Assembly (NCBI GenBank): GCA_002269645.1
Contig: NIVC01003198.1
Coordinates: forward strand, 1 to 62,104
DNA length: 62,104 nt
Source of the DNA: Macrostomum lignano
Lineage: Eukaryota
Reading direction: 5' to 3'
In this document: positions 1 to 62,104 of the stretch, piece after piece
How positions within the stretch are numbered: the first letter of the stretch is position 1
Layout of the letters: every line of letters begins with the position of its first letter
The notes under the pieces: model-generated
Database searches by the model: none
The model's input: the letters and a program-made list of their open reading frames with translations, nothing else
Told to the model about the DNA's origin: nothing
Translations under genes and position numbers: made by a program

Positions 1-1445
1 CGACATTCGAGACCCATTGTGTTGGCTCATCAACCCGAACGATGGTGCCATCTTTCTCTAGTCGTTCAAGCTCGCACTTTAGAGGCTGGTATGCTGCAAA
101 TGGAACCTTTCGAGGTGGCTGAACCTTTGGAACAGCGCTATCGCTTAGCCGAATCGTATAAGGTTGACTCATACAGCCTACACCGTTAAAAACTTTGGCG
201 TAACTAGTTTTCAGTTGGCCTGGAGTGAGCTGTGATGGCTTTGTGACCTTAGCGAAAGTCTTTGGACTTTGTTGGATACTAAATAACTTTTTGATTAATT
301 CTAGGTCTTTCAGTGCAGACTTGTAGCCAATTATTGGCGTCGAGTTCTCGCCTACTACCACTAGCTGAATTCGGAGATTCTTTTTGCAGGGTGATGACAC
401 AGTCAAGTGTGTGACACCTACATCATCCAGCTGCTGCTTATTGTACGTCATCAGTGTCCATGAGGTTGGCTCGATCTGAGCCTTTGGAGCCAGCTGAGTT
501 AGGTGCCTCAATGGTATGACGTTGACGTCTGCCCCTGTGTCGACCTTGAACAGCAGCTTTCTGCCAGTCTCTTTAACAGTCAAACTCACCATCATTGGGA
601 ATTGCTAGTTGGTGGATTATCCTGGCCGCAGTTTGGCTTCTCCAGCGTCATGCTCGATGCCGACATAGGAACTAGAGACTCGTCTTCTTCAACCAGCTCA
701 TTAATCTTCTTGGACGAGCGGCACATTCATTCTTTCGACCACAGGTGCTGCATTGCTTTCCATAGGCCGGACACTTGCGTCGTTCGTGTTGGTAACCACA
801 GTAACCGCAGCTGCGTCCCGGTGGCTTGAATTGGCTGGCTGACCTTGAACCGCGTCCACTGATGAAGATGTCGCACTGAGTGGAATTCGACTTGGCTTGC
901 TAAGGCTCGAGCTTGTCGCTTTGATGTCTCAGAAGCTCGTCCGATTTGAATCGCACGGTCCAGTGTGAGCTTTTCCTCCCTCAACAGTCTTTTTCGAATG
1001 CTGCGGGTCGTTGCTCCCGATGACAATTTAGTCTCTAATGACGCTGTTGACGATATTCTCCCGATTTGCTGGCTTTTCGTAGTTGCATCGTTTTATTAAC
1101 TGACGCAGAGAGCTAACAAACTGATGGAATTCCTCTGCATCACCTTGGACTCTAGTCCTGAAATGATAGCGCTCAAATGTCTCCTTAGAGTTTGGCTCAC
1201 AATATTCTTGAAATTTTGCGACTACCTGCTCGTATGTCTTTACTTCCTCTGCTGCAAATGTTGAATAGATGTCTTGCCCTTCGGCTCCTAATGCAGTAAG
1301 AAGTGTTGCAATTTTCACTTCGTCGTCCTCGCTCGTCTTCTTGGTAGCCTTCATTTAGAGATCAAACGCCATTTTCCATCTTGGCCAATTCTCCGCACGG
1401 TTTGTATCAAAGGCGATTCGGTTCTGGAGGCCTCAGACCATCCAT
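1..1445 (-). pseudogene. Gypsy gag-protease-RT(5') region, decayed, truncated by the window start
   Basis: Nearly identical to 45127-46580. Gag-like start MDGLRPPEP at 1445, TFERYHFRTRVQ in gag, DTG protease motif. Stops and frameshifts present. Confidence 0.9.
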
Positions 1446-1454
1446 GCTTATTTT

Positions 1455-2870
1455 ACAAGTAGTATGAAGACGCACACGTCTTTTTGCCACCAGTGAACGG
1501 GCTTCTTTTTAGACGTGGGTCTTCATACTACTTGATAAACCTAGTTTTGTACCGATAAAAAAGAACTGAGAATCTCAAGAAAAATTTAAATCTCTACTTA
1601 TCCCATTTTTCTCTTTGTCTGTTCTGTTTTTCTCCTCTCTAATCTCTCTCTAGTCTCCCCTCTCCTCTCGCTTTTCTCTCGCCTTGCCTTATCTTTATCT
1701 CCTCTTTTCTCTTCTCTATCTATTCTCTTTCATTTCCTCTCTTATCTGTCCCGCAACCATGAACTGGAATCTTCTACAATAGGCCCTCGATCTAAAAAAA
1801 TTGTCTAAAGTCTCTAGAGCGTAGCAGGGTTATACAACTCCATTTAAGCTGGTTGTTTCGGCGCAAGATCCTCTAGCATCAGCTTAAGTGCTTGGAAAGC
1901 CAGGCCAGTTTTGTGGGACCTAATACTCATACTGACTGATACTATCAATCAGATAGTACACTAAACTGACATAAGATACGGGGTTGCAAAAAAAGCTATA
2001 AATAAAGTTATTCCAAAACTGTACATACCTACTTAATAAGCCGCGTATCGCCTGACCTTTTAGCCTGGGGGGGGGATGTACACATAGTGACTTGGAGCAG
2101 CGAAATCAGACGGCGGCAATATAGACCAATATAGTACAGCAACTATGCTATAGAAATTCGAAATCGGCTTATTCGCACCATGTTCTCAAAATTATAATGA
2201 GCAATAATGCGAAAGTCATGTGATTTTTTGAAAAATCGATTTTTTCGGCACTGCAGAATCGTAGGGAAACAAAACTTTAGACACTTGTAGATTTTTGCAT
2301 TGCGCATCCAACTGCACTGCTTTGAAGCCCAAACTCAAAAAGCTTCGTAGGAAAAATTGGCGAAATAATAAAATGAAGGTCATTTTTACCCAAAAAACCC
2401 ACCAAAACTGCATAAAGACGCCGAAATAAATTAAAGTGCCATATACCATTTTGTAGGAAATTTAGTTTTACAACTTTGATCCTTAGATGTCGAAGCCGTA
2501 TCTCGTAAGGTGTACCAGAATTTTGAGATCTCCCAGAAGCACTTTTGAAAAAATCGTCTTTCCACTTAATTTACGGCTTAGTAATAAAATCTCTGCACTT
2601 AAAAGTATATTCATTCGATAGATTTAAAAGTTTTCTATCGATCAACACCTCACTCAACTCAATCGGTGCAGTGGTTGCAAAACAGGAGCATTTTTTGGCG
2701 AAAAAACGTGAAATTTAAAAATGCTATGTAAGAGTCTAACTTATTTACTCGTAAATACTTTCTAGCCCATGTCGGCCTTCGGCCGCCATGGTAGAAATTA
2801 TTCACTCGCCCTCGGCCCCTAACGGGGCCTCGGGTTCTTTCGCTCTCGGCTCGTTCACTGGTGGAACTAG
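1455..2870. mobile_element. Non-autonomous composite repeat (X-Y), HINE/Helentron-like or MITE-like, copy a
   Basis: Starts acaagtagtatgaagac with a 16-bp inverted repeat, has a CT-rich tract and ends cgttcactggtggaactag. Recurs at 3188, 46590 and 48356. Confidence 0.65.
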
Positions 2871-2894
2871 TTGCAACTTAAGCTTGCGACGCCA

Positions 2895-3058
2895 TGCTAT
2901 GTTATAAGAAACGAGACCAAATGGCTTGCTAAGTTGTGTCGACAGCTCTTGATTCAATGGATAAGTAAGCGAGGTCTTTTATTAGTTAATTTGCAAGTAC
3001 CTACATTTAGAAAGTACAGTGCATCGCGCAGATGTACATAGAGCGCTCAATGCTAACA
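2895..3058 (-). mobile_element. Gypsy 5' LTR (164 bp) of copy 1
   Basis: TG...CA sequence matching 48063-48226 and 41712-41875. PBS-like TGGCGTCGC lies directly inside it on the minus strand. Confidence 0.85.
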
Positions 3059-3187
3059 AAACACCCAAGTTAGATGGTTTTATTTTCATGCCAGGCGAAG
3101 CTTTTATATAATAAACAAAGGGGGTGTGGGGTGCATCGTAATTGACGGGGACAACTCAAAACTAAATTAGATAAAATTTTTAACAAA

Positions 3188-5398
3188 ACAAGTAGTATGA
3201 AGACGCACACGTCTTTTTGCCACCAGTGAACGGGCTTCTTTTTAGACGTGGGTCTTCATACTACTTGATAAACCTAGTTTTGTACCGATGAAAAAGAACT
3301 TTGAGAAGCTCAATAAAAATGTAAATCTCTACTTCTCCCATTTTCTCTCTTTGTCTGTTCTGTTTCTCTCCACTCTAATCTCTCTCTAGTCTCCCCTCTC
3401 CTCTCCTCGCTTCTAGCTCTCGTTTTATCTCTTATCTTCTCTTTAGTCTTATCTCTTCTCTATTCTCTTTCTCTCTCATCTGACCCGCAGCCATGAGCTG
3501 GAATCGAGTCTTCCATAATAGGCTTTAGAAGGCCTCGATATAAAAAAATTTCTAATGACTCCAGAGCGTAGCAGGGTTATATTTTGCAAAGAAAGCTATA
3601 AATAAAGTCTTTCCAAAACACTGTACATACCTACTTCAGAAGCCGTATCGCCTGACTTTTTAGTCGGGGGAGGATTGTACACGTAGTGACTTGGATCTTG
3701 CGCCCGACAAACTTTGTACTGGGCTTGCAATTCAAATGTGCCTGTTAAAGAGCTAAATTTAATACGAAATTCTAATCACGTGACGCCCGTTTATCGATCT
3801 AATTTCCCTTGGTCTGTGTGCGAGTCAAATGAAGCTCTATTACACGCCCTCCAAACCAAGCCGCCAAGCCCTCTCGCGTTGCCACAACCCCACTTGGAAG
3901 GGACGGGTGTGTACATTGTATGTACGATTATTCCTTCCTTTCCTTTCCTTTCTAACCAGCTTAACTCAGCCCAACGCCAAAGCCATGCAAGCAATCGCAT
4001 GCAAATGCAAATTATGCAAAGCGGTATGCGGCTTAATCTGATGAATTTTGGTGCAAAAAATGCATTTTTACCTCAAAAGAACATCGAATGGTTATGAAAC
4101 TCAAGAAATCTGTTAAATTAGCTGTATGGAATACTGTGCATTGGTTTCAGTGCAAAATTCTTACCATTTCCAGTTTAAATAGCCCCGAAACTAACATAAA
4201 AGTAAAAAGTCAAGTTTTCAGTTTTTTATCGATAATTTTTTACCCAATGAACCGAATCTCTAGAAATTGCACACAAATATGCCTCATTATGTGGGAAATC
4301 AGGCGTCATTAAAATCTTGTCGTCCTATTGCGTTATTTTGCCTGATTTCAAGCAAAATATAAAAAAATCACTACTCTGATCGATTTCCAATCACTTTTGA
4401 CACATGAGCACTTGTTGCAGACACTCAAAAACTTGGTAAATTTTAGCCAGACATTAGTACAACTAATTGCAGTGTCCGCATTTGATTTACCATTCTTTTA
4501 AAAATTTAATCACCCTTTTTTCTGGCACCCAATCAGCCAAAAATCACAAATTATCGATTTCTGATCGATTTTTCAACCCGAAAGCAGCGAAATCAGACGG
4601 CGGCAATTTAAACCAATATAGTACAGCAACTATGCTATAGAAATTCGAAGTCGGATTATTCGCACCATGTTCTCAAAATTATAATGAGCAATAATGCGAA
4701 AGTCATGTAATTTTTTGAAAAATCGATTTTTGTCAATTTTCTCAGCACTGCAGAAGCGTAGGAAAACAAAGCTTTAGACACTTGTAGATATTTGCATTGC
4801 GCATCCAACTGCACTGCTTTGAAGCCGAAACTCAAAAAGCTTCGTAGGAAAAAGTGGGGAAATAATAAAATGAGGGTCATTTTTTTACCCAAAAAACCCA
4901 CCAAAACTACATAAAGATACCAAAATAAATCAAAGCGCCATATACCATTTTGTAGGAAATTTAGTTTTACAACTTTGATCCTCAGATGTCGAAGCTGTAT
5001 CTCGTAAGGTGTACCAGAATTTTGAGATCTCCTAGAAGCACTTTTGAAAAAATCGTCTTTCCAGTTAATTTACGGCTCATTTAAAAAATCTCTGCATTTA
5101 AAAGTACATTCATTCGATAGATCTAAAAGTTTTCTATCGATCGACACCTCACTCAACTCAATCGGTGCAGTGGTTGCAAAACAGGAGCATTTTTTAGCAA
5201 AAAAACGTGAAACTTCAAAATGCATAAGAGTCTAACTTATTTACTCGTAAATACTTTCTAGCCCATGTCGGCCTTCGGCCGCCATGGGTAGAAATTATTC
5301 ACTCGCCCTCGGCCCCTGGCGGGGCCTCGGGTTCTCTCGCTCTCGCCCGACGCCGCCTTCGGCGGCGCCGGGCTCGGCTCGTTCACTGGTGGAACTAG
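3188..5398. mobile_element. Composite X-Y repeat, diverged copy b, with ~0.9-kb internal insertion
   Basis: Same termini and order as 1455-2870. Extra sequence at about 3696-4582 splits the gacttgg|agcagcgaaat junction. Confidence 0.6.
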
Positions 5399-5765
5399 GA
5401 TTTATAACAAATAATACCGTATAAAACAAAGGATTTCTGATTGCTTGCTAAATTAGATTCGAATGTAGCTACTTATAGTAATACAATGGGGATTGGCCAG
5501 ACCTTACATCAATAGCAAAAGCAGACGTGTGAAATATTTTGCTAAGCTTTGACGTTAGCATAAACTTAAATTCACTTAGAAGCTCGGCTGAAAATAGAAA
5601 ATACGGACTCTATTCCACTTTTTCTATTTTAAAATTTTAAAGAACCGAAAGTAGTGATGTAAAAAAATTGCTGACATTTGCAAACATTTAATTTTCCGAC
5701 AGATCTATAAAACTCGGTTTACAACAAATATACGCTTGTATCATAAAACTAAATTCGATTTGCAG

Positions 5766-6401
5766 TACCCAGAGGTAATCATTCCAACGAAGCCAGACGC
5801 CATCGGCGAAAACTTCGAGTGGAGCCTGGTCTGCTACTCGTGTGCTCAGCCGAACGACGTATTGCGCAGCAGATGGCACCGCTTGCAGAATGAATGTGCC
5901 AACTGTGACAAGTGCATTCTGCTGGTCAGAGAGAAGGCCAGTGTGGCACCAAGTGACGTTTGGCAGCGTGTCCGACCCAGACCAAGGAAACTCGTCAAGC
6001 TGGACATGTGCAGGAGATACAGCGATATAGAATCCTGCAACGGTTGCAATCGTTCTGAATGCGACTTTGCCCATGGAGACGCGGAGCTGCGGCAGTGGGA
6101 GCTGGAGAGAATCGGCAAATTCTCCTTCAACAAGCTGCTGGAGTCCAATCGATCAGCTGGGTCAGAACTGCCGCTGATTCTCTGCGAGCGACCTGCGGTC
6201 GAAGGAGGCTCGGAGACCCGAATTTTCTACACGGGTCCGGAGTCGCTTCCGCCAGACTCCCTGCTGGGAAAGCACAAAATTCCTGCTATTCGCTCTGCAA
6301 CTCTCTACTTGAAGGAACTGAGTGCCAGCATCAAGGCATATGCTTCAGTGCTCACTGTGCTGAGGAGGAGCAGCTGTGGAACATCATGCAACAGAAAAGA
6401 G
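5766..6401 (+). CDS. Gene A (upstream copy) exon 2: CxxC module plus two ZC3H7-like CCCH fingers
   Basis: ttgcag acceptor, gt donor at 6402. Motifs WQRVRPRP...C..C..CDFAHGDAELRQW and CFSAHCAEEEQLW. One 1-bp deletion near 6249 relative to 51418, probably a sequencing error. Confidence 0.85.
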
Positions 6402-6492
6402 GTTAAATCGAGATGCTTACAGAATTCTAATCTTTACGTTATAGCTCGTAATATTGAATAACGCTCGTGTTACAATTCATTAACTGTTTTAG

Positions 6493-7128
6493 ATAATTGG
6501 CCCGAACATCTGGTTTTAAGAATCGACAAAATCGAGCCCGAACTCATTGGCTGGAGCCTCGAATCGAGCTGCGACTACATGTACAAGCTGACCTGCTACA
6601 GGTGCTCCGAATCACTGGATCCTCTGAGAAGCAGATTCAAGCTGAAGGAAACACAGAACTGTGAGCGGTGCGACCAGAGCATCCTGCTGGTCAGATCGAA
6701 GAACAATCAAATCAACAAGTGGCAACGCATCCGAGACAGACAAGGACATCTGGTCATATGTGATCTCTACCAATCAAACAAATGCAGGCGCTCCGAATGT
6801 GACTTCGCTCATGGCGATGTGGAACTGAAGCTGTGGAAGCTGGAGAGAATCGGCAAGCTCTCCTTCGACAAACTACTGAAGTCCAAACTGCCGCCGATTC
6901 TCTGCGAGCGGCCTGCGGTCAAAGGAGGCTCGGAGCCCCAGATTGTCTACACGGGTCCGGAGCCGCTTCGCGCCAGACTCCCTGTGAAACGTAAAGATTT
7001 CCACACTCTCTGCAACTCGCTGTTTCAAAGAAAAGAGTGCCTACATTACAAGTATAATCGCGGCAACTGCTTCTATGCTCACTGTGCTGAGGAAGAGCAG
7101 CTGTGGAACATATTGCGAAAGAAAAAAG
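6493..7128 (+). CDS. Gene A (upstream copy) exon 3: second CxxC plus two CCCH fingers
   Basis: ttttag acceptor, gtaag donor, phase 1-1, open throughout. WQRIRDR...CDFAHGDVELKLW and CFYAHCAEEEQLW. Confidence 0.88.
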
Positions 7129-7213
7129 GTAAGATAATCATATTGATATGCTATTAGAGTACGTTTTTAACCTTCGCTATTCTCTCTTCGTAAATTAGAA
7201 CCATGGTTTGGAC

Positions 7214-7583
7214 CATAGATCTTATATTCCCTAGATAGGCCACTTTGTATGGCGTAAATAGAGAAAGCGCGACCGCTGTTTTTCGTCACTTGTGCTTTTG
7301 TGCTTGTGTTTTTCGTTTTTCGTCACATGGGTTGCTTAAATTTTGAGTTCAGTAGCTTAGAGACATAGACGCTATTTTTGAGAATTTAATAGAACTTCTC
7401 ATGAATTGAATAAAAAGCTACTCAATCAAACTATGAATGGTGCATGCACTGCAGAGACTACGGACGAAATTGAGTTCAGTAGTTGATTTTCGCGCTGTCG
7501 CAAGTTGCAAATGTTTTTACATTAGCTTTTATGGCCACATGAGTGGTTAATGAGTGGCCCATCCTGTGTATATATGATCTTTG
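7214..7583. mobile_element. hAT-like MITE in intron 3
   Basis: 8-bp TSD GTTTGGAC (7206-7213 and 7584-7591). Imperfect TIR catagatc.../...gatctttg. Gene B has the empty site with a single gtttggac near 20348. Confidence 0.85.
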
Positions 7584-8097
7584 GTTTGGACTCATGTTTG
7601 ATTTGGGTGCGCATTTTAGCAATGTGCATTGTAACACGATATAAATGTGTAAAAGCGTGCATTAAACGCTAGAAGCGGGCTTAAATGGCTCGTGATCGCG
7701 TATTGGCTGGAGTCATTTAATGCACGAGAAATATATATCGTGTTACAATACTACTCAATACTTGGTTTTTCTGGCTTAAATGGCTAGGTCACGATTGCGC
7801 ACTGTGCTCAAAACCAAGTATTGAATCCTATATTCGGCTGTAAATGTTTTGATAAGCGGAATTTTCATCTATGGATCATCCTGTCAAATATTGTCTCATT
7901 TTGAATTGCAGAATTGTATGCGAAAATTCTATCTTTAGCTATCAGAGATTTACTGTGTGCCAACTAAATCATGTTACCCTTCCCATATAATCTGTTTATA
8001 TATGACGCTGTTTTCTTGGCCTCTACCTACATGTACAAAATGCAATACAGAGTTACCTCCTCTTACGCTCGTATCTAACACGCTCAATTACATTTAG

Positions 8098-8450
8098 AGA
8101 AGTGGCCTCTGGAGCTGCGAGCACTGATCGACCGAATCCAGCCTCAGCCACAACCGAGGCAGCAGCAGCAGCAGCAGCAGCAAGGAAGTTTCGGAACTGA
8201 ACAACATTCCTTCGGAGAATGCGGCGCCCACAGGGCCAGCAACAGCAGATCAGAGCGGGGCTGCGCTGTAGGTCAAGATGCTCCTTGCTCAACGCAACAG
8301 CAATTAGGAACTTGGCGGCCGGCAACATCAAATCGGAGCGGGACTGCACTATCTGCCGTAGGTCAGGCTGCTCCTTACCCACCACAACATCAAGGAAGTC
8401 GGCAGCCAGCGACATCAGGTCAGCAGAAGGACAAAATTCGCGACAAATAA
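8098..8450 (+). CDS. Gene A (upstream copy) exon 4: Q-rich low-complexity tail
   Basis: atttag acceptor gives the required phase 1 and an open frame E-K-W-P-L-E-L-R-A-L-I-D-R-I-Q to TAA at 8448-8450. Homologous to the gene B last exon. Confidence 0.6.
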
Positions 8451-8854
8451 ATCAAAGGGTCAGCAGAGCTCCAAGAGCATCAGATTTGAGGATCTCCTTG
8501 AAGAGGAAGAATAACCTTTAAAAGACTGTCCTTGCTGAATTTTTCCTATCTACTATACCTTGTACTTACACTTAAGTTATTCGTCTAACTCTCTGGAACA
8601 GCTTCCCGAAATTGAAACAAATTTTAGCGCACAAGGGCCGCTAAAAAGGAATCCGCGCAGTTTTGTCTTAATAAAATCAAATGAAACTCTGATTGATGAA
8701 ATCAACCAATACCTAACTAAAATGAGCTCGTGACTTGATCAGATCCCTCACTCCCTTTATACTTGTATTCTATCAATCTGGTGGTTCTATATTCGTGCGA
8801 TGGATCAAATTTGGTCTACAAAGTGAACAAAAATCTAAGAAAAGCAAAATTCAA

Positions 8855-9022
8855 TTGGGCCCGGCCATAGACTACAGAAACGTATTTATTCCCCACTTGG
8901 GCCCGGCCATAGACTACAGAAACGTATTTATTCCCCACTTGGGCCCGGTCATAGACTACAGAAACGTATTTATTCCCCACTTGGGCCCGGCCATAGACTA
9001 CAGAAACGTATTTATTCCTCAC
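8855..9022. repeat. 42-bp minisatellite, 4 copies
   Basis: Unit ttgggcccggccatagactacagaaacgtatttattccccac. Homologs at 21504-21711 and 54003-54170. Confidence 0.95.
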
Positions 9023-11619
9023 TGGCGCAATAAAGCTTCAAAACTTTATAAAGTTTTATTTCTTTTATCAGCCTTTTTATCGACTTGTCTATATTTGCTA
9101 ATCTATATTCGTGATCTGCAATATTACTTAATTACCTTCAGTCCACCACTATTATAATAATTAAATAAGCGCCGTGCAGTCGGTACTTTAATTTTACATT
9201 TTTCCATTTTTAAAATTGTATTGAAGCACGAAACAGTTAAAATCGATTTTTATTTCTCGAGTCTCCGGTTTACAGTCTTTGCCTTTTTCGGTACTTTTGC
9301 TAGTCAAGCCAGTTTATGGCAGGTTTTTAAACCGTTGAAACTTTTTCCAGTCTCTGGTTTACAGTTTGTGGTTTTCTCGCGGTAGGTTTGTTAGTCAAAC
9401 CATCTTTGCAATTACGAGTTTATTAACCATAACTCATAATTGCAATATCCTTTAAACTCCCTCCAAGCTTTTGCCGTTATGTATGCACTAATAGGTGGCA
9501 GAGTTATTAAGTGTTGCTTAACTGATTATGGCTGTGGATAATTTATGCTACTAATTTTTTTATCATCATAACTTTTCCATATCTTCTCAGCTATTCGCAA
9601 AATATTTATATGCATATTAACTATAAACCAATACATCGATATATGAGGTTAACGCTATCCCCATCTGGATATGTCTACCGGCCTGTGTGGCTACGCTTAT
9701 TGCGCGTCTGAAAAGAAGCTTCAACAGAGTCTAATATTGATGTCTTGAATTTTACTTTTTAAGCAACAGTATTACTGTTGGTAGTACTACAGTAGCAGTA
9801 GTACTTCGCCCGTTCAACTGCACACACTTGTGCTTGCTGATCAACGTCAGCAAATGCATTCTGTTGGAATGAGGTCCTTCCCAGCTGCTTCACAAGGATG
9901 TAGTGAATGTTCGTCCGTGGAATGTCCATGCAAGATGTCTTCGAGCTATCGTAGATTCACTCTTAGATCTGCACCCACCCAGTGTCTGTTGAGCACGATG
10001 ATGCACTCGCTTTTTTCTATTGCTGAAGTTCTATCATAGCTCGTATTATATAAATAACGGCTTGCGAGCTTCAGCTATAGAGTTTTCTAGAGCTCAACAA
10101 ACTGTGACATGTATATAGTAGTCTCAGAAGGAATATAATTGAATTACTACACATTTCATAGTATCTTGAAACTGTTGCTCAACTTGATCCAGCTCGTCTA
10201 GAAAATTCTGTCGACCTGTGGCTTCTTACCGAAAGAGTGCGTCATAGAATGCATTGAGCAGCTTCATTTTATGCGCTAGTCGTGTTCTGTAGTGGCTGCA
10301 CCGCATGCTTTGAGCCGCTGCTCCGCCTAATGATTGATGGTCACGACTTCGTATTGAAAAAAACGTTCGAGACGTCCTCACCAAGATGAAGGTCTCAAGG
10401 TCACCACATCAGGCCCTTGTCGAAAGCCATGGCAACATGACAATGCCTTCGCATACGTAGGGATCCCACAGTGAAGTTACGGATGCACGGACTTCTCTAC
10501 TAAGTCAGTGCACTGTATGTCACCCACATATAGTGGGGTGTGGCTACGCGTTGGAATGGTGCACTTTGATGTATTGACGACTGTGACGATATGGGGGAGT
10601 GGGGAGTAAGCGCGTGCTCTCAGCAATAAGCTCAAAGGGGAGTTATATAGTAATGAATTTATCACAGTTTAAACTCGTTTCACCTTTTATTGCCTCAGCT
10701 CGGATAATCATGCAGGTGCAGCGGTGGCAATTTGAGATGGTGTTGAGCCTATCGTAGGGTAGATGGGTACGGGTGGCTCGGCAGATGCTACTGTTCTGTT
10801 GCACAGAGGAAAGAGAAATCAGAGAACAAGCCTATAGGGCTGTTTACGCAGGTTTGTGCCAGACGTGCACTGTAAGAACAAAGAGCTGGAATATTGTTAC
10901 TCCGCTCGCTGGGCGGAGGGGTTTTATTTTAGCATTAAAAACTGGACCGCAACACTGTGTTCCCCATAGTTCGCATATTTGTGCTTCTATTTATTTTGGC
11001 CTCAACCGACCGCCGAGTAAGTTTATGGTGGCCCTGAAAAGGGCCGTTTGAATTTCCAGTCACCTCTTAATACACAACAGCTAGTCTGCAGCTGGTGCAG
11101 TCGGTGCAGCCGGTCCCGCATTATCTTCAGCTCAAAACGCCGCAGGACCATGCAGACGAAACACGCGGAAGTGATGCTGAATCGGATGATATCCGTGTAG
11201 ATCCACTGGACCGTCTGTGGAGTCGAGAGCTCCCATGCAGGTAGGCGCAATGTCTCTCATTTGTGCAGAGCATCGCTTAGCGCACCCGATGACATTGACA
11301 ACATATGCTTGGTCCAGCGTAGATCATGCGCGAGCGTTACGACTCGTACAGTTCAAGGACTGCTGAAAAAATCTATATATCTACTTACCTACTTCAAGTA
11401 ATCTACTTAACTAGTCCTTAATTAAAGCGTTTCACCTAGGCATTTTGTTTCTTGTGGGATGTCCTTTCTATAGATGGTGTCTCGCATGCTCCACCACTTC
11501 CGCTTTCTGGTGAAAAAAATGGCCACCATCGTCTTGGCGGTTGCTAATTTATAGTTAGGCAATGTTGGGTAGCCCATTGCTCCTTATGGGCGAACTGCTG
11601 CATCAGGTTCCGGAGAAAG

Positions 11620-12125
11620 CTGGTGTCAGGGCCACTGAAAAAAGCTACGACATCCGCGTAACCGCACGGCTCTGATGATGCTGCTGGGGGCGTCAATTGT
11701 CAGGAGTTCGTCGTCGATCACAAGATTCCAGATCAGGTAGGTGAGCACCCGCCTTTGGTTCCGCCCTTCATCACCGTGTGGTTTCAGCATCCACATTGAG
11801 CTGTCACCGTTCTGTTTCGGATCATAAAGTTGATGATCCATCGCACAACACTTGGTCTGACCTTTTTCTCTTTCCTTTCCCTTTCTCTTTCCTCTTTCCT
11901 CTTTCTCTTTCTCTTTTCCCTGTTTCTCTTTCCCTTGAAAGGGAATCTCTGAAAGAGACAAATTTTGACACTATCAAAAGGCCCCTTCGATGTCACAGAA
12001 AAACCCACAGGCGACCTGTTTGTTAAGGATGGCTTTCTCAATGACTGAGGTTATAACATGCAGCGCGTGCTCGGTGGTTTTACCTGGTTGAAAGGCAAAC
12101 TGGTGCCTAATTATGTTGTGACTCG
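11620..12125 (-). pseudogene. Non-LTR retrotransposon RT fragment (R1/LOA-like)
   Basis: Translates HQFAFQPGKTTEHALHVITSVIEK...FFCDIEGAF (clearest in the 57119-57270 copy). Broken frames; boundaries approximate. Confidence 0.7.
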
Positions 12126-12889
12126 ACCTAATCGAAACTATAACTACATGTAGTTGGACTCTCCCAGCGAGTGGGCAACGAGATCGCCTCAGCCTGCTGC
12201 CGGACCTGGGCTGACTTCGGTAACTGAGCGTATGAGCGTAACGTCGCGTCTAGAGACTTGAGCAGTCCGTCCCTAATCCCCCCAGATTCATGCAGTGTCC
12301 ACTGTGAAAGCGTCTCCCACCGAAGAAACAAATAATACTGACTAATTGTTGTCCTTTGGCTATAGTTGGCTGTGTCGTTGAAACCAAACTCAGAACCGCG
12401 CACTTTCTCACTCACCGCCAACTCATTTATAACAATATTTCATTCACACGCACCCCAAAAAATCTCTAGGGTCAGAGATTGGGGCTAAAAAATCCTTCTA
12501 GCTGACTGCCGATTGGCCGATAAAAACGCACGCACATATCAAATTTGGGAACAGAGGCTACAAGTATTTGGGGGTCGGGTCGCGTGGGCGATCAGTCCAG
12601 CCAACAGAGCTGGGTATGCTGGGTATGCGGCGACTCCAGCTGGCCGGCCGCATCATCCGCACCGAGTCGTAGTGCCCACAGCCGGTGCGAGAGGTGCTGC
12701 TGCTAACTCTGCAGGCACCCTAACGGCGGGGGCAGGCGCGCACTTGGCGTTTCGTCGACTGCCTGCTGGCTGACGCCGGCGCCGTGGATTCGGCCGGCGG
12801 CGTGGCGCTCATTCGCAACCTGGCCTTGAAGCGCACGCTGTGACGCTAACTGCGTATTCGGTTGTTGTTGTTGTTGTTGTTGTTGGAGC

Positions 12890-23793: not shown

Positions 23794-25665
23794 ATGGCCT
23801 CACGAAATTTCAACAGGGAAATTCGGAAGAAACTGCTGGACTTTATTCATGTAGAAGGGGATTCTGAGGCTCATGAATTTAATAGTAGGCCTATGGATGC
23901 TGAAAGACAATTTGGCTCAATCTTGGATGAAGATGAAGGTGTTGAACCAACTGTATATATATCAGAGCTGGAGGATGATGCAGGCTCAGTGGACGAGTTT
24001 ATGGACGACAACATCATTGATGATGAGCCAGAGCCTGATTTCGCGCATCAGCTGCTGCTTTTTTATCTACTGTTTAACATCCCTGTGAGAGCAATGAATT
24101 ACTTGCTGCGACTGTTGGTTTCTAACGGTTGCCAGGTGCCAGCTACTTTGCATCTTTTGAAAAAGCCACTTTCTAAATTTAAAACACAAGTGGAAACCAT
24201 GGGAACAGGTCAATTTGCTTACGTTGGGATATTCGAAAACATTAAATACTGCGTGGATAGGATGATGTTGCCATCAAGTCTTTTCGACTCGACTGAGATA
24301 AAACTTAATCTCAAGTTGAATTGTGATGGTCTGCCACTCTTCAAGAGCAGCAAAATAACTCTGTGGCCAATACTAGTGCAGTTTGAGCATATTCGACAGC
24401 CATTTCCTGTTGCCTCATTTTGTGGACTAGGTCTGCCCCCTCTGCTTGATTACCTCGAACAACTGACTAATGAGCTCTCAATCCTGCAGACTACAGGAAT
24501 TCAGTATAAGGATCATAAATTCAAGGTTGAAAAGATCAGCTTCATTTGTGACACGCCTGCCCGTTCCTTTATTCAGGGAACGAAAGGACATGCTGGCTAC
24601 AGTAGTTGTTGTTGGTGCAGAACAACTGGGGAATACATTCATGGGCGTGTTGTGTTTCCATCATTCTGCGAATTGCGAACAAATGAGGACTACGCCACCA
24701 TGAATGAAAATAACCAAACAATACGGTCTCCATTGCTGTCAGTTGTTCCTTTTACCACTGCCTTTCCACCTGATTTTATGCACATGGTTTGTCTAGGTAT
24801 TATGAAAAAGCTAATGAAACTCTACACATCGGGAGTCAAAGGTCTTCGTGCAGCATGTAGACTTTCATTAGAACAAGTTAAGCGGATCAACAGTGAAATT
24901 TCCTACTTGCGTTGCTATGTTCCAAGAGAATTCAGCCGCAAGCCAAGACTTCTACATGATCTTAAGCATTACAAAGCGTCCGAGTTTCGCAACTATCTGC
25001 TCTATTGGGGCCCAGTACTTCTCCAGAAAGAACTACAGGCCCCGTACTATGAGCACTTCCTCCTACTTCATTTCGCAACGTACGTCTATTCGTCACCTAA
25101 ACTTCGGCACCTGTTCCCGGCTGCTAGAGCGTGCATTCAGCGGTTTCTTTTTGACATTCGCCGTCTCTTTCACGAGAGCCTTTACACAGTAAATTTTCAT
25201 GGCCTATTTCATCTACCAGACTTTGTAGAAATGCACGGGTCACTGTTGGAGATGTCAGCATTCCCATTTGAAAACTTTTTGGGACTACTCAAACGCCGGA
25301 TTAGAGCTTCAAGGCATATATTTTCGCAGTCAGTAAACCAACTAAGGAATGTCCGTGCTATATATGCTGACGCAGAATTAAACAACATCTATTTCTCACC
25401 AGAGTCACCTAACAACTGTGCTATTCTGCCAGATGGAAGAATTGTTGTAGTTTCAAATGTCACAGCATCTGGCCATGTGGATGGGACTGTACTGGAATTA
25501 ACTAGACACTTGTACCAGTTTGACAATAGTCGTTTTTCATCTAGTTTGTTGGGCATTGGATACTATCGACGGACAAGAGTACGTGTTTATGAATCGATTC
25601 CTGCAAACAAGGCAATCTGCATTCCTCGACAACAAGAGTTTCTAGTTTTGCCCTTCGTTCCGTGA
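23794..25665 (+). CDS. CMC/EnSpm-type transposase, 623 aa, intact ORF
   Basis: Motifs LNCDGLPLFKSS..LWPIL, FICDTPARSFI.GTKGH.GY..C..C, PDFMHMVCLG, PREFSRKPR....YKASEFR, NFHGLFHL, SAFPFEN. Confidence 0.9.
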   Translation: MASRNFNREIRKKLLDFIHVEGDSEAHEFNSRPMDAERQFGSILDEDEGVEPTVYISELEDDAGSVDEFMDDNIIDDEPEPDFAHQLLLFYLLFNIPVRAMNYLLRLLVSNGCQVPATLHLLKKPLSKFKTQVETMGTGQFAYVGIFENIKYCVDRMMLPSSLFDSTEIKLNLKLNCDGLPLFKSSKITLWPILVQFEHIRQPFPVASFCGLGLPPLLDYLEQLTNELSILQTTGIQYKDHKFKVEKISFICDTPARSFIQGTKGHAGYSSCCWCRTTGEYIHGRVVFPSFCELRTNEDYATMNENNQTIRSPLLSVVPFTTAFPPDFMHMVCLGIMKKLMKLYTSGVKGLRAACRLSLEQVKRINSEISYLRCYVPREFSRKPRLLHDLKHYKASEFRNYLLYWGPVLLQKELQAPYYEHFLLLHFATYVYSSPKLRHLFPAARACIQRFLFDIRRLFHESLYTVNFHGLFHLPDFVEMHGSLLEMSAFPFENFLGLLKRRIRASRHIFSQSVNQLRNVRAIYADAELNNIYFSPESPNNCAILPDGRIVVVSNVTASGHVDGTVLELTRHLYQFDNSRFSSSLLGIGYYRRTRVRVYESIPANKAICIPRQQEFLVLPFVP

Positions 25666-25733
25666 CTAACATTTCAGTTCTCTGACTGCTCTACCTTCAA
25701 AGACTTTGTTACCTTGCTGCTATTTATAGAAAA

Positions 25734-27894
25734 TGATGTAACCGCCCTTGTCGCCTGTCCGCTCCGTAGAGAGACGGACGCATGACTAGAGGGGGCAATA
25801 ACCGTAGGCTGCCTATGACCGGGCAATGACCTGACGGACCTCCAGCACCAGACTGTCCCGCCCACATGATTGATAGCTTTGGTAGCGCTTTGTGACCAGA
25901 GGGCCAAGGACCCCACCTGTAGCCAAGGTGCAATAGTTGGCTGCCACCACTCTATGTGACCTGGCGCACCTAGGCTAGAGCCCCGCCTGGGATGGTTACC
26001 AGGAGATTTAGGCTAACAGGGGAGACACATGCAGCCGAGTACAGGGACTCTGCTTGGGGCATGATCGGGAACTCTGGGCTCAATCTGGAGGATTTCTCAG
26101 CAGGGGATCCTTTGTGGCTGTGAGCGAGGCTAACTGGCGACTTTGATTACTAAGAGTAGTATGAGACGAATATGTACTGTCTATAGTTTAGATTGCTCAG
26201 GGCGAAGGGACACGTCAGCATGGGGTTGCAACCTTCCTACTGCCATTCTGTGCCAAGACTCGCTAATCCCTCTACTGCACGCACACACGGCCCCGCAGCA
26301 CGCACTCACAGGCGGGCTTTGCAGGCTTTGATAATTAGCTTACCCAACTTCCTTATGCTTTGCCACCCCGGGAGAAAGGCTTAGCAAACCATGAGGGAAA
26401 TGATGGTGAAAGAGTGAATAATGAAGGAGTTAGTTAATAGTTAATAATTAGGCCCTTAGGCAAATAATCAGGCAATTAGGCGGCTTCACTATTGAGTAAA
26501 TACAGCAAGAAGTTACGGTATCACAGTTGGCTCAGCTCTCTAATCAGACAATGGAAAATAGGCAAACCCCGGATAAGCAAGGCGATTAGAGCACAAATTT
26601 GTGACAGGAACTTACCGGCAGCTGCACAGAGAGAGAGAGAGAGAGGCGGAGTGACCGAGGGCGGCTGTAGGCTGCAGTCAGGCAGACGGTGAAGCGGCGA
26701 TGCGCTGAAGCGACGAGGCGCTGATGTAGATCAGGCGATGCTGATGATGCTGGGCGGTATCAGACCGCGGGCCGATAGGCGAGCTCACTTTGAGAGCTGA
26801 AGATAACTTGGCGGTAACAGACCGCGGACCGGCAGGGATTCGCCTTATAGACGAATGGGTCAGAACTCAGTCTGACAGCAAGTCTAAAGAAAGACTAGGA
26901 GCCCGAAGGTGGGCAAAAGAAACTGAGGATTCTCATGCCGAAATCGCGTCCTTTTATAGCCTCCTCAGCCGCCGCTCCAAGGTCGTTTCCATGACTCCCT
27001 CTCTGATTGGCTGCCGGCAGAATGACGTCAGAATGAGTCATGATGAGAAGCATGAGACCGGCATAGCAACATGAGAAATAGAGAAATTGCGCAATCCGAA
27101 GGTGGGGTGGGGGGATAATTGGCGCAGCGGGTGGTCGCGAAAGTGTTGCGCAAGCAAACATTGAGAACAATGGGGTAGGGTCGAGAACAAAGGAATTGGA
27201 AATCGGGGATAATTGGGGAGAATCGAGAACAATGGAAAAGTAAACATTGGGGAAAAGGTGATAATTAGGTGCGAAAACGAGAACAAAAGAAAGAGAAAAT
27301 TGGAGAAAATGTGATAATTGGTGGGGGTCGAGAGAACGAAAGAATCAAAACCGAGATCAATAGAAGCGGAGGTGGGGTGGGTGTCGCATGAGAAATTTGG
27401 GGAGGAGAACAATGGCGTGAGAAAAGGTTGCGCAAGAGAGGGGGATGAGTCATCGATGAGTCACCGAGGGGGAGAAGGGGTCACACGACTTGCGTCACCG
27501 TTTGGGAGTTTGAGAGGGGATGGGGAGACGGTGAGCACACAAAATACTGTAAGTAGACACAGAGAAAGAGGGGACAGCGCAGGATAAGAGTGCAGAGGGA
27601 GACAAAAAGAGGGGAGATAGGGAAAGTACAAGAAGACTAGGGCGGAAAACAGAAGAGATAGGGTAGAGGGGGAGGTACAGAGGGGGATAGGGGGCTCCGG
27701 AAAGGCAGGTGTGGCGGCAGGGGAGACGGAACCAAGGCAGCAGGGGGGGGGGGGTCGCAGCAGAGCGGGAGTCTCCAGGCCTGGTCGGAGACCTGGCCGA
27801 GTCTCGACAGCTCTGTGCCGGGGGTGCACGGGATAGGGGGCACTTTCGAAAAAGTTCCCATGCCATATCCCGCGACCAGAGCGTGGTTACATCA
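25734..27894. mobile_element. Nested TG...CA element (2161 bp), long solo LTR or non-autonomous LTR derivative
   Basis: 10-bp TIR TGATGTAACC/GGTTACATCA, flanked by AAAA on both sides (weak TSD evidence). No credible ORF. Confidence 0.65.
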
Positions 27895-27997
27895 AAAAGT
27901 AGTACTGCATTTAATCAATGTAACCCTTTGCTTTACGTATGTAAACACTCACGCAATAAGAATGTACTGCTATAGCAAAAAATTATCTTATGTGTCG

Positions 27998-28076
<79 letters not shown>
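27998..28076. repeat. (GTCT)n microsatellite, ~20 units
   Basis: Read directly from the sequence. Confidence 0.98.
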
Positions 28077-28077
<1 letters not shown>

Positions 28078-29052
28078 TACTTAGTGTCTCTCTGTCTCGA
28101 TGAATCTCTTTCTCCCTCACCTATCTCTATATAAAAGCACGCTTTCAATTGAGCTGAATGCCTTTGCCAGTACGTGTCAATGTGGTCAATGTGTGCATCA
28201 ATGTAGCTATATTCATTGCGCGTCCCTCAATCAAAAAGTTTATTTCTTTTTGTATGCAAAAACGCAGTTTTGTACTCGTGGCAAATTTATTTATCTGTAG
28301 TTTTTACTCTTTTTATTTAACTTAGACTTATATTGTTATGAAACTATTCCATCAAACTGTACCGTCGTTTTTGACTATATATACACTCTAAGTATTAAAC
28401 AATATTTATTTGTTAATCCTGAATTATTACCTGGCTTAGGTTATCTGATAAAGTTACTAATCAGGTAATACAACTTTGCAGTTAAACGGCCTGTCAAACG
28501 CTCAGGCATCCCTCATCGTCTCTCTCTCTCTCTATCTATACAGTGCTATTTACTGCAAGACAAAGCTTTTATAGTGCTTCCAAGGCTGTGCCATCTCGCC
28601 TCTTGAGTTTCTACTCCAGCTTGAGCAGGTACTAAATCACAGCAGGGTGGACTAGGGCAACTGATTATTAGTTACTCGCTCAGTGTGAATACGAGCCTTG
28701 TACTATGGGGGTCACGTAAATTGAATGTACAAACCACTGGAGGTTGCTAAATCTGCAAGACAACAAGGCGCCGGTACAGCCTATTGGGCAGCATTTCCCA
28801 TTATTGGCAACAATTTTGACCAAACGCGAATGTTTTCTTTGTTCATGCGTTTCGTAGTTAATTTAATATCTTTATTCATATTCGTTGGTTGTTGTAATTG
28901 CAAATTAAAAATACATCAGGGCCTGAGTAGATTGAATGCAAAGCCCGCTGCACCTAGTCTTATTTTTTGCTAATTTTTTCTATTGCATAGATGCAAACTT
29001 AGACGTTTATTAGCTGCCAATTACATTGCTGTCATTTATCGGTACTCTTCAG

Positions 29053-31937
29053 ATGAGCCTGCCCTACTTATACCTCGTTGAATTTGAATGCGACAGACGA
29101 CTGAGCATACTCACGGAAGACAACGTACTAACAAATGCTCGAGATGTACTTGTTTCGCCAGGTATGTTATAGTTCCCTTGATATCGACATGACCATTCTA
29201 ACATTTACCAGTGTCTAAATGTACAGTAATCTGCTATTTCAGCATCTGATGAGCATCCCATTGACGTCTTTTACCAAGATACAACATATCGCGCTTTCTG
29301 TCGCGGCATCTGTGAGTGCTTCTAGAATTCATTTATTTTAGTTTAGTTTAGATCGGAAGTCTTTATAAAAATTAAAACTATTTTTCCAGCCACAGAAAGA
29401 CCACAACTAGTGACCATAATGAAACGGTTGTGCATGGAAAAGGAAGCTAATCGAATTGCTCACAAGAACGGATCACAAGTGAATCGTTCGAGTTTCGGGC
29501 GGATATCTGTGCCGTCACATCGTTTTGGAACAACATCATCCGATGAGACAGCAGATGAAACCGATGTGCATTCTGCTGGGAGCCCATTTGAAGCGCCGGT
29601 TTCTAGGAAGCCTGCACCTGAATCCAGACCTATGCTTCCAGATCCGTTGCTCCTGTTACGCAATCAACAGCACAGCGCGTGTTTGCCGCCACATGTTTCG
29701 TGCAGTTCTGGCCCATCTGATTTCCAAAATATCATGCACAACGGAGGAGTTGTCCCACAAACCTCCAACAGTGGTGATTCTCTCCTCCGAGAACTAACTG
29801 GAGACCTGCGGGTCACGCCACATTCGTCGGTTTCAAGCGGGAATCATCCGGTTCGGGATCATCAGGGCCGTTTCCATTTGGAGACACAAACAATAGTGAG
29901 CAAGTGGGAGAAAGACTTCCGTTCCGCTGGATTGGACCTTTACTCCAACAGAGGTAATGCAAATCGAAATCGTGCTGTAGAAACTTCATGATAAAGTACT
30001 CGTACATGCGTTGTTCTTGTTCGTGCAGGAATAGTGCATCTACTCGCCCACGTGGTGCGCGACATCAAGATGGTTTCAAAGAACCAGTCGACCACCTCAT
30101 CTGACGCCGCTGAGTCTCCGTCACTGGTACATATAGATGATTCACTTGGTGACCTTCCGATGAAAAATGTATCTGAATACCAGAGCTTCTGTCGGAAGCT
30201 ACAAGAATCTGGTTTCCGGAACGCTATAGTAAGTCAATTCATGTCTCAATACTTTTATCAAATGTTTATGGGCGCAAAATTGCTTCATATTTCATGAGTT
30301 TAACATCATTTTAAATAAATATCACGAAATATTATGCTGCATGCATGAAAAAGTTCTTTGGTACGGTAAATATAAAAATGACTGATGTTGCAGGTGACTC
30401 AAACGCGCGTCCTTTTACAGATTTCGAAGCTACGACGCCTTGGTGGCAACAATGCTGAAGCCCACACAGCAAGAATAATGGACTTTCTGCTGTCAAGAAA
30501 GTTTCAACAGGCTTTCAATCGGTCTGGTAGGGATTATTCGCAAGCACGAAAAACAAGTGGCAATAAGCTATCATTTGCCAAAACCTTGGAACCGATCGTC
30601 ATTTGTAAGTTAATGTTATGAACTAATGCTCCTGCCAAACCTTTGCTTAGGAATTTATACGTATCATTTCCAAATGTACTTCGTATATTTATATTTACCC
30701 TTTAATGTACCACTAATGTGCACTACTAATATATTTACAGGGGCGTCACCAACGGGGGGGACAGGGGGGACGTGTCCCCTCCAGTAAAATATCTGGGGGG
30801 GGGCATGCCAATGCTTTGTCCCCCACCCCCACCTTGTGGCCCGTTATTAATTTTTGCTGCATGGTGACAAAATAGCACCTGCGGAGCTAAAATGAGTGCC
30901 TGCAGTGCTAAAATGAGTGTCTGCAGTGCTAAAATGAGTGCCTGTGGCGCTAAAATAAGTGCCTAAGGCGCTAAAATGAGTGCCTAAGGCGCTAAAATGA
31001 GTACCTGCGGAGCTAAAATGAGTGCCTGCAGTGCTAAAATGAGTGTCTGCAGTGCTAAAATGAGTGCCTGTGGCGCTAAAATAAGTGCCTAAGGCGCTAA
31101 AATGAGTGCCTGCGGAGCTAAAATGAGTGCCTGCAGTGCTAAAATGAGTGCCTGCAGCGCTAAAATGAGTGCCTGTGGCGCTAAAATAAGTGCCTAAGGC
31201 GCTAAAATGAGTGCCTGCGGAGCTAAAATGAGTGCCTGCAGTGCTAAAATGAGTGCTTGCAGTGCTAAAATGAGTGCCTGTGGCGCTAAAATAAGTGCCT
31301 AAGGCGCTAAAATGAGTGCCTGTGGCGCTAAAATAAGTGCCTGCAGTGCTAAAATGAGTGTCTGCAGTGCTAAAATGAGTGCCTGTGGCGCTAAAATAAG
31401 TGCCTAAGGCGCTAAAATGAGTGCCTGCGGAGCTAAAATGAGTGCCTGCAGTGCTAAAATGAGTGTCTGCAGTGCTAAAATGAGTGCCTGTGGCGCTAAA
31501 ATAAGTGTCTGCGGCGCTAAAATGAGTGCCTGTGGCGCTAAAATAAGTGTCTGCGGCGCTAAAATGAGTGCCTGCGGAGCTAAAATGAGTGCCTGCAGTG
31601 CTAAAATTAGTGCTGACAACACCGATTCTGAAAATAATGTACATGTAGGCATTTCGTCGTGTACATGTGCATATAGAATTCTTGGCTTTGTCCCCCCCAC
31701 CATAAAATCCATGGCGACGCCTCTGTCTATTTACCTGTAATTGTATTTCCATGCAGTTAAAACGATGTCACAAAAAGTACTCGCGTGCCTACGTGTAAAA
31801 TGCAGTGAATTTATTTGCTTTCAGTGGCCGTAACCAAGGCGTTTCCGCAAGCTTCTGAGGAGCGAATCACTCAAAAGATTAAGCGAATGCTGAAAGATTC
31901 AAAAGTGAGGGCCACGTCAAAGCGACATGAGGAGTGA
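29053..31937 (+). CDS. Second gene of the CMC element (TnpA-like accessory protein, DUF4806/BEN-like C-terminus), 6 coding exons
   Basis: Exons 29053-29161, 29243-29311, 29390-29953, 30029-30228, 30421-30604 and 31825-31937 all have GT-AG sites and compatible phases. Starts MSLPYLYLVEFECDRRLSIL; C-terminal LRRLGG...ARIMDFLLS...AVTKAFPQASEERITQKIKRMLKDSK. Confidence 0.75.
30738..31725. mobile_element. hAT-like MITE in the last intron of the CMC second gene
   Basis: TIR caggggcgtcacca / tggcgacgcctctg. 8-bp TSD tatattta/tctattta (7 of 8 match). Confidence 0.8.
30878..31612. repeat. 21-bp minisatellite, ~35 copies, inside the MITE
   Basis: Unit (c/t)ctgcngngctaaaat(g/a)agtg with variants. Confidence 0.95.
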
Positions 31938-34129
31938 ATTTAAGGGAGTGCTTAGATGTCTGCATCATGATACGTTTTTAAATACGAACTAATACTCATA
32001 TATGCTTCTCAAAGACGCTGGATATCAAAGTCCATTCATCATAAATTTCTTAGTTTTTAGTTTTTCCGACTTTTTGCGCTGTCTTTTCTAATCGTTGTAA
32101 TTGTTTTGTTAATTTATATACCAAAGCTTCTCTTTACTGCGCTCGTAGTTTCTTTAAAAATAAACCATATTTCAGCTTTTTGTGTTCCATTTTATGCGGT
32201 TATTTTGTTCTGATTTAATGCCGCGTATTCAAAAGATATACTACATGAAGTCACCCTCGTATTGAATATTTAAATTAAGTTATTTATTTAAAGAATTTTT
32301 TTTGTTTTGAGGCCACATTCAGAGGCGAAAATCAAGGAAGTATCGCGAAATTTAGGCCGAAAAACTCGACTTCGAATCGACGTCGAATCACCGGGACATC
32401 ATTCGACGTCGATTCGACTTAAAATTTTCGAAGTCGATTCGACGTCGATTTTTACACCGGGCACTAACAATTAATTAATCCATAACTGTGAAATATCCTT
32501 TAACTCACTCCAAGCTTTAGCCCTTATTTATGGACTAATAGGTGTCAGGGTTAATAAGTGTTGCCTAACTGATTATGGCTGTGGATAATTTTATGCTACT
32601 ATTATTATTATTATTATTTTACTCGTATTATATCATAACTACTATTTCATGTCTAGTCAGTTATCCTCAAGATTTTAATATGCATACTAATTATTCACAT
32701 AAACTAATATATCGATATACGAGGTTACCGCTGTCCCCATCCGGATATGCCTGTCTCTGTCTACCTGTGTCGCAACGCTTATTGCGCAGCAGCCGAAAAA
32801 GCACTTCAACATACAGAGTCTAATATTGACGTCTTGAATTTTACTTTTAAAGCGACAGTATTAGTGTAAACCTCTAGACGAAGAATAAAAAATGCCTTAG
32901 TTAGAGATTGTGTTTGCTGAATTTTTACTGTCTACTAAAATTTTACTTGCACTTTAGGTTATTCGCCTAAATCTGTGGAATAGCTTCCCAAAATCTAAGC
33001 GAATGATTATCCAGTTAAGCCACTAAGTAATAATTCAGACGTCAAATTACAATAGCTAACTTTTTGGCAGTTTTTAAAACCGTTGAAATCTGTTTTGATT
33101 TTTCCGGGCTTTGGTTTGGTTTGCAGTTCATTGATTTTTTCGGTACTTTTGCAATTCTATAGCCAGTTTATGTTAGTTTTAAAACAGTTAAAATCTGTTT
33201 TCATTTTTCGAGTCTCTGCTTTACAGTTTTCCTTTTTCGGTAATTTTGCAATTCTAGCCAGTGTTTATGGCAGTTTTTAAACACTGCAGTTGAAATTTGT
33301 TTTTAGCGCGTATTTTTAGTCTCTGGTTTACAGTTTGTTTTTTTCTCGCGGTAGGTTTGTTAGTCAAGCCATTTTTTGGCAGTTAGCTATTACCGGTTTA
33401 TTAACCATAACTCATAACTGCAATATCCTGTGAACTCCCTCCACGCTTTAGCCCTTATGTATGCACTAATAGGTGGGCAGGGTTAATAAGTGTTGCTTCA
33501 CTGATTATGGCTGTGGATAATTTTTGGCTACTAATATTTTTATCATCATATTAATTATAAACTAATATATCGATATAAGATTAACGCTATCCCCATCTGG
33601 ATATGTCTACCTGTGTCGCAACGCTTATTGCGCAGCCGAAAAAAGCTTCAACAGAGTCTAATATTGATGTCTTGAATATTACTTTTTAAGCAACAGTATT
33701 ACTGTTGGTAGTACTACAGTAGCAGTAGTACTTCGCCCCTTCAACTGCACACACTTGTGCTTGCTGACCAACGTCAGCAAATGCACTCTGTTGGAATGAG
33801 GTCCTTCCCAGCTGCTTCACAAGGATGTAGAGAATGTGTCGTCAGTGGAATATCCATGCAAGATATCTCACTTTAAGATTTGCATCCAGTGCCTGTTCAA
33901 CACGACGATGTCCTCTTGGTTCCATTGTTGTTTCTCTCATAGCTCGTATTGGGACTATATAAATATCGGATTTTGAGCTCTATATCTTACAATTTCTCGT
34001 GCCAGATTCGCGCCAGTCGCCACAGCCTGATGAGCAGTGATGAATTGAGTTAGAAGCTGCTGACGAGACTATGGATGTGCCATCATTTGATTTTGCCCAC
34101 AGATACTAGAAGAACAACAATTGTTCTAG

Positions 34130-35745
34130 TATCTGTGATTTTGCCTATGAATTGGCCTTGTTTGTTCTGTTGTTCAATCTGTCTCGTGCCGCGGTGGAGT
34201 ACTTGCTTCGACTTCTTATTCGAATGGGTGTCAATGTTCCACCGTCTTTTTACCTATTGATGAAAGAAAATAGGCAGTGTGGCCCCTGTAGTGTCGCTAT
34301 ACCTGCGATGGTACTTTTTCTTACATGCATGTCCATTCGATAGCACATCAAGTTTTAGATAAATCGTTGCTTTGCCTTAACGCACTGCGTGTTAAATCAT
34401 CTGCCATTGCCATTGATGCCCTTATTAATATCGACGGATTGCCTCTTTGCAAGAGCATGCAGTTCTGCGTCTCTTCGGCCCATGCTAATCCAGTTTGAAG
34501 GCTCTCATATTTCCTCTTGCTTTGTTCTATGGGTTTTCGAAGCCAAAGGTAGATAAGTACCTGAACAATTTTGTCAACGAAGTCCTTCTGTTGAGGCAGA
34601 CTAGGTTTGAGTATAACGGTAAGCTTTTTAAGTTCGGTCATCTAACGTTCATTTGCGATGCTCCTGCGCGTGCTTTTATACAATATATCGCTGTTCATAC
34701 CTCTGCTAACGGTGTGACTATTGCCGAGTCATCGCCAAGAAAGAAAACAGTCGGATGCATGGTTTTCCCTGTGTCCGTTTCTGCATCTAGAGAGGATGCT
34801 AAAAAAGAAGAAAATAACCAGTAAAGATTGTCGCCGCTTTGTAGCATTGCATCCCTGTTGACTGATTTCCCAGTAGACTCTCAGCATTGCATTTGTCTTG
34901 GAATTTTTAGGCATCTGTGCCAGTTTCATTTTCAAAGAGTAAAGTCCTTTCGTCTTCGTTGTCGTATTTCCAGTGCTCAGCTAACTGCATTTTCTGACAG
35001 CATCGCTGCTTGCAGTAAGTATTTTCCCTGTGAGTTCCATGCGCTCCGAGGCGATGGGACAAGGAGCTGAGCAACTATAAAGGAACTGAATTTCGCTCTC
35101 TCATTCTTTACTGTGGCCCTTGTCTGTCCATGGTCCTATACTTGCCTGCCCATACTTTGAGCCTTTTCTCCTTCTACACTTTGCCTTTTTTGTCTTTACT
35201 TCCCATCAACTTAATCACTTGCACCGCAGCAGGCAGCCAGTGCCATTCAGTTGTTTGTTTTTCAGGCACGTGAGCTGTCTGGTTCTAGCTCAATTTTCTA
35301 CAATTTTCATATTCTTTTGTATCTTTTTGCATGACTTTGTCAAGCGTTATGGCCCCTTGGACAGTTTTTTTTTACTTTTTTGCTTTGTGAACTACCTGGT
35401 TAGTTTGAAGTGAAGACTCGGGCAAGTTCGAGGCATCTTCAGTCATGCAGTTGTGTCGGTAGGGATGCTGTGGCACTCAGAGAGTTGCATTCAGATAAGC
35501 GTAATCAGTGGGAATTTTCCTATAAGACCTCTGCACCAGACAACTGCGCTATTGTAAATGGCATGTACGTTTTGATTGATTTCATTAATGGTGATGGAAC
35601 TGTCACTGGATCATCTCTCTTGTATTTCAGCGGGACTTGTATGTTTACCCGCATAGCTCTCGTATCCTTAATATTGGCGTTTACGCACTTTCGCGGTCCA
35701 GAATTACGGGTGTACCACAGGGAAAGGCTATTACTTTTTCGAAGT
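34130..35745 (+). pseudogene. Decayed CMC/EnSpm transposase
   Basis: Fragments INIDGLPLCKS, FICDAPARAFIQ, PVDSQHCICLG, PCEF, YKGTEFR..ILYCGP, FLLLHFA and SAPDNCAIV occur in the same order as in 23794-25665, with many stops and frameshifts. Confidence 0.85.
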
Positions 35746-35750
35746 TAGCC

Positions 35751-36616
35751 AGAAATTTTCTTCAGGAGGGATAGGCCGTCCCTACGTAGAACTTTTCTTC
35801 AGGAGGGATAGGCCGCCCCTACATAGAACTTTTCTTCAGGAGGGATAGGCCGCCCCTACATAGAAATTTTCTTCAGGAGGGATAGGCCGCCCCTACATAG
35901 AAATTTTCTTCAGGAGGGATAGGCCGCCCCTACATAGAAATTTTCTTCAGGAGGGATAGGCCGCCCCTACATAGAAATTTTCTTCAGGAGGAATAGGCCG
36001 CCCCTACATAGAAATTTTCTTCAGGAGGAATAGGCCGCCCCTACATAGAAATTTTCTTCAGGAGAGATAGGCCGCCCCTACATAGAAATTTTCTTCAGGA
36101 GGGATAGGCCGCCCCTACATAGAAATTTTCTTCAGGAGGGATAGGCCGCCCCTACGTAGAACTTTTCTTCAGGAGGGATAGGCCGCCCCTACATAGAAAT
36201 TTTCTTCAGGAGGGATAGGCCGTCCCTACGTAGAACTTTTCTTCAGGAAGGATAGGCCGCCCCTACATAGAAATTTTCTTCAGGAGGAATAGGCCGCCCC
36301 TACATAGAAATTTTCTTCAGGAGAGATAGGCCGCCCCTACATAGAAATTTTCTTCAGGAGGGATAGGCCGCCCCTACATAGAAATTTTCTTCAGGAGGGA
36401 TAGGCCGCCCCTACATAGAAATTTTCTTCAGGAGAGATAGGCCGCCCCTACATAGAAATTTTCTTCAGGAGGGATAGGCCGCCCCTACATAGAAATTTTC
36501 TTCAGGAGGGATAGGCCGCCCCTACGTAGAACTTTTCTTCAGGAGGGATAGGCCGCCCCTACATAGAAATTTTCTTCAGGAGGGATAGGCCGTCCCTACG
36601 TAGAAATTTTCTTCAG
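35751..36616. repeat. 37-bp minisatellite, ~23 copies
   Basis: Unit agaaattttcttcaggagggataggccgcccctacat, head to tail with no spacers. Confidence 0.97.
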
Positions 36617-36744
36617 AGAGAATAAGCCACCTCTATGGAGAAAAACAGACTTCAAAAAACATTTTTAGACTTTTCGGGAGGTGCAACGCCCGGATAGCCC
36701 CCTCTCTGTCGGGCTTGATGTTTCCTGTTTCTTTCTTCGGGTGG

Positions 36745-37090
36745 GTTTCACAACCGCTAAACTTCACAACCGCTAAATCATCTACTTTCAGTTAGCGCTA
36801 AGTTTCATAAACGCGAAAATTCACAACAGCTAAATTTTTTCCAGTCACTTTCACAAACGCGAAACTTCACAACCGCGAAACTTCACAAACGCGAAACTTC
36901 ACAACCGCTAAATGTCATCTACTTTCGCAACCGCGAAACTTCACAAACGCTAAAATTTTTGCACTTACTTTCACATACAACAGTCTTTTTAGCGGTTGTG
37001 AAGTTTAGCGTTTGTGAAGTTTAGTGTTTTGAAGTTTCGCGGTTGTGAAAGTAGGTGATTTAGCGGTTGTGAAATTTCGCGTTTGCGAAA
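36745..37090. repeat. Foldback/MITE-like element built from ttcacaaccgc(t/g)aaa subrepeats
   Basis: Left arm repeats cacaaccgctaaa; right arm repeats tttagcggttgtg (reverse complement). Confidence 0.7.
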
Positions 37091-38258
37091 GCAACCTCTT
37101 TCTTCTAGTAGTCTTTTGGCATTGTTCTGCGAATCTTCAAATTGTTTATATAGTGCCTTGCGTTAGAAATTGTATTGGTAAAGTTGATATTACGACTGGC
37201 GACTCGTATAAACCACGCGTCGTACCCTATGGTTTTCAATGCACTGGATTCAAATAATTCAACCAATCGTGAAAAATCAGGGGCACCTGATTGATACAGT
37301 TTTGAGGACAAATTGTTTTTCTTTTTTTTAAATTATCGAGTTTTCTTTTCTTCTAGTAGTAAAAGTAGAAAGTAGAGAGAGCGATTCAGTTGTACGATAT
37401 ACAATTGGTTTTTAATGCAGTATAAAACCCAAGGAGCTGCAGCTAGGGAAAGCAGCAATTGCTGTATGATGCACTTAAAAGCAGGCGGCTCGAGGCCGGC
37501 GCGAGCGCTACTAGCGCGATTGGAAAGCGGCTAGGCTTCGGCCCGTCTGCGATTTTCTGCTACACGTAGCAGGCGGCCCAGCAGAATTCCTCGGCGCATG
37601 CCGCCCGCAGCTGCTACGCTGACTGCTACGTAGTATGCTACCCGCCTGCCTGAGTCAAGCTAGGTCTGGCGTCTGCTTCTCAACAGCCCCACAATGGCAT
37701 ATCTCAACCATTGTGGGCTGGCCCGCGCTAGCAGGAGTCCACCCCACCGTGGGGCGGACCGCGCTGGCGGGTTATTCTTAGCGTGGGATGGTCTCCGCTA
37801 GCTGGCGGCCATAAACTGCATCTGTCTCTGTGTCGCGGAGGTGGGCGGGCGTCTTTTGGAGGGGCTTTTATTTTTGCCCCGAGCAGCTCAGGCCCGGCTG
37901 CTTAGTTTCGCTCTTGAACACGCAATTTTTTCCTTCGATTTCATTTGTCCTTTTTAACCACCAAACCTATCGAAATTGAGAGCAATAAATACATTCGATT
38001 TATCACTGGATAACCTCCTTCCTGTCCTTCCTCGGCGTCGTTCGCTGAAAGTACGTTACTGCAATTGGGAAGAAAAAAGTGTTACCTGTCCCCCTTTTCC
38101 AGTGTTCTTTTCCGAAAATTTTTCTACAATATAGTCAGGTTGTAAATTTCAGGCTACGAGCTTGCTGCGCTCCTGGCGAGGTTTCCATCACTAGCAGCTC
38201 AAAATTCAGAGACGATTGCACTCGGATTCTCGACTTCCCAGTCGCTGAGACCTGCTGA

Positions 38259-41081
38259 ATGGCCGGTGTCGAGTGTCACTCAGGCTGGTTGCCTGAAGTC
38301 AATTGCGACTGTCGAGAGATCGAGAGAATTTTGCAAGAGCTACAAAATACAAACAATACATGGATGAAAGGTTTCTGCCAGCTTGCTATAGCCCACCTGT
38401 ACACTCTACCTGGCTTCTGCAATTTGACTGAAGCATGGAAGGCTCTGAATTCCGCCAGTCAGCCAGACGAAGAGGTAGAACATAACTTATTTAACCTACC
38501 GACCATTGACATTCGATTTCTTGCCACAGCAATGAAACTAAGGCTTGAGAAAATGCAGTTAGGACACCCATCTAAGCACGAAGATTTAAAGAATGAATTA
38601 ACGACTTTATGGGCAGCTCAGGACGAGTCGGTGAAGGCAACTTGCTTGGTTGCCAAAGGCTGGACGATGCACTGGTTTGCAGTCGGACCGCAGCGAGACG
38701 AAGTTTTGAAATTGTGCCACAAAGCATTAAAGGATGCTCAAGAAAAATTAGCCACTATACCTGATGATGCTGGTCAATTGAGGCATGTCAAATTTCTCTG
38801 TCTGTTTGAGCTGGCTTGTACTTACTTCCAACAGCGAGATGATCACCATAAAATTCTTCAGGAAGAGCTTGACCTGTGGACTACTACCAAAATGTTATAT
38901 GATGAAAACAAATGGAATCACCCGCTGTTTGAGCTTGACTTTTACAGGGCCGTCGCTTCCATTCCGAAACACTTTGATGACTGCAGAACTTTCGCCGATG
39001 AGAAGTATTGTGAAATCATGAATAAGTCTAGCTTGTTGAATCAACTCTTTGAAGCTTATTGCGCTCTTCCGGAAATCTACGACGTGCTGAAGAAACAAAA
39101 AAATGGCAAAGATCTGGCAGAGGATTTTAGAACTAAAATAGGTAAATTGCTGGAAGAGGGAACCAATTTCAACGAATGCGAGATGCATAAAAGATTTTTG
39201 CGTCGAAGAATCGAGTCAACTGAATCAAAGACTGCAATCGACTTGCTCAAAAGTGAAGAGAACAAATGGAAGAACGAGTACTGGTTTGCCAATAGACTCA
39301 TCGTGCTAGAATTATTGGTAGATGATTCACTGGTTGAAGATTTCATGCAACGGTTCGAGTCTCTCTGTACAAACTTTCCATTAATGGCACCGGAAATGCG
39401 CTTAGAAAAAGGCATATTTCTGTTAAAGTGCGGCAGCGTCGAAGAAGGAATGCACAGCCTCACCTGGGCAATGAATGACTATCTGCATCCTCCGCTAAAC
39501 TTTAAGCCTTACTACTCTAGCAAGCTAAAGGATGTAGAGTCGTTCTTGAAGGATTCTGAGCGTGATTTGTATCTGATTTGGATTGAAAGTCAGTTTAAAA
39601 CTGATTTTAAGACTTATCACTTCGATGACTCCATTCGAAGGTACCGGACTGAGCTCACAAGGAAAGATCTGACGAACAAACATCGCCATTTCATCAGTGA
39701 GCACATCGGAAGGCTGCTGATGAAGAAGTCGCAATTTGAAGAGGCGGAGCAAAAGTTCAAGTCTCTGCCTGACGCACTTGAGCACAAAAACGCAATGATT
39801 GCTGACTCCCTCTTGTGTCAGGCGGAGAGCTTGTCGAGCGGTGATGACGTCACAGAAGTTTGCAAGGCCAAGCTACAGGAGTATAAAGCACAGCCAGATA
39901 ATGCAGTTCACACAACCAGCATCGGGATGCGGCTGTACCTGCTGAACGAGTGTGCAAAGCTAGGCTGCAGAGACGCCATTCATGAGGCTCTGCTTCTGCT
40001 GGAGGACATCCGGAAGCAGAGTGGCGGAGGTCACTTGTTGCAGCCAGCTCCAAACCATTTGTTCCTGCACAGCAGTCGCGTCTACGTGTTCTGCTCCCGG
40101 CTGCTTCAGCTGAGAGAGCAGGGATTCCATATCGAGCGAAGAAAAAGCTTTTTGGACTCTGGCGGTGACCAGATGGGTGACATGCTGGACAAAGTAGAGC
40201 AAATCTTGGCCACTGAGTTGTATCCAAGAAGAATTCGACTGAAAATGACACAGCTGGGCTTGAAGTATGAATCAGTAGAGGAAATGCTTCAGAGTCCCGA
40301 GGCTGAGCGCAGCATTTGGCACACGCTGGAGGAGTCCCGAAAAGCACTCGATAGCTTCTGGACTCAATTCGTCTCTAAAGTAGAGAAGCAGGAAGCTGTC
40401 TCTGAGTCGAAGAATGTTCCCAGATATTACCCATTTGCCCGCCGTGATTCGAAAAGCAGCACTGAAAGCTTTTCAAACCTTTTCAAAAACAATTGGAGCG
40501 ATCAAGCAAAACTGTTTACTTCACTACTTCAAAGCATGAAAAGCACTGTTGATTGCCTCACCCAGGCTGAAGAGAATGGAGTTGAACTTGATGCATGCGT
40601 GAGTTCTCTGGAAAATATTAAAAAAGCGAGGTTAAAAGATGAAGTATCAGATGATCAGCTAAACGATTTCAAACAGCAGCTGGAGAAGCTCAAGAAATTT
40701 CGCAACACTGCAAAAAGTTCCGCAAGTAGTAGTCAGTCAAAGCAAGCAGTCTCAATCGACAAGCTTAGAAAGTCAAGTGAGAAATTTATCGAAATGCTAC
40801 AGAAACCATTCCCACTCGCATTTCGAGGGAATGACGAAGTCTGTAAATGGATGATCCGGAAAGAAAAAGCCATTGATTCCAACCACGGTTGTTGGCACGT
40901 ACACTGGTGCAACGTAGCAAACTCAGATAAGCACGATGAGCAGGTTAATCTTGCCAGATTCAACCAAGAAATCAAAGAAAGATTTGATCAGAAGAAGAGT
41001 GGGCCAATTGATGTTCTGGCTTTGGCTCATTGCGCTGCGGAATTCGCTGAAGAGGCCAGGCTCGTTCTAGAAGAGTACACG
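38259..41081 (+). CDS. Gene A exon 1 (941 codons): IFIT-like TPR N-terminus plus HEPN-like region
   Basis: Uninterrupted ORF. The gtaag donor at 41082 sits at the same position (KYT/EYT) as in gene B. Domain calls rest on motif recall. Confidence 0.9.
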
Positions 41082-42142
41082 GTAAGTTTTTCTTAATTCC
41101 TTTTTTAAGAATCAAGAGAAACTATTTTTAATTGGACATTTTAAAATGGAGATCATCGAACAAAGATTATTCAAATGCTGTTTTCAAGCTCTTTTCGATA
41201 GTGTAGCAGGTGTAATTTTACTTATTTGTTCGATCTCGCAATTTCCACTAAATACCACCAAGTTGTAGCAGATTTATTTGTTCTGCCTAATTGAATCCCT
41301 CCGTTTGTCACTAAGTTATAACTCTTTCCTAGGAAATTTCCTGGTTCACTAGATTTCTTTGAAATCTCGTGGTAGCGATGAGTGCCCGAGCGGTAAGACA
41401 CTGTTCTAAATTGCTAAATTAAATCCAAAATTACAGCGTTCCCGGGGATCAAGGGTGTCCAGCGGCAAGCCTTAATACCTAATATTTGTCTGTCTTCTAA
41501 TGCCTAATAATTTAATGAATCTTATGACCTTCTTAATACCCCTTGAACCTGTACGGCTTTATCTCTACTTCTGGGTCTGTACGACCTTTATTGCCTGTAC
41601 GGCCTTTTCCCTACTTCTGGTATAAGAAATGAATAAGCAAAGATCATCTCTCAGCAAAAATTTCCTTTATCAAAAGAGGTAAGCTAGGAAGGAACAAACT
41701 AGAGCTTGTTATGTTATGTTATAAGAAACGAGACCAAATGGCTTGCTAAGTTGTGTCGACAGCTCTTGACTCAATCGATAAGTAAGCGAGGTCTTTTATT
41801 AGTTAATTTGCAAGTACGTACATTTAGAAAGTACAGTGCATCGCGTAGATGTACATAGAGCGCTCAATGCTAACACAACACCTCCCTACCATAGAATGGG
41901 AAATATAAAAATATTCGAAAGAAAAAAACCTTATTCGATCACGACATCTAACAAAAACGATTAAAACTAACGAAGCAATCGATAATAATCGTCGAACTTG
42001 AAAAACAAGATTAGGGGAATAAAAAAACAAAAATCTAAATTCTTAAATCAAAATACTTCATCTTAAGCTTTACGAGTTATTAAGCAAAAATCAATTAAAC
42101 CTCTTAGTTAAATCAAAGACTGGCATTTACATTTATACTTAT

Positions 42143-45100
42143 TTAAAAACTGTCCTGATACCTCATCGGCTTCTTGATGAGTCGCCACTTGGCTGTGCGA
42201 TATTCGATCTGATCAGATGCAGAGGCCGGCTGCGCTGAGGCCGGCTGCGCTGAGGCCGGCTGCGCTGAGGCCGGCTGCGCTGAGGCCGGCTGCGCTGAGG
42301 CCGGCTCCGCTGAGGCCGGCTGCGCTGAGGCCGGCTGCGCTGAGGCCGGCTGCGCTGAGGCCGGCTGCGCTGAGGCCGGCTGCGCTGAGGCCGGCTGCGC
42401 TGAGGCCGGCTGCGCTGAGGCCGGCTGCGCTGAGGCCGGCTGCGCTGAGGCCGGCTGCGCTGAGGCCGGCTGCGCTGAGGCCGGCTGCGCTGAGGCCGGC
42501 TGCGCTGAGGCCGGCTGCGCTGAGGCCGGCTGCGCTGAGGCCGGCTGCGCTGAGGCCGGCTGCGCTGAGGCCGGCTGCGCTGAGGCCGGCTGCGCTGAGG
42601 CCGGCTGCGCTGAGGCCGGCTGCGCTGAGGCCGGCTGCGCTGAGGCCGGCTGCGCTGAGGCCGGCTGCGCTGAGGCCGGCTGCGCTGAGGCCGGCTGCGC
42701 TGAGGCCGGCTGCGCTGATTCGTCGAGATTTTGATGTACATCTAGTTCTTGGTGATATTCGTCAAAAGGAACTCCAATTTTCCGTAGTCTGAGAAATCGT
42801 GTGTTCCGTCTGAGAAGCTGACCTGTCTCCGTGCGGACGAAAAAAGATCTTCTGGAGTCGCCCACCTCACTGTCGACCTCAGCCGCCATCCAGTCTCGGC
42901 GACCACGCTGAAGCCACACAGGGTCGCCAACGTTCAGTTGATGAAGCGGGCGAGCACCGCGATTGTAGAGTTGTGCCGCTCGGTTGCGCTGACTCTCGAA
43001 AGCCTCAATACTAGCTTGAATGTGGGTCTCTTTAGGACGAAGATCTTGGAAAGTCGCTGGCAGATCACACCGCAGTTTTCTTCCGAATGCCATCTCAGCA
43101 GGACTCGGAAAGCCGCTTCCAATCGGTGTGTTTCGATAGTGCAACATGGCCATTTCAAAGCTTTGCCCAGTCTCGTGGCACTTCTTGATCATGTTCTTGG
43201 CTGTCTGCACGTACCGCTCGGCTTTCCCATTAGACTGCGGGTAGGTCGAACTGGAGGTCCTGTGCTTTACTTTAAAGATCGATAGCATTAGCTGGAACTC
43301 GCGAGACGTGAATTGTGGACCACCATCACTGATGAATTTCTCCGGGACTCCCAAGTTGTGAAAGTGCTCGCGGAGAATTTGCACGACAGCTGATGTCGTG
43401 GTTGACCGCAGTCGGTTAATGCTCATCCAGTGACTGTAGAAGTCTACGTAGAGCAAATAGGTTGCACCAGAGAACTAAAAAAGATCCGCTGAGCATACTT
43501 GAAACGGAAAATCCGGGAATATCCACCGACATTAGTGTCTCCTTTGACTGTGTCTTCATGTTTTTTTGACACGACTCACATTGGCCTACTGTGCGCTCGA
43601 TGCAGTTGCGCATGCCAGGCCAATAAAAATAATCTTTCGCCTTTAGGTCCATTTTGACTATGCCTGGATGGCCGGCGTGTAAAATGTTGAGAACGCTTTT
43701 TCTTGAGTTTCCTATAGGTACGTAGATTCGATATTTAAGACAGAGCAGGCCTGCTACCTCGGTCAGATCATGCCGAACGTCCCAGAAAACCTTTAAGTCT
43801 TCAGACAGGCTCGATCGACGCTCCGGCCACCCATCTCGGATCACATCCAGCAGCCGCATGCTTGTCGCATCCGATGATGTTTCAGTGCGTATCATGTCGA
43901 GAATTTCAGCGTCACCACTGAAGCAGCGCTCCACTGAAAGGACCTGCCATCTAGAGCTTCTTGAAGCTGCACTGCCAAGTAGTCCGTCGGCCCGTATGCT
44001 CGGCTCAGAGTGTCGGCCACGTACAACTCCTTTCCTGGTGTGTACTTGACCCGGATGTCATACGGTTGCAGCTGTAATAATAGGCGCTGAATTCTGGGAG
44101 TAGTGTCACAGAGCGCCTTTTTGAAGATTGCTTCCAGTGGCTTATGATCACTCTGTTCTTGAACTGTGCGGCCCCACAGGTATCGATGAAACTTTTTGCA
44201 GCCGTATAAAATAGCTAGCAGTTCTTTTTCGATTTGTGCGTATGCTTTTTGAGCGTCTGTCATGGCTGACGAGGCAAAATCTACCGGTCGGTCGTCTTGA
44301 AGTAGAACAGCTCCGATGCCACTCTTGCTTGCATCCACTGAGACAACCACCGGCTTGCTGACATCAAATGTTGCTAGAACGCGCTCAGAGCAGAGTTCAG
44401 TGATGATGGAGTCGTACGCCTTGTCATGCTGGTTCAGCCAGCTCCACATAACGTCCTTTTTTAGTAGATGTCGCAGTGGCTCTGCAGTCGAAGAAAGGTG
44501 TGGGCAGAACTTAGCAAGATACGTTACACAACCCAAAAATCGTCTCAGCTGTTCTCGCTTAGCTGTTATGCTCTCAAAATCATTCGGCCGAGTCATTTCT
44601 TTGATTGCCTTAACTTTTCCTGGGTCTGCTCTTAAACCCATTCGATCCAAGGATATCGCCTAAGTAGTTCAGCTCTGTTAAGCCAACTCTCATCTTCAGT
44701 GGGTTCAATGTGACATTTGCACGGCTGCACTGCTCAAGAAGGTCACGGACGGCTTGATCATGCTCTTCGACAGTTTGACCCCACACGATAATATCGTCGA
44801 AAAAATTCTTAGCATTTTTAAGTGATTTGTGACATTTTCCTCCATACGCTTCTGGAACACCTCGAGAATTGAGCTGAGTCCATACGGAACACGTTTCCAG
44901 CGGTAACGGCCACACGGTGTGTGAAAAGTGGTCAGAAACGAGCTTTATTTGTCCAGCTTGAGTTGATGAAAACTCTCATTTGCGTCAAATGAGCTGTACA
45001 TTACAGCTCCAGCTGTTGCTATTCGAACCTCCGCTGTCGGTATCGGGTGGTATTCTCTAATTATGAATAGGTTCAGATAGGTCGGGTCGAGACACAGTCT

Positions 45101-46580
45101 CATTGATATATGGCGACATACTATGGCGACATTCGAGACCCATTGTGTTGGCTCATCAACCCGAACGATGGTGCCATCTTTCTCTAGTCGTTCAAGCTCG
45201 CACTTTAGAGGCTGGTATGCTGCAAATGGAACCTTTCGAGGTGGCTGAACCTTTGGAACAGCGCTATCGCTTAGCCGAATCGTATAAGGTTGACTCATAC
45301 AGCCTACACCGTTAAAAACTTTGGCGTAACTAGTTTTCAGTTGGCCTGGAGTGAGCTGTGATGGCTTTGTGACCTTAGCGAAAGTCTTTGGACTTTGTTG
45401 GATACTAAATAACTTTTTGATTAATTCTAGGTCTTTCAGTGCAGACTTGTAGCCAATTATTGGCGTCGAGTTCTCGCCTACTACCACTAGCTGAATTCGG
45501 AGATTCTTTTTGCAGGGTGATGACACAGTCAAGTGTGTGACACCTACATCATCCAGCTGCTGCTTATTGTACGTCATCAGTGTCCATGAGGTTGGCTCGA
45601 TCTGAGCCTTTGGAGCCAGCTGAGTTAGGTGCCTCAATGGTATGACGTTGACGTCTGCCCCTGTGTCGACCTTGAACAGCAGCTTTCTGCCAGTCTCTTT
45701 AACAGTCAAACTCACCATCATTGGGGAATTGCTAGTTGGTGGATTATCCTGGCCGCAGTTTGGCTTCTCCAGCGTCATGCTCGATGCCGACATAGGAACT
45801 AGAGACTCGTCTTCTTCAACCAGCTCATTAATCTTCTTGGACGAGCGGCACATTCATTCTTTCGACCACAGGTGCTGCATTGCTTTCCATAGGCCGGACA
45901 CTTGCGTCGTTCGTGTTGGTAACCACAGTAACCGCAGCTGCGTCCCGGTGGCTTGAATTGGCTGGCTGACCTTGAACCGCGTCCACTGATGAAGATGTCG
46001 CACTGAGTGGAATTCGACTTGGCTGTGCGGCTGTGCTAAGGCTCGAGCTTGTCGCTTTGATGTCTCAGAAGCTCGTCCGATTTGAATCGCACGGTCCAGT
46101 GTGAGCTTTTCCTCCCTCAACAGTCTTTTTCGAAATGCTGGGTCGTTGCTCCCGATGACAATTTAGTCTCTAATGACGCTGTTGACGATATTCTCCCGAT
46201 TTGCTGGCTTTTCGTAGTTGCATCGTTTTATTAACTGACGCAGAGAGCTAACAAACTGATGGAATTCCTCTGCATCACCTTGGACTCTAGTCCTGAAATG
46301 ATAGCGCTCAAATGTCTCCTTAGAGTTTGGCTCACAATATTCTTGAAATTTTGCGACTACCTGCTCGTATGTCTTTACTTCCTCTGCTGCAAATGTTGAA
46401 TAGATGTCTTGCCCTTCGGCTCCTAATGCAGTAAGAAGTGTTGCAATTTTCACTTCGTCGTCCTCGCTCGTCTTCTTGGTAGCCTTCATTTAGAGATCAA
46501 ACGCCATTTTCCATCTTGGCCAATTCTCCGCACGGTTTGTATCAAAGGCGATTCGGTTCTGGAGGCCTCAGACCATCCAT
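42143..46580 (-). pseudogene. gag-pol: Gypsy gag-pol, frameshifted
   Basis: VDTGADVNVIP (protease), FFDDIIVWG (RT), VDASKSGIGAVLLQ and YAQIEKELLA (RNase H), HAGHPG...CESC (integrase zinc finger), SDGGPQF and PQSNGKAER (integrase core). Split over several frames. Confidence 0.92.
42226..42718 (-). repeat. 15-bp tandem repeat, ~33 copies, encoding (PASAQ)n in the integrase tail
   Basis: Unit ccggctgcgctgagg on the + strand, in frame in ORF 42143-43456. Confidence 0.97.
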
Positions 46581-46589
46581 GCTTATTTT

Positions 46590-48038
46590 ACAAGTAGTAT
46601 GAAGACGCACACGTCTTTTTGCCACCAGTGAACGGGCTTCTTTTTAGACGTGGGTCTTCATACTACTTGATAAACCTAGTTTTGTACCGATAAAAAAGAA
46701 CTGAGAATCTCAAGAAAAATTTAAATCTCTACTTATCCCATTTTTCTCTTTGTCTGTTCTGTTTTTCTCCTCTCTAATCTCTCTCTAGTCTCCCCTCTCC
46801 TCTCGCTTTTCTCTCGCCTTGCCTTATCTTTATCTCCTCTTTTCTCTTCTCTATCTATTCTCTTTCATTTCCTCTCTTATCTGTCCCGCAACCATGAACT
46901 GGAATCTTCTACAATAGGCCCTCGATCTAAAAAAATTGTCTAAAGTCTCTAGAGCGTAGCAGGGTTATACAACTCCATTTAAGCTGGTTGTTTCGGCGCA
47001 AGATCCTCTAGCATCAGCTTAAGTGCTTGGAAAGCCAGGCCAGTTTTGTGGGACCTAATACTCATACTGACTGATACTATCAATCAGATAGTACACTAAA
47101 CTGACATAAGATACGGGGTTGCAAAAAAAGCTATAAATAAAGTTATTCCAAAACTGTACATACCTACTTAATAAGCCGCGTATCGCCTGACCTTTTAGCC
47201 TGGGGGGGGGATGTACACATAGTGACTTGGAGCAGCGAAATCAGACGGCGGCAATATAGACCAATATAGTACAGCAACTATGCTATAGAAATTCGAAATC
47301 GGCTTATTCGCACCATGTTCTCAAAATTATAATGAGCAATAATGCGAAAGTCATGTGATTTTTTGAAAAATCGATTTTTTCGGCACTGCAGAATCGTAGG
47401 GAAACAAAACTTTAGACACTTGTAGATTTTTGCATTGCGCATCCAACTGCACTGCTTTGAAGCCCAAACTCAAAAAGCTTCGTAGGAAAAATTGGCGAAA
47501 TAATAAAATGAAGGTCATTTTTTACCCAAAAAACCCACCAAAACTGCATAAAGACGCCGAAATAAATTAAAGTGCCATATACCATTTTGTAGGAAATTTA
47601 GTTTTACAACTTTGATCCTTAGATGTCGAAGCCGTATCTCGTAAGGTGTACCAGAATTTTGAGATCTCCCAGAAGCACTTTTGAAAAAATCGTCTTTCCA
47701 CTTAATTTACGGCTTAGTAATAAAATCTCTGCACTTAAAAGTATATTCATTCGATAGATTTAAAAGTTTTCTATCGATCAACACCTCACTCAACTCAATC
47801 GGTGCAGTGGTTGCAAAACAGGAGCATTTTTTGGCGAAAAAACGTGAAATTTAAAAATGCTATGTAAGAGTCTAACTTATTTACTCGTAAATACTTTCTA
47901 GCCCATGTCGGCCTTCGGCCGCCATGGGTAGAAATTATTCACTCGCCCTCGGCCCCTAACGGGGCCTCGGGTTCTTTCGCTCTCGCCCGACGCCGCCTTC
48001 GGCGGCGCCGGGCTCGGCTCGTTCACTGGTGGAACTAG
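46590..48038. mobile_element. Composite X-Y repeat inserted between the Gypsy PBS and gag ATG
   Basis: Same as 1455-2870 but retains the GC hairpin cgccgccttcggcggcg. Confidence 0.65.
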
Positions 48039-48355
48039 TTGCAACTTAAGCTTGCGACGCCATGCTATGTTATAAGAAACGAGACCAAATGGCTTGCTAA
48101 GTTGTGTCGACAGCTCTTGATTCAATGGATAAGTAAGCGAGGTCTTTTATTAGTTAATTTGCAAGTACCTACATTTAGAAAGTACAGTGCATCGCGCAGA
48201 TGTACATAGAGCGCTCAATGCTAACAAAACACCCAAGTTAGATGGTTTTATTTTCATGCCAGGCGAAGCTTTTATATAATAAACAAAGGGGGTGTGGGGT
48301 GCATCGTAATTGACGGGGACAACTCAAAACTAAATTAGATAAAAATTTTAACAAA

Positions 48356-50567
48356 ACAAGTAGTATGAAGACGCACACGTCTTTTTGCCACCAGTGAACG
48401 GGCTTCTTTTTAGACGTGGGTCTTCATACTACTTGATAAACCTAGTTTTGTACCGATGAAAAAGAACTTTGAGAAGCTCAATAAAAATGTAAATCTCTAC
48501 TTCTCCCATTTTCTCTCTTTGTCTGTTCTGTTTCTCTCCACTCTAATCTCTCTCTAGTCTCCCCTCTCCTCTCCTCGCTTCTAGCTCTCGTTTTATCTCT
48601 TATCTTCTCTTTAGTCTTATCTCTTCTCTATTCTCTTTCTCTCTCATCTGACCCGCAGCCATGAGCTGGAATCGAGTCTTCCATAATAGGCTTTAGAAGG
48701 CCTCGATATAAAAAAATTTCTAATGACTCCAGAGCGTAGCAGGGTTATATTTTGCAAAGAAAGCTATAAATAAAGTCTTTCCAAAACACTGTACATACCT
48801 ACTTCAGAAGCCGTATCGCCTGACTTTTTAGTCGGGGGGAGGATTGTACACGTAGTGACTTGGATCTTGCGCCCGACAAACTTTGTACTGGGCTTGCAAT
48901 TCAAATGTGCCTGTTAAAGAGCTAAATTTAATACGAAATTCTAATCACGTGACGCCCGTTTATCGATCTAATTTCCCTTGGTCTGTGTGCGAGTCAAATG
49001 AAGCTCTATTACACGCCCTCCAAACCAAGCCGCCAAGCCCTCTCGCGTTGCCACAACCCCACTTGGAAGGGACGGGTGTGTACATTGTATGTACGATTAT
49101 TCCTTCCTTTCCTTTCCTTTCTAACCAGCTTAACTCAGCCCAACGCCAAAGCCATGCAAGCAATCGCATGCAAATGCAAATTATGCAAAGCGGTATGCGG
49201 CTTAATCTGATGAATTTTGGTGCAAAAAATGCATTTTTACCTCAAAAGAACATCGAATGGTTATGAAACTCAAGAAATCTGTTAAATTAGCTGTATGGAA
49301 TACTGTGCATTGGTTTCAGTGCAAAATTCTTACCATTTCCAGTTTAAATAGCCCCGAAACTAACATAAAAGTAAAAAGTCAAGTTTTCAGTTTTTTATCG
49401 ATAATTTTTTACCCAATGAACCGAATCTCTAGAAATTGCACACAAATATGCCTCATTATGTGGGAAATCAGATTTCATAAAAATCTTGTCGTCCTATTGC
49501 GTTATTTTGCCTGATTTCAAGCAAAATATAAAAAAATCACTACTCTGATCGATTTCCAATCACTTTTGACACATGAGCACTTGTTGCAGACACTCAAAAA
49601 CTTGGTAAATTTTAGCCAGACATTAGTACAACTAATTGCAGTGTCCGCATTTGATTTACCATTCTTTTAAAAATTTAATCACCCTTTTTTCTGGCACCCA
49701 ATCAGCCAAAAATCACAAATTATCGATTTCTGATCGATTTTTCAACCCGAAAGCAGCGAAATCAGACGGCGGCAATTTAAACCAATATAGTACAGCAACT
49801 ATGCTATAGAAATTCGAAGTCGGATTATTCGCACCATGTTCTCAAAATTATAATGAGCAATAATGCGAAAGTCATGTAATTTTTTGAAAAATCGATTTTT
49901 GTCAATTTTCTCAGCACTGCAGAAGCGTAGGAAAACAAAGCTTTAGACACTTGTAGATATTTGCATTGCGCATCCAACTGCACTGCTTTGAAGCCGAAAC
50001 TCAAAAAGCTTCGTAGGAAAAAGTGGGGAAATAATAAAATGAGGGTCATTTTTTTACCCAAAAAACCCACCAAAACTACATAAAGATACCAAAATAAATC
50101 AAAGCGCCATATACCATTTTGTAGGAAATTTAGTTTTACAACTTTGATCCTCAGATGTCGAAGCTGTATCTCGTAAGGTGTACCAGAATTTTGAGATCTC
50201 CTAGAAGCACTTTTGAAAAAATCGTCTTTCCAGTTAATTTACGGCTCATTTAAAAAATCTCTGCATTTAAAAGTACATTCATTCGATAGATCTAAAAGTT
50301 TTCTATCGATCGACACCTCACTCAACTCAATCGGTGCAGTGGTTGCAAAACAGGAGCATTTTTTAGCAAAAAAACGTGAAACTTCAAAATGCATAAGAGT
50401 CTAACTTATTTACTCGTAAATACTTTCTAGCCCATGTCGGCCTTCGGCCGCCATGGGTAGAAATTATTCACTCGCCCTCGGCCCCTGGCGGGGCCTCGGG
50501 TTCTCTCGCTCTCGCCCGACGCCGCCTTCGGCGGCGCCGGGCTCGGCTCGTTCACTGGTGGAACTAG
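48356..50567. mobile_element. Composite X-Y repeat, copy b, in duplication copy 2
   Basis: Nearly identical to 3188-5398. Confidence 0.6.
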
Positions 50568-50934
50568 GATTTATAACAAATAATACCGTATAAAACAAAG
50601 GATTTCTGATTGCTTGCTAAATTAGATTCGAATGTAGCTACTTATAGTAATACAATGGGGATTGGCCAGACCTTACATCAATAGCAAAAGCAGACGTGTG
50701 AAATATTTTGCTAAGCTTTGACGTTAGCATAAACTTAAATTCACTTAGAAGCTCGGCTGAAAATAGAAAATACGGACTCTATTCCACTTTTTCTATTTTA
50801 AAATTTTAAAGAACCGAAAGTAGTGATGTAAAAAAATTGCTGACATTTGCAAACATTTAATTTTCCGACAGATCTATAAAACTCGGTTTACAACAAATAT
50901 ACGCTTGTATCATAAAACTAAATTCGATTTGCAG

Positions 50935-51571
50935 TACCCAGAGGTAATCATTCCAACGAAGCCAGACGCCATCGGCGAAAACTTCGAGTGGAGCCTGGTC
51001 TGCTACTCGTGTGCTCAGCCGAACGACGTATTGCGCAGCAGATGGCACCGCTTGCAGAATGAATGTGCCAACTGTGACAAGTGCATTCTGCTGGTCAGAG
51101 AGAAGGCCAGTGTGGCACCAAGTGACGTTTGGCAGCGTGTCCGACCCAGACCAAGGAAACTCGTCAAGCTGGACATGTGCAGGAGATACAGCGATATAGA
51201 ATCCTGCAACGGTTGCAATCGTTCTGAATGCGACTTTGCCCATGGAGACGCGGAGCTGCGGCAGTGGGAGCTGGAGAGAATCGGCAAATTCTCCTTCAAC
51301 AAGCTGCTGGAGTCCAATCGATCAGCTGGGTCAGAACTGCCGCTGATTCTCTGCGAGCGACCTGCGGTCGAAGGAGGCTCGGAGACCCGAATTTTCTACA
51401 CGGGTCCGGAGTCGCTTCCCGCCAGACTCCCTGCTGGGAAAGCACAAAATTCCTGCTATTCGCTCTGCAACTCTCTACTTGAAGGAACTGAGTGCCAGCA
51501 TCAAGGCATATGCTTCAGTGCTCACTGTGCTGAGGAGGAGCAGCTGTGGAACATCATGCAACAGAAAAGAG
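50935..51571 (+). CDS. Gene A exon 2 (CxxC plus 2 CCCH)
   Basis: Open frame YPEVIIPTKP...EQLWNIMQQKR. Phase 0 matches the exon 1 donor. Confidence 0.88.
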
Positions 51572-51662
51572 GTTAAATCGAGATGCTTACAGAATTCTAA
51601 TCTTTACGTTATAGCTCGTAATATTGAATAACGCTCGTGTTACAATTCATTAACTGTTTTAG

Positions 51663-52295
51663 ATAATTGGCCCGAACATCTGGTTTTAAGAATCGACAAA
51701 ATCGAGCCCGAACTCATTGGCTGGAGCCTCGAATCGAGCTGCGACTACATGTACAAGCTGACCTGCTACAGGTGCTCCGAATCACTGGATCCTCTGAGAA
51801 GCAGATTCAAGCTGAAGGAAACACAGAACTGTGAGCGGTGCGACCAGAGCATCCTGCTGGTCAGATCGAAGAACAATCAAATCAACAAGTGGCAACGCAT
51901 CCGAGACAGACAAGGACATCTGGTCATATGTGATCTCTACCAATCAAACAAATGCAGGCGCTCCGAATGTGACTTCGCTCATGGCGATGTGGAACTGAAG
52001 CTGTGGAAGCTGGAGAGAATCGGCAAGTTGTCCTTCGACAAACTACTGAAGTCCAAACTGCCGCCGATTCTCTGCGAGCGGCCTGCGGTCAAAGGAGGCT
52101 CGGAGCCCCAGATTGTCTACACGGGTCCGGAGCCGCTTCGCGCCAGACTCCCTGTGAAACGTAAAGATTTCCACACTCTCTGCAACTCGCTGTTTCAAAG
52201 AAAAGAGTGCCTACATTACAAGTATAATCGCGGCACTGCTTCTATGCTCACTGTGCTGAGGAAGAGCAGCTGTGGAACATATTGCGAAAGAAAAG
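51663..52295 (+). CDS. Gene A exon 3 (CxxC plus 2 CCCH)
   Basis: Same as 6493-7128 except a -1 and a -2 deletion near the 3' end, within a cluster of 1-bp losses that look like read errors. Confidence 0.8.
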
Positions 52296-52378
52296 GTAAA
52301 TAATCATATTATATGCTATTAGAGTACGTTTTTAACCTTCGCTATTCTCTCTTCGTAAATTAGAACCATGGTTTGGAC

Positions 52379-52731
52379 CATATAGATCTTATATTCCCTA
52401 GATAGGCCACTTTGTATGGCGTAAATAGAGAAAGCGCGACCGCTGTTTTTCGTCACTTGTGCTTTTGTGCTTGTGTTTTTCGTTAAATTTTGAGTTCAGT
52501 AGCTTAGAGACATAGACGCTTTTTTGAGAATTTAATAGAACTTCTCATGAATTGAATAAAAAGCTACTCAATCAAACTATGAATGGTGCATGCACTGCAG
52601 AGACTACGGACGAAATTGAGTTCAGTAGTTGATTTTCGCGCTGTCGCGAGTTGCAAATGTTTTTACATTAGCTTCTATGGCCACATGAGTGGTTAATGAG
52701 TGGCCCATCCTGCGTATATATATGATCTTTG
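52379..52731. mobile_element. hAT-like MITE in intron 3 (copy 2)
   Basis: TSD GTTTGGAC at 52371-52378 and 52732-52739. Confidence 0.85.
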
Positions 52732-53245
52732 GTTTGGACTCATGTTTGATTTGGGTGCGCATTTTAGCAATGTGCATTGTAACACGATATAAATGTGTAA
52801 AAGCGTGCATTAAACGCTAGAAGCGGGCTTAAATGGCTCGTGATCGCGTATTGGCTGGAGTCATTTAATGCACGAGAAATATATATCGTGTTACAATACT
52901 ACTCAATACTTGGTTTTTCTGGCTTAAATGGCTAGGTCACGATTGCGCACTGTGCTCAAAACCAAGTATTGAATCCTATATTCGGCTGTAAATGTTTTGA
53001 TAAGCGGAATTTTCATCTATGGATCATCCTGTCAAATATTGTCTCATTTTGAATTGCAGAATTGTATGCGAAAATTCTATCTTTAGCTATCAGAGATTTA
53101 CTGTGTGCCAACTAAATCATGTTACCCTTCCCATATAATCTGTTTATATATGACGCTGTTTTCTTGGCCTCTACCTACATGTACAAAATGCAATACAGAG
53201 TTACCTCCTCTTACGCTCGTATCTAACACGCTCAATTACATTTAG

Positions 53246-53598
53246 AGAAGTGGCCTCAGGAGCTGCGAGCACTGATCGACCGAATCCAGCCTCAGCCACA
53301 ACCGAGGCAGCAGCAGCAGCAGCAGCAGCAAGAAAGTTTCGGAACTGAACAACATTCCTTCGGAGAATGCGGCGCCCACAGGGCCAGCAACAGCAGATCA
53401 GAGCGGGGCTGCGCTGTAGGTCAAGATGCTCCTTGCTCAACGCAACAGCAATTAGGAACTTGGCGGCCGGCAACATCAAATCGGAGCGGGACTGCACTAT
53501 CTGCCGTAGGTCAGGCTGCTCCTTACCCACCACAACATCAAGGAAGTCGGCAGCCAGCGACATCAGGTCAGCAGAAGGACAAAATTCGCGACAAATAA
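53246..53598 (+). CDS. Gene A exon 4: Q-rich tail
   Basis: Copy of 8098-8450, TAA at 53596-53598. Confidence 0.6.
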
Positions 53599-54002
53599 AT
53601 CAAAGGGTCAGCAGAGCTCCAAGAGCATCAGATTTGAGGATCTCCTTGAAGAGGAAGAATAACCTTTAAAAGACTGTCCTTGCTGAATTTTTCCTATCTA
53701 CTATACCTTGTACTTACACTTAAGTTATTCGTCTAACTCTCTGGAACAGCTTCCCGAAATTGAAACAAATTTTAGCGCACAAGGGCCGCTAAAAAGGAAT
53801 CCGCGCAGTTTTGTCTTAATAAAATCAAATGAAACTCTGATTGATGAAATCAACCAATACCTAACTAAAATGAGCTCGTGACTTGATCAGATCCCTCACT
53901 CCCTTTATACTTGTATTCTATCAATCTGGTGGTTCTATATTCGTGCGATGGATCAAATTTGGTCTACAAAGTGAACAAAAATCTAAGAAAAGCAAAATTC
54001 AA

Positions 54003-54170
54003 TTGGGCCCGGCCATAGACTACAGAAACGTATTTATTCCCCACTTGGGCCCGGCCATAGACTACAGAAACGTATTTATTCCCCACTTGGGCCCGGTCAT
54101 AGACTACAGAAACGTATTTATTCCCCACTTGGGCCCGGTCATAGACTACAGAAACGTATTTATTCCTCAC
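54003..54170. repeat. 42-bp minisatellite, 4 copies
   Basis: Copy of 8855-9022. Confidence 0.95.
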
Positions 54171-56769
54171 TGGCGCAATAAAGCTTCAAAAATTTATAAA
54201 GTTTTATTTCTTTTATCAGCCTTTTTATCGGCTTGTCTATATTTACTAATCTATATTCGTGATCTGCAATATTACTTAATTACCTTCAGTCCACCACTAT
54301 TATAATAAGTAAATAAGCGCCGTGCAGTCGGTACTTTAATTTTACATTTTTCCATTTTTAAAATTGTATTGAAGCACGAAACAGTTAAAATCGATTTTTA
54401 TTTCTCGAGTCTCCGGTTTACAGTCTTTGCCTTTTTCGGTACTTTTGCTAGTCAAGCCAGTTTATGGCAGGTTTTTAAACCGTTGAAACTTTTTCCAGTC
54501 TCTGGTTTACAGTTTGTGGTTTTCTCGCGGTAGGTTTGTAGTCAAACCATCTTTGCAATTACAGTTTATTAACCATAACTCATAATTGCAATATCCTTTA
54601 ACTCCCTCCAAGCTTTTGCCGTTATCTATGCACTAATAGGTGGCAGAGTTATTAAGTGTTGCTTAACTGATTATGGCTGTGGATAATTTATGCTACTAAT
54701 TTTTTTATCATCATAACTTTTCCATATCTTCTCAGCTATTCGCAAAATATTTATATGCATATTAACATAACCAATACATCGATATATGAGGTTAACGCTA
54801 TCCCCATCTGGATATGTCTACCGGCCTGTGTGGCTACGCTTATTGCGCGTCTGAAAAGAAGCTTCAACAGAGTCTAATATTGATGTCTTGAATTTTACTT
54901 TTTAAGCAACAGTATTACTGTTGGTAGTACTACAGTAGCAGTAGTACTTCGCCCCTTCAACTGCACACACTTGTGCTTGCTGACCAACGTCAGCAAATGC
55001 ATTCCGTTGGAATGAGGTTCTTCCCAGCTGCTTCACAAGGATGTAGTGAATGCATGTTCGTCCGTGGAATGTCCAAGATGTCTTCGAGCTATCGTAGATT
55101 CACTCTTAGATCTGCACCCACCCAGCAGTGTCTGTTGAGCACGATGACGCACGCGCTTTTTTTCTATTGCTGAAGTTCTATCATAGCTCGTATTATATAA
55201 ATATCGGCTTGCGAGCTTCACCTCTAGAGTTTTCTAGTGCTCAACAAACTGTGACATGTATATAGTAGTCTCAGAAGGAATATAATTGAATTACTACACA
55301 TTTCATAGTATCTTGAAACTGTTGCTCAACTTGATCCAGCTCGTCTAGAAAATTCTGTCGACCTGTGGCTTCTTACCGAAAGAGTGCGTCATAGAATGCA
55401 TTGAGCAGCTTCATTTTATGCGCTAGTCGTGTTCTGTAGTGGCTGCACCGCATGCTTTGAGCCGCTGCTCCGCCTAATGATTGATGGTCACGACTTCGTA
55501 TTGAAAAAAACGTTCGAGACGTCCTCACCAAGATGAAGGTCTCAAGGTCACCACATCAGGCCCTTGTCGAAAGCCATGGCAACATGCAATGCCTTCGCAT
55601 ACGTAGGGATCCCTCAGTGAAGTTACGGATGCACGGACTTCTCTACTAAGTCAGTGCACTGTATGTCACCCACATATAGTGGGGTGTGGCTACGCGTTGG
55701 AATGGTGCACTTTGATGTATTGACGACTGTGACGATATGGGGGAGTGGGGAGTAAGCGCGTGCTCTCAGCAATAAGCTCAAAGGGGAGTTATATAGTAAT
55801 GAATTTATCACAGTTTAAACTCGTTTCACCTTTTATTGCCTCAGCTCGGATAATCATGCAGGTGCAGCGGTGGCAATTTGAGATGGTGTTGAGCCTATCG
55901 TAGGGTAGATGGGTACGGGTGGCTCGGCAGATGCTACTGTTCTGTTGCACAGAGGAAAGAGAAATCAGAGAACAAGCCTATAGGGCTGTTTACGCAGGTT
56001 TGTGCCAGACGTGCACTGTAAGAACAAAGAGCTGGAATATTGTTACTCCGCTCGCTGGGCGGAGGGGTTTTATTTTAGCATTAAAAACTGGACCGCAACA
56101 CTGTGTTCCCCATAGTTCGCATATTTGTGCTTCTATTTATTTTGGCCTCAACCGACCGCCGAGTAAGTTTATGGTGGCCCTGAAAAGGGCCGTTTGAATT
56201 TCCAGTCACCTCTTAATACACAACAGCTAGTCTGCAGCTGGTGCAGTCGGTGCAGCCGGTCCCGCATTATCTTCAGCTCAAAACGCCGCAGGACCATGCA
56301 GACGAAACACGCGGAAGTGATGCTGAATCGGATGATATCCGTGTAGATCCACTGGACCGTCTGTGGAGTCGAGAGCTCCCATGCAGGTAGGCGCAATGTC
56401 TCTCATTTGTGCAGAGCATCGCTTAGCGCACCCGATGACATTGACAACATATGCTTGGTCCAGCGTAGATCATGCGCGAGCGTTACGACTCGTACAGTTC
56501 AAGGACTGCTGAAAAAATCTATATACCTACTTACCTACTTCAAGTAATCTACTTAACTAGTCCTTAATTAAAGCGTTTCACCTAGGCATTTTGTTTCTTG
56601 TGGGATGTCCTTTCTATAGATGGTGTCTCGCATGCTCCACCACTTCCGCTTTCTGGTGAAAAAAATGGCCACCATCGTCTTGGCGGTTGCTAATTTATAG
56701 TTAGGCAATGTTGGGTAGCCCATTGCTCCTTATGGGCGAACTGCTGCATCAGGTTCCGGAGAAAGCTGG

Positions 56770-57270
56770 TGTCAGGGCCACTGAAAAAAGCTACGACATC
56801 CGCGTAACCGCACGGCTCTGATGATGCTGCTGGGGGCGTCAATTGTCAGGAGTTCGTCGTCGATCACAAGATTCCAGATCAGTTAGGTGAGCACCCGCCT
56901 TTGGTTCCGCCCTTCATCACCGTGTGGTTTCAGCATCCACATTGAGCTGTCACCGTTCTGTTTCGGATCATAAAGTGATGATCCATCGCACAACACTTGG
57001 TCTGACCTTTTTCTCTTTCCTTTCCCTTTCTCTTTCCTCTTTCCTCTTTCTCTTTCTCTTTTCCCTGTTTCTCTTTCCCTTGAAAGGGAATCTCTGAAAG
57101 AGACAAATTTTGACACTATCAAAAGGCCCCTTCGATGTCACAGAAAAACCCACAGGCGACCTGTTTGTTAAGGATGGCTTTCTCAATGACTGAGGTTATA
57201 ACATGCAGCGCGTGCTCGGTGGTTTTACCTGGTTGAAAGGCAAACTGGTGCCTAATTATGTTGTGACTCG
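56770..57270 (-). pseudogene. Non-LTR RT fragment (R1/LOA-like), copy 2
   Basis: HQFAFQPGKTTEHALH...CDIEGAF. Confidence 0.7.
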
Positions 57271-58029
57271 ACCTAATCGAAACTATAACTACATGTAGTT
57301 GGACTCTCCAGCGAGTGGGCAACGAGATCGCCTCAGCCTGCTGCCGGACCTGGGCTGACTTCGGTAACTGAGCATATGAGCGTAACGTCGCGTCTAGAGA
57401 CTTGAGCAGTTCGTCCCTAATCCCCCCAGATTCATGCAGTGTCCACTGTGAAAGCGTCTCCCACCGAAGAAACAAATAATACTGACTAATTGTTGTCCTT
57501 TGGCTATAGTTGGCTGTGTCGTTGAAACCAAACTCAGAACCGCGCTCTTTCTCACTCACCGCCAACTCATTTATAACAATATTTCATTCACACGCACCCC
57601 AAAAAATCTCTAGGGTCAGAGATTGGGGCTAAAAAATCCTTCTAGCTGACTGCCGATTGGCCGATAAAAACGCACGCACATATCAAATTTGGGAACAGAG
57701 GCTACAAGTATTTGGGGGTCGGGTCGCGTGGGCGATCAGTCCAGCCAACAGAGCTGGGTATGCTGGGTATGCGGCGACTCCAGCTGGCAGGCCGCATCAT
57801 CCGCACCGAGTCGTAGTGCCCACAGCCGGTGCGAGAGGTGCTGCTGCTAACTCTGCAGGCACCCTAACGGCGGGGGCAGGCGCGCACTTGGCGTTTCGTC
57901 GACTGCCTGCTGGCTGACGCCGGCGCCGTGGATTCGGCCGGCGGCGTGGCGCTCATTCGCAACCTGGCCTTGAAGCGCACGCTGTGATGCTAACTGCGTA
58001 TTCGGTTGTTGTTGTTGTTGTTGTTGTTG

Positions 58030-59235
58030 GAGCAGACGGTCCCGCTGATGGGGCAAGCGAAGAAATCGCTGCCTGTCTGGCAGAGCGACCCGACCATCAG
58101 GCAGTCGCGGCTCAACATCGAGCGACTCCGCAGAAACCGGCGGCTCGGGGGCGACGCTGAAGACGCGTTTGAGCGAGCAAGCCGCTATCGACAACGCCGT
58201 CAGGTCCATCACTGCAGCCGGCCCTGACGTAAAGAGCCGCACAGTGTGGACGGCCGTCCGGACTCTGACGGGGAGCAAAAAGCGCGTGGCGCTGAATCTG
58301 GCCGGCGACACCCCGGAGGAGCGCAGGAATGAATTGCGAACTTCTTTGCCGGCATCGTGAACGCACCCGCCTGGACCGTCGCGCACATCGTGCCGATGAC
58401 AAGAAGGCAAGAAAAACGCGGAAAGAAGACCACCGCAGGATCTCGCTGATGTCAGGCACCGCGAAGCTCTTCAACCGGCTGCTGCTCGATCGTCTGCAGT
58501 CAGTGCTGGACCCGTACCTGCGGTACGAGCTGAACGGATTCCGGACCCAACGCGGTATAGTGACAGTGGTACAGGGCACTCGGCCGTGTCATCAAGGATC
58601 CACGCCAGAACGACAGGTTCGTTGAGGTGGCATCGAGCGTCGGTCTCGTTATCAACACGCTGAAAACCGAGGTGCTGACTGTGCTGGCCGACATCCCAGC
58701 AGACCTGACATGCCGCGGCGCAGACGGGCAGACGACCAAGCTCGCACGCTGCCAGCGTTTCACCTACCTCGGCGGTCTGGTGCCTCACGTGGAGGAAGCC
58801 CTCCGGCTTGACTGTTGCAGGCAGTGTTCGAAACCGTCTGCTCTACAACGCCGAGACGTGAACGCTGACGGCTACGCTGGAGCGGCAGACTCAGCGCACT
58901 CAGGGCTGCTCCGCGCGGTCTTTCGAGCTGACGAGAGCGTCGGGACCGAGGCCCTGAGCGATCGGGCCAAGCTGCAGCGCCCGTACATCATCCTGCGCTG
59001 GCGGCGACTTTATCTGGTGGGCCACGTGATCCGGGCTGAGGGCTACTGCCCCCTATCTGTTCAGGACGTCTTGCTGCTCACCATGCAGGGCCCGCTCAGG
59101 CGGGTCAGGCCCAAACCCGTCGATACGTGGACTGCCTCCTACGCGACGCCGGGGTGCCCGACACTGCCAACGGGGTGGACTTCGTCCACTCTCAGGCTCT
59201 GCGGCGCGCCATCTGACGCACCCTGCTCTGTGACT
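58030..59235 (+). pseudogene. RTE-like LINE RT remnant, copy 2
   Basis: Copy of 12890-14090. Confidence 0.8.
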
Positions 59236-59260
59236 TTGATTGCGGGACCGCGTGTTTTGT

Positions 59261-59294
<34 letters not shown>

Positions 59295-59961
59295 ATTGTT
59301 GTTAAAGTTTTGGAGGGTTTATAGGTGTCGGCAGCAGCTGCACCAAGGTGCTGCGTGGGGCATTACGTACTCGAAAGGGTGCCGCGGTCTCTCGGTCGGT
59401 GGCCGGAATGATTTGCTCAGGGTACTCGCCAATAGGAAAGCTTGATGAGAAGAGCAGCTTGAGAGTCCTAAGTGGTTGTGGCATAGTTTCCATCTATGCA
59501 CATGTAGGAGAGAGTTGCACTGGACGAGGATAACAGCTGGTTGTAGCATAAAATTATGCCAGTCATTATCAGCTAAGCAATCCACTCATATAACCTGCCC
59601 CATTAATTATTGCATATATAGGGGCTAAAGCTAGAGGATAGTTCAAAGGATATTGCATAGTAATGGGTTAATCAACTAGTAATAACTGCTATAAACTGCA
59701 GCTTGACTTTTGGACCTCCCGAAAAAAACAGTTCTTGAATATTGATAAAAACGCAAACTGTAAACCAGCAACTAACGAAACGAAATTGAAAAAAGGATAA
59801 AAATTCTTGGGCTGGCGACAGCTGAAGTCAGTCTGTGCGCTTCATCACTTATCGATTTTTCTTGTTTCACTGCCCTGCTAGAGGGGCTGGTGGACTGGCG
59901 GACCAACTGGATCAAAGGTCGCAGCTCATGACAACTACTCAGGATCAAGTGAGAATGCCAA

Positions 59962-60979
59962 TGTAGTGAGTCGCTAGTTTAGTTAGGCGCCGCACTAGTC
60001 AGCTGTTGCCCTCGCCCTCGCCCCAGGCTTCTGTCTGCCGCTGGCAGTTGCCTGTCCCTCCCGTCTGTCCTCTGGCCTGTCCTCTGCCCGTTTGCCTGTC
60101 TGTCTGTTTGTCCTCGTCTGCCCCTTTTGTTTCGTTTTCCCTTTTTGCAGTGCCCAGACAGCTTGGTCTGGCCTGTCTCTGTTTCGTTCTCTGTTTGGCA
60201 TCTCCAAATTTGGAGTGCCGTTCTGTTTTCCGGTCTCACGGGCACGAGTGCCTTCACTTGTGGGCCTTTTCCCCTTGTCATGTGAGCCAGTCACATGACA
60301 AGGCCTTCTTCCTTCTTTAGTCGAAAGTGCAATGATTTCATCATTGTACGCCGGGCTCGTGTTTATGGGGAGATCACGTGCGCCCGGACCCCTGCCTCCT
60401 CTGAGGCAGAACCCGCTTGTTTGTTGCTAAAAAAAGTAACAGAGTCACTCTTGACTCTCAGCGGGGATCTTTCGTGGTATGGTGCAATCGATCCTCCCTA
60501 TAAAGGCAGCCCCTCCTCTTGGCTTGGCTCAGTCAACGGCTTTCTCTCCTGTTTTCGAGCCCGAGATTTTCTCAGTTCAAGCCTCTAAGTTTGTGTGCCA
60601 AGTTTGCGCTTAAGTTGAACTCCAAGACTCCCGACTTTGCGTGTGCCTGCTTCCGTTGCTCCTGCTATCAATTAGCAGGCCAGCTCAGATCGCCCGAAGC
60701 TAGCACTTTCGCTCTCACCCGCACCAGCCCGGCAGGGACTGCTGACGCCTGACGGTGGGCACCTCTGCGCCAGAACTGCTAAATCTGCACGAAGTGCGAG
60801 TCTCTTTCTCTCGTCTTAGTTATTTGCTTCTCCAAGCTCAGCACCTCACCGAAGGCTGCGACTCTGCGAAGCTGGTGGCAGCACTACCAACGCTACTAGA
60901 TCAACCGGAGACTTCCAGAAGAGCTCAAGGTAGGCAGCTCACGTGACTGATTGGGAAGCAAAGAGTAACAAATACTTCA
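59962..60979. mobile_element. Solo LTR (1018 bp), copy-2 specific
   Basis: TGTAGT...ACTTCA termini with 4-bp TSD CCAA (59958-59961 and 60980-60983). Empty site gaatgccaacaagatac at about 15481-15497. Confidence 0.9.
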
Positions 60980-62104
60980 CCAAAAGGATAACAATTTCTG
61001 CACTCTGAACCCTGCTGGTAGTCAAAGCTTAAATGTCATCCAGCAGTTGAGTTGCGATAACGTTATTGATAATATCATAAAAGCTGAGTTTTATTCTAGC
61101 ATAAATGTACATCTTGGGTTGTTGCACGCGGTCAATAATTCATGTACGCAGTGAGACGGTAAAACTTTTTGCATGCGTTCTGTAGCCTTTACATATACGA
61201 GTAAATGTTTTATTACACCATTATTTTGCCGTTAAAAACCATGCCTTATATTCGTAATCCATTGCACAACTTACTCTTTTGTAAAAAAACTTATATACTC
61301 GTACAACTATTTCTTTTATGTATATACTAAATCATTTATTATTCGCTGTTTCCAGTATAATGCACATCCAATAATAAATTTATCTTAATACGCTCGTACA
61401 GTACGTGCGCCATTAGACCAAAAATACGTTCAGTTAGGGACGTACAGACTCTCCCCCAAACACCTGCCTATCCCCCGGTTGAACAAGCGTGTGTCTTCCC
61501 CCGTCCCCCTTCTCCAGACGTTCACCCAGGTGTACTGCCTTATCCCCAATCTAGACGTTTTGTCTATCCCCCTGGCATTTGCCTATCCCTTTACTCGTAC
61601 CCCTTTTAAACACACCTTTATCCATTAGGCGCCTTGCCTCCTTATTTCCTCTGGTATTCTGCCATTCCCCATCCCCAAGTCCTTTCCCCCATCATAATGA
61701 TGGGTTTCGGCCTTTTCGGCCCCTTTCGGGAAGCCTTCGGGCCTCAGGTCTCAGAAATAAATCAATTAGAGTCCTGGCCCCCCACTCCTGTCAGATGGTC
61801 AGCCCCATGGTAGCTTGATCGTGTGGCGAGCAGTCTTATAGGTCCTATAGCTAAGAGAGGGACAGCGAGCGAGAGACGAGCAGGGAGAATTTTAAAGGTA
61901 GCGATCAGCTAATCCGCAGATCAGCTAACTTGCTGCCACCAGCCCGTGCGTCCTGGCTCACCACACTGGGACTCTCGAAATCGGGCTTCCGACTAGAAGG
62001 GGCTTTGCACTTACCTGCCAACTAGTGTCTTTTTGCTGTCAATCTCGAAGTCATAGCCGATGATAAGGGACACTGCTGGGACTAGATCGCAATTGTCCAT
62101 GCAG

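What the first reader, a model, noticed from the sequence alone, without database searches (positions are those of the whole stretch)
38259..39734. N-terminal ~490 aa carry IFIT signature motifs at IFIT-like spacing
Seen: ECHSGW (A) and ECHSKW (B) near the start, LAIAHLYTLPG ~37 aa later, and CLVAKGWTMHWF 125-127 aa after the first Cys. From recall of vertebrate IFITs: ECHFTW, LLAYVKHLKG and CEKGWALLKFG occur at similar spacing (~125 aa from CH to KGW), the proteins are ~450-490 aa, and nearly the whole coding region is one exon, as here. The match is remote and recognised by eye.
Basis: partly seen in the sequence, partly recalled or inferred. Interest (0 to 1): 0.75.

Follow-up and report, generated by a model that had tools for sequence, protein, structure and literature searches.

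The report
IFIT-like domain in a flatworm gene
The first ~500 amino acids of a 945-codon flatworm (Macrostomum-type) gene are a very distant but real-looking relative of the vertebrate antiviral IFIT proteins, a family reported only from jawed vertebrates, here joined to extra domains and RNA-binding zinc fingers.

Summary
ORF A (38259-41096, +) and its broken paralogue B (15787-18712) carry ECHSGW/ECHSKW, LAIAHLYTLPG and CLVAKGWTMHWF at offsets of 36-38 and 125-127 residues from the Cys, against 38 and 126 in human IFIT1 and IFIT5.

A alone is too diverged to prove anything: Pfam, PDB phmmer and BLASTP are all negative. A does belong to a small family from Macrostomum lignano plus two unidentified ENA eukaryote assemblies. 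Less diverged members start ...SLDQLECHFTW, which is the IFIT signature.

- **Family versus IFIT profile:** 97% probability, E 1.2e-10, colinear, with all three motifs in register.
- **Specificity:** family residues 1-200 match IFIT 1-200 (E 1.5e-9) but not IFIT's other TPRs (E 0.2), and match consensus TPR only weakly.
- **Structure:** a template-free AlphaFold model (pLDDT 80.5) has IFIT5 as its best PDB match (TM about 0.5).

The domain sits inside a protein of about 1,300 aa, with an unknown C-terminal domain and CCCH zinc fingers. Most IFIT RNA-contact residues are not kept in A. An RNA-binding, defence-type role is inferred, not shown.

The parts
38259..41081 (+). Large coding exon of gene A. 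The intact ORF of 945 codons runs on to a stop at 41096. The coding exon most likely ends at the splice donor ACG|GTAAGT, 41081|41082.
   Evidence: ORF list. Donor sequence. Homologue P0001 continues ...EEYT|YPEV... into the CCCH exon.
38259..39818 (+). IFIT-like TPR domain, aa 1-520. All-helical, with about 29 helices in the model.
   Evidence: hhalign of the family against IFIT: 97%, E 1.2e-10 and 93.4%. AlphaFold pLDDT 80.5, pTM 0.73. Foldseek top hit IFIT5 4HOQ, TM 0.47/0.51.
38271..38288 (+). ECHSGW. It aligns to the IFIT 'CHFTW' loop-L1 signature, keeping C, H and W.
   Evidence: Paralogues P0004 and P0018 have the exact ECHFTW.
38382..38414 (+). LAIAHLYTLPG. It aligns to IFIT LLAYVKHLKG, the first TPR helix.
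38643..38678 (+). CLVAKGWTMHWF. It aligns to IFIT C-E-[EK]-G-W-A-L-L-K-[CF]-G. A G134 and W135 align to IFIT5 G145 and W146 (IFIT1 W147). A W139 sits where IFIT has the phosphate-binding Lys.
   Evidence: IFIT residue roles from PMC13197388 and bioRxiv 10.1101/152850.
39819..40820 (+). Middle helical region, aa 521-854. It is conserved in the family (ECL.LGC.D, LFF.S..YE.CA, R..RL..TK, ESR..LD, YYPFA) and resembles nothing known.
   Evidence: Alignment A2. No Pfam, PDB or PADLOC hits. hhalign against IFIT gives E 0.23.
40821..41081 (+). C-terminal conserved domain of about 90 aa and unknown function. Invariant residues are E869, W879, W883, K891, H892, H924 and E931. Motif: REH.I...W..W....N.[DE]KH ... 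AH.AAEFAEE.
   Evidence: This is the part of A that matches best in each of the 11 hits of the 1.84-billion-protein search. No Pfam or PDB match.
50935..52296 (+). Downstream CCCH zinc-finger module, presumed to be the 3' exons of gene A. The acceptor is TTTGCAG|TACCC at 50934|50935. CCCH fingers lie at 51178-51243 and 51466-51525 (C-x8-C-x5-C-x3-H).
   Evidence: tblastn with P0001. Sequence. Pattern scan. UniProt names the homologues 'C3H1-type domain-containing protein'.
42143..45853 (-). LTR-retrotransposon pol remnants (integrase, RT-RNase H, and a protease-region ORF). They lie inside the 9.8-kb gap between exon A and its CCCH module.
   Evidence: Pfam rve and RT_RNaseH hits. ORFs.
15787..18679 (+). 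Paralogue B, the same large exon. It is broken by an in-frame TAA at 16765-16767 and a 4-bp insertion at about 17491-17494. It has the same three motifs and the donor CACG|GTAAGT at 18679|18680.
18907..20277 (+). CCCH zinc-finger module of paralogue B. The acceptor is TTGCAG|TACCC at 18906|18907.

Best explanation
Gene A is an intact member of a lineage-restricted gene family. The family is known from Macrostomum lignano and from two unidentified eukaryote assemblies.

The N-terminal ~500-520 residues of the family are a highly diverged homologue of the vertebrate IFIT TPR clamp. The order of elements matches IFIT:
- an N-terminal cap whose loop carries C-H-x-x-W;
- then TPR helices in the IFIT order, including the G-W helix that in IFITs starts subdomain II and lines the RNA pocket.

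In IFITs the CHFTW loop is reported to pack against helix alpha7. From my memory of the IFIT5 structure, the KGW motif lies on alpha7. If so, conservation of both motifs at a fixed spacing reflects conservation of that staple.

Unlike IFITs, the domain is not a stand-alone protein. It is followed in the same 2.8-kb exon by a helical region of about 330 aa and a conserved domain of about 90 aa of unknown function. After an intron come CCCH zinc fingers. In other paralogues, RGG repeats take that place.

Shown: the motifs, family membership, specific profile similarity to the IFIT N-terminus, and IFIT5 as the best structural match.

Inferred: the protein binds RNA, with the clamp plus a CCCH or RGG tail, and acts as an interferon-independent defence or RNA-surveillance factor against RNA viruses or retroelements. 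Its ligand specificity probably differs from IFIT1 and IFIT5, because most of their phosphate- and cap-contacting residues are replaced in A.
For: Motifs and spacing match IFIT.

A's N-terminal 520 aa are homologous to those of P0004, P0018, P0007, P0016 and P0012: hhalign 99.8%, E 8e-28, colinear over 3-519.

Those relatives carry the exact IFIT signature. P0018 has SLDQLECHFTW against human IFIT1 SLEQLRCHFTW, 9 of 11 identical. P0004 has LEELECHFTW against IFIT5 LLELECHFTW, 9 of 10.

Family against IFIT profiles:
- 97.0%, E 1.2e-10, 283 columns, family 4-382 to IFIT 14-310
- 93.4%, E 2.4e-7
- the subfamily without A, B or P0001: 95%, E 3.6e-8

Controls:
- Reversed family 16.3 and shuffles at most 50, against 63.6 for the real alignment.
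- Out-of-register alternative alignments score at most 38.
- Family 1-200 against IFIT 1-200 gives E 1.5e-9; against IFIT 201-482 it gives E 0.2.
- Family against consensus TPR gives only 25%, E 7.5e-4.

Structure: the AlphaFold model used no templates and no IFIT sequences in its alignment, and reached pLDDT 80.5. IFIT5 4HOQ ranks first in the PDB with the highest TM, 0.47/0.51. The earlier poor model also ranked IFIT5 and IFIT1 first and second.

CHFTW is described as invariant in all IFITs and as contacting alpha7 (PMC11462223).

RNA link: homologues end in CCCH fingers or in RGG-type repeats (P0004 and P0006).

At the position aligned to IFIT5 R186 (IFIT1 R187), 7 of 8 family members have R or K. 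This is read from the alignments.

Immune-gene-like dynamics:
- a tandem and segmental array;
- a pseudogenised neighbour;
- the IFIT-like half about 45% identical between A and B while the 3' half is 95-100% identical. This resembles the partial gene conversion described for IFIT1 and IFIT1B (PMC4887208).
Against: - A by itself shows no significant in-register similarity to IFIT. BLASTP's best hit is out of register, E 0.011. A alone against the IFIT profile gives E 3e-3, off register. The A/B/P0001 subfamily is not significant.
- HMMER finds no IFIT with A, with the 5-sequence profile A1, or with profile A3. Pfam finds nothing at all in A.
- Only about the first 200 residues carry a specific sequence signal. 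Residues 201-520 match either IFIT half only weakly, E 3e-4 to 1e-3.
- In the Foldseek list, generic TPR solenoids follow IFIT5 within a factor of 2-10 in E-value. The other IFIT entries are not in the top 50. TM of about 0.5 with rmsd 10 A is borderline.
- A has CHSGW, not CHFTW.
- Aligned equivalents of IFIT1 R38 and K151 are E20 and W139 in A, and R187 aligns to Q191.
- IFITs are reported to be absent from invertebrates (PMC3688568). That makes deep homology a strong claim.
- There are no expression, RNA-binding or infection data.
Confidence: 0.68

Rival explanations
1. This is a generic, fast-evolving TPR or helical-repeat protein. Its resemblance to IFIT is chance or convergence: short motifs plus the shared TPR periodicity. 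There is no specific common ancestry with IFITs.
For: - No HMMER, Pfam or BLAST support for A.
- The A subfamily alone is not significant against IFIT.
- HH-type methods can over-score repeat proteins.
- Foldseek E-values of other TPR solenoids are close to that of IFIT5.
- The literature places the origin of IFIT in jawed vertebrates and warns that invertebrate TPR proteins give spurious IFIT BLAST hits (PMC3688568).
Against: - The strongest signal lies in the non-TPR N-terminal cap. Family 1-70 alone gives E 2.2e-5. Relatives match 9 of 11 and 9 of 10 residues around CHFTW.
- Family 1-200 matches IFIT 1-200 at E 1.5e-9, but real IFIT TPRs 201-482 only at E 0.2 and consensus TPR only at 25%.
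- Shuffled, reversed and off-register controls all score far lower.
- IFIT5 or IFIT1 is the first PDB hit for two independent models.
Confidence: 0.2
2. The domain is homologous to IFIT, but the clamp no longer binds RNA or never did. It would serve as a protein-protein scaffold, as many TPR domains do. Any RNA contact would be made only by the CCCH or RGG tails. The gene could be a housekeeping RNA-metabolism factor rather than a defence gene.
For: - Family-invariant residues in the N-terminal domain are almost all hydrophobic or structural. Only K133 and H482 are polar invariants.
- IFIT1 R38 and K151 equivalents are not basic in A.
- The basic stretch KRFLRRR in A is not conserved in the P0004 and P0007 subfamilies.
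- An extra conserved C-terminal domain of unknown role dominates family conservation.
Against: - An R or K aligned with IFIT R186/R187 is kept in 7 of 8 members.
- A and B keep the Trp aligned with the IFIT1 cap-binding W147.
- Two different RNA-binding tails have been joined to the same core.
- The IFIT-like half is the fastest-diverging part between paralogues. That is more typical of a ligand-recognition surface under diversifying pressure than of a housekeeping scaffold.
Confidence: 0.3

Closest known systems
Vertebrate IFIT proteins (IFIT1, IFIT1B, IFIT2, IFIT3, IFIT5). Structures include IFIT5 3ZGQ and 4HOQ, and IFIT1 5W5H and 5UDI.
   Same: - An N-terminal C-H-x-x-W loop, exactly CHFTW in paralogues P0004 and P0018.
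- The same order and spacing of the first TPR helices, including the G-W helix.
- Colinear profile alignment (97%, E 1.2e-10).
- IFIT5 is the best PDB structural match.
- The domain is about 500 aa and all-helical.
- It is encoded without introns.
- The genes sit in tandem arrays with partial gene conversion and pseudogenes.
   Different: - It is a domain of a protein of at least 945 aa, about 1,300 aa with the CCCH exons, not a stand-alone protein of about 480 aa.
- It is followed by an unrelated helical region and a novel conserved C-terminal domain.
- A has CHSGW.
- Most RNA 5'-end contact residues (IFIT1 R38 and K151; R187 in A) are not conserved.
- It is found in a flatworm with no interferon system, whereas IFITs are described only from jawed vertebrates.
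- Sequence identity is about 15%, and only the first ~200 residues give a specific signal.
Generic TPR solenoid proteins (consensus CTPR, OGT TPR domain, APC/C subunits Cdc16/23/27, SKI3, TTC7, TONSL)
   Same: An all-alpha helix-turn-helix repeat architecture. Relatives such as P0004 have Pfam TPR_2, TPR_8 and TPR_14 hits at aa 308-495. Foldseek lists these proteins just behind IFIT5.
   Different: A itself has no Pfam TPR hit even at E<=10. The family matches consensus TPR only weakly (25%, E 7.5e-4, one repeat at aa 452-502). TM-scores to these solenoids are lower, at most 0.43 against 0.51.
CCCH zinc-finger antiviral and RNA-binding proteins (for example ZAP/ZC3HAV1, PARP12). This comparison is from general knowledge and was not tested here.
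   Same: Presence of C-x8-C-x5-C-x3-H type fingers in the downstream exons. Possible RNA-targeting defence logic.
   Different: No detectable sequence similarity beyond the finger pattern. Pfam zf-CCCH models do not hit. The architecture is different.

Membership tests
[quoted passage not shown] | The pentapeptide CHFTW, invariant in IFITs, in loop L1 near the N-terminus (PMC11462223) | tested here: inconclusive
   A has CHSGW and B has CHSKW, so C, H and W are kept at the aligned columns. Family members P0004 and P0018 have the exact ECHFTW with IFIT-like flanks. P0007 has CHFKW and P0012 has CPFSW. The feature is met by the family and only 3 of 5 in A.
[quoted passage not shown] | Significant, colinear sequence similarity to IFIT proteins that is specific relative to other TPRs | tested here: met
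   Family profile against IFIT profile: 97.0%, E 1.2e-10 and 93.4%, E 2.4e-7. N-terminal 200 against IFIT N-terminal 200 gives E 1.5e-9; against IFIT C-terminal TPRs it gives E 0.2. This holds only at profile level. A alone and the HMMER searches are negative.
[quoted passage not shown] | A three-subdomain TPR clamp fold enclosing an RNA channel | tested here: inconclusive
   The AlphaFold model of aa 1-520 has pLDDT 80.5. IFIT5 4HOQ is the best PDB hit: E 5.8e-5, TM 0.47/0.51, rmsd 10.3 A.
[quoted passage not shown] | Conserved RNA 5'-end contact residues (IFIT1 R38, W147, K151, R187, R255; PMC13197388 and bioRxiv 10.1101/152850) | tested here: not met
   By the hhalign alignment, W147 aligns to W135 in A and is kept. 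R38 aligns to E20, K151 to W139 and R187 to Q191 in A. R187 aligns to R or K in the 7 other members. R255 lies in a low-confidence part of the alignment.
[quoted passage not shown] | A stand-alone protein of about 450-490 aa made of TPRs only | tested here: not met
   The IFIT-like part is aa 1 to about 520 of a 945-codon exon. That exon is spliced to CCCH exons, and homologue P0001 is 1,346 aa.
[quoted passage not shown] | Interferon or virus inducibility (ISRE-driven ISG) | not testable with these tools
   No expression data were available. Interferon genes are reported only from jawed vertebrates (PMC3688568).
[quoted passage not shown] | Distribution restricted to jawed vertebrates (PMC3688568) | tested here: not met
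   The closest homologues are Macrostomum lignano proteins. The other members come from unidentified ENA eukaryote assemblies.
Canonical TPR repeat proteins (Pfam TPR clan) | Matches to the 34-residue TPR consensus models | tested here: inconclusive
   A has no Pfam family at E<=10. Homologue P0004 has TPR_2, TPR_8 and TPR_14 hits at 308-495, which align to A at about 300-500. Family against consensus TPR gives 25%, E 7.5e-4.
CCCH (C3H1) zinc-finger proteins | C-x7-8-C-x4-5-C-x3-H fingers | tested here: met
   CNSLLEGTECQHQGICFSAH at 51466-51525 and 19441-19500. A looser variant at 51178-51243 and 6009-6074. UniProt labels the homologues C3H1-type. Pfam zf-CCCH models do not score.

The most novel reading that the evidence does not exclude
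The IFIT antiviral RNA-clamp is older than jawed vertebrates and interferon. A protostome (flatworm) lineage would then retain and have expanded an IFIT-type domain with the CHFTW staple. The domain is fused to a novel effector-like C-terminal domain and to RNA-binding CCCH or RGG tails. Such a protein would work as an interferon-independent sensor or restriction factor for non-self RNA, from viruses or retroelements. This would overturn the view that IFITs arose together with interferon.
Probability: 0.3. Interest if true: 0.85.

Novelty: new variant of a known kind. Interest (0 to 1): 0.66.

Why it matters
IFITs are textbook interferon-stimulated antiviral proteins. The literature held here states that they arose with jawed vertebrates and interferon and have no invertebrate counterparts (PMC3688568, PMC11462223).

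A flatworm family that keeps the invariant CHFTW signature and the IFIT N-terminal architecture would do three things:
- It would push the origin of the fold far deeper into animal evolution, or else reveal a striking transfer or convergence.
- It would show the fold in a new multi-domain context.
- It would offer a genetically tractable invertebrate in which to ask what an IFIT-type clamp does without interferon. Macrostomum lignano has RNAi and transgenesis.

The unknown, strongly conserved C-terminal domain is itself a candidate new effector module.

Tried and rejected
- **Pfam.** A, its halves and the CCCH ORF gave nothing at E<=10. Pfam on the C-terminal domain and on P0009 gave nothing.
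- **PADLOC.** Nothing.
- **PDB sequence searches.** With A and with profiles A1, A3 and A2, only spurious weak hits appeared (VPS28, connexin, TetR, LapB) and no IFIT.
- **BLASTP of A against IFIT1.** Only an out-of-register hit, A 359-393 to IFIT1 114-154, E 0.011. This is one TPR resembling another.
- **The search for homologous proteins with family alignment A3.** It returned no hit at all, not even the input sequences. I treated this as a tool limitation, and the search was wasted.
- **First AlphaFold run.** Full length with 5 alignment rows gave pLDDT 44.7. It was too poor to rely on, although Foldseek already ranked IFIT5 and IFIT1 first.
- **HEPN idea for the C-terminal domain.** The N-x-[DE]-K-H motif recalls RNxxxH. 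But the Arg is absent in all members and no profile or PDB support was found, so this is not supported.
- **Contamination or a recent vertebrate origin.** Rejected. The sequence is about 15% identical to IFITs, sits among flatworm-type repeats, and has Macrostomum paralogues.
- **Organisms behind the ENA homologues.** They could not be identified.
Full report
**What is at the locus**

The window is eukaryotic. It holds LTR-retrotransposon pol genes (rve and RT_RNaseH) and transposase-like ORFs. Its only close protein relatives are from the flatworm Macrostomum lignano.

The finding lies in the 5' half of an uninterrupted 945-codon ORF, A (38259-41096, +). A second copy, B (15787-18712), has the same layout but is broken. 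It has an in-frame TAA at 16765-16767, where the homologue has Ser. It also has a 4-bp insertion near 17491-17494.

Both large exons end in a canonical donor, ACG|GTAAGT (41081|41082 in A, 18679|18680 in B). In the UniProt homologue P0001 (A0A1I8J5T1, 1,346 aa) the sequence continues ...EEYT|YPEV... into exons that encode CCCH zinc fingers. These exons lie 0.2 kb downstream of B, with acceptor 18906|18907. They lie 9.8 kb downstream of A, with acceptor 50934|50935, beyond a retroelement.

**Check of the observation**

All three motifs are present in A and B at the stated places. Offsets from the Cys to the second motif and to KGW are 36/127 in A and 38/125 in B. They are 38/126 in human IFIT1 and IFIT5. 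I recalled the two IFIT sequences from memory and verified them as 100% identical to PDB 5W5H and 3ZGQ.

**Is A an IFIT relative? Direct tests on A alone fail**

- Pfam finds nothing at E<=10.
- phmmer and profile searches of the PDB find no IFIT.
- BLASTP against IFIT1 gives only an off-register TPR-to-TPR hit, E 0.011.
- A search of 5.8 billion proteins finds a single homologue, P0001.

**The family context changes the picture**

An exhaustive HMMER search of 1.84 billion representatives found 11 relatives. For every one of them, the best-matching part of A lies in its C-terminal half; in nine of the eleven it falls within roughly the last 150 residues (from about aa 790). Several are full-length (P0004, P0007, P0012, plus cluster members P0018 and P0016).

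Their N-termini read:
- P0004: ...NLEKLEELECHFTWLPED
- P0018: ...SLQSLDQLECHFTWKPDD
- P0007: ...VECHFKWQPE
- P0012...FECPFSWKPD

P0018 SLDQLECHFTW matches human IFIT1 SLEQLRCHFTW at 9 of 11 positions. P0004 LEELECHFTW matches IFIT5 LLELECHFTW at 9 of 10. CHFTW is described as invariant in all IFITs and as the loop L1 that contacts helix alpha7 (PMC11462223).

The N-terminal 520 residues of A, B and P0001 are unambiguously homologous and colinear with those of P0004, P0018, P0007, P0016 and P0012 (hhalign 99.8%, E 8e-28).

**Profile-profile test**

I built an IFIT profile from amniote IFIT5, IFIT1 and IFIT1B sequences (alignment A5).

| Comparison | Probability | E-value | Extent |
|---|---|---|---|
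| 5-sequence family alignment A3 vs A5 (tool hhalign) | 97.0% | 1.2e-10 | 283 columns, family 4-382 to IFIT 14-310 |
| 8 family vs 103 IFIT sequences (my own run) | 93.4% | 2.4e-7 | A 3-196 to IFIT5 15-191 |
| Subfamily without A, B, P0001 vs IFIT | 95% | 3.6e-8 | 6-415 to IFIT5 12-373 |

In these alignments ECHSGW aligns to ECHFTW, LAIAHLYTLPG to LLAYVKHLKG, and AKGWTMHWFAVG to EKGWALLKFGG.

**Controls**

- The reversed family scores 16.3. Column shuffles average 17 (max 28). Shuffles of 7-column blocks average 21 (max 38). Shuffles of 20-column blocks average 36.6 (max 50). The real score is 63.6.
- Alternative, out-of-register alignments to IFIT score at most 38.
- Specificity against genuine TPRs: family residues 1-200 match IFIT 1-200 at E 1.5e-9, but match IFIT 201-482 only at E 0.2.
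- The family matches an 8-repeat consensus TPR only at 25%, E 7.5e-4. IFIT itself matches that consensus at E 2.6e-22.
- The cap region alone, A 1-70, gives E 2.2e-5.
- The C-terminal half of the family, aa 521-945, shows no similarity to IFIT (E 0.23).
- Weak point: residues 201-520 have only weak similarity to either IFIT half, E 3e-4 to 1e-3. Beyond about residue 200 the case rests on colinear extension and on structure.

**Structure**

A first full-length AlphaFold run with a 5-row alignment was poor (pLDDT 44.7). Foldseek nevertheless ranked IFIT5 and IFIT1 first and second.

A second run on aa 1-520 used a 9-row alignment of family members only, with no IFITs and no templates. It gave pLDDT 80.5 and pTM 0.73, all-helical.

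Against 350,542 PDB chains the best hit is full-length human IFIT5, 4HOQ: E 5.8e-5, TM 0.47 by query and 0.51 by target. That is the highest TM in the list. Generic TPR solenoids follow at E 9e-5 to 2e-3 with TM at most 0.43. The margin is modest, and the other IFIT entries are not in the top 50. The structural evidence therefore supports the claim without settling it. I could not access the coordinates, so the proposed basic pocket was not examined.

**Functional residues**

IFIT1 W147 stacks on the cap. R38, K151, R187 and R255 hold the phosphates (PMC13197388; bioRxiv 10.1101/152850). Through the alignment:

| IFIT1 residue | Aligned residue in A | Kept? |
|---|---|---|
| W147 | W135 | yes (A subfamily only) |
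| K151 | W139 | no |
| R38 | E20 | no |
| R187 | Q191 | no in A; the other seven members have R or K |

If the clamp binds RNA, its specificity is unlikely to be that of IFIT1 or IFIT5.

**The rest of the protein**

After the IFIT-like domain comes a family-conserved helical region. It is followed by a domain of about 90 aa with invariant E869, W879, W883, K891, H892, H924 and E931. Its motif is REH.I...W..W....N.[DE]KH...AH.AAEFAEE. This domain is the most conserved part of the family and matches nothing in Pfam, the PDB or PADLOC.

Different paralogues end in different RNA-binding-type tails. P0001, P0002, P0003 and the window genes end in CCCH fingers. P0004 and P0006 end in long RGG-type repeats. 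This is my main reason to infer an RNA-related function.

**Evolutionary behaviour**

A and B are about 45% identical in protein, and about 50% in DNA, up to about 39660. They are then 95-100% identical from about 39813 to 40858, and 82-93% after that. This looks like a conversion tract that begins at the end of the IFIT-like domain, leaving that domain as the diverging part.

The whole A-retroelement-CCCH unit appears to be duplicated again: 1-14502 equals 45127-59666 at 98.7%. Tandem arrays, pseudogenes and partial gene conversion are also features of mammalian IFIT loci (PMC4887208). The parallel is suggestive, not evidential.

**Comparison with what is known, and novelty**

In the literature held here, IFITs are found in jawed vertebrates only. 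Invertebrate TPR proteins that BLAST to IFIT are judged not to be IFITs (PMC3688568). Searches for 'IFIT-like' and for IFIT together with invertebrate taxa turned up no invertebrate IFIT homologue. The Macrostomum proteins are annotated only as 'hypothetical', 'TPR_REGION' or 'C3H1-type domain-containing'.

I therefore rate this as a new variant of a known kind: an IFIT-type domain in a new architecture and a new phylum. It is not an orthodox IFIT. It fails the stand-alone size, the RNA-contact residues, the exact CHFTW (in A) and the taxonomic range.

**Verdict**

- Observation: confirmed.
- Interpretation: supported as remote homology, about 0.7.
- Function as an RNA-binding defence or surveillance factor: an inference, about 0.4.
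- Interest: 0.66.

Noticed in passing
window 1-14502 and 45127-59666: A 14.5-kb segmental duplication at 98.7% identity. It contains retroelement sequence and a CCCH zinc-finger module (5706-7109 and 50875-52296). This implies that the unit 'A exon, retroelement, CCCH exons' is itself tandemly repeated, and that another A-like exon probably lies just upstream of the window.
   Followed up: partly
window 15787-18712 (stop at 16765-16767; 4-bp insertion near 17491-17494): Paralogue B is disrupted by one nonsense codon (TAA where the homologue P0001 has Ser) and one 4-bp insertion. It is probably a pseudogene, unless these are assembly errors.
   Followed up: yes
window about 39740-40900 versus about 17330-18500: A and B are mosaic. 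DNA identity is about 50% in the IFIT-like 5' half and 95-100% in a tract of about 1.1 kb in the 3' half, dropping again to 82-93% at the exon end. This looks like recent gene conversion that starts at the domain boundary.
   Followed up: yes
window 40821-41081 (aa 855-941 of A): A strongly conserved C-terminal domain of about 90 aa with invariant E, W, W, K-H, H and E. It has no match in Pfam, the PDB or PADLOC. In the ENA contig L001 it also occurs as isolated 96-aa ORFs (P0009) next to a full-length gene. It is possibly a new effector or interaction module.
   Followed up: partly
window 42143-45853 (-), repeat at 42217-42792: LTR-retrotransposon pol remnants (integrase rve, RT-RNase H). The integrase ORF carries about 38 tandem copies of the pentapeptide QPASA. 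The element sits in the presumed 9.8-kb intron of gene A.
   Followed up: partly
window 23794-25665 (+): An intact 623-aa ORF with weak Pfam hits to DUF1258 and DUF4218, which are transposase-associated families. It is probably a DNA-transposon gene between the two paralogues.
   Followed up: no
window 30869-31613 and 35751-36643: Two minisatellite arrays, with self-similarity at offsets of about 105 bp and about 74 bp. The first creates a 301-aa repetitive ORF on the minus strand that is unlikely to be a gene.
   Followed up: no
window 5706-7109, 18907-20277 and 50875-52296: Each CCCH module is internally duplicated. Two half-modules, each with a Cys-rich segment plus a CCCH finger followed by LWxLERIGKFSF, are about 50% identical. 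Pfam zf-CCCH models do not recognise them, although the C-x8-C-x5-C-x3-H pattern is exact.
   Followed up: partly
proteins P0004 and P0006 (Macrostomum lignano paralogues): Other family members replace the CCCH tail with long RGG-type repeats (GGSEHFRGRGG... and GGAGGRGRGGSHFDPRGG...). The same core has therefore been joined to a second kind of putative RNA-binding tail.
   Followed up: no
loci L001 (ENA ERZ25074608, 491-kb contig) and L002 (ENA ERZ26859043, 163-kb contig): Full-length family members (P0007 and P0012, single ORFs of 869 and 1,117 aa) occur in two unidentified eukaryotic assemblies. In L001 the gene is clustered with C-terminal-domain fragments. The organisms could not be determined with the tools at hand.
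   Followed up: partly

What the first reader, a model, noticed from the sequence alone, without database searches (positions are those of the whole stretch)
40300..41081. HEPN-like motif set with an N-x-D-K-H candidate active site and a ~100-aa helical insertion
Seen, in order: TLEESRKALD (aa ~689), RYYPF, a helical insertion, FIEMLQKPF, and W..W.N..NSDKH (N888-H892). These motifs are present in both paralogs. This order resembles a bacterial family I recall as hNLRSALD...FPI...LQPY...L.N.DKH, and the general HEPN pattern of an N-terminal acidic/basic helix with a C-terminal R/N-x-H motif. The nuclease assignment is inference and I cannot name a Pfam entry with certainty. If it holds, a bacterial-defence-type domain in an animal immune-like gene raises the question of horizontal transfer.
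Basis: inference. Interest (0 to 1): 0.75.

Follow-up and report, generated by a model that had tools for sequence, protein, structure and literature searches.

The report
Conserved helical tail of flatworm IFIT-like proteins
The motifs are real and mark a previously undescribed, strongly conserved helical end-domain of a small flatworm family of IFIT-like repeat proteins; it is laid out somewhat like a HEPN RNA-cutting domain but lacks that family's key arginine, matches no known family, and shows no sign of bacterial origin.

Summary
Window 40300-41081 encodes aa 681-941 of a 941-aa first exon (38259-41081, +) of a Macrostomum lignano gene.

An exhaustive HMMER search found 17 relatives. Every named one is M. 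lignano; the rest come from two unlabelled ENA assemblies. Across 19 distinct copies of the C-terminal module, E869 and K891-H892 are invariant and N888 is kept in 18. So the "DKH" histidine is conserved.

The HEPN assignment is not established. No copy has Arg at the Rx4-6H position. No HEPN-clan or defence model matches any of 13 members. Foldseek on a partly confident AlphaFold model finds nothing. The layout is still HEPN-compatible: the motif ends a helix and an invariant Glu sits in the preceding helix.

No relative exists in bacterial genomes, viral contigs or metagenomes, so horizontal transfer is unsupported. "Present in both paralogs" carries no weight, because a gene-conversion tract makes the two copies 97-100% identical here.

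The N-terminus resembles IFIT5, and relatives carry CCCH or RGG tails. An RNA-directed role is therefore likely but inferred.

The parts
38259..41081 (+). Exon 1 (941 codons) of the intact gene copy ('copy 2'): IFIT-like N-terminal TPR region, further helical repeats, and the C-terminal module.
   Evidence: The ORF is. The GT donor at 41082 and the join to exon 2 match UniRef model P0001. The N-terminal profile hits only IFIT5, E=0.0016.
40300..41081 (+). The finding: aa 681-941, the conserved C-terminal module with its insertion.
40323..40352 (+). Motif 1, TLEESRKALD (aa 689-698). Family pattern is [ED]-[SA]-[KRH]-x-x-L-D-[RQSHA], inside a long helix (aa 680-712).
   Evidence: Alignment A3. 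AF2 gives pLDDT 80-92 for this helix.
40422..40436 (+). Motif 2, RYYPF (aa 722-726). P725 is nearly invariant.
40437..40784 (+). Variable linker with a lineage-specific insertion (aa 727-842), including the Ser-rich stretch TAKSSASSSQSKQ.
   Evidence: The P725-to-E869 distance is 144 aa, against 53-62 aa in P0007, P0014, P0018 and P0008. It is predicted helical but at pLDDT 35-60.
40785..40811 (+). FIEMLQKPF (aa 843-851): an amphipathic helix, conserved across the family only as a pattern.
   Evidence: columns 301-313.
40857..40865 (+). R867-K868-E869 ('RRE(H)' in most relatives). E869 is invariant and lies on the hydrophobic face of helix aa 859-875.
   Evidence: (19/19). The face assignment is my inference from helical periodicity.
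40893..40934 (+). W879-x3-W883-x4-N888-S-D-K891-H892: a helix ending in the candidate active-site motif.
   Evidence: W, W, K and H are invariant and N is kept in 18/19. No Arg occurs 4-6 residues before the His in any copy. The helix is aa 879-892 followed by a loop.
41025..41051 (+). AHCAAEFAE (aa 923-931), the most conserved element. H924, E928 and E931 fall on one helix face.
   Evidence: pLDDT 85-93. The face assignment is my inference from i, i+4, i+7 spacing.
39759..41100 (+). Gene-conversion tract shared with copy 1 (17360-18700).
   Evidence: DNA identity is 97-100% inside the tract and about 60% upstream. It falls again about 20-70 bp into the intron.
41082..50934 (+). Intron 1 (about 9.85 kb), holding a gypsy-type LTR retroelement on the minus strand (ORFs 42143-45853).
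   Evidence: Pfam finds rve and RT_RNaseH.
50935..51571 (+). Exon 2: first Cys-rich / CCCH-type zinc-finger module (YPEVIIPTKPDAI...).
   Evidence: The AG acceptor is at 50933-50934. The join matches P0001 and P0003.
51663..52297 (+). Exon 3: second zinc-finger module. A possible frame change lies near 52210-52237.
15787..18679 (+). Paralog 'copy 1', exon 1. It has a TAA at 16765-16767 and a 4-bp insertion near 17489. Its C-terminal module (17495-18679) is identical to part of UniRef A0A1I8G3V8.

Best explanation
The region encodes the conserved C-terminal all-alpha domain of a small, animal-endogenous family. The family is known from Macrostomum lignano and two unlabelled eukaryote-size ENA assemblies.

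Family members share this architecture:
- An IFIT-like N-terminus ('ECHFxW...KGW').
- More helical repeats.
- The C-terminal module.
- Usually an RNA-binding tail. The tail is CCCH-type zinc fingers in the window gene and RGG repeats in other members.

The core of the module is five helices. They carry an invariant, mostly charged residue set: R/K868-E869, W879, W883, N888, K891-H892, H924, E928 and E931.

My reading is that these residues form one polar pocket that binds or cleaves RNA held by the TPR part and the tail. On this reading the domain is the effector or ligand end of an IFIT-type RNA sensor. The layout resembles a HEPN site: an acidic residue in one helix and an N-x-x-K-H at the end of the next. 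But the catalytic Arg is missing. It is best described as a new, unclassified domain that may work like an Arg-less HEPN, not as a demonstrated HEPN.

Shown: the motifs, their conservation, the helical prediction, the absence of any known-family match, and the absence of prokaryotic relatives.
Inferred: the pocket, the RNA substrate, and catalysis.
For: Conservation:
- Only 17 relatives were found in 1.84 billion representative proteins. All named ones are M. lignano.
- Seven columns are invariant across 13 sequences of 19-30% identity. Five of the seven are E, K or H.
- K-H and E869 are kept in 19/19 modules.

Structure:
- The AF2 model with the family alignment gives pLDDT 80-93 for aa 657-712 and 859-937, all helical.
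- H892 lies at the end of helix 879-892.

Context:
- The N-terminal profile hits only IFIT5 in the PDB (E=0.0016). The match is co-linear from the CHFTW motif to KGW..FG (IFIT1 at 0.0056).
- Tails are CCCH modules or RGG repeats in P0004 and P0008.

HEPN literature (PMC3710099):
- The Rx4-6H motif sits at the end of helix 3, with an acidic residue in helix 2.
- N, D or H usually follows the Arg.
- Some families keep the His but lack the Arg.
- Animal HEPN families fused to TPR or CCCH are known.

Within the conversion tract, 8 of 13 amino-acid differences between the two window copies fall in aa 845-894. They flank the invariant residues without touching them.
Against: - There is no experimental or structural evidence for a pocket.
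- The overall model is mediocre (pLDDT 65.5, pTM 0.56). Its alignment holds only 13 sequences.
- Foldseek found nothing at E<0.2.
- Invariant Trp and Ala residues, and a helix conserved on all sides, could reflect packing rather than function.
- The IFIT link rests on E about 1e-3 against the small PDB sequence set. No IFIT protein reached E<=1e-3 in the large search.
Confidence: 0.5

Rival explanations
1. One reading: the domain is a true, divergent HEPN RNase. N888-x3-H892 would be the remnant of RNxxxH, with K891 or R/K868 taking over the role of the lost arginine.
For: - The motif lies at the end of a helix and is followed by a loop and a further helix, as described for HEPN helix 3.
- The invariant E869 sits in the preceding helix, like the helix-2 acid.
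- N occupies the position that normally follows the Arg.
- Arg-less, His-keeping HEPN families exist (Parep1/8, c2405).
- Animal TPR- or CCCH-fused HEPN families with lineage-specific expansions exist.
- H892 is kept in 19/19 modules.
Against: - Arg is 0/19 at positions -4 to -6 from the His. The -5 position is a hydrophobic residue on the Trp face.
- No HEPN-clan Pfam family, and no PADLOC or NCBIfam model, matches any of 13 members even at E<=10.
- No HEPN chain is among the 50 listed of 80 PDB Foldseek matches.
- There is no Ex3[KR] motif.
- The best-conserved helix, AHxAAEFAE, has no counterpart among HEPN hallmarks.
Confidence: 0.25
2. The domain is non-catalytic and structural. It would be a C-terminal cap or oligomerisation bundle for the TPR solenoid, with the invariant His, Glu and Lys forming buried salt bridges, hydrogen-bond networks or a structural metal site.
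For: - The invariant W879 and W883 lie on one face. The Ala-rich AHxAAEFAE helix is conserved on all sides, which is typical of a tightly packed central helix.
- E869 falls on the hydrophobic face of its helix.
- Two His plus two or three Glu could chelate a metal.
- There is no match to any enzyme family.
Against: - Five of the seven invariant columns are charged or His. That is unusual for a purely structural bundle.
- Substitutions between the paralogs cluster right around these residues and spare them.
- RNA-binding tails are attached directly after the domain.
Confidence: 0.2
3. The domain is a bacterial defence domain acquired by horizontal transfer into an animal immune-like gene.
For: No tool result supports it.
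Against: - The exhaustive HMMER search over 1.84 billion mostly prokaryotic or metagenomic representatives gave 17 hits. All named ones are M. lignano, and the rest lie on 50-750 kb contigs of two ENA assemblies, as single-exon tandem genes.
- A pattern scan with tblastn confirmation of 185,579 GTDB species genomes, IMG/VR and JGI metagenomes found no relative.
- No PADLOC model matches consistently.
Confidence: 0.03

Closest known systems
HEPN superfamily. The closest members are the Arg-less families (Parep1/8, c2405) and the animal TPR- or CCCH-fused families (DZIP3/hRUL138, C6orf70/DUF4209, KEN of RNase L/Ire1), as described in PMC3710099.
   Same: - All-alpha domain.
- A conserved His at the C-terminal end of a helix, just before a loop.
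- Asn four residues before the His, as in RNxxxH.
- An invariant acidic residue in the preceding helix.
- A variable helical insert.
- Fusion to TPR and CCCH modules.
- Lineage-specific expansion in an invertebrate.
   Different: - No Arg at the Rx4-6H position in any of 19 copies.
- No Ex3[KR] motif.
- No profile match to any HEPN-clan Pfam model.
- No Foldseek match to solved HEPN structures.
- The variable insert lies upstream of the helix that carries the acid, not between the acid helix and the His helix.
- An extra, extremely conserved AHxAAEFAE helix with a second invariant His and Glu.
IFIT proteins (IFIT1, IFIT5): interferon-induced TPR proteins that clamp 5'-ppp or cap0 RNA.
   Same: The N-terminal 160 residues align co-linearly with IFIT5 and IFIT1. 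The match includes 'LECHFTW' and 'KGW.L..FG..Y..A'. Both are helical-repeat proteins with an RNA-related context.
   Different: - The similarity is weak (E about 1e-3 against PDB sequences only).
- The flatworm proteins are about twice as long.
- They add the C-terminal module and the CCCH or RGG tails.
- IFITs have no enzymatic domain.
- PMC3688568 reports IFIT genes from jawed vertebrates (abstract seen).
- Interferon induction is not applicable here.
Metal-independent RNases that use His, Lys and Glu (RNase A, RNase T2). This comparison is from my own knowledge and was not tested.
   Same: Two invariant His, one invariant Lys adjacent to a His, and invariant Glu. That is the kind of residue set these enzymes use for 2',3'-cyclic-phosphate-forming cleavage.
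   Different: Those enzymes have alpha+beta folds with disulfides, not helical bundles. Pfam gives no Ribonuclease_T2 or RNase A match. The resemblance is in chemistry only.

Membership tests
HEPN superfamily | Conserved Arg of the Rx4-6H motif | tested here: not met
   Positions -4, -5 and -6 from H892 are never Arg in 19 distinct modules. Position -5 is V, I, A, H or D (alignment).
HEPN superfamily | Conserved His of Rx4-6H, with a polar residue (N, D or H) right after the Arg position | tested here: met
   H892 is kept in 19/19. N888, four residues before the His, is kept in 18/19 and is D in one.
HEPN superfamily | [quoted passage not shown] | tested here: inconclusive
   AF2 with 13 sequences places H892 at the end of helix 879-892, followed by a loop and helices 898-912 and 919-937. 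That is compatible with PMC3710099. But Foldseek against the PDB gives no HEPN chain among the 50 listed matches and no E<0.3. The model's mean pLDDT is 65.5.
HEPN superfamily | Second conserved acidic residue in helix 2, typically as Ex3[KR] | tested here: inconclusive
   An invariant E869 is present in the helix before the His helix. However, position +4 is D, L, I, A or T, not K or R.
HEPN superfamily | Profile match to a HEPN-clan family model | tested here: not met
   hmmscan of all 13 A3 members against Pfam-A at E<=10 gave no HEPN-clan family, and no family was shared by more than one member. PADLOC and NCBIfam gave the same result. No profile-profile (HHpred-type) search against Pfam or PDB was possible.
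HEPN superfamily | Metal-independent endoribonuclease activity that depends on the motif His | not testable with these tools
   Needs recombinant protein and H892A.
IFIT family | N-terminal CHFTW-type helix followed by TPR repeats homologous to IFIT subdomain I | tested here: met
   The family N-terminal profile A5 against PDB sequences gave one hit at E<=1: IFIT5 3zgq, E=0.0016, profile positions 6-166 against residues 14-173. IFIT1 4hou scored E=0.0056 with the full-length profile. The match is weak but co-linear.
IFIT family | Full-length IFIT architecture (about 470 aa TPR clamp with the RNA 5'-end pocket residues) and interferon-inducible expression | not tested
   Only the first 160 residues or so align. 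Pocket residues were not mapped, and no expression data were consulted.
Bacterial anti-phage defence domain acquired by HGT | Detectable prokaryotic homologues | tested here: not met
   Searches gave only M. lignano and two eukaryote-size ENA assemblies. Searches gave 422, 99 and 561 pattern matches, none confirmed by tblastn. One search gave no consistent PADLOC hit.
CCCH (C3H1) zinc-finger proteins (downstream exons) | C-x8-C-x5-C-x3-H type finger recognised by a family model | tested here: inconclusive
   UniRef names the relatives 'C3H1-type domain-containing protein'. Pfam finds no zf-CCCH in the exon-2 translations or in P0001.

The most novel reading that the evidence does not exclude
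Flatworms carry a lineage-specific antiviral-type protein that fuses an IFIT-like RNA 5'-end sensor to a new kind of RNase domain. That domain would be either an Arg-less HEPN derivative that uses K891/H892 with E869, or a new His/Lys/His/Glu helical nuclease fold. CCCH or RGG RNA-binding tails complete the protein. Recognition and cleavage of foreign RNA would then sit in one polypeptide, outside the vertebrate interferon system.
Probability: 0.18. Interest if true: 0.75.

Novelty: new variant of a known kind. Interest (0 to 1): 0.42.

Why it matters
If the invariant K-H/H/E site proves to be catalytic on RNA, three things follow:
- IFIT-type RNA recognition would extend to a protostome.
- It would be coupled directly to an effector domain, which vertebrate IFITs lack.
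- The catalogue of nucleases would gain either a new HEPN variant or a new helical nuclease fold.

It would also give Macrostomum, a tractable flatworm model, a candidate innate antiviral gene family.

If the domain is only structural, the finding is an ordinary lineage-restricted orphan domain.

Tried and rejected
- **Family scans of the window protein.** Pfam, NCBIfam, PADLOC and PDB-sequence scans of the protein and its C-terminal 301 aa gave nothing credible.
- **Weak hits in the insertion.** These were VPS28 N-terminal domain (PDB E=0.03-0.05), DUF7141 (E=0.14) and AcrIIA4 (E=0.065). I rejected them as helical or low-complexity noise. They are confined to the window clade's insertion and are not shared by other members.
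- **Single-sequence AlphaFold** of aa 623-941 gave pLDDT 42.8 and was unusable.
- **Foldseek** of the family-alignment model against PDB and BFVD returned only generic coiled coils and bundles, with E>=0.2.
- **The word-indexed protein search** returned only 1 hit, then 4 with the alignment. It missed members that the exhaustive search found, so it added no depth.
- **Scans of GTDB genomes, IMG/VR and JGI metagenomes** for AHxAAEF[AV]E with tblastn confirmation found no relatives.
- **Identifying the two ENA assemblies** (ERZ25074608, ERZ26859043) from the literature failed.
- **The HEPN paper's supplementary alignments**, wanted for a local hhalign test, are not held. Only a 5-kb index file is available.
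- **My first assumption about motif position was wrong.** I assumed the HEPN motif sits at the start of the last helix, which would have counted against HEPN. PMC3710099 places it at the end of helix 3, so I dropped that argument.
- **A tRNA-like string near 41370** is not a tRNA by ARAGORN.
Full report
**What the window is**

The finding (40300-41081, +) is the last 261 codons of a 941-codon open reading frame, 38259-41081. The frame ends at a GT splice donor at 41082-41083. The only word-index homologue is a Macrostomum lignano protein, UniRef A0A1I8J5T1 ('C3H1-type domain-containing protein', P0001). Its model joins ...LEEYT to YPEV..., which fixes exon 2 at 50935.

The intron of about 9.85 kb holds a gypsy-type retroelement on the minus strand, with rve and RT_RNaseH domains. 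An 83-aa stretch of the second gene copy in the window is identical to UniRef A0A1I8G3V8 of M. lignano. The window is therefore M. lignano DNA or something extremely close to it.

**Check of the observation**

Every motif is present at the stated residue numbers:
- TLEESRKALD, aa 689-698
- RYYPF, aa 722-726
- FIEMLQKPF, aa 843-851
- W879...W883...N888-S-D-K-H892

The statement that both paralogs carry the motifs is true but carries no weight. DNA identity between the copies is about 60% up to about 39758. It then jumps to 97-100% until a few tens of bases into the intron. At the protein level that is 96% over the last 398 aa against 45% upstream. This is a gene-conversion tract.

Copy 1 (15787-18679) also carries a TAA at 16765-16767 and a 4-bp insertion near 17489. 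It is a pseudogene, or else the assembly has errors there.

**Independent evidence for the motifs**

An exhaustive HMMER search of 1.84 billion representative proteins with the exon-1 profile gave only 17 hits at E<=1e-3. Several hits match only the C-terminal module:
- P0007, E=1.4e-18
- P0008, E=6.9e-12
- The 96-aa fragment P0012, E=2.4e-7

In a 13-sequence alignment (A3; 19-30% identity to the window protein outside its own clade), the invariant columns are E869, W879, W883, K891, H892, H924 and E931. Nearly invariant are P725, N888, A923, A926, A927, E928 and F929.

I collected modules from all proteins and loci with a pattern that left the N-x-x-K-H positions free. This gave 19 distinct modules:
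- K-H is kept in 19/19.
- E869 is kept in 19/19.
- N888 is kept in 18/19.

The insertion is real. P725 to E869 is 144 aa here, 158 aa in P0002 and 183 aa in P0015 (an independent insertion). It is only 53-62 aa in P0007, P0014, P0018 and P0008.

**Who has the family**

All members that carry a name are M. lignano. The others come from two unlabelled ENA assemblies, ERZ25074608 and ERZ26859043. They lie on contigs of 50-750 kb, as single-exon and partly tandem genes.

No relative was found in any of these:
- 185,579 GTDB species genomes
- IMG/VR viral contigs
- JGI metagenomes

PADLOC and NCBIfam models match no more than one or two of the 13 members, and none of those hits is a HEPN or nuclease family. 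The horizontal-transfer idea therefore has no support.

**Is it HEPN?**

I took the defining features from Anantharaman et al. 2013 (PMC3710099):
- A four-helix bundle.
- The residue after the Arg usually N, D or H.
- Often an acidic residue in helix 2, as Ex3[KR].
- Frequent inserts.
- Some families keep the His but lack the Arg (Parep1/8, c2405).
- Animal families fused to TPR or CCCH (DZIP3, C6orf70, KEN).

AlphaFold2 with A3 gave mean pLDDT 65.5 and pTM 0.56. The conserved parts (aa 657-712 and 859-937) reach pLDDT 80-93. The insertion is below 60.

The predicted helices are:
- aa 680-712, carrying motif 1
- aa 859-875, carrying E869
- aa 879-892, ending in NSDKH
- aa 898-912
- aa 919-937, carrying H924, E928 and E931 at i, i+4, i+7, which puts them on one face

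The positions of the His and of the upstream Glu are therefore HEPN-compatible. Several things count against membership:
- No module has an Arg 4-6 residues before the His. The -5 position is hydrophobic and in register with the two Trp.
- There is no Ex3[KR] motif.
- hmmscan of all 13 members against Pfam at E<=10 gives no HEPN-clan hit, and no family is shared by two members.
- PDB sequence profiles give nothing.
- Foldseek finds only generic bundles at E>=0.3 (BFVD).

Foldseek is weak on helical proteins, and the query included the low-confidence insertion. The structural test is therefore inconclusive rather than negative. Overall, membership is unproven and one defining feature fails. 'Works like a HEPN' remains possible.

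**Context that bears on function**

A profile of the family's N-terminal 270 residues hits exactly one PDB sequence at E<=1. That is IFIT5 (E=0.0016), aligned co-linearly from 'LELECHFTW' to 'EKGWALLKFG..Y..A...F..AL'. IFIT1 scores 0.0056 with the full-length profile, alongside generic TPR hits.

After the C-terminal module, the window gene continues into two Cys-rich CCCH-type modules. P0004 and P0008 instead carry long RGG-type repeats. Both kinds of tail are typical RNA-binding appendages; that statement is from my own knowledge.

Within the conversion tract the two window copies differ at 13 synonymous and 13 non-synonymous codons. Eight of the 13 amino-acid changes lie in aa 845-894, and four need two nucleotide changes. 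They sit immediately around the invariant residues and spare them. The numbers are small, but the pattern fits a functional surface.

**Most likely mechanism**

Shown: this is a conserved all-helical domain with an invariant, mostly charged residue set. It sits at the end of an IFIT-like repeat protein, in front of RNA-binding tails.

Inferred: the residues E869, K891, H892, H924, E928 and E931 form one polar pocket that binds or cleaves RNA presented by the TPR part and the tails. The chemistry would be His/Lys/Glu chemistry similar to HEPN or other metal-independent RNases, or else a His2Glu2-3 metal site.

Rivals, with my estimated probabilities:
- A true, derived HEPN (0.25).
- A purely structural cap, oligomerisation bundle or structural metal site (0.2).
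- Bacterial acquisition (about 0.03).

**Verdict**

- The domain is absent from Pfam-A (2025 copy), NCBIfam and PADLOC. No solved structure shows sequence similarity.
- I rate it a new variant of a known kind: an IFIT-like TPR protein with an unclassified, possibly HEPN-like effector domain.
- Interest is moderate. It is limited by the narrow taxonomic range and the lack of a decisive fold assignment.

Noticed in passing
window 39759-41100 versus 17360-18700: There is a sharp switch from about 60% to 97-100% DNA identity between the two gene copies. It covers the last 440 codons or so and ends shortly after the exon. This is a gene-conversion or recombination tract between paralogs whose N-terminal halves are only 45% identical in protein.
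   Followed up: yes
window 40791-40940 (aa 845-894): Eight of the 13 amino-acid differences between the two copies inside the conversion tract cluster here, and four need two nucleotide changes. They flank the invariant E869 and N888/K891/H892. This could be diversifying selection, or a patchwork of micro-conversions from other paralogs.
   Followed up: partly
window 15787-18679 (16765-16767; about 17489-17492): Copy 1 of the gene has an in-frame TAA where relatives have Ser. It also has a 4-bp insertion that shifts the frame. It is either a young pseudogene or contains assembly errors.
   Followed up: yes
window 5706-7109: A third copy of the zinc-finger exons (69% identical to P0001 aa 990-1341) has no matching exon 1 in the 5.7 kb upstream. 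Its first exon is either beyond the window start or lost.
   Followed up: partly
window 42143-45853 (-), tandem array 42222-42718: A gypsy-type LTR retroelement (integrase, RT-RNase H, protease-like ORFs) sits inside intron 1. Its integrase ORF carries a 33-copy, 15-bp tandem repeat that encodes (QPASA)n and is 99% uniform.
   Followed up: partly
window 50935-52297, 18907-20277 and 5706-7109: The downstream exons encode a repeated module of about 120 aa (CxxC...CxxC...WQRxRxR...C-x8-C...C-x3-H, then 'FAHGDxELxxWxLERIGKFSFNKLL'). UniRef labels it C3H1-type, but no Pfam model recognises it. It may be an undescribed zinc-finger module.
   Followed up: partly
window 38259-38800 (N-terminus); relatives P0004, P0005, P0007, P0009, P0010, P0017, P0018: The N-terminus 'ECH[FS]xW...KGW..xxFG' aligns with IFIT5 and IFIT1 from their CHFTW motif (E about 1e-3 against the PDB). 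It is an IFIT-like start in a flatworm family, whereas PMC3688568 reports IFIT genes from jawed vertebrates.
   Followed up: partly
L002 13374-18569; L005 3298-5720: In the unlabelled ENA assemblies the family occurs as intronless tandem duplicates. Some copies are split into two called genes (P0017 plus P0014), which suggests further pseudogenes or frameshifts.
   Followed up: partly
window 23794-25665 (+): An intact 623-aa ORF has only weak hits to DUF4218 and DUF1258, which I recall as transposase-associated. It is probably a DNA-transposon gene.
   Followed up: no
window 36000-36616; 30847-31752; 20628-21278: There are several tandem-repeat arrays. One has a 37-bp unit in 16.7 copies, just upstream of the gene. 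Two repeat-encoding ORFs carry 'GTHFSTA' and 'IKEVGGQQWVSAGLHxLLLKV' units. Their function, if any, is unknown.
   Followed up: no
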